This document shows, in pieces, positions 1 through 64,000 of a DNA stretch of 64,000 bases. Each line of letters opens with the position of its first letter. Within the stretch, counting starts at the first letter, position 1. Source of the stretch: an uncultured Solirubrobacterales bacterium. GTDB lineage: Bacteria; Actinomycetota; Thermoleophilia; Solirubrobacterales; 70-9. The position numbers and the translations under genes are program-made. The stretch covers positions 131,647-195,646 of the forward strand of contig CAWFPS010000001.1 in NCBI GenBank assembly GCA_963817905.1, in the 5' to 3' direction. The notes beneath the pieces are model-generated. The model did no database searches. It saw nothing but the letters and a program-made list of their open reading frames with translations, and was not told where the DNA came from.

Positions 1-236
1 CTGAGCACCGCGCCGTTTGTCGAGACCGTTTTGGAGCCGGAGGGGGTCAGGGAAATCCCGGCGGGCACACCGGTGTTGGTCGCGTCGGGGTAGCCGCAGG
101 CGCTTGGATTTGGCAGGCAGGCGGCCACGGCACCGCTGGCGAAAACGGTGAGGAAGGAAAGCCCTGTAAGGGCGAGGAGAACGGCCAGGCCTGCCAAGTT
201 CGGCAGACCTTCAACCCTTTTCGCCAACCTGCGCAC
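1..236 (-). CDS. secreted beta-helix-type protein, N-terminal part (partial, continues past left edge)
   Basis: The minus-strand translation reads (V)RRLAKRVEGLPNLAGLAVLLALTGLSFLTVFASGAVAACLPNPSACGYPDATNTGVPAGISLTPSGSKTVSTNGAVL. That is a signal peptide followed by the same CGYPD(A/E)TNTG...SGS.TVS opening seen at 296-1267 and in the C-terminal domain of 35450-37747. The ORF is too short and truncated to appear in the ORF track. The start is GTG 236 or TTG 227. Confidence 0.6.
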   Translation of the reverse strand, partial: MRRLAKRVEGLPNLAGLAVLLALTGLSFLTVFASGAVAACLPNPSACGYPDATNTGVPAGISLTPSGSKTVSTNGAVL

Positions 237-295
237 GTACAAGCAAAGATACCCAGAATTGCTTAGGGCAAACCGGATTGGGCCATTTTTCGGCC

Positions 296-1267
296 CTAGC
301 AAGAGCCTGCTGGGCAGGCCGGTCGCAGGTTGTCGTCCCACACGTTGCGGCGCCAGACCTGTCCCCGTCCCCGGAAGTAGTAGGCGGCGATGCCGTAGTA
401 GCCGCCGTGGGGAAACAGGCCGCTGGCGTCGGGGCCGCCGGTGCAGGAGGTGCCGCCGGACGCTCCTTCGTAGACGGCGGGGGTGGCGCAGCGGGCAAAG
501 CGGTTGCCGACGACGCGCATCGTGCCGGTCCTGCCGTTGCTGTTGGCCTGCGGGTAGAGGACGAAGCCGCCGCCGGCAAGGAGGCTGTTGGTGACGACGA
601 ACCTGTTACCGCCGCAACCGGCATCGCCGAACACGGTTGCGGTCTGGGAGTGCCTGTTGACCAGGGTGCTGCGGCCGACGTTGACGCTGCTGCCGCAGAC
701 GTAGATGGCCTCGTCGTGAGACCCAGGGTAGGCGGCGTCGACCACCATGTAGTCGTTGCGGAAGGTTCCGGCACCCTCCCAGCAGTCGGCGCAGCGATGG
801 AAGTAGACGCGGGTCGCGCTCGCGCCGGAGTTGTCGTAGTGGTTCCAGACCGCTGACTCGAGGCCGCCACGGCGATTCCGGGGCCCGCGCACCTCGCTGT
901 TGCGGATTGTGAAGTCATCGGCTCCCTCGTTGAGGATCACGGCATAGCTGCCCTCGCCACCGGCGGGCTGGACGATGCGGCTGTTTTCGATCGTCACGCC
1001 GTCGGCGTCGACGGTCACCGAGCCGTTGATCCGCAGACCGTCGAGCGTGGTGCCGTCGTCGCTCACGGTGATCGACCCGGAAGGGCTCAGCGCTATTCCG
1101 GCTGGGACGCCGGTGTTGGTCGCGTCGGGGTAGCCGCACCTGCTGGGGCGGGGGAAGCAATCGGCCCGGTGTCCGTGCCCGTGGCCCTGGCTCGGGGTCG
1201 CCAGCGAGGCAAGCAGCCCGAGCATGACCTGCACCGCGGCCCAGAGGGAGTCGCCGCCGCCGCTCAA
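296..1267 (-). CDS. secreted right-handed beta-helix-like protein (pectate-lyase-fold type; polysaccharide-acting enzyme candidate)
   Basis: This is part of ORF 296..1399. A hydrophobic leader (LWAAVQVMLGLLASLA) is followed by a GHGHGH stretch. The rest, from CGYPDATNTG to NVWDDNL, is colinear with residues about 490-765 of the 35450-37747 product (shared motifs TATVFGD, VTNSLLAGGG, YPQANS, NVWDDNL). The start is uncertain. TTG 1267 overlaps the upstream TGA (TTGA); GTG 1234 and ATG 1225 are alternatives. Confidence 0.7.
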   Translation of the reverse strand: MSGGGDSLWAAVQVMLGLLASLATPSQGHGHGHRADCFPRPSRCGYPDATNTGVPAGIALSPSGSITVSDDGTTLDGLRINGSVTVDADGVTIENSRIVQPAGGEGSYAVILNEGADDFTIRNSEVRGPRNRRGGLESAVWNHYDNSGASATRVYFHRCADCWEGAGTFRNDYMVVDAAYPGSHDEAIYVCGSSVNVGRSTLVNRHSQTATVFGDAGCGGNRFVVTNSLLAGGGFVLYPQANSNGRTGTMRVVGNRFARCATPAVYEGASGGTSCTGGPDASGLFPHGGYYGIAAYYFRGRGQVWRRNVWDDNLRPACPAGSC

Positions 1268-2886
1268 CCTGCGGCGCTCCGAACCAGGGGGCGGAGGCGG
1301 TCGCGCGCCTCTGTGGCGGCCCGGCGGACCACTGGCCAGGGATGGGGGCGCGGCGATGCAACGGCGGTCGGGTTGATCGGAGTGCCGGGTGCGAGCCACA
1401 GCTCTACCCCCCCTGGCGCGATGCGCACCGGCGTATCGAAGGGAAAAACCCCGCTCCGCTGCGCGTTATCCCCGGATGGCGAGGCAAAGGAACCGCGGAG
1501 GGTGTTCTGGGCGTCGAGGGAGCAGCCGACGAAGTTCTGATCGACTTCGGCGGGCGACTCGACGACGAGCGAGTCGGCCTCGTCGGGCACGGACACCCGC
1601 AGTCGGTGAGAGTACGGGCGGAGCCGGAGGGTGCCCTCGCGTAGCGAGGTGGTGAGGTTGGTGGCGGCGATCTCGCCCAGGCCCGACCAGCGCACCGTTC
1701 CCAGGCGATTGACCACGGCTGCCTGTTCGGCGAGCAGGTCGAGACCGTCGGCGAGGTCCCCGTGGTGGCCGTAGAGGACCAAGGGCTGATCGAGATAGGC
1801 GCGCAGGGCTATCTCGCCGGCGCCGACGGTCAGCGGCAGGCGCGGGATCACCGCGCAGCCGGCGGCGAACTCGGCCGGTCCCCAGCCGGCGAGGGGGCGG
1901 TTGGCGGGCGGCTGCTCGCTCCAGGGCAGCGGGTGGATCGCGCAGAGTGCGTCGAAACCGAGTGGGCCCAGGGCGCGGGCCACCGTTGCCGCGCACATCC
2001 CGTGCGGTGCCGTCATCACCCGGTCGAGGCGCAGGTTGTATCGCGACTCGAAGCGGCTGGCGCGGCGCAGCGCCTGGGCGAGGATCGAGACGGCCTGTTC
2101 GTCGCTTCGCACCCGCATCAGCTCGCGTGTCACATGGTCGTTGCCGTGGAATGCGAGTGAGAGCCGGTCCGGCCGGCGCCGAAAGAGCTCGACCGTGTCC
2201 CCGTGTTGGCGGCCACTGTCGAGCGGAATCATCGCCATCGAGGCGTGGTAGTCGTGGGCGTCGGCGTGGGCCAGCAACTCGCCGTAGTCGATGAAGCCGT
2301 AGGTGCGCCAGCGCAGGTTCGGGTCGTCGAAGAGAATCGCGGCGCGAAGCGGCGGCGGACGGTAGGCCCGGAGAGTGGGGAGGCGCCGCAGAAACTCGAC
2401 CAGGGCGATCATTGCGAGAGGACGCTGGTCGAGCAGGTCGCGCAGGGTCCGCGGCGACTCAAGCTCGGGGAGGGAGGAGGCGACCTTCCAGGTCGCGAAC
2501 GAGCCCCGCGTCACCGTCCAGACGGCTCGCGAGCCGCTGGTGGCGAGTGGCCGCACTTCACCACCGGTCGATTCCAGGGCGGGACCGTCGAGCGGGTCAA
2601 GGACCGAGATGCCGGCGATCCGGCGATCTGCCGGGTCGTGGTCGCCGAACCGGACCGCTCGGGGCGCGGCGCCCTCCTTTGGCGTGGCGCCGATACGGAG
2701 CAACGGTCGCTCCTCCTCGACCGGGTCGCCGCCGAGTGCGATCACCGCCTTGGCCTCGCCGTCCCCGGCAGCGGTGAAATTGACCGCAAAAGCGTCTTCC
2801 AAGGTGGCGAAGAGCCGCGGCCTTGCACGCAGCTCCGCCTCCGGGCGAACCGCAACCGTCGTTCTTCGCGCCCGGCCTGTCTGCAT
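1264..2886 (-). CDS. hypothetical protein, possible NodB/CE4-like polysaccharide deacetylase fold
   Basis: This is a 540-aa ORF with protein-like composition. LFDDPNL and HGNDH resemble the DD and HxxxH metal motifs of CE4 deacetylases. The functional call is weak. Confidence 0.5.
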   Translation of the reverse strand: MQTGRARRTTVAVRPEAELRARPRLFATLEDAFAVNFTAAGDGEAKAVIALGGDPVEEERPLLRIGATPKEGAAPRAVRFGDHDPADRRIAGISVLDPLDGPALESTGGEVRPLATSGSRAVWTVTRGSFATWKVASSLPELESPRTLRDLLDQRPLAMIALVEFLRRLPTLRAYRPPPLRAAILFDDPNLRWRTYGFIDYGELLAHADAHDYHASMAMIPLDSGRQHGDTVELFRRRPDRLSLAFHGNDHVTRELMRVRSDEQAVSILAQALRRASRFESRYNLRLDRVMTAPHGMCAATVARALGPLGFDALCAIHPLPWSEQPPANRPLAGWGPAEFAAGCAVIPRLPLTVGAGEIALRAYLDQPLVLYGHHGDLADGLDLLAEQAAVVNRLGTVRWSGLGEIAATNLTTSLREGTLRLRPYSHRLRVSVPDEADSLVVESPAEVDQNFVGCSLDAQNTLRGSFASPSGDNAQRSGVFPFDTPVRIAPGGVELWLAPGTPINPTAVASPRPHPWPVVRRAATEARDRLRPLVRSAAG

Positions 2887-2987
2887 GCACTTGGGTCAAC
2901 GTGCGTCGCCGTGGCCTTCTTCTGAGCATCGCTAACCCGCGCAAGATCGTCAGCGTGCTGTCCGTTTATCTCGCAGTGCAGCTGGGA

Positions 2988-3749
2988 ATGCACATGCGCG
3001 AGCTCTGGGGTCAGAAGGCTGGCTTGGCGATCGCCGTGACGCTTGCCCTGGTGGCGGCGCTGCGCGTCCTTTACTCGATCGGCATCGTCCCACCCCGCCT
3101 CGAGCACAACTCGCAGGGGGTGGCCAGCGCCTCGACCCAGCTAGTCATCGACACGCCGCGCTCCTCGGTCATCGATCTGCGCTCGGACACCTACAGTTTC
3201 ACCGGCCTGACCAACCGCGCCCTACTGCTCGGCAACGTGATGGCGAGCCCGCCGGTGCGCGAGTACATCGCCCGGCGAGCCGGAGTACCGGCGACCGCGA
3301 TCCTGATCTCGGCGCCGCTAACGCCCGAACAGCCGCGCGTCGTCGCCGACGGCGCCCATCAGCCGAAAACCTCCGACATCCTCCGCTCGCCCGACGAATA
3401 CCGGCTCAGTGTGCAGGCGAACCCGACCGTCCCCGTACTCGATATCTACGCCGAGGCGCCCGACGGGGCAGCAGCCGGCAAGCTCGCCAACGCCTCGGTG
3501 GAAGGGCTTCGCGACTACCTGAGCGCCCTTGCCAGCGAGCACGACACGCCGCGGGCCAAGCAGGTGAAGCTGGTCCAGCTCGGTCGGGCAAGTGGCGGCA
3601 CGATCGATTCGGGCGCGGGCCTCAAGCTGGCGGTCCTGGTTTTCATCTTCGTCTTTGCGATCGCCTCCGCTGCGGTGCTGTTTATCGCCCGCGTGCGCCG
3701 CGGCTGGTCTGCCTCGGAGGGCACGGGCGTGCCGCTGCGAACGGGCTGA
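2988..3749 (+). CDS. PCP/Wzz-like bitopic membrane protein (paralog 1)
   Basis: An N-terminal TM segment (LAIAVTLALVAALRVLY) and a C-terminal TM segment (LKLAVLVFIFVFAIASAAVLFIARVRRGW) flank a soluble domain. The motifs PVLDIYAEAP..LANASV and ARVRRGW are shared with the N-terminal third of the 8879-11074 product. ATG 2988 was chosen inside ORF 2823..3749. Confidence 0.6.
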   Translation: MHMRELWGQKAGLAIAVTLALVAALRVLYSIGIVPPRLEHNSQGVASASTQLVIDTPRSSVIDLRSDTYSFTGLTNRALLLGNVMASPPVREYIARRAGVPATAILISAPLTPEQPRVVADGAHQPKTSDILRSPDEYRLSVQANPTVPVLDIYAEAPDGAAAGKLANASVEGLRDYLSALASEHDTPRAKQVKLVQLGRASGGTIDSGAGLKLAVLVFIFVFAIASAAVLFIARVRRGWSASEGTGVPLRTG

Positions 3750-3752
3750 GCG

Positions 3753-4505
3753 ATGGAGTCGGTCACCATTCTGCGGGCACTTTCGCGGAGGCGCCTACTG
3801 CTCGCGCTCGGCCTGCTGCTCGTGCTCTGCGTCGACCTGCTGGGGTCCTATCGCGTCTCGATCTTGCCGCCGGCACTGCACAGCGCGACGTCGCGTAGCG
3901 GGTTTGCCTCGCAGCGGGTGCTGGTTAACACGCCCAGCTCGCTGATCGCCGACGCCAGGGCGAAAGGCGCGACCTCGATCGTGATCCGGGCGACGATTCT
4001 CGCCGACCTGATCGAATCGGACGATGTGCGGTCGGCGATCGCGCGCGAGGCCGGGGTCCGACCCGAGGCGGTCGGGACGATCGCCTCGACCACGGCCTCG
4101 CCGCAGACCGAATCGCCGCTGGCCAAACAGGTGCTCGAAGTAACGCGTCCGGCCGAGCCCTATGTGGTGAGCGTCGGCCTGCAGGCCGGCCAGCCGATCC
4201 TCTCGATTCAGGCGATCGCCCCCGGTGCCCGTGACGCCGGGCGACTGGTGCAGGCGACGACCGCGGCGCTCACCGCCGCCGGGCGCCGGGCCGCGTTGGC
4301 GCGAGGCCCGGTCGCGGTTGAGCCCGTCGGTTCGGTACAGAGCGGCGTCGAGGAAGCGGGTGGGGGCAAGAAGAAGGCGGCTCTGGCCGCGCTCGCGATT
4401 CTCGTCCTCTGGTGCGCTGCCCTGGTCGGGGCAGATGGCCTTGCCCGCCGTCGCGGCGCCGCTGCGGGCGCAAGCTTTCCCGGTGGCATCTCGTTGCCTC
4501 GGTAG
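3753..4505 (+). CDS. PCP/Wzz-like bitopic membrane protein (paralog 2)
   Basis: It has the same architecture as the upstream gene: an N-terminal TM segment (LLLALGLLLVLCVDLL) and a C-terminal TM segment (AALAALAILVLWCAALVG). It begins 3 nt after the upstream gene ends. Confidence 0.55.
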   Translation: MESVTILRALSRRRLLLALGLLLVLCVDLLGSYRVSILPPALHSATSRSGFASQRVLVNTPSSLIADARAKGATSIVIRATILADLIESDDVRSAIAREAGVRPEAVGTIASTTASPQTESPLAKQVLEVTRPAEPYVVSVGLQAGQPILSIQAIAPGARDAGRLVQATTAALTAAGRRAALARGPVAVEPVGSVQSGVEEAGGGKKKAALAALAILVLWCAALVGADGLARRRGAAAGASFPGGISLPR

Positions 4506-4508
4506 ACG

Positions 4509-5696
4509 ATGCCCGAGACCGCGCTGAGAGCCAGTGGGGCGCGCGCGGAGCGCGACCCGGTTGGGACGAGGACACCGCTCGTCAAGGTGATCGTGCCCTG
4601 TTACAACTACGCCGAGTACCTGCCCGAGTGCGTCGCGAGCGTGCTCGATCAGGCCGGGGTCGAGGTGCGGGTCCTGATCGTCGACGACTGCTCGCCGGAT
4701 GAGACTCCGGCGGTGGGGCGGCGCCTTGCTGCCACTGACGCGCGAATCGAGTTCAGGCGCCACGAGCGCAACCTGGGCCTGATCGCGACCGCCAACGAGG
4801 GGCTCGAGTGGGCGGCCGACGGCGATTACGTGGTGATCATCTCCGCCGATGACATGCTCGTCGCCGGCTCGCTGCAGCGAGCGACCAGCGTGATGGAGGA
4901 AAATCCCGAGGTCGGCCTTGCCTACGGGCGGGCGGTCCAGTTCGCCTCCGGTCGGCCGCTGCCCGATCGCGGCAGAGCCTGGGCGGGGAGCAGGATCTGG
5001 TCCGACGAGGGTTGGATTCGCCTGCCGCTGCCGCGCTCCGACCGCTGGCGGGGGACGAAGATCTGGAGCGGGGAAGACTGGATCCGGATTCGCTGTCGCT
5101 CCGGTCACGGCTGCATCTCCTCGCCGGAGGCGGTTGTGCGCACCTCGGTCCAGCGCCAGGTCGGTTCCTATGACGAGGCCGCCGGCCACATGAGCGAGGT
5201 CAACATGTGGCTGCGGATCGCAGCGGTCTCCGACGTCGCCTACCTCAAGGGCATCGGTCAGGCCCTCTACCGGATCCACACCGAGAGCATGTCGCGGACG
5301 ATGCTCACCGACGCCTCCGGGCCGCTGGTTGAAATTACCGACCGCAGGACCGCCTTCGAGAGCTTCTTCGACGGCGCCGGAAAGCGCCTCCCCGACGCCA
5401 CCGCCCTACATGAGACGGTCTCACGCACGCTCGCCAGGCAGGCGCTCTGGCGCGCCAGCCGCTTCTATGACCAGGGGATCGTCGGCAAGGGGGGAGGCGC
5501 GGCCGAGGACCTGGTCGCTTTCGCCCTGCTCGCCTACCCTCGTGCGCGCCGCCTGCCGGAGTGGTGGGGGATGCGCCTGCGGCGCCGGATCGGGGCCGGG
5601 CGCAGCCTCTGGTTCCCGCTCTTCCCGCTCACTGGCGCTGCCCACCGCTTGCGCGCTCACTACAACCGCTTCCGCCTCCATGCGCGCGGGATCTAG
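4509..5696 (+). CDS. family 2 glycosyltransferase
   Basis: VIVPCYNYAEYLPECVASVLDQ...VLIVDDCSPDET...ISADD is the classic GT-A/GT2 N-terminal domain with a DxD-type motif. Confidence 0.85.
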   Translation: MPETALRASGARAERDPVGTRTPLVKVIVPCYNYAEYLPECVASVLDQAGVEVRVLIVDDCSPDETPAVGRRLAATDARIEFRRHERNLGLIATANEGLEWAADGDYVVIISADDMLVAGSLQRATSVMEENPEVGLAYGRAVQFASGRPLPDRGRAWAGSRIWSDEGWIRLPLPRSDRWRGTKIWSGEDWIRIRCRSGHGCISSPEAVVRTSVQRQVGSYDEAAGHMSEVNMWLRIAAVSDVAYLKGIGQALYRIHTESMSRTMLTDASGPLVEITDRRTAFESFFDGAGKRLPDATALHETVSRTLARQALWRASRFYDQGIVGKGGGAAEDLVAFALLAYPRARRLPEWWGMRLRRRIGAGRSLWFPLFPLTGAAHRLRAHYNRFRLHARGI

Positions 5697-6279
5697 CCGA
5701 TACGGCAGGGAGCGCATCGCCAGAACGGCCGGCGGCATTGCCCAGGCGCCCCGAATCTGGAAGTACCGGCTGCTCTCCTCCTGTCGCCCCGCGGGCGGGT
5801 CGCCGCGCATCCTGCAGCCCGTCCTGTTCAGCGGCTCCGGTGAGATCAGGCTGGGGGAGGGGGTGCAGTTCGGCTGGCCGGACTCACCCCTCTTCTACAG
5901 CGGCTACTGCTACGTCGAGGCGAGCGGCGAAGCGGCCAGGATCGAGGTCGGCGACCGCACCGAGTTCAATAACAACCTGATGATCAAGTGCGAGGGGGCC
6001 GGTATCCGGATCGGCCGCGACGGGCTCTTCGGCGCCCATGTCGAGATCTTCGACAGCGACTTCCACGACCTTCATCCCGAACGGCGCAAGACCGGCGCCG
6101 CCCGGGTCGCGCCGGTGGAGATTGGCGACAACGTCTTCGTCGGCATGGCCGCCCGCATCCTCAAGGGGGTCACGATCGGCTCCGACGCCGTGATCGGCGC
6201 CGGCTCGGTGGTAACCGGCGCGATCCCGGCCGGCGTCGTCGCCGCGGGTAATCCGGCCAGGGTGGTGCGCGAGCTGTGA
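5680..6279 (+). CDS. hexapeptide-repeat (LbH) acetyltransferase
   Basis: The C-terminal part of ORF 5329..6279 reads IEVGDRTEFNNNLMIKCEGAGIRIGRDGLFGAHVEIFDSDFH...IGDNVFVGMAARILKGVTIGSDAVIGAGSVVTGAIPAGVVAAGNPARVV. The start (ATG 5680, a 17-nt overlap with the GT2) is approximate. Confidence 0.8.
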   Translation: MRAGSSRYGRERIARTAGGIAQAPRIWKYRLLSSCRPAGGSPRILQPVLFSGSGEIRLGEGVQFGWPDSPLFYSGYCYVEASGEAARIEVGDRTEFNNNLMIKCEGAGIRIGRDGLFGAHVEIFDSDFHDLHPERRKTGAARVAPVEIGDNVFVGMAARILKGVTIGSDAVIGAGSVVTGAIPAGVVAAGNPARVVREL

Positions 6280-7844
6280 GCGATCCCGGCCGGATACCGC
6301 CGCCTGCGGAGACGATCGAGAGCCAGGGCGTCGATGACGTCCTCTCCAATGAGGACCTGACCCAGGCCGCCGCCGCCGGACTGCGCTGGATCGCCTACGC
6401 GCGGATGGCGATCGAGGTCCTGCTGTTCGCGACGATGGTGGTGCTGGCGCGGATGATCCCGCCAGCGGCGTTCGGAATCTTCGCCGTGGTCACAATCGTC
6501 CAGGAGCTGGCGCTGATGATGCCAATGGAGGGGATCGGCGGGGCACTGGTGCAGCGAGGCTCGATCGACCGTGACCACCTGCGCGGCGGGCTCACCCTGA
6601 GCACGGCGCTCAGCTTCCTGCTTGCCGCCGTTACCGTGCTGGTCGCGATCATTGTGGTCAACCCCCTGTTCGGTCACCAGACCGAGATGCTGACGATCGC
6701 GACGACGCCCTACTTCCTGCTCGGCGCCGTTCACGCGGTGCCGATGGCGGTGCTGCGCCGTCGGCTCGACTTCCGCCGCCTCAGCGTCATCGACCTCTCG
6801 CTGAACGCGACCCGGGCGTTCGCCACGCTGGCCCTGGCCCTGCTCGGCCTCAACGCCTCGGCCCTGGTCTTTGGCAGCATGCTCGGGATGGCGGTGGCGC
6901 TCTGCCTGGCGCTCGCCTTCGCCCCCGTGCCGCTTCCCGCCTGGCGGCCGAAGGCGATGCGCGAGCTGCTCCCCTACGGCGGGCCGGCAGCGCTGGCGAC
7001 GATCTCCTGGACCGGCTTTCGTAACGGCGACTACGCGATCATCGGCTCTGTCCTCGGCCCCGCCCAGGCAGGCTTCTACTGGCGCAGCTACCAGCTCGCG
7101 GTCGAATACCAGGGCAAGGTCGCCAACGCCGTCTCACAGGTCGCCTTCCCAGTCTTGGCCCGCACCGCCGGAACCGAGGAGCTGTTGGTCCTGCGCCAGC
7201 GCATGGTGCGGTTGCTCACCGTGCTCGTCTTTCCCCTGTTGACCCTGCTGGTCGTCCTGGCGCCGGTGGCGATCCCCTGGCTTTTCGGCCCCAACTGGGA
7301 GCCGGCCGTGGTGCCGACGCAGATCCTTGTCGCCGGCGGGGCCGCGACGCTGGCGATCAACACCTGCGGCTCGGCCCTCATGGCGGCCGGCCGGGCCAGG
7401 GCGCTGCTCGGCTACGGGGTCGCGCACTTCATCGTCTACGCGGGGTCGGTGCTGGCGGTGGCCCAGCTCGGGATCGCGGCGGTGGCGATCGCCGGCTCTG
7501 CCGTGCACGGCCTCTTCCTGCTCGTTGCCTACTACGTGCTGTTGCGCGACCGGGACGAGAGCCCGGCCCGGGTGCTCTGGCACGACCTCGCTCCGGCGCT
7601 CACCGCATGTGCGGCCCTGCTCGCGGTGGCGGTTCCGGTTGACCGCGGGCTGGTGGCGGTCGGTGCCCCGATGCTGCCGCTGATGGCCGGCGTGGGTCTT
7701 GCCGGCGGCGCGGCGTACCTACTCTCGCTGCGCGTTCTCTTCCCGGCCAGCGCCGGTGACCTGGCGGCGGCGGTCCGTCGCCTGCTGCCCGCCCGTTTCA
7801 ATCTCGGCCGCCGCATCGGGCCGGCGGTGGCGGCGGAGTCGTGA
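6276..7844 (+). CDS. Wzx-type polysaccharide flippase (MOP superfamily)
   Basis: This is a 522-aa protein that is hydrophobic throughout, with roughly 12-14 TM segments. Its length and position in the cluster are typical of a flippase. The GTG start overlaps the upstream TGA (GTGA). Confidence 0.75.
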   Translation: MSDPGRIPPPAETIESQGVDDVLSNEDLTQAAAAGLRWIAYARMAIEVLLFATMVVLARMIPPAAFGIFAVVTIVQELALMMPMEGIGGALVQRGSIDRDHLRGGLTLSTALSFLLAAVTVLVAIIVVNPLFGHQTEMLTIATTPYFLLGAVHAVPMAVLRRRLDFRRLSVIDLSLNATRAFATLALALLGLNASALVFGSMLGMAVALCLALAFAPVPLPAWRPKAMRELLPYGGPAALATISWTGFRNGDYAIIGSVLGPAQAGFYWRSYQLAVEYQGKVANAVSQVAFPVLARTAGTEELLVLRQRMVRLLTVLVFPLLTLLVVLAPVAIPWLFGPNWEPAVVPTQILVAGGAATLAINTCGSALMAAGRARALLGYGVAHFIVYAGSVLAVAQLGIAAVAIAGSAVHGLFLLVAYYVLLRDRDESPARVLWHDLAPALTACAALLAVAVPVDRGLVAVGAPMLPLMAGVGLAGGAAYLLSLRVLFPASAGDLAAAVRRLLPARFNLGRRIGPAVAAES

Positions 7845-8935
7845 GCAGGATGGGCGCGGCGAAGAGGCTGGCCGATCGGCTCTCGGCATGGCGGGCGCTG
7901 CGCAGGCGGCGGCCGCCCACGATCCGTACGACGACCGGCAGCGAGCTCCCGACGATCTACTACCTCTGCCCGGATTACTCGGTGCCGAGCGGCGGCATCC
8001 GGGCGATCTACCGCCACGTTGACATCCTCAACCGGGCCGGGCTGAGCGCCGCCGTCCTCCACCACCACGACGGCTTCGCATGTCGCTGGTTCGAGCACTC
8101 GACCCGCACCGTCGGCGTGCCGTCAGTGGCGCTTTCGAGCCGGGACATCCTGGTCGTGCCCGAGATCTACGGACCGTTCCTGGGCCGGCTGCCGCGCGAG
8201 CCGCGGCTGGTTGCCTTCAGCCAGAACGCCTACCTCACTTTCGAGCACATGCCGCCGAGAGTCGCGCCGCCGTACGAGCTCTTCGAGGCGGCGATGACCG
8301 TCTCGACCGATAGCGCCGAGTACCTGCGCTTCGCCTTTCCGAACCTCGACACCTCGGTCGTGCCGAACGGAATCGACCCCGCGGTCTTCTACCCGCCCAC
8401 CGCGCGACCAGGCAAGCGGTTGGCGTTGATGCCGCGCAAGCGGCCGAGCGACTCGGACCAAATCATCAGGCTGCTGGGCGAGCGCCTGCGGGGCTGGGAG
8501 ACGGTGAGGATCGAAGGTGCAGGCGAGGCCGAGACCGCGACGCTGCTGCGCTCGGCGCCGATCTTCCTCGCCCTCGGCAGGCAGGAGGGCTTCGGCCTTC
8601 CCGCTGCTGAGGCGATGGCATCGGGTTGCTACACGATCGGGTTCCCCGCCTTCGGTGGCCGCGAGATCTTCGATCCTTCCTGCTCGGTTGCGGTCGAGGA
8701 CGGCGACGTGCTCTCCGCGGCGCGGTCGCTGGCTGAGGCAATGGATCTCTACGAGCGCCAGCCCGAGCAGCTCCGCGCGATGGGCGCTCGAGCCAGCGAG
8801 CGCGTCCATGGTCAGTACTCGCCCGAATTCCAAGAAGAGGCTCTGCTCGCCTTCTACGCCAGGCTCGGCCTTGGCGCATCAGGCGAGGATCGGGACCGAG
8901 GAGTCCGCTTCCGCGGCGGGAGCTTCGTGGGTTGA
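7841..8935 (+). CDS. family 4 (GT-B) glycosyltransferase
   Basis: The motif EGFGLPAAEAMASGCYTIGFPAFGGREIF is the GT1/GT4 EX7E-region signature. There is a GTGA overlap with wzx. Confidence 0.85.
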   Translation: MSRMGAAKRLADRLSAWRALRRRRPPTIRTTTGSELPTIYYLCPDYSVPSGGIRAIYRHVDILNRAGLSAAVLHHHDGFACRWFEHSTRTVGVPSVALSSRDILVVPEIYGPFLGRLPREPRLVAFSQNAYLTFEHMPPRVAPPYELFEAAMTVSTDSAEYLRFAFPNLDTSVVPNGIDPAVFYPPTARPGKRLALMPRKRPSDSDQIIRLLGERLRGWETVRIEGAGEAETATLLRSAPIFLALGRQEGFGLPAAEAMASGCYTIGFPAFGGREIFDPSCSVAVEDGDVLSAARSLAEAMDLYERQPEQLRAMGARASERVHGQYSPEFQEEALLAFYARLGLGASGEDRDRGVRFRGGSFVG

Positions 8936-11074
8936 GCCGGAGCTGTCCGCGGCCCGTATGCGCTCAGGCATGTGCGGTCGGCCCTCTTCGTCGGCGACGA
9001 TCACGGCTAGGAAGCCGAGCATGATCATCAGGATGTAGGGGCCGTGCGGGAAGGACATGATGTCGAACAGGGCCGAAAGGACGAGGAACGCGCCCGTCGC
9101 CGCGGCGATGGCCAGGGCGGGGGGTGCTCGGCTCGGGCCACGGCGGCGGATTATCGGCACGGCCGCGGCGATCGACAACCAAAGCATCAGGAGGTAGGCG
9201 GCGAGGCCGACCAGGCCGGTCTCGACGACCCGCATCAGCAGGTCGTTGTCGAGCACGCGGTAGACGGTGTGGTCGTAGGAGCCGTAGCCGCGGCCGAAGG
9301 CGAGGTGGCTGAGCAGGTCGGGGCGGACGGCGTCGTAGTCGGAGACGCGGTCACTGACGGTCGAGACGCCGAGCCGGTTGGGGGCGAACTGGTCGACGAT
9401 CGAGCCCAGCGCGTTCGGGGCGAGGGCGGGGATGGCAAGGACAATGACGAGGCCGAGCGGGGCTAGGCGCAGCAGCTCGCGACGGCGGAAGTAGGCGAGC
9501 ACGAGGCAGACGGTCAGCGGCGCCAGCAGGGCGCTCTTACGGTAGGTGGCGACCATCGCCCCGAGCAGGATGCAGGTGGCGATCCCGCAGAGGATGCGCT
9601 CGCGGGTCCGGTTCGAGTGCATGACCCGGACGAGGGCGATCGGCAGGGCCATCGAGAGCATCCCGACCGCCTCGAGGCTGAGGTCGGCAGGACCGGCCAC
9701 CGCCCGCCTGCCGATCTCGTCGAAGCCGCTGGTGTCGAGGGAAGTGACCTGGAAGAAGCTGGGTAGCAGCCTGCCCGACCAGGTGTAGAAGAGGTTCGTG
9801 CCGAAGCGGTACTCCCAGAGGATGCCCAGCGCGCAGGCGACGGCGAGCGCCAGGGTGAGGGTCATGAAGGGGCGGATCTCGGCCGGTCGCACGATGCTGG
9901 CGACGAGCAGGAAGATCGAGAAGAAGGCGGCCAGCAGGGTCAGCTTTTTGATCGCCAGGCCGAACTCGAGCGCCCCGGCGAGCGAGGGGGCGTTGAGGAC
10001 CACGCTGAGAAAGGCGACGCCGACGAAGATCGCGACCGCCGCGTGGACCTTGGTGAAGCGCCAGCGCGGCGCGCCTGGCCCGCCGGCCGCCAGCGAGAGC
10101 AGCCAGGTGATCACGATTACCGGCAGGGCAACGCGGTCGATTTTGAGTTCGACTGGCAGCGAGGCCTGCAGGGCGATCGCGTTGATCGGCAGCAGCCAGA
10201 GCATGGCGATGAAGCCGGCCACCATCCAGGGCAGGACCCGCGTTGTGTGTGGCCAGCCGTCGGCCGCCGGCCGCTCGGCGGGCCGGGCCGGGGCAGGCGA
10301 TCTATTTGGCGTCTCGCCGCCAGCGGGACCGGCGCCGGCGCGAAGCCAACCGCGCCTGACCTGGGCGAGCCCGAAGAGCAGTCCGAAGCAGATGAGGAAG
10401 GTGACGAGGAAGGTGAGCAGCGCAACCAATGGGCGCGCCATCGGTTCGAGCGTTTCGCCGTGGGCGGTGCCGAGCTGGGTGAGCGTTACCGGGGCGCCGG
10501 CGACGCGAACGCGGTGGGCGAGACCCCGCAGGTAGAAATTCGCCGCCGACACGGCGGCGTTGGCGAGGTCCTCCGCGGCGCTGACCGAGGGCGCCTGGGC
10601 GTAGATGTCAAGCACCGGAAGGCTGGTGCGCGCCTGGATTTCCAGCTTGTATGGATCGCGGGCGACGCGGATCTCGCTGGCGCGGCGCTCGCTGTCGGGT
10701 TCGATGAAGGAGCGGGAAACGTTTTCGGTGACCTGCGTCTTCGCTGCGATCAGCCCGGGGTCGGCGCCGGTCAGGGCGGCGACCCGGTCGAGTACCGGGG
10801 GGCTGGTCATCAAGTTGGCGATCAGGTTGAGTCGCTTCGCCTGCGATTCGAAGTCGGTCAGCGTCGCCGGGCGGCGGGGCCCGGGCAGCCGGATCGCCGC
10901 GTGGGTGACGGCGCCTCCGTCGCGAAGGTGACGCAGCTCGATTCGGGGGGGCAGCAGGCTGAAGGTCGCCAGGCCGGCGACGGTGGCGATAGTCGCCACG
11001 ATCGTCGAGGCAGTGGCAAAGGCGATCAGCCTGCGCCGGCGGGCGACTGCTTGGTTTGGGCCTTGCGTCGGCAT
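8879..11074 (-). CDS. fusion protein: PCP/Wzz-like domain + O-antigen polymerase/ligase-like (Wzy_C-type) membrane domain
   Basis: This is a 731-aa product starting MPTQGPNQAV (ATG 11074). Residues about 1-270 are paralogous to the 2988-3749 product (PVLDIYAQAP, AQVRRGW). They are followed by about 10 TM segments and the loop motif AFGRGYGSYDHTVYRVLDNDLLMRVVETGLVGL, which is typical of the O-antigen ligase/polymerase family. The ORF-track entry 8879..13648 is only coding up to 11074. Confidence 0.75.
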   Translation of the reverse strand: MPTQGPNQAVARRRRLIAFATASTIVATIATVAGLATFSLLPPRIELRHLRDGGAVTHAAIRLPGPRRPATLTDFESQAKRLNLIANLMTSPPVLDRVAALTGADPGLIAAKTQVTENVSRSFIEPDSERRASEIRVARDPYKLEIQARTSLPVLDIYAQAPSVSAAEDLANAAVSAANFYLRGLAHRVRVAGAPVTLTQLGTAHGETLEPMARPLVALLTFLVTFLICFGLLFGLAQVRRGWLRAGAGPAGGETPNRSPAPARPAERPAADGWPHTTRVLPWMVAGFIAMLWLLPINAIALQASLPVELKIDRVALPVIVITWLLSLAAGGPGAPRWRFTKVHAAVAIFVGVAFLSVVLNAPSLAGALEFGLAIKKLTLLAAFFSIFLLVASIVRPAEIRPFMTLTLALAVACALGILWEYRFGTNLFYTWSGRLLPSFFQVTSLDTSGFDEIGRRAVAGPADLSLEAVGMLSMALPIALVRVMHSNRTRERILCGIATCILLGAMVATYRKSALLAPLTVCLVLAYFRRRELLRLAPLGLVIVLAIPALAPNALGSIVDQFAPNRLGVSTVSDRVSDYDAVRPDLLSHLAFGRGYGSYDHTVYRVLDNDLLMRVVETGLVGLAAYLLMLWLSIAAAVPIIRRRGPSRAPPALAIAAATGAFLVLSALFDIMSFPHGPYILMIMLGFLAVIVADEEGRPHMPERIRAADSSGSTHEAPAAEADSSVPILA

Positions 11075-11191
11075 TCGAGTACGGGCGGCAGCGGGCCGTC
11101 CCTGTCGAACCCAACGAGTAGGGGAGCGCCGGTCTTCCTCTTTGCGGCCTCCTGTCGCAAGCGGTTCCTGGCCCCAGACGTTTGTTCCGCG

Positions 11192-12190
11192 ATGGCACAC
11201 AGTGAGAAGAGGCTGCTCGTGGTCAGCCCGGTCTACAACGAGGCCGCCAATCTGGAGCGCACGGCGCGCTCGCTGGAGGCGCAGTCCCGCCGGCCCGATC
11301 TTTGGCTGGTGGTGGACGACGGTTCTGGCGACGAGACCCTGGCGATTGCCCGCCGGCTCGAGCAGGAGCTCGAGTTCATGACCGTGGTCGAGGGTCCGGG
11401 GGAGATCGCGCCGGGCGCCGACAACCTCGGTCTGGCCCGCGAGGCGCATGCCTTCAACGCCGGGCTCGAGCTCGCCGGCTGGCGTGATTACGCGCTGATC
11501 GGCAAGCTCGACGGCGACGTCGAGCTGCCGCCAGGGTGGTTCGCCGAGCTGATTGCGCACTTCGAGACGGATCCGACGCTCGGCCTCGCCGCGGGCCGCC
11601 TGGCCGAGCCGGCTCGCACGGGCTGGCAGACGATCCCGATCCCCGACCACCACGTCCACGGCGCGGTAAAGCTCTACAGCCGCAGGTGCCTGGAGGCGAT
11701 CGGCGGCATCCAGCCGCGTCTCAGTTGGGACACGATCGACGAGACGTACGCGCGGATGCGCGGCTTCGCGACGCGCTCCTTTCCCGAGCTCATCGCCCGG
11801 CATCACCGTCCCTACGGCTCGGCGGACGGGCGGCTGCGGGGCCGCGCCCGGCACGGCGAGTGCGCCTGGGTTCTGCACTATGGGCTGCTCTGGGTGGCGC
11901 TGCGATCGCTCAAGGTCGCTCGTGTTCCGCCGCGGGGCCTCTCCGGCTTGGCCTTCCTCGGTGGCTATCTGGCCGCAGCTGCCAGGCGGGTGCCGAGGGT
12001 TGAGGACCGGGAGTTCCGCCGCTTCGTCCGCACCGAGTTGCGGGCGCGGCTGATGCGACCGCTTCGCGGCCGGCCCCGATCGAGGCGGAAACATCGGCCT
12101 CCCGGGCTCGTTGGTTCCCCGACTGTTCAAAACTACGAGACCTCTCGCCCGGAGGAGACAAATGCAGATCAACTCGAAGAAGCGCGATAA
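11192..12190 (+). CDS. family 2 glycosyltransferase
   Basis: MAHSEKRLLVVSPVYNEAANLERTARSLEAQSRRPDLWLVVDDGSGDETLAIARRL is a GT2 N-terminal domain. The gene is divergent from the Wzy fusion gene. Confidence 0.85.
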   Translation: MAHSEKRLLVVSPVYNEAANLERTARSLEAQSRRPDLWLVVDDGSGDETLAIARRLEQELEFMTVVEGPGEIAPGADNLGLAREAHAFNAGLELAGWRDYALIGKLDGDVELPPGWFAELIAHFETDPTLGLAAGRLAEPARTGWQTIPIPDHHVHGAVKLYSRRCLEAIGGIQPRLSWDTIDETYARMRGFATRSFPELIARHHRPYGSADGRLRGRARHGECAWVLHYGLLWVALRSLKVARVPPRGLSGLAFLGGYLAAAARRVPRVEDREFRRFVRTELRARLMRPLRGRPRSRRKHRPPGLVGSPTVQNYETSRPEETNADQLEEAR

Positions 12191-12208
12191 GGCAGCCGGG
12201 AGGCCGTC

Positions 12209-13214
12209 ATGATCGAGGGTGGAAGGCACCTCGTCACCGGCGGCGCCGGCACGATCGGCTCGACCCTGGTCGACCAGCTGGTCGAGGCGGGCGCGGCCGA
12301 GGTGATCGTGCTCGACAACTTCGTCCGCGGCCGGCGCCAGAACCTCGAGTGGGCGCAGGCGAACGGCAACGTCACCGTGGTCGAGGGCGACGTCTGCGAC
12401 AAGCAGCTGGTCGGGGAGCTTAGCGGCGGCATCGACGTCGTCTTCCACCAGGCCGCGATCCGCATCACCCAGTGCGCGGAGGAGCCGCGGCTGGCGCTTG
12501 AGGTCTTGGTCGACGGCACCTTCAACGTGGTCGAGGCCGCCGCCAAAGCGGAGGTGCGCAGGCTGGTCGCCGCCTCCTCGGCATCGGTCTACGGGCTCGC
12601 CACCGAGTTCCCCACCGACGAGCTGCATCACCCATACGCCAACGACACGCTCTACGGCGCCGCCAAGACCTTCAACGAGGGGCTGCTGCGCAGCTACCAG
12701 GCGATGAGTGGCCTCGACTACGTCGCCCTGCGCTACTTCAACGTCTACGGGCCGCGGATGGACGTCCACGGCGTCTACACCGAGGTACTGGTGCGCTGGA
12801 TGGAGCGGATCGTCGCCGGCGAACCGCCACTGATCTTCGGCGACGGCACGCAGACGATGGACTTCGTCTGCGTTCCCGACATCGCCCGCGCCAACTTGCT
12901 CGCCGCCAATGCCGACGTGACCGACGCGGTCTTCAATGTCGCCAGCGGTGTCGAGACCAGCCTGCAGGAGCTGGCCGAGACACTGCTGCGGGTGATGGGC
13001 TCCGACCTGGCGATCGAGTACGGGCCCGAGCGGGCCGTGAACCGCGTGCCGCGCCGCCTCGCCGACACCGCAGCGGCGAAGCGGGAGCTCGGCTTCGAGG
13101 CCAGAGATCGGACTCGAGGAGGGCCTCGATATGCTGGTCGAGTGGTGGCGGTCGAGCAGCAGCGGGGCTGGCGCGCCGGGTCGGGCCGGGCTGGTCGCCT
13201 CGGAGGCTTCCTGA
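12209..13214 (+). CDS. NAD-dependent sugar epimerase/dehydratase (SDR), reading frame broken near 13103
   Basis: It carries the Rossmann motif VTGGAGTIGSTLV and the catalytic YGAAK. The conserved C-terminus EIGLEEGLDMLVEWW is only obtained by skipping base 13103. The stop then falls at 13212-13214 (TGATG junction). Confidence 0.8.
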
Positions 13215-14350
13215 TGGAGGTGCCCTTCGCCAAGCCGTGGTTCGGCGGCGGCGAGGCCGAGGCCGTGGCCGAGGTGATCGCCTCGGGCTGGCTGACCCAG
13301 GGCCCGCGGGTGGAGGAGTTCGAGCGCGCCTTCGCGGCCCGCGTCGGCGCGCCGGAGGCGGTCGCCACGACCAGCTGCACCACCGCCCTGCAGCTCTCGC
13401 TCTACGCCTCGGGGGTCGGACCGGGAGACGAGGTGATCGTCCCCTCGCTCTCCTTCATCGCCACCGCCAACGCGGTCTGGCAGTGCGGCGCGACGCCGGT
13501 CTTCGCCGACGTCGACCCTGCCACCTGCAACCTCGACCCCGCCGACGTCGAGCGGCGTTTGACGCCGCGCACGAAAGCGGTGATCCCCGTCCACCAGGTC
13601 GGCCTGCCGGCCGACATGGAGTGCTTTCTCGGTCTGGCCGAGCGCCACGGACTGACCCTGGTCGAGGACGCCGCCTGCGCGATCGGCGCGCTTTACCGAG
13701 GCCGGCCGATCGGCTCACTCGGGCCACTCGCCTGCTTCTCATTTCACCCGCGCAAGGTCATCACCTGCGGCGAGGGCGGGATGATCGCCGTCCACGATCC
13801 TCATCTCGCCGAGCGGCTGCGGCGGCTGCGCACGCACGCGATGGACCAGTCGGCGCTTGCCCGCCACAAGGCCCGCGACGTGGTCGTCGAGCACTACCCC
13901 GAGCGCGGCTGGAACGCGCGGATGACCGACCTCCAGGCCGCGGTCGGACTGCGCCAGCTCGACGTCCTCGACACGATCCTCGCCGAGCGTCGCCGTCTTG
14001 CCCATCGCTACTCGCAGGCCCTGGTGGAAATCCCCTGGATCGAGGTCCCCCGCGATCCTGCCTACGCCGAGCGGACCTGGCAGTCCTACCCGGTGCGGAT
14101 CGCCGCCGAGGCTCCGCTCGGGGCGGAAGAGCTGATGCGGGCGCTCTTGCGGCAGGGGGTTGCCACCCGCCGCGGGGTGATGGCGATCCACCGCGAGGGC
14201 GCCTACGCCGACACCGCTGTCAGCCTGCCGCACACCGAGGCGGCGGCGCGAGAGGTCGTGCTGCTGCCGCTCTTCCCTGGGCTAGAGGACGAGGCGCAGG
14301 ACTTCGTGATCGATTGCGTGGCCCAGGTCGGAATCGCCGAGGTGGCGTGA
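13214..14350 (+). CDS. DegT/DnrJ/EryC1/StrS-family PLP-dependent sugar aminotransferase
   Basis: Recognised motifs are MEVPFAKPWFGGGEAEAVAEVIASGWLTQGPRVEEFERAFA, VIVPSLSFIATANAV and FSFHPRKVITCGEGGMIAV (the PLP lysine region). Confidence 0.9.
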   Translation: MEVPFAKPWFGGGEAEAVAEVIASGWLTQGPRVEEFERAFAARVGAPEAVATTSCTTALQLSLYASGVGPGDEVIVPSLSFIATANAVWQCGATPVFADVDPATCNLDPADVERRLTPRTKAVIPVHQVGLPADMECFLGLAERHGLTLVEDAACAIGALYRGRPIGSLGPLACFSFHPRKVITCGEGGMIAVHDPHLAERLRRLRTHAMDQSALARHKARDVVVEHYPERGWNARMTDLQAAVGLRQLDVLDTILAERRRLAHRYSQALVEIPWIEVPRDPAYAERTWQSYPVRIAAEAPLGAEELMRALLRQGVATRRGVMAIHREGAYADTAVSLPHTEAAAREVVLLPLFPGLEDEAQDFVIDCVAQVGIAEVA

Positions 14351-15034
14351 GCGCGGAGCCGACAAGCCGGACCGCGTCGAGCACCGAGGGCTCGATTTGC
14401 CTTCAACGCCTCCGAGGCTGCGATTCGCCTTCTGGACATCGTCGGCGCGTCCGTCGCCCTGGTCCTTCTATCGCCGCTGCTGCTGGTCGTGGCGCTCGTG
14501 GTCAGGCTCGACTCGCCGGGCCGTGCGATCTTCAGGCAGCGCCGCCTGGGCAGGGACCTCGAGCCCTTCTCGGTCGCCAAGTTCCGCACGATGAGGCAGG
14601 GCGCTGACACCGAGGCCGGCGCCCACCGTTCCCACGTCGAGCAGATGATGGCCGACGAGGAGCGGCGCGGGACGCGGGCGATGTCGAAGCTGCAGGAGGA
14701 CGCTCGCGTCACCCGCGTCGGTAGCTTCCTGCGCCGAACCAGCATCGACGAGCTGCCGCAGCTGTGGAACGTGCTGCGCGGCGAGATGTCGCTGGTCGGC
14801 CCGCGACCGCCGATCCAGTACGAGGTCGACCGCTATCCGCCAGAGGCGTTTCGCCGCTTCGAGGTGCGCCCCGGAGTGACCGGCCTCTGGCAGGTGCGTG
14901 GCCGCAGCCTGCTCACCTTCAAGCAGATGATCGCGCTCGACACCGAGTACATCGAAACCCGCTCACCCGCGCTCAACCTGAAGATTCTTTTGCTCACCCT
15001 GCCGACCGTGATCCACGGCAAGGGCGCGGCGTGA
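14347..15034 (+). CDS. small phosphoglycosyl transferase (bacterial sugar transferase, PglC/WbaP-C-like); 5' end frame problem
   Basis: The sequence LLDIVGASVALVLLSPLLLVVALVVRLDSPGRAIFRQRRLG...DELPQLWNVLRGEMSLVGPRP is the family signature. The only canonical in-frame start is GTG 14489, which lies inside the membrane helix. GTG 14347 forms a GTGA overlap with the DegT stop but sits one frame off. Confidence 0.75.
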
Positions 15035-16288
15035 GCGGCTCACGCTGCGGCCGGGCTCTGCTGATCAGCGAGAACGCGCCGCTCCCCGGTGACCGTCGTG
15101 TCTGGAACGAGGCCCGGACGCTGGTCGATGTCGGCTGGGAGGTGGTCGCGGTCTGCGCTGCGGCAGCGGACCGTTCACAGCCCGCGAGCGAGACGATCGA
15201 GGGGATCGATGTCTACCGCTATCCCCTGCGACCGGCCGCCGGCGCACTCGGGTATGCACGGGAGTACGCCCAGGCGCTCTGGCGGATCCGGAAGCTGGTG
15301 CGGCGATTGCAGCGCGAGCGACCGTTCGACCTCGTTCACGCGGCCAACCCGCCCGACTTCCTCCTTCTCGCCGCTCGTTCGGCCCGCCGGCGCGGCGCTC
15401 GTTTTGTCTTCGACCATCACGACCTGACCCCGGAGCTCTTTCGCTCCCGCTTCGGTCGTGGCGGGATTCCGCACCGGGCGCTGCTGGCGATCGAGCGGCG
15501 GGCGATGCGCTCCGCGGATGTCGTGATCTCGACCAACGAGTCCTACCGGCAAATCGCGATCGAGCGTGGGGGGGTGGACCCCGAGGACGTCTTCGTCGTC
15601 CGCAACGGTCCCGACCTCGACCGCTTCCAGCCAGTACCGGCGGACCCGGACCTGCGCCGCGGCCGCCGTTACCTGCTCGCCTACCTGGGGGTGATGGGCC
15701 CGCAGGACGGCATCGACCATGCCCTGCGTTCGCTGTCGGCGCTGCGCGAGATGCGCGGGTGAGGACTGGCACGCCGTCTTCATCGGCGAGGGGGAGGTGC
15801 GCGGGGAGATGGAAATGCTGGCGGTGGAGCTGGGAATCGGGGGCTCGGTCGAGTTCGCCGGCTGGCGCGGCGACGATGACATCCGCCGCATCCTCTCGAG
15901 CGCGGACGTGGGCCTCGAGCCAGATCCGCCCAGCCCGCTCAACGACCGCTCGACGATGATCAAGGTCGCCGAGTACATGGCGATGGGCTGTCCCGTCGTC
16001 GCCTACGACCTGAAGGAGACCCGTGTCTCGGCCGGCGAGGCTGCCGCCTACGCGGAGGCGCCGACGCCCGCGGCGCTGGGGCGGTGCGTTCACCAGCTGC
16101 TCGAGGACCCGGAACGTCGGCGACAGATGGCACAGTTCGGCCGTGAACGGGTGGTCGATCTCTCCTGGCAACGGTCCGCGACGGCTCTCATCGCCGCCTA
16201 TGAGCGGGCGATGGGGCGGGAGACGCAGGCGGTTGGAAGCGGCGCCCGCGGCGGCTCGCCGGCGGCCGGGGTCGGGGTGAGCGGATGA
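15031..16288 (+). CDS. family 4 (GT-B) glycosyltransferase, frame broken at 15760
   Basis: The N-terminal half is ORF 14764..15762, read from GTG 15031 (GTGA overlap). The C-terminal half is ORF 15719..16288. Skipping t15760 joins ...SALREMRG to EDWHAVFIGEGEVRGEME..., giving a normal roughly 418-aa GT4. Confidence 0.8.
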
Positions 16289-17271
16289 GCCGCAGGGGCC
16301 GGCAGGGGCTGACCGCGGTGGTCGCGCTCTGCGCAGTCGCGGTCGCCGCCTACCTGGTCCTCGACTCACCGAGCTCGAGTGGCGAGCCGCCCAGCGCGCA
16401 GCCAGTCGGCGCCGGCGGCCCAACCGAGATCGTCGGCTCATCGCTGATGGTGCGCGCGGTCAACAGAAGCGATCCGCTCGCCAACGGCCGCGCTTTCGTC
16501 ATCAAGGGCGGCCATCCGCGGCAGCTGGACGGCCCCGAGCTCGATTGCGAGCGGGTCTATTACGCGGCCGGCCGTGGCCTCTGCCTCGCCGCCGCCGACA
16601 CCGAAAGCGGTTACGAAGCGACGATCTTCGACTCTTCGCTGGGAACGCTGTTCCGGATTCCGCTGGCCGGCGTGCCATCGCGAGCGCGAGTCTCGAGCGA
16701 TGGCCGCTTCGGCGCGATGACCGTGTTCGTCAACGGCCACGCCTACCTCGAGACCGGCGGCTACTCGACTGAGACGACGATCGTCGATATGCGCACCGGC
16801 CAGCAGGTGGCAAACCTCGAGAGCTTCAAGGTGAGCAAGGGGGAAAGGCCCTTCGACGCGGTCGATTTCAACTTCTGGGGCGTCACCTTCGCCGCCGACT
16901 CGAACCGCTTCTACGCAACCCTGCGCACGAAGGGGCGCTACTACCTGGTCGAAGGCGACGTGGCGGCGCGGAGGATGCGGGTCATACGCAACCACGTCGA
17001 GTGCCCGGGGCTCTCGCCCGACGGGACCCGGATCGCCTACAAGAGCCGCATCGCCAACGAAAACCGGTGGCAGCTAAAGGTCCTCGACCTCGCCACGATG
17101 CAGGCCCACGACGTTGCCGAGCAGCGGCCGATCGACGACCAGGTGGAGTGGCTCGACGACGAAACCCTGGTCTACTCGAACAGCTTCGACGTCTACACGG
17201 TTCCCGCCAACGGCAGCGGCGCGCCCAGGCTCGTCGTGCGCGACGCGAGCTCGCCCGTGGCACTGCGCTAA
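16285..17271 (+). CDS. membrane-anchored PD40/TolB-like beta-propeller protein
   Basis: An N-terminal TM segment (LTAVVALCAVAVAAYLV) is followed by LSPDGTRIAYKS-type PD40 repeat motifs. There is an ATGA overlap with the GT4. Confidence 0.6.
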   Translation: MSRRGRQGLTAVVALCAVAVAAYLVLDSPSSSGEPPSAQPVGAGGPTEIVGSSLMVRAVNRSDPLANGRAFVIKGGHPRQLDGPELDCERVYYAAGRGLCLAAADTESGYEATIFDSSLGTLFRIPLAGVPSRARVSSDGRFGAMTVFVNGHAYLETGGYSTETTIVDMRTGQQVANLESFKVSKGERPFDAVDFNFWGVTFAADSNRFYATLRTKGRYYLVEGDVAARRMRVIRNHVECPGLSPDGTRIAYKSRIANENRWQLKVLDLATMQAHDVAEQRPIDDQVEWLDDETLVYSNSFDVYTVPANGSGAPRLVVRDASSPVALR

Positions 17272-17359
17272 GGCAACTCTCAACGTTTAGTAGAGGGTTA
17301 GTGCCGAGTTCTGGTATCGGCGGTAAAAAAACGTCGCCCCAGCGACCGTTGCTCCACTA

Positions 17360-20300
17360 GTGGCCAAGCTCTGCCAAGGCATAGTCGCGGTTGCCCTGCT
17401 CTTGCTGGGTGGCCAGGGGGTGTTCGCCGAGATCGCGACGGCCGGTCCCTGCGATGCGCCAGTCAACGAAATCGTCTGCGAGAACTCCAAGGTCGGCAAT
17501 CCCGCGACCGAATGGGACATCGAAGGGTCCGGCGACCCAAGCATCCAGGGCTTCACCACCGACATCAGCGTCAATCATGGCCAGGCGGTCCGCTTCAAGA
17601 TCAAGACCGACGCGACCGCCTACCACCTCGACATCTACCGGATGGGCTACTACGGTGGCGATGGCGCCCGCAAGGTGGCGTCCAGCATCCTGCCCTCGGC
17701 GAAACTTCCCCAGAGCCAGCCAGCCTGCAAAACCGAAGGGTCCACCGGTCTCTTCGACTGTGGCAACTGGTCTGAATCGGCCTCTTGGACGGTGCCGTCG
17801 ACAGCGGTCTCTGGCATCTACTTCGCCAAGCTGGTGCGGACCGACAAAAGCTCGGAAGGAAGCCACGATCATTTTCGTCGTGCGCAACGACGAAAGCCAC
17901 TCGAAGCCTGCTCTTCCAGACCGCCGACTCGACCTGGCAGGCATACAACCGCTACGGCGGCAACAGCCTCTACGCCGGCGGCCCGGGAACGAATCCCGAA
18001 CGCGCCTACAAGGTCAGCTACAACCGGCCACTGACGACCCGCGGGACGACCCCGGAAGACGCGCCCTTCTCGGCCGAATACCCGATGGTGCGCTGGCTGG
18101 AGCGAAACGGCTACGACGTCAGCTACTTCACCGGCGTAGACGATCGCCCGCCGCGGCGGCGAGATCCTCGCAGCACGAAGCTCTTCCTCTCGGTCGGCCA
18201 TGACGAGTACTGGTCGGCCGAGCAGCGCGAAAACGTCGAAGCGGCGCGCGAAGCGGGAGTCAATCTCGCCTTCTTCAGCGGCAACGAGATCTTCTGGAAG
18301 ACCCGCTGGGAAAACAGCATCGACGGGTCCAGCACCGGCTATCGCACGATCGTCTGTTACAAGGAGACCCACGCCGGCGCCAAGATCGACCCCGAAACCA
18401 AACGTCTGGACCGGAACCTGGCGCGACCCACGCTTCAGCCCGCCGGCTGACGGCGGCAAGCCCGAGAACTCGCTCAGCGGACAGGCCTTCATGGTCAACT
18501 CCGGCACCGGCTCGATCGAAGTGCCGGCGGCGGACGCGAAACTGCGCCTCTGGCGCAACACCGACGTCGCTTCGCTTAAAGCGGGCGAAACGGCAACTCT
18601 GGGCACCGAAACCCTCGGTTATGAGTGGGACGAAGACCTCGACAACGGCGCCCGGCCGCCGGGGTTGATCGATCTCTCCACGACCACGTTTGAAGTGCAG
18701 GATTATCTGATCGACTACGGCTCCAACTACCTGCCCGGGCCGGCAACCCACCACCTGACGCTCTACCGGGACGCCGAGCGGAGCGCTGGTCTTCGGCGCC
18801 GGCACGGTGCAGTGGTCATGGGGGCTGGACGAAGAACATGACCGCGGCGCCTATCCGCGGAATCCGGACTCCCGCATGCAGCAGGCGACGGTGAACCTGT
18901 TTGCCGATATGGGCGTGCAGCCGACGACTTTGCAGGAAGGCATCGTCGCGGCAACCCAGAGCACCGACACGACGCCGCCGGTGACGACGATCGCCAATCC
19001 GGCCGATGGCTCCGCGATCGAAAGCGGAGAGGAGATGACGATCAGCGGCACTGCCAGCGACGTCGGGGGGCAGGTGGCGGGGGTCGAAGTCTCGACCGAC
19101 GGTGGAGAATCCTGGCACCCGGCGAAGGGGAAGACCGCCTGGACCTACCCCTGGACACCGGGGGAAACGGGCAGCGCGACGATCAAGGCGCGCGCCGCCG
19201 ACGACAGCGCCAACCTGGAGAAACCGGGCGACCAGAACAGCATCGAAATCGTGCCCCGCTCGTGCCCCTGTTCGATCTGGGACAGCTCCTTCACCGGCGA
19301 ACCTGAAACGGACCCGAGCGAGATCGAAGTCGGGGTCAAGTTCCGCGCCGATACGCCCGGCTACATCACGGGACTGCGCTTCTACAAGACTCCGCGAAGG
19401 CACCGGAACCCATGTCGGCCACCTCTACACGGCAGGCGGGGCGCAGATGGCGGAAGCGACCTTCACGAAAGAAACCTCCTCCGGCTGGCAACAGGTGGAC
19501 CTCGCCAAACCGGTCGCGATCAACGCCAACACGACCTACGTTGCTTCCTACTACGCGCCCAATGGCCACTACGCGGCGCTGAGTAACTACTTCTCGGTGG
19601 TCGGGGCCGACAGCGCGCCGTTGCATGCGCTCGCCGACGGCGTTGACGGCCACAACGGCGTCTACCACTATGGAGTCGACGGTACCCTCTTCTCCGGCGC
19701 TGGACCGGAATCGTTCCAGGCGACCAACTACATGGTCGATGTTGTCTTCGAGTCCGAAGAACAGCCGCCGGTGATCTCCAATGTCCAGACGGTCGCTCAC
19801 AACGACGGCACGGCGATGGTCACCTGGGAGACTGATAAAGCCTCCGACTCCAAAGTGGATTACGGGACCAGTTCAAGTTCGCTCGGATCGAGTAAAAGCA
19901 GCTCGACCCAGGTCACCTCGCACAGCATTCAACTCAGCGGCCTCGCGGCAAACACGACCCACTACTTCCGCGTCACCTCGGCGGCGGGGGTCAACACTCG
20001 TACCGAACCCAGCCCGCTTCTCTCGCCGCTGAGCTTCATTACTCCACCCGCGGCCCCGACTCTGACGGGGACCGTTCCGGCGTCGCCGGCGAACAACAAC
20101 TCGCCAAAAGTGGTGGGCTCCGCGGCGAGCGGGACCACGGTGCGCCTCTACGGCACCAGTGGCTGCACCGGTTCACCGCTGGTGACCGCTAGTGCAGCCG
20201 AACTGGCAGCGGGCGTGTCCGCGACGGTCGCCGATGACACGAGCACCACCTTCCGAGCAACCGCCACCGGTTCGGCAAGCGAGGCCTCAGCTTGCTCGGC

Positions 20301-23300
20301 GGGGCTCACCTATGTTGAGGACTCGACAGCGCCGCAGACGCAGATCAGCTCGGGGCCGCCGACCCTAAGCACCTCGGCAAGTGCCGAACTCGAATTCTCC
20401 GGCACCGATTCTGGTGGCTCGGGCGTCGCCTCCTATGAGTGCCGGATCGACTCGACCGAACCCAGCGCCTGGGCATCGTGCACGTCGCCGAAGACCTACA
20501 ACTCACTCGCCGACGGCGCCCATAAATTCGAAGTCCGCTCGATCGACACGGCGGGCAACATCGACACCTCTCCGGCGGCCTCCAACTGGACCGTCGACAC
20601 AACCGCCCCGATCACGCAGATCGACTCCGGCCCGAGCGCGCTCAGCGCCTCAGGCACCGCCAATTTCGAATTCTCCGGCACCGACACTGGTGGCTCGGGC
20701 GTCGCCTCCTATGAGTGCCGGATCGACTCGACCGAACCCGGCGCCTGGGCATCCTGCACGTCGCCGAAGACCTACAACTCACTCGCCGACGGCGCCCATA
20801 AATTCGAAGTGCGGGCGATCGACACTGCCGGCAACGCCGACAGCAGCCCGGCGGCCTCCAACTGGACCGTCGACACCACGGCGCCTCAGGTGCAGATCAT
20901 TTCGGAGCCGGCCTCGATCTCGTCGTCAGCCGAAGCGACCTTCGCCTTCTCGGGTACAGACATCGGCGGCTCCGGCGTTGCCTCCTACCAGTGTCGACGT
21001 GACTCCGAAGCGCCCGGCGCCTGGGAGGTCTGCGGCTCTCCCGAGACCTATAACGCCCTCGCCGAGGGTCCCCACAAATTCGAAGTGCGGGCAGTCGACG
21101 GCGCCGGCAACGTCACCGCGCCACCTGCGACCTACGCCTGGACGATCGACACCGTTGCCCCTCAGACCCTGATCGACTCCAATCCGACGGCGGTAACGGC
21201 GTCCACCAGTGCCAACTTCAGCTTCTCGGGTTCGGACACCGGCGGCTCGGGCGTCGCCTCCTATGAGTGTCGGATCGACTCGACCGAACCGAGCGCCTGG
21301 GCATCGTGCACGTCGCCGAAGACCTACACCGGCCTCGCCGACGGCGCCCATAAATTCGAAGTGAGGGCGATCGACACTGCCGGCAACGCCGACAGCAGCC
21401 CGGCGACCTACGCCTGGACCGTCGACACCACCGTGCCCGAGACCCAGATCGACTCGACCCCGGTTTCCCTGAGCGCTTCGGCCAAAGCCGAATTCGGCTT
21501 TGGCGGCAATGACGGCTCGGGGTCCGGAGTCGCCTCGTTCCAGTGCCGCATCGACTCCACCGAAGCTGCCGACTGGAAAGCCTGCAGCTCGGTCAAGACC
21601 TACGAATCGCTCGCCGACGGCTCCCACAAATTCGAAGTCCGCTCGATCGATGTGGCCGGCAACACCGACCAGAGCCCGGCAACCTTCAGCTGGACGATCG
21701 ACACCGCCGCGCCCGACACCCAGATCGACTCCGGCCCCGCTGCGCTGGTCGCCTCGGCCAACGCCGAACTCAAATTCTCCGGCACCGACACTGGTGGCTC
21801 GGGCGTCGCCTCCTATGAGTGCCGGATCGACTCGACCGAACCCAGCGCCTGGACATCCTGCACGTCGCCGAAGACCTACAACTCACTCGCCGACGGCGCC
21901 CATAAATTCGAAGTCCGCTCGATCGACACGGCGGGCAACATCGACACCTCTCCGGCGGCCTCCAACTGGACCGTCGACACAACCGCCCCGATCACGCAGA
22001 TCGACTCCGGCCCGAGCGCGCTCAGCGCCTCAGGCACCGCCAATTTCGAATTCTCCGGCACCGACACTGGTGGCTCGGGCGTCGCCTCCTATGAGTGCCG
22101 GATCGACTCGACCGAACCCGGCGCCTGGACATCCTGCACGTCGCCGAAGACCTACAACTCACTCGCCGACGGCGCCCATAAATTCGAAGTGCGGGCGATC
22201 GACACTGCCGGCAATGCCGACCAGAGCCCGGCGACCTTCAGTTGGACCGTCGACACGACCGCCCCACAGACCCAGATCGACTCCAATCCGACGGCGGTAA
22301 CGGCGTCCACCAGTGCCAACTTCAGCTTCTCGGGTTCGGACACCGGCGGCTCGGGCGTCGCCTCCTATGAGTGCAGGGTCGACTCGACCGAACCCAGCGC
22401 CTGGACATCCTGCACGTCGCCGAAGACCTACAACTCCCTCGCCGACGGCGCCCATAAATTCGAAGTCCGCTCGATCGATGTGGCCGGCAATACCGACCAG
22501 GGCCCGGCGACCTTCAGCTGGACGATCGACACCACCGCGCCCGACGCCCAGATCGACTCCGGCCCCGCTGCACTGGTCGCCTCGGCCAACGCCGAACTCG
22601 AATTCTCCGGCACCGATTCTGGTGGCTCGGGCGTCGCCTCCTATGAGTGCCGGATCGACTCGACCGAACCCAGCGCCTGGGCATCGTGCACGTCGCCGAA
22701 GACCTACAACTCACTCGCCGACGGCGCCCATAAATTCGAAGTGAGGGCGATCGACACGGCGGGCAACATCGACACCTCTCCGGCGGCCTCCAACTGGACC
22801 GTCGACACAACCGCCCCGATCACGCAGATCGACTCCGGCCCGAGTGCGCTCAGCGCCTCAGGCACCGCCAAATTCGAATTCTCCGGCACCGACACTGGTG
22901 GCTCGGGCGTCGCCTCCTATGAGTGTCGGATCGACTCGACCGAACCGAGCGCCTGGGCATCGTGCACGTCGCCGAAGACCTACACCGGCCTCGCCGACGG
23001 CGCCCATATGTTCGAAGTGCGGGCGATCGACACTGCCGGCAATGCCGACAGCAGCTCGGCGGCCTCCAACTGGACTGTCGACACAACCGCGCCCGATACA
23101 CAGGTCGACGCTGGGCCGTCGGCTCTGAGCACCTCGGCCGACGCAGAATTCACCTTCTCCGGTGACGACGGTTCGGGCTCTGGTGTCGCCTCCTACCAGT
23201 GTCGCCGCGACTCCGAAGAAGCCAAAGATTGGGTTCCGTGCGGCCCGCCACAGACCTATCCCGCCCTCGCCGACGGCGCCCACAAATTCGAAGTCCGCGC

Positions 23301-26300
23301 CTCCGACCAGGCCGGCAACACCGATCCGAGTCCCGCCGTCTTCAACTGGACCATCGACGCGACCGCGCCGCAGACGCAGATCGATGCCCAGCCCGTGGTG
23401 CTCAGCGCGTCCCCAACCGCGCAGTTCACCTTCTCCGGTGACGACGGTTCGGGCTCTGGTGTCGCCTCCTATGAGTGCAGGGTCGACTCGACCGAGGCGG
23501 GCGGCTGGGCGCCGTGCGCCTCGCCCAAGACCTACACCTCACTCGCCGATGGCGCCCACAAATTCGAAGTGAGGGCAGTCGACGCCGCTGGCAACGTTGA
23601 CCAGAGCCCGGCGTCCTTCAGTTGGACAGTGGATGCCACCGCGCCCGATTCCCAAATCAGTTCCAACCCGCTGCTATTGAGCGCCTCCCCGAAAGCCGAA
23701 TTCAGCTTCACCGGCAGCGACGGATCCGGCTCGGGCGTGGCCTCCTACGAATGCCGCCTGGACTCGACTCAGTCCATCGACTGGAAAGCCTGCGCCTCGA
23801 CCAAGGAATACACGGGCCTCGTCGATGGCGCCCACAAATTCGAAGTGCGGGCAATCGATCAGTTCGGCAACGTTGACCAGAGTCCGGCGACCTTCAGCTG
23901 GACGATCGACACTACCGCCCCGCAGACCCAGATTGACTCCGGCCCGAGTGCGCTCAGCGCCTCAGGCACCCCCAAATTCGAATTCTCAGGCACCGATTCT
24001 GGTGGCTCGGGCGTCGCCTCCTATGAGTGCCGGATCGACTCGACCGAACCCAGCGCCTGGGCATCGTGCACGTCGCCGAAGACCTACAACTCACTCGCCG
24101 ACGGCGCCCATAAATTCGAAGTCCGCTCGATCGACACGGCGGGCAACACCGACACCTCTCCGGCGACCTCCAACTGGACCGTCGACACAACCGCGCCCGA
24201 GACCCAGATCGACTCGAACCCGGTTTCCCTGAGCGCTTCGGCCAAAGCCGAATTCGGCTTTGGCGGCAATGACGGCTCGGGGTCCGGAGTCGCCTCGTTC
24301 CAGTGCCGCATCGACTCGACCGAAGCTGCCGACTGGCAGCCGTGCGCCTCGGTCAAGACCTACGAATCGCTCGCCGACGGCTCCCACAAATTCGAAGTCC
24401 GCTCGATCGATGTGGCGGGCAACGCCGACCAGAGCCCGGCGACCTTCAGCTGGACGATCGACACCACCGTGCCCGACACCCAGATCGACTCCGGCCCCGC
24501 TGCACTGGTCGCCTCGGCCAGCGCCGAACTCAAATTCTCCGGCACCGATTCTGGTGGCTCGGGCGTCGCCTCCTATGAGTGCCGGATCGACTCCACCGAA
24601 GCTGCCGACTGGCAGTCGTGCACCTCGGCCAAGGAATACAACTCACTCGCCGACGGCGCCCATAAATTCGAAGTCCGCTCGATCGACACGGCGGGCAACA
24701 CCGACACCTCTCCGGCGACCTCCAACTGGACCGTCGACACAACCGCGCCCGAGACCCAGATCGACTCGAACCCGGTTTCCCTGAGCGCTTCGGCCAAAGC
24801 CGAATTCGGCTTTGGCGGCAATGACGGCTCGGGGTCCGGAGTCGCCTCGTTCCAGTGCCGCATCGACTCGACCGAAGCTGCCGACTGGCAGCCGTGCGCC
24901 TCGGTCAAGACCTACGAATCGCTCGCCGACGGCTCCCACAAATTCGAAGTCCGCTCGATCGATGTGGCGGGCAACACCGACCAGAGCCCGGCGACCTTCA
25001 GCTGGACGATCGACACCACCGTGCCCGACACCCAGATCGACTCCGGCCCCGCTGCACTGGTCGCCTCGGCCAGCGCCGAACTCAAATTCTCCGGCACCGA
25101 TTCTGGTGGCTCGGGCGTCGCCTCCTATGAGTGCCGGATCGACTCCACCGAAGTTGCCGACTGGCAGTCGTGCACCTCGGCCAAGGAATACAACTCACTC
25201 GCCGACGGCGCCCATAAATTCGAAGTGCGGGCGATCGACACTGCCGGCAACGCCGACACCTCTCCGGCGACCTCCAACTGGACCGTCGACACAACCGCGC
25301 CCGAGACCCAGATCGACTCGAACCCGGTTTCCCTGAGCGCTTCGGCCAAAGCCGAATTCGGCTTTGGCGGCAATGACGGCTCGGGGTCCGGAGTCGCCTC
25401 GTTCCAGTGCCGCATCGACTCGACCGAAGCTGCCGACTGGCAGCCGTGCGCCTCGGTCAAGACCTACGAATCGCTCGCCGACGGCTCCCACAAATTCGAA
25501 GTCCGCTCGATCGATGTGGCGGGCAACACCGACCAGAGCCCGGCGACCTTCAGCTGGACGATCGACACCACCGTGCCCGACACCCAGATCGACTCCGGCC
25601 CCGCTGCACTGGTCGCCTCGGCCAGCGCCGAACTCAAATTCTCCGGCACCGATTCTGGTGGCTCGGGCGTCGCCTCCTATGAGTGCCGGATCGACTCCAC
25701 CGAAGTTGCCGACTGGCAGTCGTGCACCTCGGCCAAGGAATACAACTCACTCGCCGACGGCGCCCATAAATTCGAAGTCCGCTCGATCGACACGGCGGGC
25801 AACACCGACACCTCTCCGGCGACCTCCAACTGGACCGTCGACACCACCGCCCCGATCACGCAGATCGACTCCGGCCCGAGCGCGCTCAGCGCCTCAGGCA
25901 CCGCCAAATTCGAATTCTCCGGCACCGATTCTGGTGGCTCGGGCGTCGCCTCCTATGAGTGCCGGATCGACTCGACCGAACCCAGCGCCTGGGCATCGTG
26001 CACGTCGCCGAAGACCTACAACTCACTCGCCGACGGCGCCCATAAATTCGAAGTGCGGGCGATCGACACTGCCGGCAACACCGACAGCAGCCCGGCGGCC
26101 TCCAACTGGACCGTCGACACAACCGCTCCCGAGACCCAGATCGACTCGAACCCGGTTTCCCTGAGCGCTTCGGCCAACGCCGAACTCGAATTCTCAGGCA
26201 CCGATTCTGGTGGCTCGGGCGTCGCCTCCTATGAGTGCCGGATCGACTCGACCGAACCCAGCGCCTGGGCATCGTGCACGTCGCCGAAGACCTACAACTC

Positions 26301-29300
26301 ACTCGCCGACGGCGCCCATAAATTCGAAGTCCGCTCGATCGACACGGCGGGCAACACCGACACCTCTCCGGCGACCTCCAACTGGACCGTCGACACCACC
26401 GCCCCGATCACGCAGATCGACTCCGGCCCGAGCGCGCTCAGCGCCTCAGGCACCGCCAAATTCGAATTCTCCGGCACCGATTCTGGTGGCTCGGGCGTCG
26501 CCTCCTATGAGTGCCGGATCGACTCGACCGAACCCAGCGCCTGGGCATCGTGCACGTCGCCGAAGACCTACAACTCCCTCGCCGACGGCGCCCATAAATT
26601 CGAAGTCCGCTCGATCGACACGGCGGGCAACACCGACACCTCTCCGGCGACCTCCAACTGGACCGTCGACACAACCGCGCCCGAGACCCAGATCGACTCG
26701 AACCCGGTTTCCCTGAGCGCTTCGGCCAAAGCCGAATTCGGCTTTGGCGGCAATGACGGCTCGGGGTCCGGAGTCGCCTCGTTCCAGTGCCGCATCGACT
26801 CGACCGAAGCTGCCGACTGGCAGCCGTGCGCCTCGGTCAAGACCTACGAATCGCTCGCCGACGGCGCCCATAAATTCGAAGTCCGCTCGATCGACACGGC
26901 GGGCAACATCGACACCTCTCCGGCGGCCTCCAACTGGACCGTCGACACAACCGCCCCGATCACGCAGATCGACTCCGGCCCGAGCGCGCTCAGCGCCTCA
27001 GGCACCGCCAATTTCGAATTCTCCGGCACCGACACTGGTGGCTCGGGCGTCGCCTCCTATGAGTGCCGGATCGACTCCACCGAAGCTGCCGACTGGCAGT
27101 CGTGCACCTCGGCCAAGGAATACAACTCCCTCGCCGACGGCGCCCATAAATTCGAAGTCCGCTCGATCGACACGGCGGGCAACACCGACACCTCTCCGGC
27201 GACCTCCAACTGGACCGTCGACACCACCGCCCCGATCACGCAGATCGACTCCGGCCCGAGCGCGCTCAGCGCCTCAGGCACCGCCAAATTCGAATTCTCC
27301 GGCACCGATTCTGGTGGCTCGGGCGTCGCCTCCTATGAGTGCCGGATCGACTCGACCGAACCCAGCGCCTGGGCATCGTGCACGTCGCCGAAGACCTACA
27401 ACTCCCTCGCCGACGGCGCCCATAAATTCGAAGTCCGCTCGATCGACACGGCGGGCAACACCGACACCTCTCCGGCGACCTCCAACTGGACCGTCGACAC
27501 AACCGCGCCCGAGACCCAGATCGACTCGAACCCGGTTTCCCTGAGCGCTTCGGCCAAAGCCGAATTCGGCTTTGGCGGCAATGACGGCTCGGGGTCCGGA
27601 GTCGCCTCGTTCCAGTGCCGCATCGACTCGACCGAAGCTGCCGACTGGCAGTCGTGCACCTCGGCCAAGGAATACAACTCCCTCGCCGACGGCGCCCATA
27701 AATTCGAAGTCCGCTCGATCGACACGGCGGGCAACACCGACACCTCTCCGGCGACCTCCAACTGGACCGTCGACACCACCGCCCCGATCACGCAGATCGA
27801 CTCCGGCCCGAGCGCGCTCAGCGCCTCAGGCACCGCCAAATTCGAATTCTCCGGCACCGATTCTGGTGGCTCGGGCGTCGCCTCCTATGAGTGCCGGATC
27901 GACTCCACCGAAGCTGCCGACTGGCAGTCGTGCACCTCGGCCAAGGAATACAACTCCCTCGCCGACGGCGCCCATAAATTCGAAGTCCGCTCGATCGACA
28001 CGGCGGGCAACACCGACACCTCTCCGGCGACCTCCAACTGGACCGTCGACACCACCGCCCCGATCACGCAGATCGACTCCGGCCCGAGCGCGCTCAGCGC
28101 CTCAGGCACCGCCAAATTCGAATTCTCCGGCACCGATTCTGGTGGCTCGGGCGTCGCCTCCTATGAGTGCCGGATCGACTCCACCGAAGCTGCCGACTGG
28201 CAGCCGTGCGCCTCGGTCAAGACCTACGAATCGCTCGCCGACGGCTCCCACAAATTCGAAGTCCGCTCGATCGATGTGGCGGGCAACACCGACCAGAGCC
28301 CGGCGACCTTCAGCTGGACGATCGACACCACCGTGCCCGACACCCAGATCGACTCCGGCCCCGCTGCACTGGTCGCCTCGGCCAGCGCCGAACTCAAATT
28401 CTCCGGCACCGATTCTGGTGGCTCGGGCGTCGCCTCCTATGAGTGCCGGATCGACTCCACCGAAGCTGCCGACTGGCAGCCGTGCGCCTCGGTCAAGACC
28501 TACGAATCGCTCGCCGACGGCTCCCACAAATTCGAAGTCCGCTCGATCGACACGGCGGGCAACACCGACACCTCTCCGGCGACCTCCAACTGGACCGTCG
28601 ACACCACCGTGCCCGACACCCAGATCGACTCGAACCCGGTTTCCCTGAGCGCTTCGGCCAAAGCCGAATTCGGCTTTGGCGGCAATGACGGCTCGGGGTC
28701 CGGAGTCGCCTCGTTCCAGTGCCGCATCGACTCGACCGAAGCTGCCGACTGGCAGCCGTGCGCCTCGGTCAAGACCTACGAATCGCTCGCCGACGGCTCC
28801 CACAAATTCGAAGTCCGCTCGATCGATGTGGCGGGCAACACCGACCAGAGCCCGGCGACCTTCAGCTGGACGATCGACACGGCCCCGCCTGCGGTAGCGA
28901 TCGATTCCCTGTCCAAGACTCTCATCGGCGCCGGCCAGTCGAGCGAAGTGCATTGGCACGCCACGGAGAACGGCGCCTTCGAGCTGCGCGTGGGGGGGAG
29001 CGACTGCACCAGCGGGACCGTCGTGGCCTCCGGCGCTTACGGCTCCGCACCGGGTCAACACATCTCCACCGTCGCCGCCACGGATCTCTCAGAAGGCGCG
29101 AACGCATTGCGGCTCTGTGTCACCGATGCGGCGGGGAGTCGCGGCGCCACTACTGCGAGCTTGACCCGAGACACCACCGCCCCCGAGACCCAGATCGACG
29201 CCCACCCGGCGGCGCTCTCGATCTCCTCCTCGGCCCAGTTCGCCTTCTCCGGCACCGACCTCGGTGGCTCGGGCGTCGCCTCCTATGAATGCCGCCGCGA

Positions 29301-32300
29301 CTCCACCGAAGCGAGCGCCTGGTCCTCCTGCGCCTCCCCGCAGTCCTACGCCTCGCTCACAGACGGTGCCCACACCTTCCAGGTCCGCGCCACCGACGTC
29401 GCCGGCAACGCCGACGGCTCACCGGCCGCCTTCAATTGGACGGTGGACACGACGCCGCCCACGGCGACGATCGACTCCGGCCCCTCCGGGCTGACCAACG
29501 ATGCGACCCCGAGCTTCGAGTTCCACTCCTCCGAGGCAGGCTCTGCCTTCGAGTGCTCGATCGACACCGGCACTCCGGCCTACGGCCCCTGCTCGGGCCC
29601 GGGCTCCCACACCCCCGCCGGCGCCCTCGCCGACGGCCCCCACACCTTCCGCGTGCGCGCCACCGATGCCGCCGGCAACCTGGGCACGGCGGCGACCCGG
29701 GCCTTCACCGTCGACACCACCGCCCCGCCGGCGCCCGAGCTGACCTCCACGGCACCGCCCTCGCCGGCGAACAACAACTCGCCCAAGGTGATCGGCTCGG
29801 CCCCGGCGGGCTCCACCGTGCGCCTTTACTCCGGCGCGGACTGCTCGGGCACCCCGCTTGCCACCGTCTCGGCCGCCCAGCTGGCCGCCGGGATCACCGT
29901 CTCGGTCCCCGATGACTCGAGCACCTCCTTCCACGCCACCGCGACCACCGCCGCCGAAAACACCTCCGGCTGTTCGGCCCCGATCGCCTACGTCGAGGAC
30001 TCGAGCGCGCCGCAGACCCAGATCGACGGGCACCCCGGTGCACTCAGCGCCTCGGCCACCGCCCAGTTCGAATTCTCCGCCAGCGACGGCTCCGGCTCGG
30101 GCGTCGCCTCCTACCAGTGCCGGATCGACTCCACCCAGGGAGTGGACTGGAACGCCTGCACCTCGCCCAAGGCCTACACCTCGCTCGGCGAGGGAGCCCA
30201 CAAGCTCGAAGTGCGGGCAATCGACGCCGCCGGCAACACCGACGCCACGCCGGCCGACTTCGAGTGGAGTATCGACACGGCAGCCCCGCAGACCCAGATC
30301 GATACCCACCCGGCCACCCTCGCCACCAGCGCCGCGGCCCAGTTCACCTTCTCGGGCACCGACGCCGGCGGCTCGGGGGTCGCCTCCTACCAGTGCCGCC
30401 GCGACTCCAGCGAAGCGAGCGCCTGGGTCTCCTGCACCTCGCCGCAGTCCTACGCCACCCTCGCCGACGGTTCCCACAGCTTCGAAGTGCGGGCGATCGA
30501 CCAGGCCGGCAACGCCGACGCCTCACCGGCCGCCTTCTCCTGGAGCATCGACACCACCGCGCCGCAGACCCAGGTCGACACCCACCCGAGCTCACCGAGC
30601 AACTCCGCCGCGGCCCAGTTCGCCTTCTCGGGCACCGACACGGGTGGCTCGGGCGTCGCCTCCTATGAATGCCGCCGCGACTCGAGCCAGGCAGCCGACT
30701 GGGAGGCCTGCAGCTCACCGAAGAGCTACGCCTCGCTCGGCGAGGGAGCCCACAGCTTCGAAGTGCGTGCGGTGGACGTTGCCGGCAACGCCGACGGCTC
30801 ACCGGCCGCCTTCAACTGGACGGTGGACACGACGCCGCCGAATACCCAGGTCGACTCTCACCCGACATCGCTCACCACCGCCACCTCGGCCCAGTTCGCC
30901 TTCTCCGGCACCGACACTGGCGGATCCGGGGTCGTCGCCTACGAATGTCGCCGTGACTCCAGCGAACAGAGCGCCTGGGCAGCCTGTGCTTCTCCCAAGA
31001 ACTACAGCGCCCTCACCGACGGCGGCCACAAATTCGAGGTTCGCTCGGTGGACGCCGCCGGCAACGCCGACCAGAGCCCCGCCAGCTTCGACTGGAGCAT
31101 CGACACCACCGCCCCCGAGACCCAGATCGACGCCCACCCGGCGGCGCTCTCGATCTCCTCCTCGGCCCAGTTCGCCTTCTCCGGCACCGACCTCGGTGGC
31201 TCGGGCGTCGCCTCCTATGAATGCCGCCGCGACTCCACCGAAGCGAGCGCCTGGTCCTCCTGCGCCTCCCCGCAGTCCTACGCCTCGCTCACAGACGGTG
31301 CCCACACCTTCCAGGTCCGCGCCACCGACGTCGCCGGCAACGCCGACGGCTCACCGGCCGCCTTCAATTGGACGGTGGACACGACGCCGCCCACGGCGAC
31401 GATCGACTCCGGCCCCTCCGGGCTGACCAACGATGCGACCCCGAGCTTCGAGTTCCACTCCTCCGAGGCAGGCTCTGCCTTCGAGTGCTCGATCGACACC
31501 GGCACTCCGGCCTACGGCCCCTGCTCGGGCCCGGGCTCCCACACCCCCGCCGGCGCCCTCGCCGACGGCCCCCACACCTTCCGCGTGCGCGCCACCGATG
31601 CCGCCGGCAACCTGGGCACGGCGGCGACCCGGGCCTTCACCGTCGACACCACCGCCCCGCCGGCGCCCGAGCTGACCTCCACGGCACCGCCCTCGCCGGC
31701 GAACAACAACTCGCCCAAGGTGATCGGCTCGGCCCCGGCGGGCTCCACCGTGCGCCTTTACTCCGGCGCGGACTGCTCGGGCACCCCGCTTGCCACCGTC
31801 TCGGCCGCCCAGCTGGCCGCCGGGATCACCGTCTCGGTCCCCGATGACTCGAGCACCTCCTTCCACGCCACCGCGACCACCGCCGCCGAAAACACCTCCG
31901 GCTGTTCGGCCCCGATCGCCTACGTCGAGGACTCGAGCGCGCCGCAGACCCAGATCGACGGGCACCCGGCCAATCCGGTCAGCTCGGCGATCGCGACGTT
32001 CACCTTCTCGGGCACCGACACCAGTGGCTCCGGCATCGCCGGCTATGAATGCCGCCTCGACTCGAGCCAGGCAGGCGATTGGTCGCTGTGTACCTCACCG
32101 AAGAGCTACGCCTCGCTCGGCGAGGGAGCCCACAGCTTCGAAGTGCGTGCGGTGGACGTTGCCGGCAACGCCGACGGCTCACCGGCCGCCTTCAACTGGA
32201 CGGTGGACACGACGCCGCCGAATACCCAGGTCGACTCTCACCCGACATCGCTCACCACCGCCACCTCGGCCCAGTTCGCCTTCTCCGGCACCGACACTGG

Positions 32301-35300
32301 CGGATCCGGGGTCGTCGCCTACGAATGTCGCCGTGACTCCAGCGAACAGAGCGCCTGGGCAGCCTGTGCTTCTCCCAAGAACTACAGCGCCCTCACCGAC
32401 GGCGGCCACAAATTCGAGGTTCGCTCGGTGGACGCCGCCGGCAACGCCGACCAGAGCCCCGCCAGCTTCGACTGGAGCATCGACACCACCGCCCCCGAGA
32501 CCCAGATCGACGCCCACCCGGCGGCGCTCTCGATCTCCTCCTCGGCCCAGTTCGCCTTCTCCGGCACCGACCTCGGTGGCTCGGGCGTCGCCTCCTATGA
32601 ATGCCGCCGCGACTCCACCGAAGCGAGCGCCTGGTCCTCCTGCGCCTCCCCGCAGTCCTACGCCTCGCTCACAGACGGTGCCCACACCTTCCAGGTCCGC
32701 GCCACCGACGTCGCCGGCAACGCCGACGGCTCACCGGCCGCCTTCAATTGGACGGTGGACACGACGCCGCCCACGGCGACGATCGACTCCGGCCCCTCCG
32801 GGCTGACCAACGATGCGACCCCGAGCTTCGAGTTCCACTCCTCCGAGGCAGGCTCTGCCTTCGAGTGCTCGATCGACACCGGCACTCCGGCCTACGGCCC
32901 CTGCTCGGGCCCGGGCTCCCACACCCCCGCCGGCGCCCTCGCCGACGGCCCCCACACCTTCCGCGTGCGCGCCACCGATGCCGCCGGCAACCTGGGCACG
33001 GCGGCGACCCGGGCCTTCACCGTCGACACCACCGCCCCGCCGGCGCCCGAGCTGACCTCCACGGCACCGCCCTCGCCGGCGAACAACAACTCGCCCAAGG
33101 TGATCGGCTCGGCCCCGGCGGGCTCCACCGTGCGCCTTTACTCCGGCGCGGACTGCTCGGGCACCCCGCTTGCCACCGTCTCGGCCGCCCAGCTGGCCGC
33201 CGGGATCACCGTCTCGGTCCCCGATGACTCGAGCACCTCCTTCCACGCCACCGCGACCACCGCCGCCGAAAACACCTCCGGCTGTTCGGCCCCGATCGCC
33301 TACGTCGAGGACTCGAGCGCGCCGCAGACCCAGATCGACGGGCACCCCGGTGCACTCAGCGCCTCGGCCACCGCCCAGTTCGAATTCTCCGCCAGCGACG
33401 GCTCCGGCTCGGGCGTCGCCTCCTACCAGTGCCGGATCGACTCCACCCAGGGAGTGGACTGGAACGCCTGCACCTCGCCCAAGGCCTACACCTCGCTCGG
33501 CGAGGGAGCCCACAAGCTCGAAGTGCGGGCAATCGACGCCGCCGGCAACACCGACGCCACGCCGGCCGACTTCGAGTGGAGTATCGACACGGCAGCCCCG
33601 CAGACCCAGATCGATACCCACCCGGCCACCCTCGCCACCAGCGCCGCGGCCCAGTTCACCTTCTCGGGCACCGACGCCGGCGGCTCGGGGGTCGCCTCCT
33701 ACCAGTGCCGCCGCGACTCCAGCGAAGCGAGCGCCTGGGTCTCCTGCACCTCGCCGCAGTCCTACGCCACCCTCGCCGACGGTTCCCACAGCTTCGAAGT
33801 GCGGGCGATCGACCAGGCCGGCAACGCCGACGCCTCACCGGCCGCCTTCTCCTGGAGCATCGACACCACCGCGCCGCAGACCCAGGTCGACACCCACCCG
33901 AGCTCACCGAGCAACTCCGCCGCGGCCCAGTTCGCCTTCTCGGGCACCGACACGGGTGGCTCGGGCGTCGCCTCCTATGAATGCCGCCGCGACTCGAGCC
34001 AGGCAGCCGACTGGGAGGCCTGCAGCTCACCGAAGAGCTACGCCTCGCTCGGCGAGGGAGCCCACAGCTTCGAAGTGCGTGCGGTGGACGTTGCCGGCAA
34101 CGCCGACGGCTCACCGGCCGCCTTCAACTGGACGGTGGACACGACGCCGCCCACGGCTACGATCGACTCCGGCCCCTCCGGGCTGACCAACGATGCGACC
34201 CCGAGCTTCGAATTCCACTCCTCCGAGGCAGGCTCTGCCTTCGAGTGCTCGATCGACACCGGCACTCCGGCCTACGGCCCCTGCTCGGGCCCGGGCTCCC
34301 ACACCCCCGCCGGCGCCCTCGCCGACGGCCCCCACACCTTCCGCGTGCGCGCCACCGATGCCGCCGGCAACCTGGGCACGGCGGCAAGTCGTTCCTTCAC
34401 CCTGGATGCATCGGTGCCCTCGCCCCCGCAGCTGAGCGCCACCGTCCCGTCTACGCCGTCAAACGACAATTCGCCAAAGGTCGTCGGCAGTGCTCCTGAC
34501 GGGACCACAGTCCGCCTCTACGCCAGCGCCGATTGTTCAGGAGGAGCGATCGCCGTCACCGGCGCCGCTGGCCTCGCGGCGGGTATTGCGGTCACCGTTG
34601 CCGACAATTCGACGACCCGATTCAGCGCCACAGCCACATCGCCGGCCGACATCACATCGACCTGCTCGGCGGCACTCACCTACGTCGAGGACTCAAGCGC
34701 CCCGCAGACCCAGATCGATTCAGGGCCGAGCAATCCGAGCGCGAGCGCGAGCGCCGACTTCGCCTTCTCCGGAGTCGACAGCGGTGGAACCGGAATCGCC
34801 TCTTATCAGTGTCGCCTCGATTCGACCCAGGATGCGGATTGGACACCCTGCAGCTCGCCTCAGAGCTACGCCGGCCTCGCTGACGGAACCCACGGCTTCC
34901 AGGTGCGGGCGCTCGATTGGGCCGGCAATGTCGACGGCAGCCCTGCCGGCTACGACTGGAACATCGACACCAGCGCGCCGGACAGCAAATCGCCCGACAC
35001 GCTGGCCCTGCGCGCTCCAGTGCGCCTCTTGCGGATCAGCTATGACCGGCGCCGGGGAACCGCGCTCCTCATCTTCGACGTTCCCGGACCCGGCACGCTC
35101 TCGGCGAGCGTTCCGACCGCGTCGCCGCGCAAGGGTTTGAGCAGCGCATCCCGACGTAACGCGATCCGCCGACAGCGCTCACACCAGATCGAACCGAAGA
35201 GCGTGCGCGCTGTGAGGGCCGGCCGGGTAATGCTGCCGATCCGGCTAAGCCGCGCCGGTCGCAAGCTGCTGCGTGAAAACGGCAGGCTCAGGGTCAGAAT

Positions 35301-35415
35301 GCGGATCAGCTTCAAGGCCAAGGGCGAGGCTACCGTCAGCCGAATGCTGGCGATCACGCTGAAGCGCCGCGACCTCCACCGGCTGAAGCGCAACCGTCAC
35401 CACAGCAGGAGCTAG
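17360..35415 (+). CDS. giant repetitive surface protein (about 6,000 aa when reconstructed); head region carries five +1 frame breaks
   Basis: The colinear protein is spread over ORFs 17360, 17391, 17785, 18200, 18807 and 19102. It begins with the signal peptide MAKLCQGIVAVALLLLGGQGVFA. The head matches the N,N-dimethylformamidase-beta-like family (DISVNHGQAVRFKIKT, YHLDIYRMGYYGG, LLFQTADSTWQAYNRYGGNSLY, FLSVGHDEYWS, AFFSGNEIFWKTRWE, WTGTWRDPRF, GALVFGAGTVQWSWGLD). Then come a DUF4082-like region (GYITGLRFYK..GTGTHVGHLY), an FN3-like domain, 5 NNNSPKV-type Ig-like domains and about 48 two-Cys 92-aa domains. Confidence 0.85.
20335..28895 (+). repeat. 31 tandem 276-bp coding repeats (92-aa two-Cys Ig-like domain)
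   Basis: The unit consensus is QIDSGP.ALSAS..A.FEFSGTDSGGSGVASYECRIDSTE..W.SCTSPKTYNSLADGAHKFEVR.ID.AGN.D.SPA...WTVDTTAP.T. Shadow ORFs recur at offsets of 276 and 552 bp (for example 24260, 24812, 25364). Confidence 0.95.
29170..34151 (+). repeat. nested kb-scale duplications inside the giant gene
   Basis: 29170-30839 equals 32482-34151 (offset 3312). 29170-30035 equals 31102-31967 (offset 1932). 30716-31967 equals 32096-33347 (offset 1380). I judged identity from identical shadow-ORF translations in several frames (for example 29419..30477 = 32731..33789, and 29289..29915 = 31221..31847 = 32601..33227) and from junctions read by eye. Confidence 0.85.
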
Positions 35416-35449
35416 GTCAACAACCCGCCAGCGTCACCCGCCGAACCCG

Positions 35450-37747
35450 CTAGGGCTCGGGGATGGTGGCGAGATTGTCGTCCCAGACGTTGCCCGACCA
35501 AGTGACGGAGCCGGAGAAGTAGGCACCGATGCCGTAGCTGCCACCGTAGGGGTAGAGACCGCTGGAGTCTGAGCCGCCTTTGCAGAGCCAGTGACCATTT
35601 TCTTTGGTTTCGGCTGAGCCTAGGCAGCGGGCGATGTGATTGCCGGTGATCGTGGTCTGGGCACCCGAGGGATTGGTGCTGTTGGCCTGTGGGTAGAACA
35701 CGTAGCCGCCGCCGGCCAGCAGGCTATTTGTAACCGTGAAATTGTTGCCGCCACCGCAGATCGTATCCCCGAACACCGTCGCCGTCTGGTTGACCGCGTT
35801 GATCAGGGTCGAGTGGTTCACGTTCACCGTTTCGGAACAGATATAGATGTTCTCCGCGTGGGCGCCCGAGTAGATCGAGGAGACGACCATGTAGGAGTCC
35901 TTCACGGTGGCCCCGCCCTGGACGCACTCGTTGCAATTGTAGAAGTAGTCACGTTCGAGCGTGACGCCGCTGAATCCACGAACAGCGGCCTCTATCGTGT
36001 TCGATCCGCTGCCTTTGCCTCCCGCGGTTACGTCTTTGATTACGTTGCCGGAGCCGTTATTCGTGATCGCCTGCGTACCGCTGCCGCTCGCGGTCGAGAC
36101 GATCTTCACGTTTTCGATCGTCACGTTGTTGGCGTTGATCGTGATCTTGCCGCTGACTTCCTTGTCCTTGACGATCGTACCGTTGGTCGAGACGGTGATA
36201 GAGCCGGACGGAGTGAGGCTCCCCGATGCGCCGGTATTTGTTTCGTCCGGATAGCCGCATGTGTGCGGCGAGGCGAAGCAGTGGCTGCCGGAGGAGGGGG
36301 CCGATTCGACCGTCCATGTCGCCGTCGCCGGCGTCGCGTCGGTGTTGCCCGCCGCGTCAGTTGCCCGTACGGAGAAGGTGTGAGACCCAACCGCCAGGCC
36401 CGAGTAAGCCTTGGGAGACGTACAGGCGCCCCAGGAGGCACTGTCGAGCTTGCAGGCAAAGGTAGAGCCCGTCTCACTGGCCGAGAAGGAGAAGCTCGCC
36501 GCGGTGCTGGTCGTGTTAGCAGCGGGCTGCGAGGAGATCGTCGTCTGCGGCGGAGTGGTGTCGGGTGGGACCGGCAGTTCTTCGACCGTCCATGTCGCCG
36601 TCGCCGGCGTCGCGTCGGTGTTGCCCGCCGCGTCAGTTGCCCGTACGGAGAAGGTATGAGACCCAACTGCCAGGCCCGAGTAAGCCTTGGGAGACGTACA
36701 GGCGCCCCAGGAGGCACTGTCGAGCTTGCAGGCAAAGGTAGAGCCCGTCTCACTGGCCGAGAAGGAGAAGCTCGCCGCGGTGCTGGTCGTGTTAGCAGCG
36801 GGCTGCGAGGAGATCGTCGTCTGCGGCGGAGTGGTGTCGGGTGGGACCGGCAGTTCTTCGACCGTCCATGTCGCCGTCGCCGGCGTCGCGTCGGTGTTGC
36901 CCGCCGCGTCAGTTGCCCGTACGGAGAAGGTGTGAGACCCAACCGCCAGGCCCGAGTAAGCCTTGGGAGACGTACAGGCGCCCCAGGAGGCACTGTCGAG
37001 CTTGCAGGCAAAGGTAGAGCCCGTCTCGCTGGCCGAGAAGGAGAAGCTCGCCGCGGTGCTGGTCGTGTTAGCAGCGGGCTGCGAGGAGATCGTCGTCTGC
37101 GGCGGAGCGGTGTCGGCCGGTTCTTCAGTTTCTTCAGGCGGTTCCGGATCTTCGGTGCCCGTTCGGACCGGAAAGGATTGGCGATTGGAATCGGTTTCGC
37201 CGTCGGCATCGGTAACCGTCAGCTTTACGTACTTAGTGTCGGCCACCTGGAACACAAAGGGGAGCTGGCAACCTGTGTGGGTCTCCCAGACGGTACCCCC
37301 GCTCAGGTCTTCGAATGACCAGGTGCAATGCAGCGGCGCGTCGCCCTGAGAGGCGGTCCCGTCGAGCGTCAGCTGGGCGCCCGTCAGCGCATCGGCGGGG
37401 GTCGTCCAGATAGCGTGCGCCAAGGTATTCGGCGGTATTTCTTCTCCCGGAGCTACTTCCGGAGGGGTCGGTTCGGGTGGTATGGGGCTCGGGTCTTCAC
37501 GATGGCCGTGCTGGTGGCGGTGGGTGTGCAGCGCCACTCCCGCGGACACGCCGACCTTCGTAGAGTTGCGGCGAGCCGCCTTTTCGGTTGGGGAGAGAGC
37601 CGATCGGTGGCCAAAGAGCCCGCTGGACTGTGCGAGTGCAACGCCGGTTCCCAGAAGGGCCAGCGCGGTGCAGGCAACCAGTACTGCAATCGTACGGAGG
37701 CGGCGCCCCTCGCGGGGCCTGTCAGACGAAAGCTTTTTCCCGATCAT
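35450..37747 (-). CDS. secreted PKD + 3x two-Cys Ig-like + beta-helix protein
   Basis: The product has a signal peptide (IAVLVACTALALLGTGVALA) and a His-rich stretch (HTHRHQHGH). A PKD-like region follows (LTLDGTASQGD...YVKLTVTDADGETDS). Then come three 92-aa repeats (FACKLDSASWGACTSPKAYSGLAVGSHTFSVRATDAAGNTDATPA) and a C-terminal CGYPDETNTG beta-helix domain paralogous to 296-1267. Confidence 0.9.
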   Translation of the reverse strand: MIGKKLSSDRPREGRRLRTIAVLVACTALALLGTGVALAQSSGLFGHRSALSPTEKAARRNSTKVGVSAGVALHTHRHQHGHREDPSPIPPEPTPPEVAPGEEIPPNTLAHAIWTTPADALTGAQLTLDGTASQGDAPLHCTWSFEDLSGGTVWETHTGCQLPFVFQVADTKYVKLTVTDADGETDSNRQSFPVRTGTEDPEPPEETEEPADTAPPQTTISSQPAANTTSTAASFSFSASETGSTFACKLDSASWGACTSPKAYSGLAVGSHTFSVRATDAAGNTDATPATATWTVEELPVPPDTTPPQTTISSQPAANTTSTAASFSFSASETGSTFACKLDSASWGACTSPKAYSGLAVGSHTFSVRATDAAGNTDATPATATWTVEELPVPPDTTPPQTTISSQPAANTTSTAASFSFSASETGSTFACKLDSASWGACTSPKAYSGLAVGSHTFSVRATDAAGNTDATPATATWTVESAPSSGSHCFASPHTCGYPDETNTGASGSLTPSGSITVSTNGTIVKDKEVSGKITINANNVTIENVKIVSTASGSGTQAITNNGSGNVIKDVTAGGKGSGSNTIEAAVRGFSGVTLERDYFYNCNECVQGGATVKDSYMVVSSIYSGAHAENIYICSETVNVNHSTLINAVNQTATVFGDTICGGGNNFTVTNSLLAGGGYVFYPQANSTNPSGAQTTITGNHIARCLGSAETKENGHWLCKGGSDSSGLYPYGGSYGIGAYFSGSVTWSGNVWDDNLATIPEP
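36300..37125 (-). repeat. 3 tandem 276-bp coding repeats
   Basis: Shadow ORFs 36411, 36687 and 36963 are identical and spaced 276 bp apart. This is the same period as the giant-gene array. Confidence 0.9.
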
Positions 37748-37892
37748 GCTCGAAATGTCGGATGGAGGAATGTGACCCGGAAGATCCCCGCGTTACCTCA
37801 GACGGATATATGAGTCACCTGGCGCATTGCCGGAAGTGAGCGTCCGTAGTCCGCCGCATTCGACCGGAAATTCGGATAGACGCGGCTGAGTG

Positions 37893-39050
37893 CTACCCGG
37901 GAAAATCTGCCACGACTGCCGCGACTCGCCCAATTTCGCCGTCGCCGATCGTAGGGAAGACCGGCAGTGAGCAGCTCTCTGACGCCAGTCGCTCTGCTAC
38001 GGGCAGGCTGCCGGTGGCGAGGCCCAGGTTGGCGTAGGCGGGCTGCAGGTGGATCGGCGTCGGGTAGTGGATCGCGTTCCCGATGCCGTTGGCATCGAGA
38101 TGCTCGCGGAGGGCGTCGCGCTCCTCCGACCTCACGACGAAGAGATGGAAGACGTGGTCGCCGTCGCCGGTGGGCGGAGGAGGGACGATTACCTCGCAAG
38201 CCTTGAGCGCATCGCACAGAGCCGCGCCGGCAGCACGGCGGCGATCGTTTGCCTCGGGCAAGCGTTTCAGCTTGGCTCGCAGGATCGCGGCCTGAAGCGC
38301 GTCGAGGCGGTCTGTTCGGGCCGGTATCTGGTGATGGTGGCGGCTGCCCTCGCCGTGCGAGCGCAGCAATCGGACCCGCTCGGCGAGCATCTCATCGTTT
38401 GTCACGACGGCGCCACCGTCGCCCCAGGCACCGAGGTTCTTCGTCGGGTAGAAGCTGAAGCACCCGGCATTCCCCAATGAACCAACGGGACGCCCGTGGT
38501 AAAGGGCGCCATGCGCCTGGCAGGCGTCCTCGACGACGAGGACGCCGCGCGCACGGCAGAGCGCCAGCAGCGGCTGCATTTCGACCGTGCGACCGTAGAG
38601 GTGCACCGGGATCACGCAGCGAGTACGCGGGGTCAACGCCGCTTCGACGATCTCGGCCGTAAGCAGGGCCGTCCTCTCGTCGACGTCAACCAGGCAAGGC
38701 GTTGCGCCGACGGCACTTACTGCCTCGGCGGTGGCGATGAAGCTGTTGGTGGGAACGATCACCTCGTCGCCCGGACCAACGCCCAGCCCGCGCAGCGCAA
38801 GCTCCAGGGCCGCGGTTCCGGAAGAGACTCCGACGGCGTGCTCGGCGCCGCACCAAGTCGCGAACTCGCGCTCGAACCCCTCTACCTCGGCACCCAGTGT
38901 GAACGCGGCGTCTGCCGCGACCCGCGCGACGATGTCGGTCAGCTCTGCGAGCAAGATGGGGTCGGCGTTGTCAAGGCGGGTAAACGGCACCTTGCCGGTG
39001 GCCGCCGGCGTTGGTGCCAGTACCCTGAGTGAGGCGCTCCCCTGGCTCAC
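37893..39050 (-). CDS. DegT/DnrJ/EryC1/StrS-family sugar aminotransferase
   Basis: Recognised motifs are EVEGFEREFATWCGAEHAVGVSSGTAALELAL, VIVPTNSFIATAEAV and FSFYPTKNLGAWGDGGAVV (the PLP lysine). The GTG start overlaps the regulator stop (GTGA). Confidence 0.9.
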   Translation of the reverse strand: MSQGSASLRVLAPTPAATGKVPFTRLDNADPILLAELTDIVARVAADAAFTLGAEVEGFEREFATWCGAEHAVGVSSGTAALELALRGLGVGPGDEVIVPTNSFIATAEAVSAVGATPCLVDVDERTALLTAEIVEAALTPRTRCVIPVHLYGRTVEMQPLLALCRARGVLVVEDACQAHGALYHGRPVGSLGNAGCFSFYPTKNLGAWGDGGAVVTNDEMLAERVRLLRSHGEGSRHHHQIPARTDRLDALQAAILRAKLKRLPEANDRRRAAGAALCDALKACEVIVPPPPTGDGDHVFHLFVVRSEERDALREHLDANGIGNAIHYPTPIHLQPAYANLGLATGSLPVAERLASESCSLPVFPTIGDGEIGRVAAVVADFPG

Positions 39051-39772
39051 GCCGTTGCCTGCCCCGAGCTCGCGATCCGTACCGGCGCGCGCTGCGTGTC
39101 AATCGAGTTCCGCTCAAGATCGACGAATACGGCCACGGCCTCCTTGCGGGAATGCACGCCGAACTTGGCGAAGACAGACGCGAGGTGGCTCTTGATCGTG
39201 CTTTCAGCCAGATAGAGGCGCTCAGCGATCTCTGCGTTTGTGAGGCCTTGGCGGACCAGCGCGATCACCTGGTGCTCGCGATGGGAGAGGTTGGGCCGCT
39301 CGAGGCCGGCACGCAACTTGCGTGGCACCACGGTCTGGCCGCTTGCGACGGCGCGGATCGCGGCGGCCAGCGTCAGCTCGAGCTCGGAGTCGAAGACGAG
39401 GGCATCGGCGCCCGCGTCCAGCGCGCGGCGTACGCCGGCACCGGTCACCGGCGGCGAGACGGCGACGACGGCCGCACGCCCGCACTCGCGGCAGAGGCGG
39501 CGAAGTTCGGTGACCTGTTGCGGCAGGTCAATATCGCAGGCAAAGATGACGATCGTCGACTCGTCAGCTTCGAGTCCCTCGTCGGCTGCCGGCAGCGACG
39601 CATTGGGCTCTGGTCGCAAATTCAACTTGTCGATCGCGATCGCTATCTGCTGGCGCCTAGCCGGGCTCTTGCCGATCACAAGCGCCCTGGTGAGACCGGC
39701 GCAATCTGCTGCACTAGTGAGCGACTGCTCGTCTACGGCTGACATGCAGAAAAAACGGTCGCGAGCCGTCAT
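39047..39772 (-). CDS. LuxR/FixJ-type response-regulator-like transcription factor (atypical receiver)
   Basis: The C-terminal HTH reads LSHREHQVIALVRQGLTNAEIAERLYLAESTIKSHLASVFAKFGV. The N-terminal domain is REC-like (IVIFACDIDLP). The usual DD acidic pair is replaced by ALVIGKSPARR. ATG 39745 is an alternative start. Confidence 0.8.
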   Translation of the reverse strand: MTARDRFFCMSAVDEQSLTSAADCAGLTRALVIGKSPARRQQIAIAIDKLNLRPEPNASLPAADEGLEADESTIVIFACDIDLPQQVTELRRLCRECGRAAVVAVSPPVTGAGVRRALDAGADALVFDSELELTLAAAIRAVASGQTVVPRKLRAGLERPNLSHREHQVIALVRQGLTNAEIAERLYLAESTIKSHLASVFAKFGVHSRKEAVAVFVDLERNSIDTQRAPVRIASSGQATA

Positions 39773-39826
39773 TGCTTGCGCGCGGCGCCGCGGAAGTCGC
39801 CCGGAGCGTCGGGCGTTTGTCTGTAT

Positions 39827-40357
39827 ATGTCAGACCTTCGCCCAGGGACGGCAGGATCTGCCGCCACGCTCGACGCACCCTCGAATGACGCGCCGTACCG
39901 GTGCTTCGAGGACGTTGCCTTCGGTCCGGGAGCGGTTGTGCGCTCCTTCACCAACCTCTACGGTTGCCGGATTGGCGATGGCAGTCAGATAGGTACCTTC
40001 GTCGAGGTACAGCGCGGCGCCGAGATCGGGGCCGCCTGCAAGGTCCAGAGTCACACCTTCATCTGTGACGGTGTGAGCATCGAGGACGAGGTCTTCATTG
40101 GCCACGGCGTTACCTTCGTCAACGACAAGTTTCCGCGTGCGACCGATGGCTCGGGAGCCCTCCAGACCGACCTCGACTGGGAGCTGCTCCGCACCGTGGT
40201 CGAGCGCGGCGCGTCGATTGGCTCGGGCGCGACAATCCTCGGCGGTATCCGGGTCGGCGCCGGCGCGGTCATCGGCGCCGGCGCGGTCGTGACCCGCGAC
40301 GTGGCGCCCGGCACCACGGTCGTGGGCAATCCTGCGGCTGAGCGAGCCGGGCCATAG
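39827..40357 (+). CDS. hexapeptide-repeat sugar N-acetyltransferase-like protein
   Basis: LbH repeats are visible (IGDGSQIGTFVEVQRGAEIGAACKVQSHTFICDGVSIEDEVFIGHGVTFVNDKFP...IGSGATILGGIRVGAGAVIGAGAVV). ATG 39827 lies within ORF 39776..40357. Confidence 0.8.
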   Translation: MSDLRPGTAGSAATLDAPSNDAPYRCFEDVAFGPGAVVRSFTNLYGCRIGDGSQIGTFVEVQRGAEIGAACKVQSHTFICDGVSIEDEVFIGHGVTFVNDKFPRATDGSGALQTDLDWELLRTVVERGASIGSGATILGGIRVGAGAVIGAGAVVTRDVAPGTTVVGNPAAERAGP

Positions 40358-40359
40358 CA

Positions 40360-41289
40360 ATGAATGACGTATGTGCGGTAGTTGTCAGCCGCGGCGCTGG
40401 CAGGCATCAAATGGAGGCGTGCCTGAAAAGCCTGCGGTCGCACGCCGGGGCGGTGAGCCTCGATGTCGTCGTCGTAGACACGGGCTCCGGCCTGGCGGGT
40501 GGCTACGCCGAGGAGTTCCTCCCTGGTGTCCACATCATTCACTGCCCGGAACGCAGCAACGGCTATGCCTACAACCGGGCGCTGGAAACGATCGATGCCC
40601 GCTATGCCCTTCTCCTGACGCCCGAGGTCGAGCTGCTGGAGGGCAGCCTGAGAGAACTGGTCTCGGCCCTCGACAGCTTCCCCAACATCGCCACGGCAGG
40701 TGTGCGCCAGGTTCGCGACGACGGCTCGTTGGCGCCAAGCATAGGACGCTTTCCCTCGACCCTCCACATGCTTGCCGAAGCAACCGGCCTGGCGATGGTG
40801 CCGGGTACAAGGCGGTTCCTCGGCGAGCTGATGCACGCTTCGCAGGGATACAAACTGCCACGCACCTGCGACTGGACCTCCGCGTCGCTAATGCTGCTCC
40901 GCGTCGGCGCCCTCGACGAGTCCGGCTGGTTCGATGAGCGCCTGCTATTCGTCGAGGACACCGATCTTTGCTGGCGTCTGCGGCGACTGGGTTGGGAGGT
41001 CGTCTACTTGCCCTGCATGACGGTTCGCAATCACCAGCACGACAAGCTGGAGAATGCTCATCGCGAGGCGCAGATTGCCTACGCAAGGATGCAGTTCGCC
41101 CGCAAATGCTTTCCCCAGGCGGCGGCGGAGTACCGCTGGGCCTTGGCGCTGCGCTACGCCTTGCGCTTCGCGGCCTACTCCATGCGGGGCCGCTACGAGA
41201 ACCATCGCCGACGCGCCGCGAAAGCGGCTCTCAGCACGGTGGTCAATGGCCGACTGCCCTTCGAGAAGAGGATTCACTCCCCGGCCTGA
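40360..41289 (+). CDS. family 2 glycosyltransferase
   Basis: It has a GT-A-like N-terminus (VCAVVVSRGAGRHQMEACLKSLRS...DVVVVDTGS). ED and DxD-type motifs (FVEDTDLCWRLRRLGW) are typical of rhamnosyltransferase-like GT2 enzymes. Confidence 0.75.
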   Translation: MNDVCAVVVSRGAGRHQMEACLKSLRSHAGAVSLDVVVVDTGSGLAGGYAEEFLPGVHIIHCPERSNGYAYNRALETIDARYALLLTPEVELLEGSLRELVSALDSFPNIATAGVRQVRDDGSLAPSIGRFPSTLHMLAEATGLAMVPGTRRFLGELMHASQGYKLPRTCDWTSASLMLLRVGALDESGWFDERLLFVEDTDLCWRLRRLGWEVVYLPCMTVRNHQHDKLENAHREAQIAYARMQFARKCFPQAAAEYRWALALRYALRFAAYSMRGRYENHRRRAAKAALSTVVNGRLPFEKRIHSPA

Positions 41290-41340
41290 CCGACGCTGGG
41301 AACGGCGGCCGCGCCAGATCGATACCGACCTGAAGCCGCC

Positions 41341-44300
41341 TCAGGGAGTGGGCGCGACCCGTACCTCGACCGCCACCAGGTTCCAGCGATCGCCGGTCGG
41401 AGCGGTGTCGTCGATTGAGACAGCCGTGCTCGCGGCAGGCGTGGTTGCCGAGCGCCGCTGGGCCCAGAAGGTGTCGCCGCTGGAGCTGAGGAACTGGTCG
41501 ACCAGTTCCTGGCCCGCACCCGCGGTGCGGGCTTTGGCGGAGTCCCAGTCGTTGCCCACTCCCCAGACCCAGCTGCCGGCCCGGGTGGTGCTTAGCGAGA
41601 CCGAGGGCGCGCCGCTGGCGGCCGAGCCCGCGGCGGTGGCGCCGCTGGCGCTCGTATCGGCGCCACTGAAGGCGGCCACCGTTATCGCGCCCTGGTAGCC
41701 ACCGCTTGAGCGGGTGGCGGTGAGCGTTGCGTTGCTCAGTACGGCGAGCGCGACCGCCTGCCAGACCTCTGCCGTGCCGGCCTGGGCGTTGGCGCGGCGG
41801 CGCAGGGTCCAGCTCAGGCCGCCGCCGCTGAGGCCGGTGATCGACTGGGCGCCGGCGGAGTTGGGACCGTCGGAGCCGATGAAGGCGAGCAGCAGCTCAC
41901 CGGGGTGCGCGGTGCTCAGGGGTGGGGTGGAGATCGTCGTCCCGCCTGAGGCCTGGTGGGTGCTGACGGTCTTGTCGAGTTCGAAGGCCGCTGCGGCAGC
42001 CGGGCTGACGTTCGCCGTGGCCTCGCCAGACGGCGGTCCGACGTTGCCGACACCGTCTTCGGCGGTCACCTGGTAGTACCAGGTGCCCGCCGCCACGCCG
42101 GAGTCCGTGAATGACGTGGTCCCTGTCTGGCCGATTCGGTTGGCAGGGCCGGGGGTGAAGCCCTCGGTGCCGGAGCGATGGACGTTGTAGCGGGCGACGC
42201 CCGTGTCGTCGGTCGCTGCGGTCCAGCTCAGCGCGGCCGTGCCGGTGCCGCCGGTGGCGGTGAGATCGGTTGGGGCGGTGGGGGGCGTGGCGTCCCCTTC
42301 CGGTTCGGGGAAGCGGACGAAGGAGGCCACCGAGGGGACGCCCTGGCCGTTGACGATGAAGAGCATGTAGTAGCCGGGCGGCACGTCGTTGCGGTTGGCG
42401 GGCATCTGGACGTCGATCCCGCCGGCCGTTTTGGTGAAGCCGAGCGATGTCGCCCGGGCGTTCTGGTCGAAGGCGTGGGTGACCGAGCCCGTGCGAATCA
42501 GCGAGACCCGCGAGATCGAGGCGGCATCCGGAGTGGCGACGAATTCCGTTGCGCCGTATTTGGCGGTTGCGGGCGCGGAGGCGATCGTCGGCCGCGGACC
42601 TCTGAAGAGGTAGGGCGGGGAGAAGATCTGGGCGCTGCGCTGGTCGCTCACGCCGGGATCGCCGCCACCGCCCGCGACGTAGACCCGGCCGTCCGGCAAG
42701 AGCACGGCGACCGAGTGGTAGAGGCGGGGCGCGCCCATCGCGGCGTAGGTGCTCCAGCTTCCGCTTGACGGGTTCCAGTCTTCCGCTTGCAGCACCGCGT
42801 TGGAGTCGACGAAGCCCGACTTGTCGGTACCGCCTCCGGTCGCCAGCACCGTGCCGTCCGGCAGATTGGTGAGGTTGAGGAAGCTGCGCGGGAATTTCAT
42901 GCTGCCGGTCGGTTGCCAGGTCGCGCCGGGGGCATTCATATTCAGCGTGTAGGCAGTTTTCAGCGAGTTGCCGGAGAAGCCGTCATCGGCCGCCGAACCG
43001 GCCTTGACGAAGAGGCCGGGTTCGTAGTTGGCGATGCTGCCACCGTCGATCACGCGGCTGTCGATCGTCGTCCACTGGTTGGTGGCGAGGTCGAGCAGCT
43101 CGCTCGCCGTCGGCACCTCGGAGCCGCCGAGGTGGGCAATCCGGCCATCGGGAAGCTGGTAGATGAACGGGTATATCGGCATCGTGTGACTCGCCGCCAC
43201 GATGCTCTGCCAGCTGTCGGTGGCGGGTGAGTAGAGCTCGGGAATGGGCACGATGTCGCCCGAGTTTTTGTTGTCGCCGGAGGTGACCAGGACTTTGCCG
43301 TCGGCAAGCGTCGTCCCGGTCGCGTACCAGCGCGGGTAGTGCATCGGGGCGAGTGCTTCCCAGGCTTCGCCATGCCAGTCGAAGGCGGTGATGTCGGGCA
43401 CGCCGAGTCCGCCCGAGGTTGCCGTGCCGCCGACGACGAGGACCCGTCCGTCGGCGAGTACGGCTTGGCCGGCGCAGAAGAGGTCCGCCGCCGCATCGGG
43501 CAGGTGCGTTACAGCTCCGGTCTGGGGGTTGAGGACGTACTGTTGGCCACCGCTGGCGAAGTCCCCCTGGAAAAGGAGGATGCGCCCGTCGGGAAGCAAC
43601 GCCGAGTGGATTGCCACGGCGGGGAGGGGGATCAGCGGCCCCCATTCGCCGACCTGGGCGGCTTCTTCGCCGCCGCCGTTGGCCACCGCCACCGCGGCCT
43701 CAGCCGACGTCGCCGTGTTGCCGACCCCGTCGCGGGCTCGGGCGGCGAGGGTGTGCGGGCCGTCGGCCACCGTGGTCGAGTCCCAGGCGAGCCCGTATGG
43801 GGGTGAGGTGTCTTCACTCCCGAGTGGGCTGCCGTCGAGGAGGAACTGCACGCCTGCGATGCCGCTGGCATCGCTTGCGGTCGCGACCAGGTTCGCCGTG
43901 CCCGAGAGGGTCGCTCCGCCGCCGGGGGCGGTGAGCGAGACGCTCGGGGGTGTCGTGTCGGGCGGCGCTTCGCCGCCTTCGGCCACCCGTACCTCGACCG
44001 CCACCAGGTTCCAGCGATCGCCGGTCGGAGCGGTGTCGTCGATTGAGACAGCCGTGCTCGCGGCAGGCGTGGTTGCCGAGCGCCGCTGGGCCCAGAAGGT
44101 GTCGCCGCTGGAGCTGAGGAACTGGTCGACCAGTTCCTGGCCCGCACCCGCGGTGCGGGCTTTGGCGGAGTCCCAGTCGTTGCCCACTCCCCAGACCCAG
44201 CTGCCGGCCCGGGTGGTGCTTAGCGAGACCGAGGGCGCGCCGCTGGCGGCCGAGCCCGCGGCGGTGGCGCCGCTGGCGCTCGTATCGGCGCCACTGAAGG

Positions 44301-45711
44301 CGGCCACCGTTATCGCGCCCTGGTAGCCACCGCTTGAGCGGGTGGCGGTGAGCGTTGCGTTGCTCAGTACGGCGAGCGCGACCGCCTGCCAGACCTCTGC
44401 CGTGCCGGCCTGGGCGTTGGCGCGGCGGCGCAGGGTCCAGCTCAGGCCGCCGCCGCTGAGGCCGGTGATCGACTGGGCGCCGGCGGAGTTGGGACCGTCG
44501 GAGCCGATGAAGGCGAGCAGCAGCTCACCGGGGTGCGCGGTGCTCAGGGGTGGGGTGGAGATCGTCGTCCCGCCTGAGGCCTGGTGGGTGCTGACGGTCT
44601 TGTCGAGTTCGAAGGCGGTAGCTGTTTCTCCTTCTTCTCCTTCTTCTTCCGGTTCTTCTTCGCCGTTGGCCACCGTCACCGCGGTCGCGGGCGATGTCGC
44701 CGTGTTGCCGGCCCCGTCGCGGGCTCGGGCGGCGAGTGCGTGCGGTCCGTCGGCCACCGTGCTCGAGTCCCAGGCGAGCCCGTATGGGGATGAGGTGTCT
44801 TCGCTCCCGACCGGGTTGCCGTCGAGGAGGAACTGCACGCCGGCGATCCCGCTGGCGTCACCTGCTGTCGCGGCCAGGGTCACTGTTCCCGAGAGCGTCG
44901 CCCCGCCGCCGGGGGCGGTGAGCGAGACGCTCGGGGGTGTCGTGTCGGGCGGCACTTCGCCCGTGTCGGGAAGCACCTCTACGGTGGCGAGATTCCACCT
45001 GTCGTTGGTCGGCGCCGTGTCGTCCAAGGTGACCGCCGTCCCGCCCAGCGGCGTGGGCGAGGTCCGGCGCTGCACCCACATCGTGTCGCCGACCGAGGCG
45101 AGGAACTCATCTACCTTGGTCTGGCCTGCACCGACGCTGCGCGCCGCAGCTCGGTCCCAGTCATTCCCGACTCCCCAGACCATCGACCCGGCGCGGGCGG
45201 CGGTCAGCGTCGTCGCGGGAGCGCCGCTGGGACCGCTCGCCGCGGCGGTGGGACCGTCGGCGACCTGGTCGGCGCCGGTGAAGCTGACAACGGTGATCGA
45301 CCCCAGGTAGGCGCCGGTTCCGCGTGTCGCTGTCACCGTCGCGTTGGTCAGGATCGCCGGGGCGTCCGCGGCCCAGATCTCGGCCGTGCCTGCCTGCGAG
45401 TTTGCCCGCTGGCGCAGGCGCCAGGTGAGCCCCCCGCCGCTGACTTTCGAGATCGTCTGCGTCCCGCCACTCGCCGGCCCGTCGGAGGCAACGAAGGCGA
45501 GTAGAAGCTCACCGGGTGCCGCCGTGGTGAGGGCGGGGGAGGAGATGCTCGCCGAGGTCTTGGTTTGGTGCGTGGAGACGGTCTTATCGATCGCGAGCGT
45601 CGCCGCGGCGGCCGGCGTCGCCCCGAGCACGAGCAGGAGCCCCATGCCCACGTAGGAGCAAATTAGGCGCGAGATTGACGCGCGGCGTGTGTGACTGGCC
45701 AGCCTCTTCAC
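41341..45711 (-). CDS. secreted multidomain galactose-oxidase/glyoxal-oxidase-like protein
   Basis: The central part is a kelch-type propeller plus a C-terminal Ig-like domain (DGRILLF, DGRVLVVGG, ADGKVLVTSG, PDGRVYVAGGGG, SRVSLIRTGSVTHAFDQNAR, PPGYYMLFIVN). There are also two Ig-like domains (PPDTTPPSVSLTAPGGGATLSG...VQFLLDG), an FN3 domain, and three copies of a roughly 215-aa domain of unknown function. GTG 45711 (preceded by GGGAG) gives a good signal peptide. The ORF-track start, TTG 45753, is the alternative. Confidence 0.85.
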   Translation of the reverse strand: MKRLASHTRRASISRLICSYVGMGLLLVLGATPAAAATLAIDKTVSTHQTKTSASISSPALTTAAPGELLLAFVASDGPASGGTQTISKVSGGGLTWRLRQRANSQAGTAEIWAADAPAILTNATVTATRGTGAYLGSITVVSFTGADQVADGPTAAASGPSGAPATTLTAARAGSMVWGVGNDWDRAAARSVGAGQTKVDEFLASVGDTMWVQRRTSPTPLGGTAVTLDDTAPTNDRWNLATVEVLPDTGEVPPDTTPPSVSLTAPGGGATLSGTVTLAATAGDASGIAGVQFLLDGNPVGSEDTSSPYGLAWDSSTVADGPHALAARARDGAGNTATSPATAVTVANGEEEPEEEGEEGETATAFELDKTVSTHQASGGTTISTPPLSTAHPGELLLAFIGSDGPNSAGAQSITGLSGGGLSWTLRRRANAQAGTAEVWQAVALAVLSNATLTATRSSGGYQGAITVAAFSGADTSASGATAAGSAASGAPSVSLSTTRAGSWVWGVGNDWDSAKARTAGAGQELVDQFLSSSGDTFWAQRRSATTPAASTAVSIDDTAPTGDRWNLVAVEVRVAEGGEAPPDTTPPSVSLTAPGGGATLSGTANLVATASDASGIAGVQFLLDGSPLGSEDTSPPYGLAWDSTTVADGPHTLAARARDGVGNTATSAEAAVAVANGGGEEAAQVGEWGPLIPLPAVAIHSALLPDGRILLFQGDFASGGQQYVLNPQTGAVTHLPDAAADLFCAGQAVLADGRVLVVGGTATSGGLGVPDITAFDWHGEAWEALAPMHYPRWYATGTTLADGKVLVTSGDNKNSGDIVPIPELYSPATDSWQSIVAASHTMPIYPFIYQLPDGRIAHLGGSEVPTASELLDLATNQWTTIDSRVIDGGSIANYEPGLFVKAGSAADDGFSGNSLKTAYTLNMNAPGATWQPTGSMKFPRSFLNLTNLPDGTVLATGGGTDKSGFVDSNAVLQAEDWNPSSGSWSTYAAMGAPRLYHSVAVLLPDGRVYVAGGGGDPGVSDQRSAQIFSPPYLFRGPRPTIASAPATAKYGATEFVATPDAASISRVSLIRTGSVTHAFDQNARATSLGFTKTAGGIDVQMPANRNDVPPGYYMLFIVNGQGVPSVASFVRFPEPEGDATPPTAPTDLTATGGTGTAALSWTAATDDTGVARYNVHRSGTEGFTPGPANRIGQTGTTSFTDSGVAAGTWYYQVTAEDGVGNVGPPSGEATANVSPAAAAAFELDKTVSTHQASGGTTISTPPLSTAHPGELLLAFIGSDGPNSAGAQSITGLSGGGLSWTLRRRANAQAGTAEVWQAVALAVLSNATLTATRSSGGYQGAITVAAFSGADTSASGATAAGSAASGAPSVSLSTTRAGSWVWGVGNDWDSAKARTAGAGQELVDQFLSSSGDTFWAQRRSATTPAASTAVSIDDTAPTGDRWNLVAVEVRVAPTP
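41357..41988 (-). repeat. 632-bp intragenic direct repeat, copy A
   Basis: The sequence matches 43985-44616 (offset 2628). Both junctions were read by eye. The shadow ORFs are identical (41714.. = 44342.., and the tail of 41054..41698 = the tail of 43388..44326). Confidence 0.85.
43985..44616 (-). repeat. 632-bp intragenic direct repeat, copy B
   Basis: See copy A. Confidence 0.85.
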
Positions 45712-45761
45712 CCGATCGCTCCCGTGTCTACCGACGACCGCCCGCTCCGTCAACGACGGGA

Positions 45762-45796
45762 CACCGATTGAGTACGAATTCTGTACTCAATCGGTG
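45762..45796. promoter_or_regulatory. perfect 14-bp inverted repeat (CACCGATTGAGTAC-GAATTCT-GTACTCAATCGGTG)
   Basis: Read directly from the sequence. It lies 50-85 nt upstream of the likely start of the galactose-oxidase-like gene, at the left edge of the Fic island. Confidence 0.6.
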
Positions 45797-45824
45797 ATCT
45801 TCGTCTGATCAGGCGACGATCGTC

Positions 45825-46336
45825 GGTGAAGCTGTCGGAGGCGCGAGAGCGGACGACTTGCCTCATGCGCTCGGCCTTCGCGCCCGCCTGGGCAATTTCC
45901 GGTCGCTACTAAGCAATTTGAACCTCCCTTAGTAAGCATTTCACCGGCCCTCTCATATACAATTGACCCATCGCGGCGGGTGTCTCAAGCGGGCTTGTCC
46001 CCTCGAAGACGACGTCGAGCTTGTCCCCGCCCGCGTCGTAGCGCGCAACCTCGTTCTGGGTGGTCTTGAATCGCCCGCCGGGAACTGGCGTGAAAGAGTA
46101 GAGGTCGCGATGAAACTGCTCGACGACCGAACGCCTGAAAGGAATGTGCTCGGCGCTGGAATGGATCGTGTCGAGCACCTTTCGGTAGCCGGCGATCTCC
46201 TCCTCGGGCCGGTTCCGCGGGTCCGTCTTCTTCCGGACCAGATCAGCTATCCGCTGGTGCGGAGCGGTGATGTTCTCGATCGCGTTCGACGCCGCGGTAC
46301 TTTGGATTCGAGCTATCTCGGTCAGGCTCCCCAGCA
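45825..46336 (-). pseudogene. Fic-family gene remnant (catalytic core replaced by a 77-bp element)
   Basis: 45969-46336 is nearly identical to 49646-50013, which encodes residues about 45-165 of the intact Fic. 45825-45891 matches the region around 49211-49280. The HPFxxGNG-encoding segment between those two blocks is missing. Confidence 0.8.
45892..45968. repeat. 77-bp AT-rich element, copy 1 (GCAATTT motifs)
   Basis: The sequence is GCAATTTCCGGTCGCTACTAAGCAATTTGAACCTCCCTTAGTAAGCATTTCACCGGCCCTCTCATATACAATTGACC. A second copy lies at 47683-47759 with a few mismatches. Confidence 0.8.
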
Positions 46337-46397
46337 GTGTCAAAGTCATTGCGGTAAAGAAGCTTCTAATTACCCCAATTACTGCTTTACTACCCCC

Positions 46398-47450
46398 ATG
46401 CGAAGCTTTGACGGCGCAGGGGCCGCGTTTCAAGACATGCCCGCTCACCTCGGCGTGCTGCTCAGTCAGGTAGATGTGAGCAAGGGTCGCGAAGACCTCT
46501 ACCGGGATCAGCTTCCGGCGCTGCTGCTCTCGCTGGCCGTCCAGACCCGTGTCGAGTCAATCAGGGCCTCGAACGCAATCGAGGGCATCGAAGTGCCCGC
46601 CGACAGGGCTGAACGACTGGCCGCGCCGAAGCCGCCGCGTTCTCGCAGTCGCAGCGAGGAGGAATTTGCCGGATACCGCGATGCGATAGACGGCCTCATG
46701 CAGGCGGATCGCCTCGGGCCACCGACGCCGGTGATCGCCTTGCGCCTCCACCGTCAGATCTACGCATACACCAAGGCTTCCGGCGGGACGCTCAAGCGCG
46801 TTGACAACGTCATCGGCGAACGCGGTCCCCACGGAGTCCGGAGGGTGATCTTCGAACCGCCGCCCTGGCAACAGGCCGAGGGACTCGTCCAGGGCCTCTT
46901 CGACGGCTACCGAGAGGCAGTGGAATCAAAGGCGGCGCACCCCCTCATCCTTTTGGCGGCATTCATCTTGGACCTGCTCGCGATCCATCCCTTCGAGGAT
47001 GGCAATGGTCGGGTTGCCCGCTTGCTCACCACCCATGAGCTGCTTCGCCTCGATTACGGAATCGCGCGCTACGCCAGTGTTGAGCAGCGGATCTACGAGA
47101 CGAGGAGCGACTATTACGACTCCCTCGAAGCGTCCCAGGAGGGCTGGCACGACGGAGCGCACCGGATCTGGCCATGGGCGGAGTACCTGGTCGGAGTGCT
47201 CGCGGCGAGCTACGCGGACTTCGAGAGCCGCGTGGTGGCCGAGCGTGGGAGCGCCGCGATGCCGAAGGGTGAGCGCGTGCGGCACTGGGCATCCAAGGAA
47301 GCGCCGGACGAGTTCAGCTTGCGCGATGTTCGCCGGGCCGTCCCGGGTGTCAGCGACCCAACCGTGCGCCTTGCCCTGAGATCCCTTCGCGACGAAGGCA
47401 GGTTGGTCGCCGTCGGTTCCGGCCGGTCTGCGGTTTGGAGACGAAGCTGA
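46398..47450 (+). CDS. Fic-family protein (class with N-terminal inhibitory helix, C-terminal wHTH-like tail)
   Basis: It carries the Fic motif HPFEDGNGRVAR and the inhibitory-type motif SNAIEG. This is the C-terminal part of ORF 45963..47450. ATG 46437 is an alternative start. Confidence 0.85.
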   Translation: MRSFDGAGAAFQDMPAHLGVLLSQVDVSKGREDLYRDQLPALLLSLAVQTRVESIRASNAIEGIEVPADRAERLAAPKPPRSRSRSEEEFAGYRDAIDGLMQADRLGPPTPVIALRLHRQIYAYTKASGGTLKRVDNVIGERGPHGVRRVIFEPPPWQQAEGLVQGLFDGYREAVESKAAHPLILLAAFILDLLAIHPFEDGNGRVARLLTTHELLRLDYGIARYASVEQRIYETRSDYYDSLEASQEGWHDGAHRIWPWAEYLVGVLAASYADFESRVVAERGSAAMPKGERVRHWASKEAPDEFSLRDVRRAVPGVSDPTVRLALRSLRDEGRLVAVGSGRSAVWRRS

Positions 47451-47474
47451 ATAAGCAATTTGAACCGGTCCGCA

Positions 47475-47682
47475 TCACAAGTCGGTGCTGAGCCGCCTCC
47501 ACTCCTTTCGCCCTGGCCCGGTGGAGAGGACGAGGCCGGCCCCTCGCGGGCGGGCCAGCTGGCTGCGGATTTAGCCGCTGCTTATGTCGGGCAGGGCGCG
47601 TTGCCACTCATCGAAGGTGAAGTTGTCGGAGATGCGAGAGCGGACGGCTTGCCTGATGCACTCGGCCTTCGCGCCCGCCCGA
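47475..47682 (-). pseudogene. Fic 3'-end remnant with in-frame stop
   Basis: It is colinear with 49073-49285. The translation reads ...DNFTFDEWQRALPDISSG*IRSQLA..., with a TAA where the intact copy has a Tyr codon. Confidence 0.75.
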
Positions 47683-47759
47683 GCAATTTTCGCCCGCTAC
47701 TAAGCAACTTGAACCTCCCTTAGTAAGCATTTCACCGGCCCTCTGATATACAATTGACC
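47683..47759. repeat. 77-bp AT-rich element, copy 2
   Basis: It matches 45892-45968 (offset 1791). It abuts the 5' end of the ATPase gene. Confidence 0.8.
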
Positions 47760-47802
47760 CATCACGCCGAACACCCTGATCCCCCGGCATGTTCGTCCTC
47801 TC

Positions 47803-49002
47803 GTGCTCGAAGCGCTCAGGGAGAGTCGCGCTGTGGCATTGCTCGGGGCCCGGCAGGTCGGGAAGAGCACCCTGGCGCTCGAGATCGCTCACTCCGGGTA
47901 CCCAGCCGAGTACATATCCCTCGATGACGCCGGCGTCGCTCGGGCGGCGCGTTCCGACCCGGTCGAGATGATCGCGAGCCTGGGTGGCCCGGCGGTGATC
48001 GACGAGATCCAGCGGGTGCCGGAGCTGCTGCTGGCAGTCAAGCAGAAGCTCGACGCGGACGATTCCCCGGGCCAGTTCCTGCTGACCGGATCGGCGGACC
48101 TGCTGACGCTGCCCACTATCGCCGATGCCCTCCCAGGGCGGGTTCAGTATCTCCGCCTCTGGCCGCTCTCGCAGGCAGAGCTGCACGGTACGAAGTCCCC
48201 GTTCGTCGATGCCCTCTTCGAAGGGAGGTTCCCCAGGGTTGCGGACGCGCCGATCGGCCGGGCGGCGGTCGCGCAGATGCTGGTCCGGGGCGGATACCCG
48301 GAGGCCCAGCGCCGCTCACCACGCAGCCTGGGAGGGTTCTTCGAAAGCTACGTCGACTCGCTGCTCGGCCGTGACCTTGGCGACGTGGCGAACGTCCGGG
48401 AGCCGCGGCACGTCGACCGGGTCCTGCGGATGATCGGCGCGCGCTCCGGCGGCATCCTCAACATCGCCGGGATGGCGGGGGAACTCGAACTAAATCGAGT
48501 GACCGTGGCCAAGGACGTCGAGATTCTGGAGCGCCTGTTCTTGGTCCGGCGACTCGGCGCCTGGCGCCGCAATCTCGGCGATCGGCTGGTGAAGAGCCCG
48601 AAGGTCTACGTGGCCGACAGCGGGCTGCTGGCCTATCTCGTCGGCGCCGATGAGGAGCGGATCGTCGAGGACGGGGGGGTGGCCGGCGCGATGCTGGAGA
48701 GCTTCGTAGCGATGGAGCTGGTGCGCCACGCGGAGCTAGCGGAGCGGCAGTTGACCATTCACCACTATCGCGACCAGCACCAGCGCGAGGTCGACGTGGT
48801 CCTCGAGCGCAACAACGGCGAGGTGGCGGGCGTCGAGGTCAAGGCCGGAGCCACGCCGCGCAGCTCTGACTTCGCCGGCTTGCGATATCTGCGCGACAAA
48901 CTGGGCGCCCGGTTCAAGGCGGGCGCGCTCCTCTACACCGGTTCCCGGACCCTTCCCTTCGGCGATCGCCTTGCGGCGGTGCCGGTGAACGGGCTCTGGT
49001 AG
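47803..49002 (+). CDS. AAA-type ATPase with DUF4143-like C-terminal domain
   Basis: The Walker A motif is LLGARQVGKSTL. AVIDEIQRVPELL and FLLTGSA are also present. The C-terminal part (HYRDQHQREVDVVLERNNGEVAGVEVKAG) looks like a PD-(D/E)xK-type nuclease fold. Family-like sequence (LIPRHVRPLV) continues upstream of the first canonical start, GTG 47803. Confidence 0.8.
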   Translation: MLEALRESRAVALLGARQVGKSTLALEIAHSGYPAEYISLDDAGVARAARSDPVEMIASLGGPAVIDEIQRVPELLLAVKQKLDADDSPGQFLLTGSADLLTLPTIADALPGRVQYLRLWPLSQAELHGTKSPFVDALFEGRFPRVADAPIGRAAVAQMLVRGGYPEAQRRSPRSLGGFFESYVDSLLGRDLGDVANVREPRHVDRVLRMIGARSGGILNIAGMAGELELNRVTVAKDVEILERLFLVRRLGAWRRNLGDRLVKSPKVYVADSGLLAYLVGADEERIVEDGGVAGAMLESFVAMELVRHAELAERQLTIHHYRDQHQREVDVVLERNNGEVAGVEVKAGATPRSSDFAGLRYLRDKLGARFKAGALLYTGSRTLPFGDRLAAVPVNGLW

Positions 49003-49017
49003 CAGCCGGGCAAGGCC

Positions 49018-49061
49018 TCAGGCGACGATCGTCAGTGCGCCGGGGCTAACCGCGAGCGCCG
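49018..49061. repeat. degenerate copy of the last ~14 codons of the lipid-kinase gene (att-like direct repeat)
   Basis: TCAGGCGACGATCGTCAGTGCGCCGGGGCTAACCGCGAGCGCC compares with 50627-50669 TCAGGCGACGATCGTCAGCGCGCCGGGGTCCACGGCCAGCGCC. Shorter copies lie at 45809-45824 and 50231-50242. Confidence 0.75.
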
Positions 49062-49072
49062 GTTGGTCCGCA

Positions 49073-50137
49073 TCAAAAGTCGGCGCTGAGCCGCTTCCAC
49101 TCCTTTCGCCCGGGTCCGGGCGACTGGACGAAGCCGCCATCTCGCAGGCGAGCCAGCTGGCCGTGGATGTAGCCAGCGCTTATGTCGGGCAGGGCGCGTT
49201 GCAGCTCATCGAAGGTGAAGTTGTCGGAGGGACGAGAGCGGACGGCTTGTTTGATGCGCTCAGCCTTCGCGCCCCGCCCGAGGCCGGTTGTGAGGTCGCC
49301 CGCCCGCGCTTCGAACTCCTTGTAGGCAGCGTTGAGGATGCCCAGGAAGTAGTTGAGCCAGGGCCAGATGTCGTGTCTCCCTTCGTCCCAGCCGGCAGTG
49401 GATTTGCGCAGGCTCTCGTAGTAGGTCTCCTTGCTTTCCTCGACCAGCTTCTCGAGGCTGATGAACCTGCCGACTTCGTGTCCGGCGTGGTAGAGCAGGA
49501 GCAGCGTGAGGAGGCGCGACATTCGCCCATTTCCGTCGTCGAACGGGTGGATCATCAGGAAGTCGAAGACGTAGGCGCCGGCCAGCAGGAGCGGGGCATG
49601 CACACGTTCCTTCGTCGCAGCGCCAAAGCGCCGATGGAGCTCGTCCATCGCGGCGGGTGTCTCAAACGGGCTTGTTCCCTCGAAGATGACGTTGAGCTTG
49701 TCCCCGGCCGCGTCGTAGCGCGCAACCTCGTTCTGGGTGGCCTTGAATCGCCCGCCGGGAACTGGCGTGAAGGAGTAGAGGTCGCGATGAAACTGCTCGA
49801 CGACCGAACGCCTGAAAGGAATGTGCTCGGCGCTGGAATGGATCGTGTCGAGCACCTTTCGGTAGCCGGCGATCTCCTCCTCGGGCCGGTTCCGCGGGTC
49901 CGTCTTCTTCCGGACCAGATCAGCTATCCGCTGGTGCGGAGCGGTGATGTTCTCGATCGCGTTCGACGCCGCGGTACTTTGGATTCGAGCTATCTCGGTC
50001 AGGCTCCCCAGCACCTGAGGATTTTGCTGCCGAAAGGCATCCTCCCGGCCACGGCCGGCAGTGACCTCGCTGAGGGCGGCAGCCGTGGGACCCGGCACAA
50101 GGCCGAGATGTCGCTCCAATTTTCGGAAGGTTTGCAT
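49073..50137 (-). CDS. Fic-family protein (intact)
   Basis: It carries the Fic motif HPFDDGNGRMSR and the inhibitory-type motif SNAIEN. The product is 354 aa. Confidence 0.9.
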   Translation of the reverse strand: MQTFRKLERHLGLVPGPTAAALSEVTAGRGREDAFRQQNPQVLGSLTEIARIQSTAASNAIENITAPHQRIADLVRKKTDPRNRPEEEIAGYRKVLDTIHSSAEHIPFRRSVVEQFHRDLYSFTPVPGGRFKATQNEVARYDAAGDKLNVIFEGTSPFETPAAMDELHRRFGAATKERVHAPLLLAGAYVFDFLMIHPFDDGNGRMSRLLTLLLLYHAGHEVGRFISLEKLVEESKETYYESLRKSTAGWDEGRHDIWPWLNYFLGILNAAYKEFEARAGDLTTGLGRGAKAERIKQAVRSRPSDNFTFDELQRALPDISAGYIHGQLARLRDGGFVQSPGPGRKEWKRLSADF

Positions 50138-50626
50138 TTCTGCTCGGCGCTAAATTGCTACTTCTCAGCCTAAAATAGCAATTTCAACCAAGTCAGTAGC
50201 AATTCGTCTCGGTTCGCGGAGATCACGACCTCAGGCGACGACACGGTTGCGTCGATTCGTTCGCCCAACATGATGGAATTCATCACGTTGGCCGATCAGA
50301 TGACATTCCGCGAGCTGCCTGATTTCCTCATAAGCCATGGGCGCTACTGGGCGACCACCGACGAAATCGCGGCGCAGACCGGGGCGTGACCCGATGCCAC
50401 CCGCCACGGCCTGGCCCGCCTGAGAAGCCCAACGGCATCCCCGCCAGGTCGCCCTGGTCGACCGCGGCATAGCGCGCGGCATCGATCCCGACCAGGGCCG
50501 AGATCAGGCCGCTGTCGGTTGTGAGACGCTCGTGCGGTACCCGGTCAACTCGGAGTTCAGTACCCGTACAACTCGGAGTTCAGGGGCCGGATAATTGGGA
50601 ATTAGCGCTGGCCGGCGAGTGTTCGG

Positions 50627-51604
50627 TCAGGCGACGATCGTCAGCGCGCCGGGGTCCACGGCCAGCGCCAGCTCGGTGCGCTCGCCGATGTAGTCGCCGT
50701 CGACCTGGACCGGGAAGGGGCGGGTGACGCCGTCCTTGGTCTTGGAGATCGAGGAGATCGTCGCCCCGGCGATGCCGGCGAAGTGGTCGATCTGGCGGTG
50801 TTGGGCGGCGGCACGCTTCTCGCTGAAGATGCGGGAGATCAGGGTCGGCATGTCGCGCTGGGCCGCACGCCGCAGGACCCCGAGTGCCAGGGTGCCGTCG
50901 TCGATCTCGACTCCCTCGCAGACCCGCACCGGTTTGCTGGCGAAGTAGGTGAAGGGGTCGGAGTTCTGGGCCAGGGCGGTGACCCCCTCGGCGCTCTCGC
51001 CGTTGACCTGAATGTGGAGCCGCACCGGGTTGACCAGGTAGGAGCGGTAGAAGGCCGAGACCGCCGCCCAGGTGAAGTAGTAGGGCCCGGCGGCCGACTT
51101 CAGCCGCGGGTGGGCGTCGACCCGCTTGACCACGGTCGCGTCGATCCCCGCCCCGCAGGAGAAGACGAAGTGACGGTGGTCGGCCTTGCCGAGGTCGATC
51201 CGCCGCGGCTGCCAATCGTCGACCAGGGCGAGCAGGTGCTCGGTCGCGTCGACCACGTCGTTGGGGATGCCGAGCGTGCGGCAGACCACGTTGGTCGAGC
51301 CCCCCGGCAGCACCGAGACTGGCACATCGGTCCCGGCGAGCCCGTTGACCACCTCGTTCAGCGTCCCGTCGCCACCGAAGGCGACGACCACGTCGTAGCC
51401 GTGATCGCGCACCTCCCGCCCGATCTCGGTCGCGTGGTTCTGCGCCTCGGTCGAAACCGTTTCCACCTCGAAGCGCCCCTGCAATGCGTAGACCACCAGG
51501 TTCTTCAGCCGGTCCGAGACCGTCGTCGCATACGGGTTGACGATGATCAGCATCCGCTTCTTGGCGGACTTCTTCGGCTTTCTAGAGAGGAGTTTGGCTG
51601 ACAT
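50627..51604 (-). CDS. diacylglycerol/lipid kinase (DAGK catalytic domain, YegS/LCB5-like)
   Basis: MSAKLLSRKPKKSAKKRMLIIVNPYA...VVAFGGDGTLNEVVNGL...VLPGGSTNV matches the family. ATG 51604 lies inside ORF 50627..51889. Confidence 0.85.
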   Translation of the reverse strand: MSAKLLSRKPKKSAKKRMLIIVNPYATTVSDRLKNLVVYALQGRFEVETVSTEAQNHATEIGREVRDHGYDVVVAFGGDGTLNEVVNGLAGTDVPVSVLPGGSTNVVCRTLGIPNDVVDATEHLLALVDDWQPRRIDLGKADHRHFVFSCGAGIDATVVKRVDAHPRLKSAAGPYYFTWAAVSAFYRSYLVNPVRLHIQVNGESAEGVTALAQNSDPFTYFASKPVRVCEGVEIDDGTLALGVLRRAAQRDMPTLISRIFSEKRAAAQHRQIDHFAGIAGATISSISKTKDGVTRPFPVQVDGDYIGERTELALAVDPGALTIVA

Positions 51605-51638
51605 CGAAAAGGATGCGCCAAGCGCCGCCGTCTGACCG

Positions 51639-52061
51639 TCAGCGACGCTGGGCGGGGTTGGTGCCCGCGCAGCGTATTGCGGCGCACGGGCCGCTGCGCC
51701 TCGGGCAAATGCTCTCGCGGCGATCGAGTGAGGAGAGCAGGCCACGCATCGCCTTGTGCTCCGCCACCACGCGGGCGTACTCGTTGCTCTCGTCGACGAT
51801 CCCTGCCAGCTCGTCCAGCACACCGCAGAGCTCTGGGTCGGGGATGACGCGCTGCTCCTCGACCGCCCTGAGCAGGCGCTCGTATGCAACCACCTCGCGG
51901 CGCAGGCGACGCGGTTCTCGCAGCCGCCCGCCGTGCTCGCGGAGCTCTTCGCGAACGCCTTCGCGGGCCATCGTCAGAACCTCTTTGAGGAACTTGCGGT
52001 CTCGCCGAGGAATATCAAGCTGGACCGGCATCCGGTCCCTCATAGGATCGATCTCAGCCAT
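51639..52061 (-). CDS. hypothetical protein
   Basis: The product is about 140 aa, starting MAEIDPMRDRMPVQLDIPRRDRKFLKEV. It has protein-like charged composition and no motif I recognise. Confidence 0.45.
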   Translation of the reverse strand: MAEIDPMRDRMPVQLDIPRRDRKFLKEVLTMAREGVREELREHGGRLREPRRLRREVVAYERLLRAVEEQRVIPDPELCGVLDELAGIVDESNEYARVVAEHKAMRGLLSSLDRRESICPRRSGPCAAIRCAGTNPAQRR

Positions 52062-52190
52062 GGGGCGTGGCCTCCTCTTGGTCAGGCCCTCGGCCGGCGC
52101 TGCCGCGCCGCCGGGGGCCGCTCTATCGAACGGGCGCGGCCACAGCGCCCACGATCCGAACATAACGCCACGCCCGGACGCAGCGGGTTC

Positions 52191-53354
52191 CTACTCTCGA
52201 CTTTGGGTTCGCCGAGCCCCCTGGAGACGCCGGGCAACGCCCACCGCCTCGCTGTCAACGGAGTGTCGAGTGGTCGATTTACCCCCGTATGTGTGGGTCA
52301 ATCGACCACTCGGCATCGCACTTACATGCGCGACGGCGACGAGAAGGCGACTACCCGGTCGTCTCATACTGACCACGGCGCCGTCCTCGGCTTCGCGCAC
52401 CCGTCCCTCGTTGAGGAGCAGGTCGGCGTGGCCGATCACCTCCGAGAGGGTGAGGTAGGCCTGGGTGACGGCGACGTTGCCCCAGATCGCCTGGGCGATG
52501 TCGAAGCCGCTGCGCGGCTGCTCGGCGATCAGCTTGTAGATCTTCTCCTTGCGCCGCTCGTGCTTGGCGATGCGGTCGTCGATCAGGGCGACGTGGTCGA
52601 CGATCGGCTCGCCGTGGCCGGAGAGGACGATCTCGGCCGGCATCTCGCGCGTCTTGCGCATCGACTCGATGTAGGTGACGAGCGCCTGGGGGCGCTCCGC
52701 CGAGCCGTCGAGCGGCCGGCTGATCAGCGGGTTGGAGGAGATGTGGGCGATCAGGTGGTCGGCGGCGATCAGGATCCTGCGCTCCTCGTCCCAGAAGACG
52801 GTGTCGGAGGGGCTGTGGCCAGGACGGTGGATCGCCTGCAGGGTGCGGTCGCGGAAGGGCAGCACCTGGCCGTCGGCGAGCGGGTGGGTCACGGTCACGT
52901 GCGAGCCCCAGCCGCGGAAGCTGCGCGAGACGCTGCGCAGTGCCACCGTCACCTCCTCGGGGATGCCGTTGCGGATCATCAGCTCGACCGCGAAGCGGTC
53001 CTCGGCCTCGGTGTCGGAGTCGAAGTTGGCGAGGCGATCGCTGGCGATGCCGAGTGCCGCGACCTTCGCCCCGGAGCGCTCGACGACGATCTCAGCCAGC
53101 CCCAGGTGGTCGATGTGCTGGTGGGTAATCACCAGCAACTCCAGGTCTTCGATCGAGTGGCCGCGCGCGGCCAGCTGCGATTGCAGCTCGTCGAGTGCCT
53201 TGCCGGAGTTGGGGCCGGTATCGACCAGAGTCAGCGGGTCGTCCTCGATCAGGTAGCAGTTGACTCGCCCGACCGCGAACGGGGTCGGGATGCGCAGGCA
53301 GTGGATGCCGGCCAGCGCCGCCTGCTCCAAAGCCTGCTCCGGCGTCACCGTCAA
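52191..53354 (-). CDS. MBL-fold metallo-hydrolase
   Basis: It has THQHIDH (HxHxDH) and later His/Asp ligand motifs (HRPGHSPSD, SGHG). The start is TTG 53354 (TTGA overlap with the upstream stop) or GTG 48 (53348). Confidence 0.8.
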   Translation of the reverse strand: MTVTPEQALEQAALAGIHCLRIPTPFAVGRVNCYLIEDDPLTLVDTGPNSGKALDELQSQLAARGHSIEDLELLVITHQHIDHLGLAEIVVERSGAKVAALGIASDRLANFDSDTEAEDRFAVELMIRNGIPEEVTVALRSVSRSFRGWGSHVTVTHPLADGQVLPFRDRTLQAIHRPGHSPSDTVFWDEERRILIAADHLIAHISSNPLISRPLDGSAERPQALVTYIESMRKTREMPAEIVLSGHGEPIVDHVALIDDRIAKHERRKEKIYKLIAEQPRSGFDIAQAIWGNVAVTQAYLTLSEVIGHADLLLNEGRVREAEDGAVVSMRRPGSRLLVAVAHVSAMPSGRLTHTYGGKSTTRHSVDSEAVGVARRLQGARRTQSRE

Positions 53355-54733
53355 GCCCGGATCAGCCCCAGCACCTCGTCGCGCTTGGCCTCCATGTCCT
53401 CGCGTGAGACCAGCGACTCGAGGTTGAGGCGCAGCAGCGGCTCGGTGTTGGAGGGCCGCACGTTGAAGTGCCACTCGGGGTAGTCGACCGAGATGCCGTC
53501 CAGGGTCGCCTGCTTGCCGTCGCTGTAGCGCTCGGCGATCTCGGCGACCTTCGCCGCCGGGTCGGCGACCTCGGTGTTGATCTCGCCCGAGATGAAGTAG
53601 CGCGATCGGAACTCGGCCATCAGCTCGCCCAGCGAGCGGCCGTCGACCGAGAGCAGCTCCAGCACCAGCAGCGCCGGGATCGTCCCCGAGTCGGCGCACC
53701 AGAAGTCGCGGAAGTAGTAGTGGCCGGAGACCTCGCCGCCGAAGACGGCGCCCTCTTCGCGCATCCGCGTCTTGAAGAAGGCGTGGCCGACGCGGGAGAG
53801 GTCGGAGCGGCCGCCCTCGGCGGCGACCAGGTCCGGCACGGCGCGGCTCGAGCGCGGGTCATAGAGGATCGTCGCGCCGGGGTTCTTGGCCAGCGCCGCC
53901 CGCGCCAGCAGGGCGCAGATGAAGTCGCCGTCGCAGAACTCGCCGCTGCCGTCGATGAAGAAGCAGCGGTCGGCGTCGCCGTCCCAGGCGATGCCGAGAT
54001 CGGCGCCGGCGCCGCGCACCCGCTCCATGATCATTGCCCGGTTCTCGGGCAGCAGCGGGTTGGGCTCGTGGTCGGGGAACTCACCGTTGGGCTCGAAGTA
54101 CATCTCCTCGAGGTCGAGGCCGAGCCCGCGCAGGGTCGGTCCCACCATCGGCCCGGCCATCCCGTTGCCGCCGTCGACCACCACCTTCAGCGGCTTCACC
54201 TTGGCCGGGTCGATGAAGGAGAGCGCGCGGGCGCGGTATTCCTCCCAGACGTCGACCTCTTCCAGGGAGCCGCCGCCGGGAGCGTGTCCGAGCCCGCCTT
54301 CGATCTCGCGCTTGACGTCGCCGATCCCGGCGTCGCCCGAGAGCGCCAGCGCCCCCTCGCGGACCAGCTTCACCCCGGTGTAGGCCTTGGGGTTGTGCGA
54401 GGCGGTCACCATCGCGCCGCCGTCGAGCTCGCGTGAGCCGACGAGGTAATAGAGCATCTCGGTGGCGACCATTCCCGCGTCCAGCACGGTGGCCCCCTCG
54501 AAGATCAGCCCGTCGCGCAGCTCGGCCGCCATCGCCGGCGCGGTCAGCCGCATGTCGCGGCCGAGCCCGACCCGCAGCTCGCTCGGCTCCTTGCCGCGCA
54601 GCCGCCCCAGCACGCGGGCGAAGGCGCGGCCGATCGCATGCGCCGTCGTCTCGTCCATTTCCTTGCCGTGCAGGCCGCGGATGTCATACGCCTTGAAGAT
54701 CCCCGGCGGGGCCAGGATCGGCTGCTCGCTCAA
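53351..54733 (-). CDS. phosphomannomutase/phosphoglucomutase
   Basis: It has the active-site loop TASHNPKAYTG and the N-terminus FKAYDIRG. The Mg loop is DGDADR. Confidence 0.9.
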   Translation of the reverse strand: MSEQPILAPPGIFKAYDIRGLHGKEMDETTAHAIGRAFARVLGRLRGKEPSELRVGLGRDMRLTAPAMAAELRDGLIFEGATVLDAGMVATEMLYYLVGSRELDGGAMVTASHNPKAYTGVKLVREGALALSGDAGIGDVKREIEGGLGHAPGGGSLEEVDVWEEYRARALSFIDPAKVKPLKVVVDGGNGMAGPMVGPTLRGLGLDLEEMYFEPNGEFPDHEPNPLLPENRAMIMERVRGAGADLGIAWDGDADRCFFIDGSGEFCDGDFICALLARAALAKNPGATILYDPRSSRAVPDLVAAEGGRSDLSRVGHAFFKTRMREEGAVFGGEVSGHYYFRDFWCADSGTIPALLVLELLSVDGRSLGELMAEFRSRYFISGEINTEVADPAAKVAEIAERYSDGKQATLDGISVDYPEWHFNVRPSNTEPLLRLNLESLVSREDMEAKRDEVLGLIRA

Positions 54734-55218
54734 AACGCTCCCTTCAGTGCCTCGTAGCTCTGCTCCAGCGTCTGCGGCATCACTTTCGTGTCCGCGATCA
54801 CCGGCATGAAGTTGGTGTCGCCACCCCAGCGCGGGACGACGTGCATGTGGATGTGATGCTCGACCCCGGCACCGGCGACCCGGCCCTGGTTGAAGCCGAC
54901 GTTGTAGCCGTGCGGGTCATAGACGTCCTCCAGCCGGCTCATCGCCCGCTGGGCCAGGCCCATCATCTCGGCGACGGTCTCAGCGGGCAGCTCCTGGATC
55001 CGCCCGATGTGCTCATAGGGCGCCACCATCAGGTGCCCGTTTGTGTACGGGAAGAGGTTGAGGATCACGAAGCTGTGCTCGCCGCGGTGGACGATCAGGT
55101 TCGCCCCGTCGTCCCCCGCGGCCGGCTTGGCGCAGAAGATGCACTCCTCCTCGTTGTCCTTCGATGCGTCCTTCACGTAGGCGAGGCGCCAGGGCGCCCA
55201 GATCCGAAAATTGGCCAC
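54730..55218 (-). CDS. HIT-family nucleotide hydrolase/transferase
   Basis: It carries the HIHMHVVPRW histidine triad. An N-terminal CIFC motif is also present. Confidence 0.85.
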   Translation of the reverse strand: MANFRIWAPWRLAYVKDASKDNEEECIFCAKPAAGDDGANLIVHRGEHSFVILNLFPYTNGHLMVAPYEHIGRIQELPAETVAEMMGLAQRAMSRLEDVYDPHGYNVGFNQGRVAGAGVEHHIHMHVVPRWGGDTNFMPVIADTKVMPQTLEQSYEALKGAF

Positions 55219-55230
55219 AGGGCGCGCAGG

Positions 55231-56238
55231 CTACAGCCAGCCGCGCTTGCGGAAGTAGCCGACCATGCTGACCAGCAGCACGAACATCACGCCGACGATG
55301 ACCCAGAAGGCGGTCAGGTCCTGCTCGCCCGGCACCCCCGAGTTCATCCCCCAGATGCTGGCGATCAGGGTCAGCGGCAGGACGATGACGCTGATCGAGG
55401 TGAGCACGCGGAGGATGTCGTTGACGCGGTGGGAGATCACCGACTCGTTGGTCTCGGCCAGCGAGTCGACAACCTCCTTGTAGTTCTCCAGCATGTCCCA
55501 GATTCGCTCGTGGGCGTCGACGATGTCGTCGAAATAGATCTCCAGGTCGAGGTCGGTTGCGAGGTAGCGCTGCTTGACCTTCTCCAGGTCGCGCAGCACC
55601 GGCCGCTGCGGGCGGATCACCTTGCGGAAGTTGATGATCTCCTGCTTGACGTTGGAGATGTCGCGCACGACCTCCTCCGAGCGCCCCTCGAAGATGTCGT
55701 CCTCGAGCGCGTCGAGCTTGTTGCCGATCTTGCGCAGCATCGGGAAGCAGTAGTCGAAGCTGTCGTCGACGAGGCGGTAGAGCAGGTAGCCCGAGCCGCG
55801 CGAGAAGAGCTGCTCGCGCAGTTCCTCCTTGGCCCGGCAGCGCTCGAACAGGTACTCGACCGGCTGCAATGGCTGGTTGGGGATCGTCACCACGTAGCCG
55901 GGCCCGACGAAGAGGTCGAGCTCGCCGGTGCCCAGCCGTCCGGCGGCCGGGTCGAAGATCGGGAAGTGGAGGACGATGAAGAGGTACTCGTCGTAGACGT
56001 CGATCTTCGGCCGCTGGTTGCGCGAGAGCACGTCCTCGAGGTCGAGCGCGTGGAAGTCGAAGTTCTCCTCCAGCCAGGTGCGCTCCAGGGCGCCCGGGTG
56101 CTCGATGTTGACCCAGCGCAGGCCGGCGGCGTCGATCTGCTCGACGTTGGGCTTCTGCGGCTCAGCCTGCGCGGCGGCGGAGATGAGCTCGTCGCGCCGG
56201 CCGACGCGCCGCAGCCTCGGCTTCGGAAGGTTCGGCAT
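55231..56238 (-). CDS. corA: CorA-family magnesium transporter
   Basis: The C-terminal two TM segments carry the WGMN motif (IASIWGMNSGVPG). Length and charge pattern are typical of the family. Confidence 0.85.
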   Translation of the reverse strand: MPNLPKPRLRRVGRRDELISAAAQAEPQKPNVEQIDAAGLRWVNIEHPGALERTWLEENFDFHALDLEDVLSRNQRPKIDVYDEYLFIVLHFPIFDPAAGRLGTGELDLFVGPGYVVTIPNQPLQPVEYLFERCRAKEELREQLFSRGSGYLLYRLVDDSFDYCFPMLRKIGNKLDALEDDIFEGRSEEVVRDISNVKQEIINFRKVIRPQRPVLRDLEKVKQRYLATDLDLEIYFDDIVDAHERIWDMLENYKEVVDSLAETNESVISHRVNDILRVLTSISVIVLPLTLIASIWGMNSGVPGEQDLTAFWVIVGVMFVLLVSMVGYFRKRGWL

Positions 56239-56402
56239 CGTTCGCGCTCATCGTCTCGTCGGGCATGGGCGGACAAGGTTAGCCGCCGTGGATCAAGCGG
56301 GTTAGCCAAGCGTGAACTGAACGAAACTTCCCTTGGGGCCACGCTTGGTGGTCAATCTTTCAATTGACCACTCCTGTTGTTAGTCTTGCTTCTACATAAG
56401 CG

Positions 56403-56519
56403 CCACATCTAGAGGGGTGGAGGGACTGGCCCGATGAAACCCCGGCAACCGCCCCGGACCGACAGGTTCGGGGGAGGTGCCAACTCCAGCAGGTCAAGTC
56501 AAAGGCCTGGAAGATGTGG
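56403..56519 (+). promoter_or_regulatory. SAM-I (S-box) riboswitch aptamer
   Basis: The P1 stem is CCACATC/GATGTGG. The conserved core reads AGAGGGGTGGAGGGACTGGCCCGATGAAACCCCGGCAACC...GGTGCCAACTCCAGCAGG...CCTGGAAGATG. Confidence 0.9.
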
Positions 56520-56533
56520 GGAATGTCCGATCG

Positions 56534-56564
56534 GGCCTCCCCCACAAAAGGCGGAGGTTTTTTT
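56534..56564 (+). terminator. intrinsic terminator of the riboswitch expression platform
   Basis: GGCCTCCCCCACAAAAGGCGGAGG is followed by a run of seven T residues, 34 nt before the ThrC-like start. Confidence 0.8.
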
Positions 56565-56597
56565 GTTGGCGGCAAGGCAACGAGAGGGATAGATCGG

Positions 56598-57830
56598 ATG
56601 TCAATCGAGAATCTGAGATGCAAGGAGTGCGGGGCGACCTATGACCTCGGCGCGCACTTCGCCTGCGAAAACTGCTTCGGGCCGCTGGAAGTGGCCTACG
56701 ACTACTCGGCCCTGGACCCGGCCGAGACCAAGCGCAAGATCCAGGCCGGCTCGCAGGGAATCTGGCGCTACGCCGACTTTCTGCCCTTCGAGGGCCGTCC
56801 CGGCGACCCGCTTGAGCCCGGCCTTACCCCGCTCCTGCGCGCCGACCGCCTCGCGGAGCGGCTCGGGGTGGACGGCGAGATCTGGATCAAGAACGACGCC
56901 GCCAACCCGACCCACTCCTTCAAGGACCGGGTCGTCGCCGTTGCCGTCGCCAAGGCCCAGGAGCTGGGCTTCGACACCGTCGCCTGCGCCTCGACCGGCA
57001 ACCTCGCCAACGCCGTCGCCGCCCACGCCGCCGCCGCGGGTCTCAAGTCCTACGTCTTTGTGCCCGCCAACCTCGAGGAGCAGAAGCTGCTCGCCACCGG
57101 CATCTACGGCACCAACCTGGTCGGCGTGCGCGGCAACTACGACGACGTCAACCGCCTCTGCACCCAGCTCGCCGAAACCCGGCCCTGGGCCTTCGTCAAC
57201 GTCAACCTGCGCCCCTACTACGCCGAGGGCTCGAAGACGCTCGCCTACGAGACGGCCGAGCAGCTCGGCTGGAAACTGCCCGACCGGGTCGTCTGCCCGA
57301 TCGCCTCCGGCTCGCTCTTCACCAAGGTTGGCCGCGGCTTCCAGGAGTGGCTGGACATCGGCCTCATCGAGGGAGAGCAGCCGATCTTCAACGGCGCCCA
57401 GGCGGAGGGCTGCAGTCCCGTCGCCACTGCCTTCGCCGAAGGCTGGGACGTCTGCAAGCCGCAGCGGCCCGACACGATCGCCAAGAGCCTGGCGATCGGC
57501 GACCCGGCCGACGGCCCGTACGCGGTCGAGCAGGCCCGCCGCACCGGCGGTGGCGTCGACTCGGTGACCGACGCCGAGATCCGCGACGGGATCAGCCTGC
57601 TGGCCGAGACCACCGGCATCTTCACCGAGACCGCCGGAGGGGTAACCGTCGGCGTACTGAAGAAGCTGGCCGAGCGCGGCGAGATCGGTGCCGGCGAGCG
57701 GGTCGTCGTCTACATCACCGGCGAGGGGCTGAAGACGCTCGACGCGACCCGCGATAGGTTCCGCATGCACGAGATCGACCCCGTCCTCGAGAGCTTCGAG
57801 ACCGAGTTCGCCCAGGAGGTAACCGCCTGA
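56598..57830 (+). CDS. threonine-synthase-family PLP enzyme with N-terminal zinc ribbon
   Basis: The product starts MSIENLRCKECGATYDLGAHFACENCFGPLEV. The PLP lysine motif is NPTHSFKDR. The SD sequence GAGAGGGA lies upstream of ATG 56598. Confidence 0.85.
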   Translation: MSIENLRCKECGATYDLGAHFACENCFGPLEVAYDYSALDPAETKRKIQAGSQGIWRYADFLPFEGRPGDPLEPGLTPLLRADRLAERLGVDGEIWIKNDAANPTHSFKDRVVAVAVAKAQELGFDTVACASTGNLANAVAAHAAAAGLKSYVFVPANLEEQKLLATGIYGTNLVGVRGNYDDVNRLCTQLAETRPWAFVNVNLRPYYAEGSKTLAYETAEQLGWKLPDRVVCPIASGSLFTKVGRGFQEWLDIGLIEGEQPIFNGAQAEGCSPVATAFAEGWDVCKPQRPDTIAKSLAIGDPADGPYAVEQARRTGGGVDSVTDAEIRDGISLLAETTGIFTETAGGVTVGVLKKLAERGEIGAGERVVVYITGEGLKTLDATRDRFRMHEIDPVLESFETEFAQEVTA

Positions 57831-58102
57831 TGCCAGTCACCGTCAAGATCCCAACCCAGCTGCGCGCCGCCACCGACGGGGAAGCGGAGCTCGAGGTGAG
57901 CGGCTCGACCGTCGGCGAGGTGCTCGACGCGGTCTTCGAGGCCCACGGCACCCTGCGCGAGCGGATCACCCAGGACGGGGACCTGCGGCGGTTCGTCAAC
58001 GTTTACGTGAGCGGCGAGGACATTCGCTTCCTAGAGGGGCTGCAGACCCGGATCGAAGATGGAGCCGAGATCACCATTTTGCCCGCGGTCGCTGGTGGTT
58101 GA
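57830..58102 (+). CDS. MoaD/ThiS-family sulfur-carrier protein (C-terminal GG)
   Basis: The product is 90 aa and ends ...ITILPAVAGG. A TGATG overlap links it to the ThrC-like gene. Confidence 0.8.
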   Translation: MPVTVKIPTQLRAATDGEAELEVSGSTVGEVLDAVFEAHGTLRERITQDGDLRRFVNVYVSGEDIRFLEGLQTRIEDGAEITILPAVAGG

Positions 58103-58218
58103 GCGGTCATCCCGGCAGGGGTTCCGCTTAACTTTTTCGGTGGAGCGTTGGACTGCTGGCGCCCGGAGGTTGGAGACGAAAAAGTACAAGACGCTCCACC
58201 CCTGCCGGGATGACCGCT
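58102..58218. repeat. 117-nt element bounded by perfect 20-nt inverted repeats
   Basis: AGCGGTCATCCCGGCAGGGG (58102-58121) pairs with CCCCTGCCGGGATGACCGCT (58199-58218). An inner pair is TGGAGCGT/ACGCTCCA. The right arm contains the ATG (58210) of the next gene. Confidence 0.85.
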
Positions 58219-58947
58219 AAGCCGCCGGTCGTCGTGCTCTGCGGTGGCCGCGGGACCAGGTTGCGGGAGCGGACTGAGACCGTTCCTAAGGCGCTCGTGG
58301 AGATTGGGGCGAAGCCGATTCTCTGGCATGTGATTGGGATCTATGCGGCGCAGGGGTTTGAGCGGTTTCTGCTTGCCACCGGTTATTTGGGCGAGATGGT
58401 GGAGGGGTTCGTGGCGGGGGAAAGCTGGCCCGGTGGGGTGGAGGTCGAGTGCGTGGATACGGGGCTCGATACGCCGACTGGAGGGCGGATCGCGCGGCTC
58501 GGGGAGCGCTTGGGAGATGGGACCTTCTGTGCCACCTACGCGGATGGCGTCGCCGATGTGGACCTCGATGCGCTGCTCGGCGCCCACCGCGAAGGCGGCG
58601 CGCTGAGCACGGTGACCGTCGTCCAGCCGCACCTTCAGTGGGGCGTTGCCGAGATCGGCGGCGACGGCAGGGTCGAGGGCTTCGTCGAGAAGCCGCGCAG
58701 CGAGCACTGGATCAACGGCGGCTTCTTTTGCTTCGAGCCGGGAGCCCTCGACTACATCGGCGCCGAGAGCGTGCTCGAGCGCGAGCCGCTGGAGCGCCTC
58801 GCCGCAGCGGGAGAGCTGGCCGCTCACCGCCACGAGGGCTTCTGGGACTGCATGGACACCTACAAGGACGCCGTAGAGCTAAACGACCTCTGGGCCTCAG
58901 GTTCACCGCCGTGGACGACGTGGGCGACCGAAGCAGAGGCCCGATGA
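58210..58947 (+). CDS. rfbF: glucose-1-phosphate cytidylyltransferase
   Basis: Recognised motifs are VVVLCGGRGTRLRERTETVPKALVEIG..PILWHV, INGGFFCFEP and FWDCMDTYKD. Confidence 0.85.
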   Translation: MTAKPPVVVLCGGRGTRLRERTETVPKALVEIGAKPILWHVIGIYAAQGFERFLLATGYLGEMVEGFVAGESWPGGVEVECVDTGLDTPTGGRIARLGERLGDGTFCATYADGVADVDLDALLGAHREGGALSTVTVVQPHLQWGVAEIGGDGRVEGFVEKPRSEHWINGGFFCFEPGALDYIGAESVLEREPLERLAAAGELAAHRHEGFWDCMDTYKDAVELNDLWASGSPPWTTWATEAEAR

Positions 58948-59008
58948 GCTTCCGGTGCGCCTTTCCCCCTCTATACGGGGATAAAGCGCACTGGAAGGGG
59001 TTTGGCCG

Positions 59009-59998
59009 ATGAGTCGCTCGCTCGTCACCGGGGCGCATGGGTTTGTCGCCTCGCACCTGGTCGGGGCGCTGCTTGGGCGCGGAGACCTGGTTCGCGTGCT
59101 CGACCGGCCCGATCCGCGGGTCGCCGACGTCGGTGGGCCGCGGCGCTCCGGGCTCGACCTGCTCGGTTTGCGTGGGGAGGTCGAGCTGGCGGAGGGGGAC
59201 CTGCGCGACGCGGAGGCGGTCGCCGCCGCGGTCGCCGGCTGCGACTCGGTCTTCCACCTCGCCGCCCAGACGATCGTCGGCGTTGCCCGCGAGTCCCCGG
59301 TCGAGACGCTCGAAGTCAACGTGCGCGGCGCCTGGAATGTCTTCGAGGCATGTCGCGAGCACGAGGTGGCCCGGGTCGTCTTCGCCTCCTCGGACAAGGC
59401 CTACGGCGCCAGCCCGGAGCTGCCCTACCTCGAGGACTTCCCCCTGCGTGCCGCCTATCCCTATGACGCCAGCAAGGCCGCCGCCGACATCGTCGCCCGC
59501 AGCTACGCCAGTGCTTATGACCTGCCGCTCGCGGTCACTCGCTTCGCCAACATCTACGGCGGCGGCGACCTCAACTTCTCCCGCCTGATCCCGGAGACGA
59601 CGATTGCCGTGCTTGACGGCCGCCCGCCGCAGATCCGCTCCGACGGCAGCCCCGAGCGCGACTTCCTCCACGTCGACGACGCCGTCGCCGCCTACCTGGC
59701 GATCGAGGCGGCCATCGGCCGCGGCGAGGGCCGGGGCGAGGCCTTCAACGCTGGCGGGGAGCGCCCCCATGCAGTGCGCGAAGTCGTCGATCTGATCGCC
59801 GCTGCATCCGGTACGGGCGTCGCCCCCGAGTACCTCGGCACCGGCACCCCCAACGGCGAGATCGACCGCCAGTACGTCGACTCGACCAAGCTCCGCGAGA
59901 TGACCGGTTGGCGTCCCGAGGTCGAGCTGGCCGAAGGCCTGTGCCGCACCGCGGAGTGGTACCGCGCCCACCCCCAAGCTCGCCCCCAGCCAAGCTGA
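59009..59998 (+). CDS. NAD-dependent sugar dehydratase/epimerase (CDP-glucose 4,6-dehydratase-like)
   Basis: It has VTGAHGFVASHLV and SSDKAYG...YPYDASKAAAD (catalytic S/YxxxK). It sits directly after rfbF. Confidence 0.75.
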   Translation: MSRSLVTGAHGFVASHLVGALLGRGDLVRVLDRPDPRVADVGGPRRSGLDLLGLRGEVELAEGDLRDAEAVAAAVAGCDSVFHLAAQTIVGVARESPVETLEVNVRGAWNVFEACREHEVARVVFASSDKAYGASPELPYLEDFPLRAAYPYDASKAAADIVARSYASAYDLPLAVTRFANIYGGGDLNFSRLIPETTIAVLDGRPPQIRSDGSPERDFLHVDDAVAAYLAIEAAIGRGEGRGEAFNAGGERPHAVREVVDLIAAASGTGVAPEYLGTGTPNGEIDRQYVDSTKLREMTGWRPEVELAEGLCRTAEWYRAHPQARPQPS

Positions 59999-60060
59999 GT
60001 TCGCATCCAGCCTCGGTGCTCGACGCCAGATGCGAATTCGGCCGGGGATAGGGTGGGTTC

Positions 60061-60858
60061 ATGTGCGGGCGATTTACGGTTACGGCCAAAGAGACGAAGT
60101 CGATCGCCGACCGGTTTCAGGTCGAGCTGGAGAAGGCGCTGGAGCGCAACGCCTCTGGGGAGGCGCCTGCGCCGAGCGCCGAGCGGGTTAAGAAGGTGGA
60201 GAAATCGCTGGGGCGCTTCAACGTGGCGCCGACCCAGGAGATCCTCACGGTTCGCTCCTCGCCCGATCCCGACGAGGCGGCGCAGGGCGAGCGCGAGGCG
60301 CGGCTGATGCGCTGGGGCCTGGTCCCGCGTTGGGCCAAGGACCTCAAGGTCGGCTACCGGATGATCAACGCCAAGGCCGAGAATCTCTCCTCAAGCCGCG
60401 CCTACTCGCCCCTCGTCGGCAAGTTCCGCCACCGTTGCCTGATCGTCGCCGACGGCTTTTATGAGTGGATGAAGGCGGAGGACCCCAAGCAGCCGCGCCA
60501 GCCCTGGCGCTTCACCGTCGACGGTGGCGAGCCCTTCGCCTTCGCCGGGATCTGCACCCGCAAGGAGTGGGACGACTCCGGGGACCGGGGTTTCGACGAC
60601 GGCTGGCTCTACAGCTGCACGATCGTCACCACGACCCCGAACGACCTGGTCGCCAAGGTCCATGACCGGATGCCGGCGATCCTGCCCGGGCCCGAGGCCG
60701 AGGCCGCCTGGCTGCGCCCGGACCTGGGGCTCGAGGACGCGATCGCGATGTGCGGGCCGCTCTCGGCCGCGCGCATGCAAAGCGCCCCCGCCAACCCAAA
60801 GCTCAACAAGGTCGGCAAGGGCAGCGAGGAAGGCCCGGAGCTCCTCGTCGCCCCCTAA
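60061..60858 (+). CDS. SOS-response-associated peptidase (SRAP/YedK family)
   Basis: It has the N-terminal MCGRF with catalytic Cys2, plus NAKAENL and DGFYEW motifs. Confidence 0.9.
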   Translation: MCGRFTVTAKETKSIADRFQVELEKALERNASGEAPAPSAERVKKVEKSLGRFNVAPTQEILTVRSSPDPDEAAQGEREARLMRWGLVPRWAKDLKVGYRMINAKAENLSSSRAYSPLVGKFRHRCLIVADGFYEWMKAEDPKQPRQPWRFTVDGGEPFAFAGICTRKEWDDSGDRGFDDGWLYSCTIVTTTPNDLVAKVHDRMPAILPGPEAEAAWLRPDLGLEDAIAMCGPLSAARMQSAPANPKLNKVGKGSEEGPELLVAP

Positions 60859-60863
60859 ACGCG

Positions 60864-60910
60864 AACTGCATCAAATTATCTATCCGGCAGGGGGAGAATT
60901 TGATGCAGTT
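60864..60910. terminator. shared hairpin between convergent genes
   Basis: AACTGCATCAAATT (60864-60877) and AATTTGATGCAGTT (60897-60910) form a 14-bp stem with a 19-nt loop. The right arm lies in the last codons of the minus-strand gene. Confidence 0.5.
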
Positions 60911-61617
60911 TCGCCCGTGAGGGCGCCGGCGGTGCGAACCGTCGCCGTGCCGGCGGAGTTTTCGAGCGTGCAGTCGAAGCGGGCCGCCGGGGTCGAGGTA
61001 GTGCGCCAGATCGTCGCGAAGGGGAGGGTCAGGTCTTCGCTCGGCTGCCCGGCGGGCAACCCGTACTGCCACACCTGCTGGCCGATCCGGAAGGGCGCCC
61101 ATTCGACCACGATGCCCTTCTCGCGGGTGTAGCGCTCGCCGATCGCGTCGCCGAGTTCGACCAGGGCGTATTCGGTGCTGTGCGAGCTGAACTCGACCAA
61201 TGAGTTTTCCGGCGCTTCCTGTTCGCTCAGCTCTTCGCTGGAGCGCGGGTAGGCGGCGCGGCCCCTGTGCGTCTTGGCGAAGATCGTCCGCTTGACGTGG
61301 ATCGCGCAGCGCAGCCGGGCGTGTCCGATCGCCGAGCCGGCGGAGATCCTCAGCACCGCCGAGCTGCGGAAGAGCGTGTAGTCGCTGATATTGGCTTCGG
61401 CTGCGCGGATGCCGGCTTCGCCGAGCTGTATTTCGCCGCCGCCGGGGATCGGCACCGCCTTTGAGGCGGGCAGCTTCGCTTCTTCGACCCATTCGAGCGT
61501 CGCCGCGTCGTACAGCTTGTCGGTGCTGAGCAGCGCTGCGGCGACCGTGGCGAGGAGCCCGATCGCGATCACGATCAGGGCGCCACGCGGGGGACGGATC
61601 TTGCGCTCATCGGGCAT
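60880..61617 (-). CDS. membrane-anchored hypothetical protein
   Basis: The product is 245 aa with an N-terminal TM segment (ALIVIAIGLLATVAAALL). I recognise no motif. Confidence 0.55.
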   Translation of the reverse strand: MPDERKIRPPRGALIVIAIGLLATVAAALLSTDKLYDAATLEWVEEAKLPASKAVPIPGGGEIQLGEAGIRAAEANISDYTLFRSSAVLRISAGSAIGHARLRCAIHVKRTIFAKTHRGRAAYPRSSEELSEQEAPENSLVEFSSHSTEYALVELGDAIGERYTREKGIVVEWAPFRIGQQVWQYGLPAGQPSEDLTLPFATIWRTTSTPAARFDCTLENSAGTATVRTAGALTGETASNSPPAG

Positions 61618-61645
61618 CGGCTGGGCCGCAAGCTACCGTTTGGGC

Positions 61646-62566
61646 GTGGCCAAGCGCACAACGTCCTCCGGCCCAGCCAAGGTCAGCCGCAAATCGATCG
61701 ACCTGCACGGCCGTGAGCTCAGCTACCTGAGCGGCGGCGAGGGCCCGGTCCTGCTGCTGGTCCACGGCATGGCCGGGACCTGTGAGAACTGGAGCGAGGT
61801 GATCGAGCCGCTGGCCCGCCGCCACACGGTGATCGCGCCCGACCTGCCGGGCCACGGGCTCTCCGAGGGTGGGCGCGGCGACTACTCGCTGGGCAGTCTC
61901 GCCTCCGGCCTGCGCGACCTCCTGCTGGTCCTTGGCCACGAGCGGGCGACCCTGGTCGGCCACTCGCTCGGCGGCGGCATCGCGATGCAGTTCTCCTACC
62001 AGTTCCCCGAGATGGTCGAACGGCTGGTGCTGGTCTCCAGCGGCGGCCTCGGGCCCGACGTCAGCCCGATCCTTCGCGCCGCGGCGCTGCCCGGCGCCGA
62101 CATCTTCATCGCCGCGACCGCCGGCACCGGCCAGAAGGTCGGCGGCGCGATCGGCCGCGGCCTCTCCGCCGTGGGGATCAAGCCCGCCGCCGATATTGCC
62201 GAGGTCGCCCGCGGCTACGCATCGCTGGCCGAGCCCCGCCGCCGCAAGGCCTTCCTCGCAACCCTTCGCGCCGTCGTCGGCACCGAGGGCCAGCGCGTCT
62301 CGGCCTCGGACCGCCTCTACCTGGCCGAGGAGATCCCGATCCTGATCGTCTGGGGCTCCCGCGACCCGATCATCCCCGTCCGCCACGGCGAGGACGCCCA
62401 CCGCGCCCTCGCCGGCAGCACCCTGGAGATCTTCGAGGGGACGGGACACATGCCCCAGGTCGAGCAGCCCGGTCACTTCATCGCCGTGCTCGAGCATTTC
62501 GTCGCCGAGAACAAGCCCGCGCGCTTCGACCGCGAGGAGTGGCGGGCCCGCTTCAAAGTCGCCTGA
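61646..62566 (+). CDS. alpha/beta-fold hydrolase
   Basis: Recognised motifs are LLLVHGMAG, the nucleophile elbow GHSLGG, and the C-terminal GHMPQVEQP. GTG 61646 (or TTG 61640) lies inside ORF 61391..62566. Confidence 0.85.
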   Translation: MAKRTTSSGPAKVSRKSIDLHGRELSYLSGGEGPVLLLVHGMAGTCENWSEVIEPLARRHTVIAPDLPGHGLSEGGRGDYSLGSLASGLRDLLLVLGHERATLVGHSLGGGIAMQFSYQFPEMVERLVLVSSGGLGPDVSPILRAAALPGADIFIAATAGTGQKVGGAIGRGLSAVGIKPAADIAEVARGYASLAEPRRRKAFLATLRAVVGTEGQRVSASDRLYLAEEIPILIVWGSRDPIIPVRHGEDAHRALAGSTLEIFEGTGHMPQVEQPGHFIAVLEHFVAENKPARFDREEWRARFKVA

Positions 62567-62582
62567 CGCTGGGGAAGTTGAA

Positions 62583-62656
62583 CGCGCCCGACAGGATTCG
62601 AACCTGTGGCCTCCGCCTCCGGAGGGCGGCGCTCTATCCAGCTGAGCTACGGGCGC
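62583..62656 (-). tRNA. tRNA-Arg (anticodon CCG)
   Basis: I folded the cloverleaf by hand. The acceptor stem is GCGCCCG/CGGGCGC and the D arm is GCTC/GAGC. The anticodon stem is CCGCC/GGCGG with loop CTCCGGA. The T arm is ACAGG-TTCGAAT-CCTGT. No CCA is encoded. Confidence 0.9.
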
Positions 62657-62718
62657 TCAGTCGCCCAGTCTAGCTCCGGGTGCCCGGCCCGCAGTCTCGC
62701 GTAGGCTCGCAGGCTCGC

Positions 62719-63714
62719 ATGGATCTCTCTGCGATCTTCCTCGGCACCGGTGGGTCGGTGCCCTCGGCGCGGCGCTCGACCGCCAGCGTGATGCTGGCCC
62801 GTGGCGGCAAGCGGTTGCTGTTCGACTGCGGGGAAGGGACGCAGCGCCAGATGCAGCGCTCGCTCGGGCTCGCCCAGGTCGACGAGATCTACCTCACCCA
62901 CTTTCACGCCGACCACATCCTCGGCATCCCGGGGCTGCTCAAGACCTACGACCTGACCGCTCGCGAGGAGCCGCTGACGATCTACGGCCCGCGCGGCCTG
63001 CGCGACCTCTTCGTCACGCTGGGCAGGCTGGTCGGCCGCACCGACTACAGCATCGACCTGGTTGAAATCGATCCCGGCGAAGCCGTCCACCACGACGGCG
63101 CCGAGGTGCGCGCCTTCGCGGTCGAGCACAGCGTGCGCGCCAACGGCTACGCCCTGATCGAGGAGGAGCGGCCGGGACGCTTCGACCCCGAGGCGGCGAA
63201 GCGACTCGGCGTCGCCGAAGGCCCCGCCTTCGCGGCATTGCAGCGGGGGGAGGAGGTGCCGGGAGCCGACGGCCCCGTTCGCCCCGAGGAGGTGATGGGC
63301 GAGTCGCGCCCCGGCCGCACGATCGCGATCACCGGCGACACCGCCCCCTGCCACTCAACCGTCGCCGCGGCGGCCGACGCCGACCTGCTGATCCACGACG
63401 CCAGCTTCTCCGAGGAGGAGGTCCAGCGCGCCGCCGACACCGGCCACTCGACGGTGATCCAGGCCGCCTCGGTGGCACGCGAGGCGCACGTGAAAATGCT
63501 CGCCCTCGTCCACATCTCCTCCCGGTACCACGTCGGCACGGTGCTAGACGAGGCCCGCGACGTCTTCGAGCCGAGCTACGCCCCGCGCGACTTCGACCTG
63601 ATCGAAATCCCCTTCCCCGAGCGCGGCGAGCCGGTCCTTGTCGCCAATGGCGCCCGCGAACGCGACGAGCCGGCCGGGGCCGAGCCGGAGCCCGAACCGA
63701 GCTCAGGCGGCTAG
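62719..63714 (+). CDS. rnz: ribonuclease Z
   Basis: MDLSAIFLGTGGSVPS...LLFDCGEGTQRQM...THFHADHILGIPGLL matches the family. ATG 62719 lies inside ORF 62680..63714. Confidence 0.9.
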   Translation: MDLSAIFLGTGGSVPSARRSTASVMLARGGKRLLFDCGEGTQRQMQRSLGLAQVDEIYLTHFHADHILGIPGLLKTYDLTAREEPLTIYGPRGLRDLFVTLGRLVGRTDYSIDLVEIDPGEAVHHDGAEVRAFAVEHSVRANGYALIEEERPGRFDPEAAKRLGVAEGPAFAALQRGEEVPGADGPVRPEEVMGESRPGRTIAITGDTAPCHSTVAAAADADLLIHDASFSEEEVQRAADTGHSTVIQAASVAREAHVKMLALVHISSRYHVGTVLDEARDVFEPSYAPRDFDLIEIPFPERGEPVLVANGARERDEPAGAEPEPEPSSGG

Positions 63715-64000
63715 GGCGGCGACCGCCTCGGCAACCGCGGCGGCCTGGTCCTCTTGGAGGAAGTGCTTGGCGGGGAGCAGGGTGGCGTCCTCGACGCCGA
63801 GGGCGCGCTGGACCTCGGCGCGGCGGTGGGCGCCCAGCATCGTGTCCTGCTCGCCCCAGACGACCTGGGCCGGGTAGGCGCGCTTGCCGAGACCGTCGAA
63901 GAAGAAGCGTTCCTTCTCGGCGGAGAGTTCGAAACCGCGCATGATCTTGAGGAAGGCGCGGCCGTTGTCGCCGCGCTTCAGCAGCGCGTGGTGGGCGTCG
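63703..64000 (-). CDS. alpha/beta-hydrolase-like protein, C-terminal part (partial, continues past right edge)
   Basis: The frame stays open to the window edge. The tail ...VVWGEQDTMLG...LLPAKHFLQEDQ resembles the C-terminal His region of haloalkane-dehalogenase-type hydrolases. Confidence 0.6.
   Translation of the reverse strand, partial: DAHHALLKRGDNGRAFLKIMRGFELSAEKERFFFDGLGKRAYPAQVVWGEQDTMLGAHRRAEVQRALGVEDATLLPAKHFLQEDQAAAVAEAVAALAA

Follow-up and report, generated by a model that had tools for sequence, protein, structure and literature searches.

Eleven clustered single-base insertions in a Solirubrobacterales polysaccharide and surface-protein locus are very probably a long-read consensus artefact

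Why should a polysaccharide gene cluster and the start of the giant surface-protein gene beside it change reading frame again and again, always in the same direction, within 6.3 kb? The question arises in a 64,000-nucleotide stretch of contig CAWFPS010000001.1 from an uncultured Solirubrobacterales bacterium, referred to here as the window. An earlier note had called eight +1 breaks between 13103 and about 19395 and had offered three explanations: an unpolished long-read patch with insertion-biased error, a recombined or foreign patch, and coordinated decay of polysaccharide and adhesin functions. We find that the frame breaks are truly in the sequence, yet they are almost certainly a data-quality artefact and not the mark of decaying genes.

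Using the DegT gene as an anchor, we obtained 75 related loci, of which 13–73 Solirubrobacterales loci cover a given site, depending on the site (the interval 14365–14396 was judged against locus L003). At each reported break the coding frame moves from f to f+1 in the GC3 frame plot, in Pfam domain continuity and in three-frame translation. MAFFT alignments of ±60 nt with 6–11 relatives, together with a phase vote that took in every collinear relative, place a single surplus base in the window at each of these points, so that homologues back all eight calls. The total, however, is higher: the patch at 13103–19395 holds 11 single-base insertions and no deletions (Table 1). The additional insertions near 18142, 18171 and 18181 had been overlooked because the trio jointly restores the frame. 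Voted together, 18171 and 18181 appear as a +2 shift in 10 of 13 relatives, and taking out base 18181 yields HEAFLSVGHDEYW, the same residues as in L024. The second insertion is placed to an interval because the N-terminus of the sugar transferase is poorly conserved.

Table 1. Extra bases and genes of the patch, in window coordinates; phase votes are relatives agreeing/relatives covering the site
Feature	Position	Strand	Context and evidence
Extra base 1	13103	+	GCC[A]GAG; one extra column vs 11/11 aligned relatives; phase vote 72/73
Extra base 2	within 14365-14396	+	net +1; gap vs L003 = 13 nt = 12+1
Extra base 3	15760	+	GG[G/T]GAG; alignment; phase vote 23/24
Extra base 4	17867	+	CA[C/G]ATC; CAC or CAG in relatives; phase vote 13/13
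Extra base 5	17906	+	AA[G]CCTG; alignment; phase vote 13/13
Extra base 6	~18142	+	GAC[G/A]TCG; alignment; phase vote 10/13; fine-scale codon-model scan peak 9.1
Extra base 7	~18171	+	CTC[G/C]AGCAC; GAG or CAG in relatives; alignment
Extra base 8	~18181	+	GC[T/C]TTC; brings frame back to f1
Extra base 9	18387..18395	+	in CCCC or in GAAA, exact base ambiguous; alignment; phase vote 10/13
Extra base 10	~18771	+	GGG[A]CGCC; alignment; phase vote 13/13
Extra base 11	19395	+	CC[G/C]GAA within DUF4082 domain; Pfam and alignment; phase vote 13/13
NAD-dependent epimerase/dehydratase gene	12209..13214	+	Pfam Epimerase/GDP_Man_Dehyd at aa 8-298; corrected translation
DegT/DnrJ/EryC1-type aminotransferase gene, intact	13214..14350	+	Pfam profile positions 7-359 of 360
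Bac_transf sugar (phospho)transferase gene	14347..15034	+	Pfam Bac_transf profile positions 24-178 of 179, in f2
GT4-family glycosyltransferase gene, split at 15760	15031..16288	+	Glyco_trans_4 N-terminal domain in f1; Glycos_transf_1 profile positions 45-172 in f2
Hypothetical protein gene inside patch, intact	16285..17271	+	single-frame matches to L002, L003, L037; phase vote without shift
Giant secreted/surface protein gene	17360..35415	+	6016 aa once corrected; Pfam domains split over frames

As written, the window runs the epimerase into the DegT gene as a false 713-aa fusion ORF (12209..14350), leaves the sugar transferase without a start and the GT4 gene in two parts, and breaks the first 2 kb of the giant gene into at least five fragments. 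Automated pipelines would call these ORFs pseudogenes or novel fusions. Deleting the 11 bases restores the conserved full-length ORFs of the epimerase, the sugar transferase, the GT4 glycosyltransferase and the 6016-aa surface protein, with no internal stop in any corrected gene and a single terminal stop in the surface protein. After 13103 the C-terminus of the epimerase is read in f0, with the tail EIGLEEGLDMLVEWW, and ends in a TGA overlapping the start codon of the DegT gene (TGATG). The sugar transferase starts at a GTG in f1 overlapping the DegT stop (GTGA) and continues in f2, a frame in which the first start codon does not come before 14489; the f1 start ‘VSAEPT’ and the f2 segment ‘RFA..IRLLD’ both match the single-frame homologue in L003. 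The GT4 glycosyltransferase is one ORF in L001, L002 and L037, and the DegT gene shows no window-specific shift in a phase vote against 73 relatives.

The giant protein carries a signal peptide, a DMFA2_C-like domain, Big_7, DUF4082 and many Ig-like (Big_13) repeats. Its gene takes eight or nine of the extra bases, all in the first 2 kb and within a span of ~1.5 kb. The gene is a single ORF in L002 and L003, and its N-terminal module lies in one ORF in 7640 homologues; none of 5.8 billion proteins matches the corrected module above about 73% identity; nor did the collections searched hold a sister strain above about 80% nucleotide identity. Among 333 columns of the corrected N-terminus that are invariant in eight relatives, only five differ in the window, the fewest of the nine sequences. 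GC3 stays at 0.8–0.95 across the patch, and codon bias is fully kept.

The breaks are strongly clustered. Eleven of the 12 events lie in 6.3 kb out of ~34 kb that can be checked against relatives (P < 1e-6 under uniform placement, a rough binomial estimate), in line with the earlier view that the distribution is not uniform. Outside the patch, relatives cover 3.2–13.1, 19.4–24.3 and 51–64 kb. The claim that no comparable break occurs elsewhere stands for insertions, but these regions do contain one shift, a missing base near 52371, which is of the opposite kind and is indicated by 26/26 relatives. In the regions of the window without relatives, Pfam and the codon model revealed no split genes. 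Several further candidates proved false: at 10257–10335 and 10858–10892 the Wzz/Wzy gene aligns in a single frame to L003 and L037; the overlapping-ORF architecture at 5536 is also kept in L003; 58894 is an ordinary cytidylyltransferase C-terminus; 39761 falls in a single continuous LuxR-type ORF; and at 12068 the frame is maintained in relatives.

As the earlier note had observed, no break lies in a long homopolymer, a repeat or a slippery heptamer: base runs at the sites do not exceed 4 nt, and TRF detects four weak arrays in the patch, all away from the breaks. The homopolymers of six or more bases within the patch (15568, 17325 and 19065) do not coincide with breaks either, and we found no motif common to the break sites. 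Phase variation by simple-sequence slippage resembles this locus in that a one-base change of frame is needed for the full protein, but it acts at a homopolymer or short tandem repeat tract, and no shift site here has one. GATC occurs within 6 nt of 5/10 sites against a background of 12.7% (post-hoc P about 0.005). Yet of the 555 GATC sites in the window, none outside the patch is affected; neither GATC nor a methylation motif can therefore account for the clustering, and the association is no more than a hint.

The error type is found again in the relatives, where it follows the sequencing platform. Most of the relatives come from the MFD-LR MAG catalogue, which is Nanopore-only and was built with metaFlye and one round of Medaka (PMC12313526). 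In these Nanopore loci we counted about 120 extra-base against 24 missing-base locus-specific frameshift events; 22 of the 111 isolated extra bases are of homopolymer type, leaving ~80% outside homopolymers. Locus-specific extra bases are present in MFD loci and not in k141/SMAG loci of the same genes. A homology-free count gives 2.82 frameshift candidates per 10 kb in Nanopore loci (312 in 1106 kb), compared with 0.30 in short-read GTDB loci and 0.20 in JGI contigs. Judging solely by the origin of the relatives and by this signature, the window is most probably itself of long-read origin and unpolished by short reads, Nanopore-only and assembled in Flye/Medaka style.

The best explanation, and a very probable one, is that the breaks are consensus errors of a long-read assembly, made where read support was locally poor or came from mixed populations; this favours the first of the explanations offered earlier. 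Eleven spurious single bases would have been written into otherwise intact genes while the consensus of a long-read metagenome was built. Read support of the stretch was presumably thin or mixed; residual Nanopore indels are documented below about 40x coverage (PMC9262707). Reads of related, co-occurring populations may have been stacked on this gene cluster, which many Solirubrobacterales have in common, and where a site varies the polisher may have written out the two alternatives one after the other; CA[C][G]ATC is an example, the relatives having either CAC or CAG. Errors arising at variable sites fit the observation that 83% of 90 non-homopolymer extra bases in relatives adjoin a third codon position (67% expected, P = 3e-4), a signal that could be inflated by the gap-placement bias of the aligner. 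In the organism itself, both the polysaccharide gene cluster and the giant surface protein are most likely intact.

The locus shares with known long-read indel errors the single-base indels that are missing from homologues and split or fuse ORFs, as well as a signature that Nanopore-only MAGs show often and short-read assemblies seldom. Such frameshift errors of Nanopore and PacBio CLR reads are reportedly measured by IDEEL-type tests and corrected by tools such as proovframe (preprint 10.1101/2021.08.23.457338). The textbook case, however, is an error of homopolymer length, often a deletion, spread genome-wide, and the classic residual Nanopore error is a homopolymer indel (PMC9262707), whereas the patch has insertions only, at runs of at most 4 nt, all within 6.3 kb.

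If the 11 insertions were instead real, they would inactivate the epimerase, the sugar transferase, the GT4 transferase and the giant surface protein, amounting to a recent coordinated loss of polysaccharide and adhesin. The genes hit are indeed functionally linked and act at the cell surface, the clustering is far above chance, and adjacent frame-disrupted genes of one functional theme are also seen in bacterial pseudogene decay, as in reductive evolution and O-antigen or adhesin loss. Bacterial mutation is usually deletion-biased, with substitutions ~10 times commoner than indels; real decay with nine indels should therefore bring many substitutions and some stops. The patch shows neither the mixture of insertions, small and larger deletions and nonsense codons expected of decay nor the relaxed purifying selection and codon-bias erosion that accompany it. 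There are insertions only and no nonsense codons once the frame is restored; the eight or nine hits in ~1.5 kb of the giant gene come without an excess of amino-acid changes; and GC3 is undiminished. In addition, the DegT and 16285–17271 genes are untouched though they lie inside the patch, and the identical signature is tied to platform in the relatives. Coordinated decay, as proposed earlier, is accordingly improbable. We consider it very unlikely that the insertions are genuine in a narrower sense, as a very recent knock-out of the surface-polysaccharide genes and the giant adhesin by insertion-only, locally targeted mutation, for example at an error-prone-repair hotspot; if true, this would be a previously undescribed mode of coordinated surface-antigen loss.

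We also weighed recombination, horizontal acquisition or an assembly join of two populations as the source of the stretch, with the breaks marking the mosaic. Loci for polysaccharides and adhesins often differ between strains, and GC falls from ~0.70 to ~0.64 near 17 kb. The drop is nevertheless a property of the whole giant gene and extends to ~29 kb, and foreign origin alone would give no reason for conserved codons to carry frame errors of a single base. From 3.2 to 24.3 kb, across both edges of the patch, the window stays collinear with L003 and L037 at an unbroken identity of 77–86% per kb bin, with no step in identity or base composition at 13.1 or 19.4 kb, where joins had been suggested. 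This explanation is thus highly doubtful.

Expression through programmed +1 ribosomal frameshifting or transcriptional slippage at the break sites, to which the common direction of every shift, the need for a one-base change of frame as in prfB/RF2-type frameshifting, and the stop in the old frame right after the shift at 15760 (GGG TGA G, loosely RF2-site-like) might point, is effectively refuted by the absence of the shift from the 13–73 relatives in the phase votes, and has next to no chance given that no motif, slippery sequence, repeat or Shine-Dalgarno-plus-stop arrangement is common to the sites, that 10/11 lack both a stop and an obvious pause codon where the frame changes, and that three shifts in 40 nt and eight or nine in one gene would leave a negligible full-length yield.

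Reading the breaks as a consensus artefact changes the biology of the organism little, since the polysaccharide gene cluster is most likely ordinary. It bears more on how related data are used. Across the related MFD loci, a non-homopolymer, insertion-biased and patchy variant of long-read error is common: in these Nanopore-only, high-GC soil MAGs, most frameshift errors are insertions of one base outside homopolymers, grouped in kb-scale patches, at ~10 times the short-read rate. Local patches of this kind would escape per-genome averages such as coding density, and inference of gene loss needs prior frameshift-aware correction or short-read polishing. Candidates in the Nanopore loci form patches with clean flanks, for example at 8.9–13.0 kb in L068, 8.9–12.0 kb in L070 and 9.1–16.5 kb in L071. 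In six Nanopore relatives the patches begin at the epimerase gene. Errors aimed specifically at the conserved epimerase–DegT cluster were considered and set aside: over 50 Nanopore loci the shared centre is enriched just 1.6x, and we therefore do not claim region specificity. Similar base contexts also recur, with ‘tctcg[C]agcg’ in L067 beside ‘cctcg[C]agca’ in the window.

Because the window has a GC content of ~68%, open reading frames (ORFs) alone are unreliable as gene evidence, and the true coding frame was set in three ways: from GC by codon position, from the continuity of Pfam domains and from three-frame translation. Adjacent genes of the series at 11-35 kb overlap via the classic TGATG, GTGA or ATGA, so the expected start and end of each gene are fixed. 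A long Ig-like (Big_13) repeat array at ~20320-28600 of the giant gene keeps one frame throughout, with a period of ~276 nt seen both in the offsets of blastn matches to two related loci, L003 and L037, and in recurring codon-model peaks.

Genes and single-base events in the window; the phase vote gives collinear relatives supporting a window-specific shift/relatives covering it
Feature	Position	Strand	Phase vote	Remark
GT2 glycosyltransferase		+		first gene of the plus-strand series, 11-35 kb
NAD-dependent epimerase/dehydratase	12209-	+		ends 13214 at TGATG overlap once corrected
DegT-type aminotransferase	13214-14350	+
Bac_transf sugar transferase	14347-15034	+
GT4 glycosyltransferase	15031-16288	+
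Hypothetical gene	16285-17271	+
Giant gene	17360-35415	+		GTG start, ORF continuous to 35415; signal peptide, DMFA2_C-like, Big_7, DUF4082, many Ig-like repeats
Insertion	13103		72/73
Insertion	14365-14396
Insertion	15760		23/24
Insertion	17867		13/13
Insertion	17906		13/13
Insertion	~18142		10/13
Insertion	~18171		10/13
Insertion	~18181		10/13
Insertion	~18390		10/13
Insertion	~18771		13/13
Insertion	19395		13/13
Missing base	~52371			absent relative to 26/26 relatives
Metallo-beta-lactamase-fold gene	52191..53354	-
Wzz/Wzy gene	8879-11089	-		one ORF, ~735 aa
Large secreted-type protein	35450-37747	-
Large secreted-type protein	41341-45753	-
Fic/DOC-domain gene	45963-47450	+
AAA_14 + DUF4143 ATPase gene	47803-49002			between the Fic/DOC-domain genes
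Fic/DOC-domain gene	49073-50137	-

The eight frame breaks reported in the earlier note, which lie at 13103-19395 (here called the patch), are all present, and each is +1 by GC by codon position, Pfam, translation and the alignments of relatives. Pfam profiles are interrupted precisely at the breaks: positions 2-72, 84-245 and 231-350 of DMFA2_C fall in three separate frames, positions 9-40 and 39-143 of DUF4082 are split over two, and the GT4 halves lie in two different frames. A DegT-anchored scan of species-representative genomes yielded 75 related loci, every one from a MAG of Solirubrobacterales or Thermoleophilia; those with the best collinearity (L003, L037, L071, L002 and L001) share ~79-85% DNA identity with the window; no sister strain of the organism was found in the collections searched. 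Each orthologous gene is one uninterrupted ORF in L001 and L002, both short-read assemblies, and in L003; when these ORFs are aligned to the window, the match moves from one window frame to the next at the reported breaks. At seven of the breaks, MAFFT alignments (+-60 nt) contain one column found in the window only. The eighth, placed earlier at 14350-14420, is real and can be narrowed to 14365-14396, no finer: the Bac_transf protein starts with a GTG in frame f1 that overlaps the DegT stop (its 'VSAEPT' start is shared with L003), and its remainder lies in f2, where the first start codon comes not before 14489.

The count of eight, however, is too low. Alignment of the DNA with relatives revealed three additional window-only bases at 18142-18181, where the protein as written reads 'DDRPPRRRDPRSTKLF' against a 'DADRRGSEILEHKAFL'-like sequence in every relative, the expected reading being roughly 'DIARRGGEILQHEAFL'. 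The true frame between the three is f2 ('ARRGGEIL'), then f0 ('QHEA'), then f1 again. They fall within 40 nt and jointly restore the frame, and ORF-based checks are therefore blind to them; the 10/13 vote for ~18171 and ~18181 is one vote on the two as a +2 shift. The patch thus holds 11 single-base insertions and 0 deletions, with seven of the insertions packed into 525 nt (17867-18390).

Outside the patch, the phase vote over relatives gave no window-specific shift at 3.2-13.1 kb or 19.4-24.3 kb; spots flagged there proved to be gene boundaries, intergenic DNA or a Pro/Ala-rich linker, and a suspected break in the minus-strand Wzz/Wzy gene was dismissed on its one-frame alignment to L003, L037 and L071. 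The region from 51 to 64 kb was compared with metagenome contigs located with the phosphomannomutase gene as anchor (80 mostly short-read loci, 10-74 deep). The single event found there is opposite in type to the patch insertions: the base missing at ~52371 (probably GG to G), which 26/26 short-read relatives have, falls 6 codons short of where the metallo-beta-lactamase-fold gene normally ends ('..RYETTG*'), and the ORF of this gene overruns by ~60 codons, to 52191. For 24-51 kb we relied on homology-free evidence, namely ORF continuity, Pfam and a fine-scale codon-model scan. Every Pfam domain at 35-60 kb is complete within one ORF, and the scan found nothing credible beyond the patch while recovering the 18142 control at a score of 9.1. 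The earlier statement that no comparable break occurs elsewhere needs a small correction for the one missing base. The clustering itself is upheld, as 11 of 12 frame-shift events lie within 6.3 kb of the ~34 kb checkable against relatives.

Most relatives come from the Microflora Danica (MFD) long-read catalogue, which is Nanopore-only and was built by metaFlye assembly and one Medaka round (PMC12313526). When every relative was used in turn as the test sequence, the Nanopore loci showed many locus-specific frameshifts, predominantly single extra bases (L068, 25/35; L073, 29/34; L071, 16/20; L074, 16/19; L067, 14/16; L070, 12/12; L058, 5/5), with a total of ~120 extra-base versus 24 missing-base events. 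Only 22 of 111 isolated extra bases are of homopolymer type, and their contexts resemble those of the window. A homology-free detector (a codon-model Viterbi that flags a same-strand frame switch without a stop codon in the old frame) yielded candidates at 2.82 per 10 kb for the Nanopore loci, where they are grouped in patches with clean flanks, compared with 0.30 for short-read GTDB loci and 0.20 for JGI contigs; assembled from short reads, the same genes are essentially free of such shifts. The window matches this signature, with 11/11 insertions, non-homopolymer contexts and one 6-kb patch. Because the Nanopore relatives share the direction, context and patchiness of the errors, a signature linked to platform among the related loci, the patch is very probably a long-read assembly consensus artefact, and an unpolished or low-coverage long-read patch, the first cause proposed in the earlier note, is the best supported. 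Nanopore assemblies of modest coverage are documented to retain indels, the textbook type being the homopolymer indel (PMC9262707), whereas the window insertions lie outside homopolymers. The MFD loci L067-L074, L058, L062 and L005 carry dozens of their own frameshifts, mostly non-homopolymer single extra bases in kb-scale patches; the DegT gene of L071 is broken into four or more pieces.

At several sites the window has two adjacent bases where relatives have either one (CA[C][G]ATC for CAC or CAG; [G][C]AGCAC for GAG or CAG; CC[G][C]GAA for CCG or CCC). Among 90 non-homopolymer extra bases of Nanopore relatives, 83% abut a third codon position versus 67% expected (P = 3e-4), a test open to bias from aligner gap placement. 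Both patterns fit a consensus that, drawn from a thin or mixed pileup, would emit both alleles of a variable site. The patch also coincides with the most widely shared part of the window (73 loci share its DNA at 12.2-14.3 kb, 13 out to 19.75 kb and 3-7 outside), which would make it easier for reads of co-occurring populations to cross-map onto the shared stretch; error enrichment over the shared centre is just 1.6 times across 50 Nanopore loci. The insertions may have arisen in these ways. GATC, unusually frequent across the window (8.7 per kb), occurs within 6 nt of 5/10 insertion sites (13103, 17867, 18142, 18171 and 18390) versus a 12.7% background (post-hoc P ~0.005). This proximity may hint at motif- or methylation-linked basecalling trouble, but it is unable to explain the clustering.

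Removal of the 11 bases yields an epimerase of 334 aa terminating in the TGATG overlap, a sugar transferase of 228 aa, a GT4 enzyme of 418 aa and a surface protein of 6016 aa, with no internal stops in any of the four. The N-terminal module of the giant protein is one ORF in thousands of homologues; its corrected form departs at 5 of 333 columns invariant in eight relatives, the fewest among nine sequences. GC by codon position is normal all through the patch. The patch genes are very probably intact genes with spurious added bases, neither decaying nor part of a foreign insert. Real pseudogenisation, which the earlier note raised as coordinated decay, is improbable given an insertion-only spectrum, corrected genes without stops, no relaxed constraint and two genes inside the patch left untouched. 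A foreign or recombined patch, also raised there, is less credible still, with synteny and identity to relatives continuous and identity to L003 and L037 smooth across both patch edges. Programmed +1 frameshifting is exceedingly unlikely and phase variation is excluded: the sites have no common motif or repeat, tandem repeats, slippery heptamers and base runs >4 nt are absent from all of them, and the shift is absent from all orthologues.

The Wzz/Wzy gene, kept whole in L003, L037 and L071 at 74-79% amino-acid identity, has a Wzy_C/O-antigen-ligase C-terminal half and an N-terminal half that has no Pfam match and was interpreted as resembling a chain-length determinant (Wzz). Of the two large secreted-type proteins, one (1470 aa) has galactose-oxidase/Kelch and Big_7 domains and the other (765 aa) weak Ig-like matches; a second DegT aminotransferase and a LuxR-type regulator adjoin both, which suggests an extended cell-surface locus. 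The stretch with the two Fic/DOC-domain genes and the ATPase gene has a lower GC content (0.63-0.69) and may represent an accessory or mobile islet of small size.

Follow-up and report, generated by a model that had tools for sequence, protein, structure and literature searches.

Giant surface proteins built from Ig-like repeats are common, and in tandem arrays each Ig-like domain accounts for roughly 4 nm of length. The Leptospira protein OmpL47, after which one such repeat family is named, is studied in the literature as a surface-exposed protein and a subject of ligand-binding work. Among enzymes, the iron of N,N-dimethylformamidase is held by Tyr399, Tyr440 and Glu521, with His519 as a neighbouring residue (PMC7686228); this enzyme has a small partner subunit of 15 kDa and forms an alpha2beta2 assembly.

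Features of both kinds are found together in a gene of some 18 kb in the window, the 64,000-nucleotide stretch of DNA from an uncultured Solirubrobacterales bacterium that was analysed here. Our best reading, to which we would give a probability of about 0.55, is that this is one gene, probably intact, for a Sec-exported surface fibre displaying a metal-dependent amidohydrolase that acts on the glycan of the surrounding gene cluster.

Gene structure and reading frame

The anatomy of the gene as laid out in Table 1 is real. A coding region was seen on the + strand over the whole span proposed for it in an earlier note on this DNA, which had arrived at a single gene by joining open reading frame (ORF) pieces. 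One gene it is, but the joining hides eight +1 frameshifts, all of them in the head, so that the gene as written is either mis-assembled or dead. The window sequence as given has no 18-kb ORF; its largest, at 19102-35415 (+), is intact and measures 16.3 kb or 5,437 codons, while the head stretch at 17360-19396 is split by eight single-base insertions, the deletion of which gives one ORF of 6,015 codons with a predicted product of 617 kDa and pI 4.35. As given, no product would link the signal peptide to the stalk. A head-less protein starting at 19102 was considered and rejected, since this ORF opens with 98 out-of-frame codons and lacks a signal peptide.

Where a signal peptide had been proposed, at the start of the gene, inspection and a hydropathy scan show a signal-peptide-like N-terminus: residues 4-28 make up a hydrophobic core, and there is a putative VFA/E cleavage site, both kept in the intact relative L003. 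Strongly hydrophobic 19-residue windows occur at the N-terminus only, barring one that lies within a beta-sandwich domain. Promoter and terminator scans at both ends of the gene gave nothing above chance. A GC3 frame-plot made noisy strand calls and served as a rough guide only.

Table 1. Features of the giant gene and its flanking locus, in window coordinates.
Feature	Coordinates	Strand	Basis and remarks
Upstream glycan-synthesis genes: GT2, hexapeptide acyltransferase, Wzx-type flippase, GT1, Wzy_C-like (- strand), GT2; then epimerase/dehydratase and DegT, Bac_transf, GT4, 328-aa membrane/beta-propeller-like protein	4509..17271	mixed	synteny with L001, L006, L014, L080, L082
Whole gene	17360..35415	+	6,015 codons and stop once eight single-base insertions are removed
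Signal-peptide-like N-terminus, GTG start, MAKLCQGIVAVALLLLGGQGVFA followed by E	17360..17428	+	hydropathy; conserved in L003
DMFA2_C (dimethylformamidase-like) catalytic domain	17627..18839	+	Pfam PF20254
Eight window-specific single-base insertions	17866..19394	+	tblastn of P0010, DNA alignments with L002, L003, L082; near 17866, 17906, 18143, 18166, 18181, 18395, 18771 and 19394, each placed within a few bases
Candidate site residues	Y194 17944-17946; Y203 17971-17973; H279 and E281 18199-18207	+	profile alignment
Big_7 Ig-like domain	18978..19190	+	Pfam PF17957, 42.4 bits
DUF4082 beta-sandwich domain	19305..19737	+	Pfam PF13313; holds insertion near 19394
FN3-like domain (Pur_ac_phosph_N)	19795..19986	+	Pfam PF16656, 32.3 bits against cut-off 30
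First 'NNNSPKV' two-Cys Ig-like domain (N)	20026..20325	+	motif
Block 1, 31 units (U) of exactly 276 nt (92 aa)	20326..28881	+	motif spacing, Tandem Repeats Finder
Single-copy 98-aa two-Cys domain (I) between blocks	28882..29175	+	non-repeat
Block 2, U V N U5 V N U3 V N U3 V N U	29176..34971	+	motif, repeats
C-terminal tail (T), short linker then basic beta-sandwich-like domain	34972..35412	+	stop 35413-35415
Downstream part of conserved locus: 765-aa secreted protein with three two-Cys units (-), DegT (-), LuxR-type regulator (-), GT2 (+), 1,470-aa Kelch/galactose-oxidase-like protein with Big_7 and Big_13 (-)	35450..45753	mixed	gene order as in L082

The head and its putative metal site

The head takes up the N-terminal ~800 residues -- a DMFA2_C domain, then a Big_7 Ig domain, then a DUF4082 beta-sandwich -- and its assignment in the earlier note to the dimethylformamidase-beta-like plus DUF4082 family stands well above the Pfam cut-offs: PF20254 scores 346.9 bits against 27 on the frame-corrected head, over profile positions 2-372 of 374, and PF13313 148.2 bits against 28.4, over positions 9-143 of 143. 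The FN3-like domain that the note had placed after the head was likewise recovered, as the Pur_ac_phosph_N match. Structure prediction, which the note had suggested as a check along with the profile search, points to an amide-hydrolase-like fold. The AlphaFold2 model of the head (pLDDT 80, pTM 0.78, with the DUF4082 domain at pLDDT ~90) is matched by Foldseek to N-acetyl-(R)-beta-phenylalanine acylase (8i5a; probability 1.00, E = 3.4e-13) and to dimethylformamidase (6lvd/6lvb/6lve; E from 1.6e-11 to 5e-10), the likeness of fold to both solved enzymes being moderate, with TM 0.35-0.43 and 13-17% identity.

In the profile alignment, 'GHDEYW' of the head (H279, E281) falls on 'SHPEYQ' of dimethylformamidase (H519, E521), a register confirmed by the structure entry of the E521A variant, which reads HPAY at the same place. 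'WQAY' (Y194) aligns with Y399 and 'NSLY' (Y203) with Y440, both in low-scoring stretches, one of -0.5 bits and the other at the edge of a 19-bit stretch. The head family, called poorly understood when first noted, is so only in part, since it keeps the positions that align with the iron site and its predicted fold resembles those of two amide hydrolases. The outcome that the note would have taken as a refutation, head and stalk falling into well-characterised families of known function, did not come about: the families are described, but none has a tested function for proteins like this one.

An alternative that we consider unlikely is that the protein is a giant adhesin or matrix scaffold, with a head that binds a ligand without catalysis and in which the dimethylformamidase-like and DUF4082 parts make up a tip for binding carbohydrates or surfaces. 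In its favour, the stalk is similar to repeat adhesins and to RbmA, a biofilm scaffold, the family of its units is the one named after OmpL47, carbohydrate-binding beta-sandwiches are among the matches to parts of the head model (Foldseek, rank 10), and a literature search, in which DUF4082 was named only in passing, found no activity reported for any DMFA2_C plus DUF4082 protein. Weighing against this is the conservation at the putative metal site: across 40 diverse homologues no change is seen at Y194, Y203, H279 and E281, the positions aligned with the metal ligands and the nearby His, nor at many other polar residues, and such a pattern is likelier for an active site than for a binding surface.

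The eight insertions in the head

All eight insertions are +1 and unique to the window, and neither deletions nor nonsense codons accompany them. More than 100 residues of the head that are invariant in the family are all kept despite the insertions, and at several of the junctions the corrected reading is exactly that of the relatives. The neighbouring GT4 gene has an insertion of like kind, which suggests that position matters more than gene. When the insertion sites were compared for a shared motif, several were seen to lie at CGA(A/T), though not consistently.

Were the frameshifts real, the gene would be a true pseudogene with a dead head, and the stalk ORF, export lost, an undecayed remnant. 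The sequence as written, with its eight head frameshifts and a stalk ORF that begins out of frame and has no signal peptide, speaks for this, as do breaks in the head of the closest relatives, L001 and L082. Those breaks are single-base ones of their own at other sites, however, and on the same two contigs genes of housekeeping type, DegT and Bac_transf among them, are broken as well; the closest relatives are Nanopore-only assemblies (one Medaka polish). If decay were random, the 16-kb array should also have taken about eight times as many hits as the head, but it is unbroken and all eight events fall in 2.03 of the 18.06 kb (chance ~2.5e-8 under uniform placement). With the single type of event and the kept invariant residues, this makes a pseudogene rather improbable. 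The clustering in the head also counts against randomly spread errors, since the insertions are not spread as such errors would be. The eight insertions are most likely consensus errors of long-read metagenome assembly, and the organism itself therefore probably has an intact gene. When metagenome contigs were scanned for the exact pattern round 18395, with and without the extra base, no same-species contig was found.

The stalk and the C-terminal tail

Some 55-56 beta-sandwiches follow the head, in the order FN3, N, U31, I, U-V-N, (U3-5-V-N)3, U. The motif [YF][EQ]C[RS].D is matched 48 times, 31 of them at exact 92-aa spacing and then 17 more, four of these last being an 88-aa variant (V) with 'SAFECSIDTG'; block 2 accordingly consists of 13 units, the four V variants and four N domains. 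Tandem Repeats Finder gave 276-nt arrays at 20368-28880 and 30006-34132. These results agree with the ~48 two-Cys units in blocks of 31 and 17 read from the letters in the earlier note, and the five NNNSPKV-type domains counted there were found again as five matches to N[ND]NSPKV. The insert that it had put at 28896-29169 is indeed a single-copy domain between the blocks, but with the somewhat wider bounds of Table 1; this I domain, which matches Big_13 only weakly (E = 0.07), is conserved in P0243, P0244 and P0246, where it has the same position. The N domain has no Pfam or NCBIfam match.

The 92-aa unit itself is an already described domain, covered by the OmpL47-type NCBIfam model NF047446 (cut-off 40; a segment of three units scores 101.6 bits) and by Pfam Big_13 (PF19077; cut-off 27; a multi-unit segment of 370 aa scores 70 bits, mostly in the C-terminal third of the model). 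The NCBIfam Ca_tandemer model NF033510 is borderline on the stalk, at 51.8 bits against 50. No solved structure was detectable for the unit by sequence. AlphaFold modelling of one unit, another check that had been proposed, gave a seven-strand beta-sandwich at pLDDT ~93 with Cys39 and Cys52 on adjacent strands. The pair stands at these positions in every unit of block 1, and among 2,438 unit instances 2,233 have both cysteines, 142 neither and 63 one only; on the model, a Cys39-Cys52 disulfide would pin each stalk unit. Among the proteins with tandem FN3/Ig domains that Foldseek matched to the stalk model are RbmA and the repeats of the adhesin MpIBP (4p99, 5irb).

Exact repeats of 1,670, 1,254 and 866 bp in block 2 and of 526 and 522 bp in block 1 make the exact copy number hinge on the assembly, while relatives show a like scale and grammar. 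That near-identical units were over-expanded, leaving the true protein with the same parts and substantially fewer repeats, is improbable: the long block 2 repeats, the identity of units 15, 17 and 19 and of units 23 and 26, and the local errors in the same assembly stretch would allow it, but most units are 5-35% apart at the DNA level and so placeable in an assembly, the independently assembled syntenic L082 has 44 U/V units, six N domains and the U3-V-N module, and three further contigs (L007, L011 and the short-read L014) run beyond 3,800-4,100 codons before their data end.

The tail is as basic as the stalk is acidic, with net charges of ~+30 and ~-370 respectively, and among its last 140 residues there are 37 K+R and just 7 D+E. 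No family matched it in NCBIfam, nor in Pfam with the limit relaxed to E <= 1. A word search found two close homologues only (P0121, P0122), and the tail is also kept in P0243, P0244, P0246 and the C-terminus of L006. The corrected protein has neither an LPXTG-like motif nor a C-terminal hydrophobic or transmembrane segment, and there is no RTX GGxGxD motif anywhere in its 6,016 residues. Two familiar assignments were thereby rejected, that of a sortase substrate for want of LPXTG and that of an RTX adhesin for want of RTX repeats, the C-terminus being a basic beta-sandwich.

Relatives and gene neighbourhood

The earlier note knew of no function for such a combination of domains at this scale, and proposed a search of relatives for the same head-plus-stalk architecture. 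The search found it to recur in Solirubrobacterales, where intact head-plus-stalk ORFs range from 2,465 to more than 4,138 codons (2,697 in L003, 2,868 in L006 and 3,822 in L013); the fully syntenic L082 reaches ~5,770 codons with equal domain grammar. The grammar N-Un-I-U-V-N-(U3VN)m-T is common to P0243, P0244 and P0246, and the representative library contains many proteins of 4,000-6,200 aa made of the 92-aa-type unit. Homologues of the head, the tail and four of the units were listed for proteins up to ~1.75 times the query length, so that the giant relatives came from the genome scan and the representative search. The head has more than 7,000 database matches at E <= 1e-20. As giant Ig-repeat proteins are common and close relatives are present in public data, size alone is unremarkable.

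The surroundings of the gene are a conserved cluster for an amino-sugar glycan. The polysaccharide context seen in the earlier note holds, but the gene does more than follow the polysaccharide locus: it is embedded, with such genes on both sides. The gene order is common to L001, L006, L007, L014, L080 and L082. More widely, homologues of Bac_transf, DegT or epimerase genes lie within 10 kb of the head gene in 40 of 82 head-family loci, from four phyla, and at least two such genes do so in 25 of the 82.

Proposed function

In our preferred reading, the surface-displayed amidohydrolase, the product would be a ~6,015-residue extracellular fibre of a Solirubrobacterales-type soil actinobacterium, strongly acidic overall. 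The stalk, at ~4 nm per Ig-like domain, would form a semi-rigid spacer of ~0.2 micrometre, and the basic tail, to judge from its charge, may provide a non-covalent hold on anionic polymers of the envelope or matrix. The head would act as a metal-dependent amidohydrolase on an N-acylated amino-sugar glycan, for example by de-N-acylation; the gene neighbourhood suggests the glycan of the cluster as its substrate.

A broader proposal, which we put forward as speculative, is that DMFA2_C plus DUF4082 proteins form an unrecognised multi-phylum class of de-N-acylases, extracellular and iron-dependent, with a role in the maturation of amino-sugar exopolysaccharides or of glycans of the envelope. They may be functional analogues of PgaB/IcaB that use instead a dimethylformamidase-type centre of two tyrosines and one carboxylate, and in the Solirubrobacterales the enzyme may be carried ~0.2 micrometre off the cell on a rapidly evolving, disulfide-pinned stalk with a new basic anchor domain.

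The locus offers a lead on a very large uncharacterised family, that of the >7,000 head relatives. The positions aligned with the iron centre, together with adjacency to glycan genes at about half of the loci examined, in four phyla, give DUF4082/DMFA2_C a concrete, testable function, and the same evidence would suggest glycan-modifying natural relatives for the solvent-degrading dimethylformamidase. The stalk is a clean case of modular length evolution, with a conserved grammar and a variable copy number, and the locus would illustrate how local consensus errors in long-read metagenome assemblies can hide a gene of 6,000 codons.

Relationships to known systems

The large subunit of Paracoccus N,N-dimethylformamidase (6LVB) and N-acetyl-(R)-beta-phenylalanine acylase (8I5A/8HUY) are like the head in their PF20254 region and H-x-E-Y motif, and the two iron-ligand Tyr positions align, in low-scoring stretches, with conserved tyrosines of the head. 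By their names the solved enzymes have small N-acyl amides, small-molecule substrates, as their targets, and their chains of 772-776 residues have no fused stalk, whereas the head described here comes with Big_7, DUF4082 and a stalk of ~5,200 residues in a protein predicted to be secreted.

Closer to the head are the DMFA2_C plus DUF4082 proteins of soil bacteria (Actinoplanes, Acidobacteriota, Burkholderiales and others), which are orthologous to it at 51-73% identity over 800 residues and are often also linked to amino-sugar glycan genes. At these loci (n=81) the median stop-to-stop ORF is ~1,800 codons, with other Ig-type domains at the C-terminus; among the head-family loci fetched, long arrays of two-Cys units occur almost only in Solirubrobacterales-type metagenome-assembled genomes, and among the loci examined the basic tail is confined to the close relatives named above.

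The giant Ca2+-stabilised repeat adhesins of Gram-negative bacteria, such as Marinomonas MpIBP, also consist of tandem arrays of ~100-aa Ig-like domains that hold a functional end off the cell. In contrast to them, the present protein lacks RTX nonapeptides and a type I secretion C-terminus, it begins with a Sec-type signal and an enzyme-like region in place of a retention module, its units carry a Cys pair, and its host lineage is actinobacterial. With Leptospira OmpL47 the relationship is through the 92-aa unit, which matches NF047446 and Big_13 above the cut-offs; the NCBIfam OmpL47 model, with 336 profile positions, represents a small multi-domain surface protein, whereas here the unit is present in 48 copies behind an enzyme-like head.

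Reading frame of the giant gene

The anatomy described in the earlier note is right, and the gene is broken as written, so that account is partly confirmed: the single ~18-kb gene for ~6,000 aa is valid once reconstructed, but it is not encoded by the uncorrected sequence. In this window of ~70% G+C an ORF scan found one frame of 5,437 codons, all remaining ORFs that overlap the gene region having at most 522. Coding signal on the + strand from 17360 to ~19400 switches among all three frames, and P0010, the closest database homolog (73% identity), gave colinear pieces in alternating frames as a tblastn query against the window. DNA alignments with loci of three relatives (L002, L003 and L082) placed eight window-specific single-base insertions near 17866, 17906, 18143, 18166, 18181, 18395, 18771 and 19394. 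Removal of exactly these eight bases leaves one ORF of 6,015 codons, its product predicted at 617 kDa with a pI of 4.35, and the corrected reading equals that of the relatives exactly at several junctions, e.g. TLYRAPSGALVFGAG.

All eight insertions lie within the first 2.03 kb of the 18.06-kb gene (chance ~2.5e-8 under uniform placement), with none in the 16-kb array. The Wzx, GT1, Wzy-like, GT2, epimerase, DegT and 328-aa genes match relatives in a single frame throughout, and several genes downstream of the giant gene have nearly full-length Pfam matches. A single-base insertion of this type also lies 1.6 kb upstream of the head, at ~15757 in the GT4 glycosyltransferase gene, where it creates a TGA stop and splits that gene into two ORFs; the gene is one ORF in L001, L002, L006, L007, L014, L080 and L082.

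A poor local consensus is the favored cause. The assemblies of the closest relatives are Nanopore-only, built with Flye and given one round of Medaka polishing, and their sequences carry breaks of their own at other places; this, together with the character of the lesions, argues for poor consensus. That the gene is a real pseudogene seems improbable, since natural decay fits badly with events that are all +1 insertions, with the absence of nonsense codons, with the retention of every family-invariant residue, and with lesions grouped by position rather than by gene.

Features of the giant gene and its surroundings (window positions)
Position	Strand	Feature
~8879-11095	-	Wzy_C-like gene
12209-14350	+	epimerase/dehydratase and DegT aminotransferase as one 713-codon ORF
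14764-16288	+	GT4 glycosyltransferase gene
16285-17271	+	328-aa protein; hydrophobic N-terminal segment, weak beta-propeller (PD40/TolB) matches
17360-35415	+	giant gene (corrected ORF)
19102-35415	+	5,437-codon ORF as given
20326-28881	+	stalk block 1, 31 two-Cys units
28882-29175	+	single-copy domain I, 98 aa, between blocks 1 and 2
29176-34971	+	stalk block 2
35450-37747	-	convergent 765-aa gene; signal-anchor-like N-terminus, PKD-like segment by eye
41341-45753	-	1,470-aa protein; two Big_7, Kelch/glyoxal-oxidase/galactose-oxidase-like domains, Big_13 match
45963-50137		AAA_14/DUF4143 ATPase gene between two Fic-domain genes

The head and its candidate active site

By inspection and hydropathy, the N-terminus (MAKLCQGIVAVALLLLGGQGVFA followed by E) resembles a Sec signal and is kept in the intact relative L003. 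Pfam found the proposed dimethylformamidase-like plus DUF4082 head and FN3-like domain on the corrected sequence: DMFA2_C (346.9 bits, nearly the whole model), Big_7 (42 bits), DUF4082 (148 bits) and the FN3-like Pur_ac_phosph_N (32 bits). In the literature searched, DUF4082 is named by just two papers, a single time in each and never in a title or abstract. For the 802-residue head, AlphaFold2 gave a model (pLDDT 80, pTM 0.78) with Foldseek matches to N-acetyl-(R)-beta-phenylalanine acylase (E = 3e-13) and Paracoccus dimethylformamidase (1.6e-11 to 5e-10), at TM 0.35-0.43 and 13-17% identity.

The Fe(III) ligands of dimethylformamidase are Y399, Y440 and E521, with H519 close by (PMC7686228). 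A head-family profile alignment sets "GHDEYW" opposite its "SHPEYQ", the register being fixed by the E521A mutant entry, while "WQAY" falls opposite the stretch ending at Y399 and "NSLY" opposite Y440, both in weak parts of the alignment. Y194, Y203, H279 and E281 of the head are invariant in 40 homologs. The alignment makes a solid case for H279 and E281 as the predicted equivalents of the dimethylformamidase His/Glu.

The stalk and tail

A motif scan reproduced the earlier counts, with 48 two-Cys matches (31 at exact 92-aa spacing, then 17) and five "NNNSPKV" domains (N). Four of the 17 are an 88-aa variant (V) of the 92-aa unit (U), and with the C-terminal tail as T the order is N U31 I U V N U5 V N U3 V N U3 V N U T. 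The unique insert between the blocks does exist as domain I, though with limits other than the 28896-29169 first given. A three-unit segment scores 101.6 bits against NCBIfam NF047446, "OmpL47-type beta-barrel domain" (cut-off 40); Pfam Big_13 gives 70 bits on a multi-unit segment, and the match to Ca_tandemer is marginal.

Two unit subtypes alternate in block 1, where units 15, 17 and 19 are DNA-identical, as are 23 and 26, the remainder diverging by up to 37%; block 2 is composed of exact repeats of 1,670, 1,254 and 866 bp. Such a pattern is consistent with recent unequal recombination. It also makes the precise number of copies assembly-dependent.

In a model of the last unit plus tail, the unit (pLDDT ~93) folds as a beta-sandwich whose neighboring strands carry Cys39 and Cys52. 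Among 2,438 unit instances from 150 representative proteins, 2,233 have both Cys, 142 neither and 63 only one; this both-or-neither occurrence supports the predicted Cys39-Cys52 disulfide. The last 140 residues of the tail hold 37 K+R vs 7 D+E, against 218 K+R vs 591 D+E in the preceding stalk, and the tail is modeled as strands and two helices (pLDDT ~78). Tail homologs were found in close relatives only (P0121, P0122, L006, P0243, P0244 and P0246). Motif and hydropathy scans of the whole corrected protein found no LPXTG motif, RTX repeat or C-terminal hydrophobic segment.

Relatives with the same architecture

When a single genome of each species was scanned, the closest heads (64-72% identity) were those of Solirubrobacterales and Conexibacteraceae MAGs, many with head and stalk in one intact ORF: 2,697 codons in L003, 2,726 in L004, 2,465 in L005, 2,868 in L006 and 3,822 in L013. 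The ORF reaches the edge of the DNA fetched in L007 and L011 (>4,130 codons) and of the DNA in L014, a short-read contig (>3,840). A unit HMM counts 20-28 copies in several such loci, and many representative-library proteins, 4,000-6,200 residues long, are made of unit U. The best match in that library, P0243 (5,271 aa), lies on the 292-kb contig L082, which has the window's gene order on both flanks; once a head fragment of 436 aa immediately before it is included, the giant gene there has ~5,770 codons, and one single-base insertion breaks it, at a site other than those in the window. P0243, P0244 and P0246 follow the grammar N-Un-I-U-V-N-(U3-V-N)m-[U]-T, with n = 12-26 and m = 0-5. From the intact ORFs and this common grammar, design and scale are therefore real, recurrent and not peculiar to the window.

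The surrounding glycan cluster

The giant gene sits within a glycan cluster; polysaccharide genes do adjoin it, as first reported, but they lie on both sides rather than only before it. Upstream are genes for GT2, a hexapeptide acyltransferase, a Wzx-type flippase, GT1, a Wzy_C-like protein, GT2, epimerase/dehydratase plus DegT, Bac_transf, GT4 and the 328-aa protein; downstream, those for a secreted protein with two-Cys units, a second DegT, a LuxR-type regulator, GT2 and the 1,470-aa protein. The order is conserved in L001, L006, L007, L014, L080 and L082. Of 82 head-family loci, 40 contain homologs of Bac_transf, DegT or epimerase (E <= 1e-20) no more than 10 kb away, and 25 contain at least two; loci of Actinoplanes, Acidobacteriota, Burkholderiales and Chloroflexota are among them. 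With a few such gene copies per genome, chance linkage would be only a few percent, a rough estimate rather than a computed control.

In the syntenic Solirubrobacterales-type loci (L001, L002, L006, L007, L011, L014, L080 and L082) the 328-aa gene immediately precedes the head gene, with homologs near head genes also in L019, L021, L038, L062 and L071; its product may be a partner of the giant protein. The 713-codon ORF occurs likewise in L001; the frames of its two parts differ in L006, L014 and L080, and L082 has them as two gene calls. The single ORF could be a natural fusion or reflect a further indel near 13100-13210. A 1,589-codon ORF at 8879-13648 (-) is real only in its Wzy_C-like part; the remainder lies antisense to + strand genes and was rejected as a high-GC artifact.

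The convergent 765-aa protein carries three identical copies of unit U and a C-terminal part rich in Gly, Asn and Thr and beta-helix-like in appearance; neither this part nor the PKD-like segment has a family match. L082 has a gene at the equivalent position. The 1,470-aa protein, also in L082, is a candidate third secreted enzyme on Ig domains in this conserved locus. Just past the glycan locus lie the ATPase and Fic-domain genes, with a Fic gene at the equivalent place in L082.

Proposed function

The earlier interpretation is partly supported: the architecture was right, but it recurs in relatives, and functional leads exist, namely amide-hydrolase fold matches, conserved positions aligned with the iron site, and glycan-gene linkage. 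Judged from sequence and models, the product is most likely a giant surface fiber that would display a predicted metal-dependent amidohydrolase-like head to act on the locus's own glycan; because of the glycan-gene linkage, the proposed target is an N-acylated amino-sugar glycan of the surrounding cluster. By Foldseek, the modeled unit and tail resemble tandem FN3/Ig proteins, among them the RbmA biofilm scaffold and the MpIBP adhesin repeats.

Follow-up and report, generated by a model that had tools for sequence, protein, structure and literature searches.

The frame breaks in the head of the giant gene are very probably consensus artefacts rather than marks of a pseudogene or of recoding, because a near-identical strain has the same gene in one unbroken frame. 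Judged from the sequence, they are almost certainly not a real feature of the organism, in which a single intact gene of ~6,015 codons most likely occupies positions 17360-35415 of the window (the whole 64-kb stretch of DNA that was analysed). We infer that the extra bases causing the breaks are missing from the organism's DNA and from the source reads.

Frame steps and domain layout of the giant gene

Frame steps were mapped by three-frame translation and by tblastn with the closest homologue among the matches listed (P0021), itself a frameshift-truncated product. The conserved head is read in frames 2, 0, 1, 2, 0, 1 (coordinate mod 3) in the deposited sequence, as the original prediction had stated, with switches near 17868, 17907, 18394, 18775, and 19394. 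Its count of five breaks holds for the net frame switches but not for the insertions, since nucleotide alignment to the conspecific contig placed eight single extra bases in the head, at 17868, 17907, 18145, 18171, 18183, 18394, 18771, and 19394 of the plus strand, three of which (18145, 18171, and 18183) sum to +3.

The first of these, an A at 17868 (equally G17867), shifts the frame from 2 to 0 and reads cacgAtc against cacg-tc in the conspecific; the second, a C at 17907, shifts it from 0 to 1 (aagCctg against aag-ctg). Each of the next three is a C, and together they keep the net frame and garble 13 codons, converting DARRGGEILEHEAF to DRPPRRRDPRSTKL. A G at 18394 moves the frame from 1 to 2 (ccccGaaa against cccc-aaa), and an A at 18771 moves it from 2 to 0. 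The fourth break, previously placed at c18779, belongs at this last position; the true reading there is LYRAPSGALVF, and the "DAE" read earlier is therefore out-of-frame text. The eighth extra base, a G at 19394, shifts the frame from 0 to 1 within the DUF4082 domain, where the true reading is FYKTPEGTGTH.

Once the eight extra bases are removed, the corrected gene (17360-35415, plus strand) is an 18,048-nt ORF of 6,015 aa plus a stop, with 0 internal stops. It starts at the GTG at 17360, and the conspecific gene begins at the equivalent GTG. The sequence that follows resembles a signal peptide, VAKLCQGIVAVALLLLGGQGVFA|E, in a judgement made by eye only. The original prediction had left the stalk with neither start nor signal peptide should the breaks be real; the head has this GTG of its own and this signal-peptide-like N-terminus.

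Seven of the eight extra bases fall within the DMFA2_C domain (PF20254) of the head, at 17627-18840 on the plus strand, and interrupt it. When the reconstructed head was compared with Pfam profiles, its residues 90-491 matched positions 2-372 of the 374 in PF20254 (E = 1.5e-103) in a single stretch spanning four junctions. A Big_7 Ig domain follows downstream (E = 8.4e-11), and a DUF4082 match (E = 5.7e-42) bridges the fifth junction. Because the DMFA2_C and DUF4082 matches run across the junctions, the head pieces are one gene; none of the junctions interrupts the alignment of homologues, and the case of unrelated ORFs, which was to have overturned the one-gene reading, does not apply.

The last frame stays open to 35415, and the 16,017 nt of open frame from 19399 onwards agree with what had been reported. 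They hold a stalk of tandem Big_13 Ig-like repeats of 276 nt (92 aa) each at 20368-34132 of the plus strand, its frame unbroken, with ~31 copies at 20368-28880 and ~15 more-diverged copies at 30006-34132. The product would comprise a signal peptide, a DMFA2_C-like head, Big_7, DUF4082, and then ~46 Ig-like repeats, and is predicted to be secreted.

The same head architecture occurs in large secreted bacterial proteins that carry DMFA2_C, Big_7, and DUF4082 with Ig-like repeats (annotated as "DUF4082 domain-containing protein"), and thousands of proteins, from Solirubrobacterales, Actinoplanes, Acidobacteriota, and others, share 55-83% identity with the head. The protein, with its ~46 Big_13-type repeats, is at ~6,015 aa much longer than most relatives among the matches listed, which have roughly 1,000-1,400 aa. 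The nearest solved structure by sequence, N-acetyl-(R)-beta-phenylalanine acylase, is a weak partial match only.

Extra bases upstream and their distribution

The original prediction placed the breaks within the opening 2 kb of the giant gene, but they extend from 13.1 to 19.4 kb and affect three more genes, all on the plus strand. In the NAD-dependent epimerase gene (12209-13213), an extra A at 13103, near the 3' end, joins the gene to that of a DegT aminotransferase and creates a false 713-aa ORF at 12209-14350; its removal restores 334 of 334 residues. The Bac_transf sugar-transferase gene (~14347-15034) carries an extra G at 14394, around codon 16, whose removal restores 228 of 228 residues. 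An extra C at 15756 lies mid-gene in the GT4 glycosyltransferase gene (15031 to ~16282) and is absent from the conspecific. With these three bases deleted, full-length proteins are regained from all three genes. A further extra G at 10945 falls in an intergenic G-run (G7 in the window against G6 in the conspecific) and could be either a true polymorphism or an error in the homopolymer.

All 11 coding insertions fall in 6.3 kb of ~56 kb of comparable sequence (the span would begin at 10.9 kb with the intergenic site included), and this clustering is far beyond chance. The 16-kb stalk has 0 breaks, against ~84 predicted at the head rate. The coding changes comprise 11 insertions and 0 deletions (P ~5e-4 at even odds), and 10 of the 11 lie outside homopolymers; among all 12 sites, runs are found only at 10945 (G7) and, weakly, at 17907 (CC).

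The same 6.3 kb holds 57 substitutions relative to the conspecific. Divergence is only modestly higher in the cluster (0.9% against 0.33% in 1-10.9 kb), and the equally divergent stretches at 36-37.5 kb and 46-48 kb have 0 coding insertions; both points count against the explanation favoured below. Collapse of a duplicated region was considered as a cause and rejected, as no second copy of 10.5-20.3 kb is present within the window.

Relatives, alleles, and the origin of the extra bases

The conspecific reference, contig_67049 of ENA ERZ25039549, is ~99.3% identical to the window outside repeats. Its giant gene is a single intact ORF of 5,555 aa, its epimerase, Bac_transf, and GT4 genes are also intact, and all 12 extra bases (11 coding and 10945) are without counterpart in it. 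The 29 other head homologues examined, from representative genomes, are all single-frame. The head family is read in one uninterrupted frame at these 29 loci, in the conspecific, and in the corrected sequence, but not in the deposited window; the proposed comparison with the orthologous locus shows an unbroken gene. Homologue searches found no third conspecific assembly and no short-read head fragments among the matches listed.

The artefact alternative raised in the original prediction is backed by this intact strain, by the insertion-only pattern, by an excess of synonymous changes, and by the same defect in related ENA contigs. Across the first 977 codons, the repaired head differs from the conspecific in 22, with 15 synonymous and 7 non-synonymous changes (P ~1e-4 against neutrality), so that the relaxed selection expected of a pseudogene is not seen. 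In the conspecific contig itself, a non-homopolymer one-base insertion cuts phosphomannomutase to 277 aa from 460. That insertion was considered as an allele of a related genome from the same sample, and this was rejected as that genome's allele does not match. Homologues are shattered in L001 and L087, which come from neighbouring ENA analysis accessions, and many head fragments of 120-245 aa occur on long ENA contigs.

Nanopore consensus sequences typically err through indels in homopolymers, many of them deletions. The 10 non-homopolymer insertions among the 11 coding sites are unlike these and count against an artefact of this kind. Microflora Danica's long-read catalogue was built from Nanopore data alone, with Flye assembly and one Medaka round (PMC12313526). 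By inference from its relatives, the window most likely comes from a soil metagenome assembly made in the same way. Residual indels in Nanopore-only metagenome assemblies fragment gene calls, a problem measured by the IDEEL test, and bins under ~40-fold coverage retain indel errors (Sereika et al. 2022, PMC9262707). The window resembles such cases: conserved genes are cut by single-base indels into neighbouring ORFs that differ in frame, a separate conspecific assembly lacks these indels, and sister contigs from neighbouring ENA accessions are similarly damaged. It differs in that the indels of classic cases sit in homopolymers and are distributed with coverage, whereas here the insertions are confined to 6.3 kb, occur without deletions, and show a tendency to double a polymorphic position by adding its alternative allele.

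This tendency was assessed against 20 related genes, the species itself having the minority base at the matching sites. For 5 of the 8 head sites and 6 of the 11 coding sites, the inserted base is the one that most of the family has at the adjacent position, against a null expectation of 0.10-0.22, with P from 2e-4 to 2e-2 for nucleotide-level thresholds picked after data inspection. Beside 17868, 11 of the 20 related heads have A and 8 have G; beside 17907, 18 have C where the window has G; beside 18145 and 18183, 16 have C where it has T; and beside 18394, 11 have G where it has A. In GT4, all six relatives have C beside 15756 and the window has G. In the corresponding amino-acid-level test of "both alleles", 7 of 8 cases were plausible (null 0.63), which falls short of significance (P = 0.14). 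At the six matching coding sites, the nucleotide pattern looks like both alleles of one SNP entered into the consensus.

The favoured explanation is that the consensus step put 11 spurious bases into coding sequence over ~13.1-19.4 kb. The detailed cause would most likely be a read pile-up of two closely related strains, in which both alleles of some SNPs were emitted side by side (GATC from GTC/ATC, for example, or from GAT/GAC), with a +1 frame shift from every doublet.

The artefact could also have arisen without SNP doublets, from random read errors that persisted in the draft at a local coverage trough or in an unpolished stretch, a cause that is possible though rather unlikely. The 6-8.5 kb span would correspond to about one long read or polishing chunk, indels persist in low-coverage long-read bins (PMC9262707), and L087 has the generalised shattering typical of low depth. 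The doublet idea, moreover, does not fit the phosphomannomutase insertion of the conspecific. Errors of the raw-read type should, however, bring deletions, homopolymer errors, and mismatches, where only insertions are seen; the accompanying substitutions look biological, being mostly synonymous, and extra bases that match family alleles are unexpected from random error.

Genuine and very recent decay, in which the epimerase, Bac_transf, and GT4 genes and the head of the giant gene gained 11 one-base insertions and left the stalk an untranslated relic, is improbable. The extra bases are present in the public record, as the protein collection contains the 224-aa fragment in identical form, and all struck genes are neighbouring and functionally linked. 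Bacteria commonly lose surface structures as an adaptive route, which also speaks for decay. As in recent frameshift pseudogenes, a conserved gene is broken by frameshifts absent from close relatives. The very recent pseudogene that had been offered as an alternative is nevertheless poorly supported, as eight independent insertions in one gene, at <1% divergence, stand against only 22 changed codons, mostly synonymous, and the 16 kb downstream is untouched. Mutation in bacteria is known to favour deletions and slippage at repeats, the reverse of what the window shows, and natural decay would bring nonsense changes as well; here there are 0 deletions, 0 in-frame stops, and no larger indels. Two further points against decay are that the extra bases mimic relatives' alleles and that the sister assembly has a defect of this type in a housekeeping gene.

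Still less probable is a localised, insertion-only mutational process that struck 11 times, at <1% divergence, in this 6-kb block of surface-glycan genes and adhesin head and silenced four genes at once. One possibility would be error-prone repair synthesis during recombination, with a diverged allele as the template; it could also account for the copied relatives' alleles.

A systematic error linked to methylation motifs was also rejected: GATC lies near 5 of 12 sites at a background of 8.7 per kb (P = 0.065), and CGA, found beside 11 of the 12, has a raw P of 0.0025 that loses significance once 64 tests are allowed for. Programmed recoding, in which the ribosome or RNA polymerase would shift +1 at each site and the protein would still be made, fits the net steps, which are all +1, but can be set aside as exceedingly improbable, given that the 12 sites share no common motif (neither GATC nor CGA), that the shift sites have no stop codon or slippery run and are missing from the 99.3% identical strain and from 29 homologues, that three of them only garble 13 conserved codons, and that similar insertions occur in three unrelated neighbouring genes.

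Meaning for annotation

Extra bases that were real would point to an unusual mutational process at this locus, which the evidence speaks against. If reads confirm the consensus artefact, clustered allele-doublet insertions outside homopolymers would be a recognisable signature of mixed-strain pile-ups, one that homopolymer-aimed polishing and frameshift-correction tools would miss. On the reading that we favour, the deposited contig mis-annotates one 6,015-aa protein, predicted to be secreted, as six or more fragments, and presents three glycan-synthesis genes as broken or falsely fused. Gene catalogues, pseudogene counts, and completeness measures derived from such assemblies would carry the error onward.

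Extra bases in the head of the giant gene

The giant gene (17360-35415, forward strand) starts at a GTG, and its conserved 5' part, the head, precedes a stalk of Ig-like repeats. Translation of 17300-19800 in the three forward frames showed that the conserved text is carried by frame 2 as far as ...KSSEGSH, and next by frame 0, which holds IIFVVRNDESHS. It goes on in frame 1 at LLFQTADSTWQAYN, in frame 2 at NVWTGTWRDPRF, in frame 0 at GALVFGAGTVQWSWGLD, and once more in frame 1 from GTGTHVGHLY, in a final ORF that extends to 35415. When the pieces were joined by hand into an 809-aa head, DMFA2_C (PF20254) was matched in Pfam in one stretch over profile positions 2-372 of 374 (E = 1.5e-103), and Big_7 and DUF4082 were matched as well. 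The closest database homologue of the head (P0021), used as tblastn query, returned one segment per frame in the order originally predicted. The ordered segments and the single-stretch match confirm that the head pieces are homologous across the junctions and form one gene. The five frame steps are therefore genuinely present in the sequence as deposited. As an exact look-up found the 224-aa first fragment among public proteins, on an NCBI/ENA contig of 309,845 bp, the breaks belong to the archive record.

Comparison with the orthologous locus of a related genome, suggested together with the original prediction, was made on a 207,469-bp ENA contig (ERZ25039549 contig_67049), where cluster mates of the neighbouring proteins (at least 90% identity) were found. 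From this contig, 74 kb were taken in four overlapping pieces (L084, L082, L083, and L085) covering the whole window. Only ~0.3-1% of positions differ outside the stalk repeats, so the two sequences represent strains of one species. In the conspecific contig, the giant gene is a single intact called ORF of 5,555 aa from the equivalent GTG, and all genes upstream of it are intact.

Every indel was listed by nucleotide alignment of the window to the conspecific. Eight single extra bases occurred in the head, at 17868 (A), 17907 (C), 18145 (C), 18171 (C), 18183 (C), 18394 (G), 18771 (A), and 19394 (G) of the forward strand. The five predicted breaks therefore stand as net frame steps but not as a count of extra bases. 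The bases at 18145, 18171, and 18183 were absent from the prediction; they sum to +3 and keep the net frame, turning DARRGGEILEHEAF into DRPPRRRDPRSTKL. The fourth break, formerly placed at 18779, is moved by the alignment to 18771, where the true text is LYRAPSGALVF. Likewise, the breaks had been localised to the start of the giant gene, which is indeed hit, but the cluster reaches three upstream genes, with extra bases in the epimerase (13103, A), Bac_transf (14394), and GT4 glycosyltransferase (15756) genes. One more extra base lies in an intergenic G-run (10945). Removal of the eight head bases yielded an 18,048-nt ORF of 6,015 aa with no internal stop, and removal of the three upstream bases yielded full-length matches to the conspecific proteins. 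Because the epimerase gene and that of the DegT-type aminotransferase share one base in the conspecific, the extra A at 13103 joins them falsely into a 713-aa ORF (12209-14350). Compared with the conspecific, the GT4 gene also has an in-frame 6-nt tandem duplication (CGGGGT; 16267-16272) close to its 3' end.

Consensus errors or real mutations

Several independent observations, on selection, rate, spectrum, stalk, and family, point to errors. Over its first 977 codons, the corrected gene departs from its conspecific counterpart in 22, of which 15 are synonymous and 7 non-synonymous. As random coding changes are non-synonymous in ~70% of cases, the excess of synonymous ones is a signature of purifying selection (P ~1e-4) and not of a decaying gene. 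Between 13103 and 19394 (6.3 kb), 11 insertions stand alongside only 57 substitutions. A total of eight independent hits on a single gene at <1% divergence is far above any natural indel-to-substitution ratio that we know of. The coding indels comprised 11 insertions and 0 deletions (P ~5e-4 at even odds), with 10 of the 11 outside homopolymers, while natural bacterial indels are deletion-biased and repeat-associated. Neither nonsense changes nor longer indels occurred. The 16-kb stalk carries 0 breaks versus ~84 predicted at the rate of the head, which is not the pattern of a dead gene in uniform neutral decay, and the head is single-frame in all 29 other homologues examined in representative genomes.

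Together with the sister assemblies described below, these observations favour consensus errors, the artefact half of the original interpretation, and we hold it very probable that no biological feature underlies the frame breaks. Genuine recent pseudogenisation of the affected genes is improbable, as all 11 hits in 6.3 kb would have to come from an insertion-only process of no known kind. Programmed +1 frameshifting can in practice be excluded, given that the sites share no common motif and have neither a stop nor a slippery run, three of them only garble conserved codons, three unrelated neighbour genes are also affected, and a 99.3% identical strain is without any of the shifts.

Sister assemblies, possible mechanism, and confinement

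Apart from one insertion in the conspecific contig, the other unpaired one-base differences in the 64 kb are intergenic (45800, 45807, 46083, 50602, and around 52.0-52.4 and 54.7 kb). That non-homopolymer insertion (cttgCacg; L085 5291, window 54315) cuts the phosphomannomutase (L085 4327-5521; window 53351-54733, minus strand) to 277 aa, while it has 460 aa in the window and, among the 14 further proteins that its cluster lists, in 12. P0021 (ERZ25039495 contig_47841) has an out-of-frame ending after ...DYGTS from an extra T. Its locus (L001, 3700-12400), which belongs to a different species, carries further breaks in the genes for GT2, the epimerase, DegT (twice), and GT4; taken with the one at the head-stalk junction, its breaks are a mixture of +1 and -1. 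A short-query search of the protein collection returned dozens of 120-245-aa head fragments on long ENA contigs. On the 369-kb contig ERZ25039489 contig_61807 (L087), a homologous DMFA2_C/DUF4082 gene is split into at least eight small ORFs (5154-10214); genes beside it are also fragmented.

The ENA analysis accessions of the window's relatives are neighbouring, their contig names are Flye-style, and among named genomes, 'MFD' Solirubrobacterales MAGs come nearest, suggesting that the window itself comes from the Microflora Danica project. The long-read catalogue of that project was built from Nanopore data alone, assembled with Flye (meta, nano-hq), and polished in a single Medaka round, and was checked by its authors for Nanopore-associated errors (PMC12313526). 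Earlier, the same group reported that bins below ~40-fold coverage keep indels that fragment gene calls (PMC9262707).

At several sites, both alleles of one SNP may have been put into the consensus. The window reads cac-G-A-tc at a codon that is GTC in the conspecific and encodes Ile in the closest other species, and ga-T-C where GAT and GAC are synonymous. A test at the amino-acid level was not significant (P = 0.14). At the nucleotide level, codon alignments of 20 related heads were searched for extra bases equal to the relatives' common base at either adjacent position, with the window base differing there. At a 50% threshold, this was found at five of eight head sites (17868, 17907, 18145, 18183, and 18394) and, with the upstream genes included, at 6 of 11 coding sites; at 15756, the relatives have C in 6/6. 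Against a null expectation of 0.10-0.13, P was ~2e-4 to 1.5e-3, and ~0.004-0.02 at a 30% threshold. As the thresholds were picked after the data were seen, the match to relatives' alleles gives moderate support to a two-strain consensus mixture. A true insertion mutation would have no reason to copy a relative's allele, while a consensus from two close strains would have one. The family-majority (ancestral) base would be expected as the second allele in about half of real SNPs, and the observed share is close to this.

Divergence from the conspecific was 0.9% in the affected stretch versus 0.33% upstream, while the similarly divergent 36-37.5 and 46-48 kb contain 0 coding insertions. No second copy of the affected region was seen within the window. 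In L001, the breaks occupy the homologous interval, which begins at GT2 and ends at the head-stalk junction; 3.3 kb upstream and 7.9 kb downstream are clean. The protein search apparently listed no proteins longer than ~1.75x the query, which would have shown truncated relatives alone, and the position of the L001 breaks is partly ascertainment, though its upstream breaks are not explained in this way. A local coverage trough, a strain-variable block of glycan genes and adhesin head, or an unpolished chunk are possible reasons for the confinement.

The corrected product and its surroundings

The corrected product begins with a signal-peptide-like N-terminus (judged by eye), followed by the DMFA2_C-like head, Big_7, DUF4082, a purple-acid-phosphatase-N-like Ig domain, ~31 Big_13 repeats of 276 nt (92 aa), ~15 more diverged repeats, and a basic C-terminal tail in which no LPXTG motif was seen. 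It is rich in Ser, Ala, and Thr. Its 6,015 aa exceed the 5,555 aa of the ~99.3% identical strain by exactly 460 aa, or 1,380 nt, which equals five 276-nt units, so repeat copy number differs between close strains unless the array was collapsed or expanded in assembly. A third, more distant syntenic genome from the same sample as the conspecific (L086; ERZ25039549 contig_13864, 292,691 bp; 75-91% nucleotide identity) has an apparently intact giant gene of 5,271 aa at the same position.

Directly upstream lies a polysaccharide-synthesis cluster with a flippase, a Wzy-like polymerase, glycosyltransferases, an epimerase, an aminotransferase, and an initiating transferase. Downstream, a second large Ig-repeat protein with glyoxal-oxidase-like domains (41341-45753, minus strand) has an ORF of 1,470 aa versus 1,456 aa in the conspecific. 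Two Fic-domain genes occur at 46398-47450 and 49073-50137, and the 369 nt at 45968-46336 match, at ~98% identity, a portion of the second of these genes as it stands in the conspecific. GATC occurs 555 times in the whole window (8.7 per kb), ~3x the composition expectation, which is estimated at ~3 per kb.

Homologues of the head number in the thousands across soil bacteria, and the nearest solved structure by sequence is N-acetyl-beta-phenylalanine acylase, with a weak and partial match. The giant gene belongs to a known but uncharacterised family and is ordinary within it; its frame breaks are of wider value only as an error signature that can be recognised in metagenome assemblies from Nanopore data.

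Follow-up and report, generated by a model that had tools for sequence, protein, structure and literature searches.

The locus described here is very probably a SAM-repressed metM-metO operon, encoding a thiocarboxylate route from O-phosphohomoserine to homocysteine. It lies in a window of 64,000 nucleotides (the whole stretch of DNA that was analysed) on contig C1 of an uncultured MAG, the 3.57-Mb, 93% complete genome of a soil actinobacterium of the Solirubrobacterales. The system is already known, and the locus is a further case of the published MetM/MetO pathway. According to PMC13759103, the pathway was reported in Streptomyces albulus by Hasebe, Adachi, Maruyama and Hamano (2024, Appl Environ Microbiol 90:e01247-24), and it is listed in GapMind 2026 with MetO, Mec, MoeZ and MetM, the enzyme being MetO-thiocarboxylate-dependent; PMC12172450 places a SAM riboswitch upstream of S. 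albulus metM. A preliminary description of the window had proposed a SAM-controlled, MetM/MetO-type conversion of O-phosphohomoserine to homocysteine and had called it non-canonical. The tree, the separate thrC gene and the aptamer score presented below agree with the pathway; the implied novelty was given up since the route has already been catalogued. The features of the locus, all on the + strand, are as follows.

56402..56520, + strand: SAM-I riboswitch aptamer, P1-P4 four-way junction (RF00162, cmscan).
56514..56546, + strand: antiterminator helix, UGUGGGG (56514-20) paired with CCCCACA (56540-46) (folding).
56533..56564, + strand: intrinsic terminator, GC-rich hairpin (core 56536-57, extended 56533-60) followed by U7 (56558-64) (folding).
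56582..56589, + strand: predicted ribosome-binding site GAGAGGGA, 8 nt before ATG 56598 (read from the sequence).
56598..57830, + strand: metM, ThrC-fold PLP enzyme, predicted MetO-thiocarboxylate-dependent homocysteine synthase (translation of 410 aa, profiles, tree).
57830..58102, + strand: metO, 90-aa sulfur carrier of the ThiS/MoaD family ending in ...PAVAGG (translation, profiles).

The SAM-I aptamer named in the preliminary description was recovered by cmscan at 56402-56520 with 90.4 bits, about twice the RF00162 gathering score of 44.4 (E 3e-20), and the match covered model positions 1-108 of 108. When 28 homologous leaders were compared, 11 of the 25 predicted aptamer pairs, spread across P1, P2, P3 and P4, had changed on both sides and were still paired. 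The metM leader carries the only RF00162 match in the whole 3.57-Mb genome; a riboswitch was also looked for at the third ThrC-like paralogue, at the cysO-cysM cluster and at the thrC operon, and none was found at these places. A sigma-70 consensus scan upstream of the aptamer gave no promoter. The same description had claimed a T7 intrinsic terminator, and a hairpin of -13.6 kcal/mol (56533-60) was indeed found, followed by seven U at 56558-64. The antiterminator reached -17.8 kcal/mol when the segment 56510-56550 was folded alone and, because it draws on the P1 3' strand as well as the terminator 5' arm, it excludes P1 and terminator alike. At high SAM, the bound aptamer would lock P1, the hairpin with its U7 tract would form and transcription would end before metM; at low SAM, pairing of the P1 3' strand with the terminator 5' arm would create the antiterminator and the operon would be transcribed. 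The ATG at 56514, proposed as the start of metM in the open-reading-frame listing, is inside the aptamer and was rejected; the real start is the ATG at 56598, past the terminator.

The expression platform differs between lineages. Terminators were called in a multi-window scan as a hairpin followed by at least five T between aptamer and start codon, and of the 78 Solirubrobacterales loci 76 had one, the locus in the window among them. In contrast to this locus, which carries its terminator within the 77 nt before the start codon, the loci of the Actinomycetes set have a terminator in only 1 of 79 cases, and about 10-20 nt separate the aptamer from the start codon there (18 nt in the Streptomyces locus L189). 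The P1 3' strand of the Actinomycetes leaders resembles GAGGA, from which control of translation is inferred in that group. The riboswitch itself is a conserved companion of the enzyme, with RF00162 directly upstream of a metM homologue in 20 of 20 loci of one set and in 17 of 20 of a second, including 6 of 6 from Streptomyces. Starting from a Micromonosporaceae homologue, the locus search gave 80 loci from actinomycetes, none of them Streptomyces; the six Streptomyces loci were taken from the phylum-wide genome search and their proteins named as Streptomyces by exact-sequence look-up.

The first gene of the operon encodes a protein that matches Pfam PALP with 244 bits and carries the PLP-lysine motif NPTHSFKDR. 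Its N-terminus contains a four-cysteine, zinc-ribbon-like module (C8-x2-C11...C23-x2-C26), with the four cysteines kept in 44-45 of the 45 members of its clade, and the earlier claim of a ThrC-family PLP enzyme with an N-terminal cysteine module therefore holds. The TIGR00260 thrC model gave 278 bits against a cut-off of 167, so that sequence models alone would name MetM a threonine synthase; this model fails to separate MetM from ThrC. Among solved structures, too, the closest matches of MetM are threonine synthases (6cgq, E 3e-58; 2zsj, E 1.6e-57), and every database row seen for a metM homologue bears the label 'threonine synthase'. Together these matches are what could be said for a second, SAM-repressed threonine synthase isozyme, next to which the carrier gene would stand without any part in its chemistry. 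We consider such an isozyme very improbable. A canonical thrC is already present in a lysA-hom-thrC-thrB operon on contig C3, where its product scores 303 bits on TIGR00260. In the tree, that ThrC and five solved ThrCs formed one clade with an SH-aLRT of 99, and MetM fell outside it. MetM was instead placed in a clade of 45 rows together with all riboswitch-linked actinobacterial proteins, six from Streptomyces included; the support for this clade in what was a quick tree (SH-aLRT 93) falls below the 95 mark. At sites invariant in six canonical ThrCs, the MetM clade as a whole has changed N to R205, R to Y208 and GNAG to ASGS at 235-238. Furthermore, a threonine synthase would have no reason to be repressed by SAM or to be tied obligately to a Gly-Gly carrier, and GapMind 2026 (PMC13759103) states that MetM is frequently misannotated as threonine synthase.

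The enzyme is thus best read as MetM. It shares 57% identity over 403 aa with a riboswitch-linked homologue of Streptomyces achromogenes and 39% with the genome's own ThrC; its orthology to S. albulus MetM (A0A059WBP2) is argued via homologues from other Streptomyces whose loci are laid out in the same way. With canonical ThrC (6CGQ, 2ZSJ, 1UIM, 2D1F) it shares the fold, the SFKDR motif and the presumed substrate O-phosphohomoserine, and it differs from these enzymes by the additional N-terminal CxxC...CxxC, by a clade of its own and by its partners, a carrier and a SAM riboswitch. A third, closely related ThrC-like paralogue is also encoded in the genome, a point against this reading.

The second gene begins within the stop codon of the first: the TGA of metM (57828-30) and the ATG of metO (57830-32) form a TGATG overlap by which the two genes are translationally coupled. 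The product scored 54.6 bits on Pfam ThiS (PF02597) and 68 bits on NF041918, and the preliminary description, which had seen a coupled 90-aa MoaD/ThiS-like protein ending in GG, was correct in each of these points. Nothing follows Gly-Gly in this carrier, which makes C-terminal trimming unneeded, whereas some relatives end in GG-C, GG-S or GG-A. Its best solved relatives are CysO proteins, namely 4n6e_B (2e-23), a CysO-type carrier co-opted for thiosugar synthesis, and that of M. tuberculosis (3dwg_C, 1e-19). On the sequence evidence, similarity to the structures solved for ThrC and CysO settles the folds of MetM and MetO. MetO is 51% identical to a 92-aa MoaD/ThiS protein of Streptomyces (P0292) and likewise 51% identical to the CysO paralogue of its own genome, and it owes its name to gene adjacency and translational coupling rather than to sequence. 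P0292 was listed together with the metM homologues of Streptomyces in one look-up.

The equal resemblance to CysO bears on whether the carrier is needed at all. MetM might be a homocysteine synthase to which MetO is dispensable, fed by free sulfide or by sulfur from the CysO paralogue, with the carrier serving as one donor among several or as a regulator. About 78 riboswitch-linked homologues, from Micromonospora, Actinoplanes, Frankia, Blastococcus and their relatives, lack a carrier gene within 3 kb, which indicates that the enzyme family can use a distant carrier or none, and the 51% identity between MetO and CysO points the same way. Against this, a carrier gene was found beside metM wherever a Solirubrobacterales locus extended far enough, and likewise in all six Streptomyces loci; the two genes are coupled by TGATG here, and the GapMind summary in PMC13759103 gives the enzyme as dependent on the MetO thiocarboxylate. 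A dispensable MetO is consequently regarded as quite unlikely, and MetO is retained as the predicted sulfur donor.

The partners of MetO were sought across the genome. As the preliminary description had stated, neither an E1 nor a JAMM protein is encoded in the window; a search of the whole genome gave ThiF and Prok-JAB matches only on contigs C2 and C3. The E1 is a protein of 389 aa with a rhodanese domain (16-105) followed by a ThiF domain (124-358), the reverse of the MoeZ domain order, and its gene adjoins cysO and cysM. It failed the MoeZ equivalog NF005902 (373 bits, cut-off 647) and passed NF006444 (516 bits vs 449); it is predicted to work like MoeZ, yet lies outside the MoeZ equivalog. 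The candidate Mec is a JAMM protease of 132 aa (PF14464, 84.7 bits) encoded about 3 kb from cysM. MetH is encoded in the genome.

This inventory also bears on a different carrier-dependent sulfur insertion, in which the pair would make cysteine from O-phosphoserine in the manner of CysM/CysO, or a thioamino acid of secondary metabolism. It would fit a carrier whose nearest solved relatives are CysO proteins, one of them (4n6e_B) co-opted for making a thiosugar. We give it hardly any credence: the cysteine role is covered by the separate E1-cysO-cysM cluster, the fold of MetM is that of ThrC and not of the CysM/CysK type, and control by a SAM-I riboswitch, the single one in the genome, speaks for methionine. 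The enzyme-carrier operon is flanked by unrelated genes, encoding CorA and sugar-nucleotide enzymes, and hence no biosynthetic cluster surrounds it, which also speaks against a secondary metabolite.

Other routes to homocysteine were searched for in the same genome. Neither MetX nor MetA/HTS was found, no NIL domain was found anywhere in the genome, and no enzyme of PF01053 (MetB/C/Y/Z-type) was present, the best candidate being a 30-bit partial match in a search that scored in 14 of 14 control genomes. The two tests that the preliminary description had suggested, for a housekeeping thrC and for metA, metX or metY, accordingly went in favour of its reading: MetM is not the only thrC-like gene, is not placed among canonical ThrC but with the Streptomyces riboswitch-linked homologues, and no MetA, MetX or PF01053 enzyme was found. 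With no MetA, MetX or MetB/C/Y/Z-type enzyme found in the genome, homocysteine in this organism probably comes from MetM/MetO alone, bearing in mind that in a genome 93% complete missing MetX/MetY-type genes are not proof of absence.

The proposed pathway, whose chemical steps are modelled on the published Streptomyces system and on mycobacterial CysM/CysO, would start from O-phosphohomoserine made by the homoserine kinase ThrB. The rhodanese-ThiF E1, encoded on another contig beside cysO-cysM, would adenylate the Gly-Gly end of MetO and convert it to a thiocarboxylate. MetM would then remove the phosphate from O-phosphohomoserine and the thiocarboxylate sulfur of MetO would be added at the gamma carbon. 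Homocysteine would be released, possibly with the aid of the JAMM hydrolase, and would be methylated by MetH to methionine.

Three known systems can be set beside this pathway. As in the MetM/MetO system of S. albulus, a SAM-I riboswitch precedes the gene of a ThrC-homologous enzyme, which is directly followed by that of a ThiS/MoaD carrier of about 90 aa, the genes for the E1 and the JAMM hydrolase lie away from the operon and a separate housekeeping thrC is present; unlike in S. albulus, no parallel route of the MetA, MetX or MetY type is visible in this genome. With CysM/CysO/Mec/MoeZ of M. tuberculosis (PDB 3DWG), the locus has in common the scheme of a PLP enzyme that acts on a phosphorylated amino acid with sulfur from a protein thiocarboxylate, and the genome also has an E1-cysO-cysM cluster and a JAMM protease of its own. 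MetM departs from M. tuberculosis CysM by its ThrC fold and four-cysteine N-terminus, by the predicted conversion of O-phosphohomoserine to homocysteine and by SAM control. The third system is HcyS/HcyF/HcyD/MetY of Wolinella succinogenes, in which, reportedly from work of Krishnamoorthy and Begley, a ThiS-like protein thiocarboxylate gives the sulfur of homocysteine; it is said to use O-acetylhomoserine and MetY, an O-acetylhomoserine sulfhydrylase of the PF01053 fold. Unlike in that route, neither a PF01053 enzyme nor a homoserine acyltransferase was found here.

For this genome, the result corrects the annotation and completes the methionine pathway, from hom and thrB through metM/metO with the E1 to metH. 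With both the chemistry and the link to the riboswitch in print since 2024, no new question is opened. A metabolic reconstruction that follows the label 'threonine synthase' would wrongly make methionine auxotrophs of the Solirubrobacterales, which are very common among the uncultured actinobacteria of soil. The wrong label is widespread, since 176 of the 401 Actinomycetota genomes sampled contain a homologue with at least 52% identity. There is a hint that the sulfur of cysteine and that of homocysteine both pass through protein thiocarboxylates. For the lineage as a whole, we hold it evenly balanced whether MetM/MetO is no back-up but the sole homocysteine route, one E1 serves both CysO and MetO, and all SAM-I control is placed on one switch of the terminator type. 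If this is true, these abundant soil bacteria would be a natural example of organisms that rely on protein thiocarboxylates alone to make both sulfur amino acids.

Scanning the whole window with covariance models identified two RNAs, a SAM-I aptamer and one unrelated tRNA. The aptamer precedes two genes, metM, encoding a ThrC-family enzyme, and metO, encoding a small carrier protein, arranged as follows.

Features of the probable metM-metO operon
56402-56520, + strand: SAM-I aptamer (RF00162), full-length, 90.4 bits (gathering score 44.4)
56514-56520 with 56540-56546: alternative helix, P1 3' strand UGUGGGG with CCCCACA, fold of -17.8 kcal/mol
56536-56557, then 56558-56564: terminator 3' of the aptamer, GC-rich hairpin core followed by U7, fold of -13.6 kcal/mol
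56598-57830, + strand: metM, enzyme ORF of 410 aa, ATG at 56598, start 8 nt past GAGAGGGA
57830-58102, + strand: metO, carrier ORF of 90 aa, C-terminus PAVAGG

The preliminary description had recognized a SAM-I aptamer, a T7 intrinsic terminator and a TGATG overlap joining the enzyme gene to that of a 90-aa carrier ending in GG, and all of these elements were recovered, the metM stop and metO start sharing TGATG at 57828-57832. The CCCCACA segment is part of the 5' arm of the terminator hairpin and is complementary to the P1 3' strand; as predicted from the folds, the arrangement of P1, alternative helix and terminator is the classical layout of a SAM-I off-switch. The aptamer helices covary among 28 aligned leaders, and the 3.57-Mb assembly contains no other RF00162 match. 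As the flanking genes (divergent CorA upstream; nucleotidyltransferase, epimerase/dehydratase and SRAP peptidase downstream) are unrelated, the unit consists of the leader and two genes.

Two other elements were observed at its borders. In the intergenic region between corA and the riboswitch, a 10-bp inverted repeat, GGTGGTCAAT-N6-ATTGACCACT (56347-56372), lies about 30 nt 5' of the aptamer and might act as an operator for a DNA-binding protein or belong to the promoter region; a sigma-70 consensus scan of this region found no promoter around it. On the 3' side of metO, one element of about 117 nt with 20-nt perfect inverted ends fills the entire gap to the following gene (58102-58222); it folds into a single long hairpin (-79.6 kcal/mol) and spans the ATG of the nucleotidyltransferase gene. 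BLAST against the same genome revealed at least 34 near-full-length copies, 76-88% identical and spread over all three contigs, as well as partial copies, and the element is therefore a dispersed REP/MITE-like repeat and not an operon-specific regulator. It may form the 3' end of the operon.

The metM product matched Pfam PALP (244 bits) and the NCBIfam thrC model TIGR00260 (278 bits, cut-off 167), and its top solved relatives are threonine synthases (6cgq, 3e-58; 2zsj, 1.6e-57). These alignments start at residue 55, and residues 1-50 hold the motif C8-x2-C11...C23-x2-C26, in agreement with the earlier assignment to a PLP enzyme with an N-terminal zinc ribbon. The metO product is a ThiS/MoaD-family protein (54.6 bits), with CysO proteins as top solved relatives (4n6e_B, 2e-23; 3dwg_C of M. 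tuberculosis, 1e-19). It is 51% identical to the second Gly-Gly carrier of the genome, which is CysO-like, and sequence cannot tell MetO from CysO. MetO stops exactly at Gly-Gly, whereas some relatives have one extra residue.

The enzyme was then compared with bona fide threonine synthases in a quick maximum-likelihood tree of 77 sequences with SH-aLRT supports. Five solved ThrCs and the ThrC of this genome formed a canonical clade (support 99) that excluded the metM product, which fell within a 45-row clade (support 93) holding all riboswitch-linked actinobacterial proteins, including those of Streptomyces. It is 57% identical to the S. achromogenes protein over 403 aa, zinc-ribbon region included, versus 39% to its own ThrC. 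The four N-terminal cysteines are kept in 44-45 of the 45 sequences. Positions invariant in six canonical ThrCs are replaced clade-wide (Asn by Arg205, Arg by Tyr208, GNAG by ASGS at 235-238); the Asn/Arg pair presumably belongs to the phosphate-binding region of ThrC structures.

The assembly, a MAG of three contigs rated 93% complete, has three ThrC-family genes: metM, a separate housekeeping thrC (303 bits) inside a lysA-hom-thrC-thrB operon, and a zinc-ribbon-type paralogue. The last of these and a cluster encoding a second carrier are located on contig C3.

Related features on contig C3
19597-20967 (locus L099:2597-3967), - strand: third ThrC-like paralogue, same N-terminal cysteine motif
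357927-360577 (locus L096:5928-8578), - strand: compact cluster of rhodanese-ThiF E1, CysO-like Gly-Gly carrier and cysM/cysK-type gene

The third paralogue shares most MetM-clade-specific residues yet forms a separate clade (SH-aLRT 96); its locus has neither a riboswitch nor a nearby carrier gene, and it adjoins a gene resembling ETF-ubiquinone oxidoreductase and a fragment of a class I tRNA synthetase. The E1 (389 aa; rhodanese 16-105, ThiF 124-358) is encoded directly upstream of the CysO-like carrier and cysM/cysK-type genes, and a 132-aa JAMM protein about 3 kb beyond the cluster. Given this neighbourhood, the organism is predicted to make cysteine, too, probably through a protein thiocarboxylate. 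ThiF-family and Prok-JAB matches also occur together in a 541-aa open frame (C3:1081329-1082492, - strand), a JAB-E1 fusion of the type known from bacterial systems for ubiquitin-like conjugation or defence and unrelated to the methionine pathway. MetH is present (1172-aa frame). In this genome MetA/HTS and the NIL domain gave no match, MetX only 26 bits, and PF01053 (MetB/C/Y/Z) a 30-bit partial match at best, while 14/14 control genomes scored for PF01053. No second homocysteine route is thus visible in this 93% complete MAG.

The nearest loci are throughout from Solirubrobacterales MAGs (84-97% protein identity), where the carrier gene adjoins metM in every locus with enough DNA. RF00162 lies directly 5' of the metM homologue in 20/20 sampled loci from Thermoleophilia and Actinomycetes and in 17 of 20 further phylum-wide loci. 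Homologues at E 1e-80 or better occur in 176 of 401 sampled Actinomycetota genomes, with at least 52% identity among the matches listed. Six of these loci are Streptomyces by exact sequence (S. achromogenes, S. aureus, S. fructofermentans and three other strains); all six combine riboswitch and adjoining carrier gene, all six homologues are labelled 'threonine synthase' in the database, and the same look-up returned Streptomyces entries for 92-aa 'MoaD/ThiS family' proteins. In about 78 loci (L109-L186, from Micromonospora, Actinoplanes, Frankia, Blastococcus and relatives) the SAM riboswitch is present and no ThiS-like carrier was found within 3 kb of the metM homologue; a sulfur donor would have to be encoded elsewhere, possibly CysO, unless free sulfide serves instead. 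L200, L201 and L208, which belong to other families, have neither riboswitch nor carrier. The terminator is found in 76/78 Solirubrobacterales loci but in only 1/79 Actinomycetes loci, where the aptamer ends about 10-20 nt ahead of the start codon. There the P1 3' strand holds a GAGGA-like sequence, which makes translational control likely.

According to PMC13759103, MetM, MetO, the E1-type enzyme MoeZ and the JAMM hydrolase Mec of Streptomyces albulus were described by Hasebe et al. 2024; GapMind 2026 (PMC13759103 and preprint) lists these four steps and says of MetM that it 'is often misannotated' as threonine synthase. An upstream SAM riboswitch of S. albulus metM is stated in PMC12172450. 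In contrast to MoeZ, the E1 found here has the reversed domain order and failed the MoeZ equivalog cut-off. Through the Streptomyces homologues with the same locus layout, the metM-metO operon is very probably a MetM/MetO pathway, a function predicted from sequence. Because this pathway is already published for S. albulus, the homocysteine route first proposed for the operon is supported, and the MetM/MetO system is an already known and widely recurring one.
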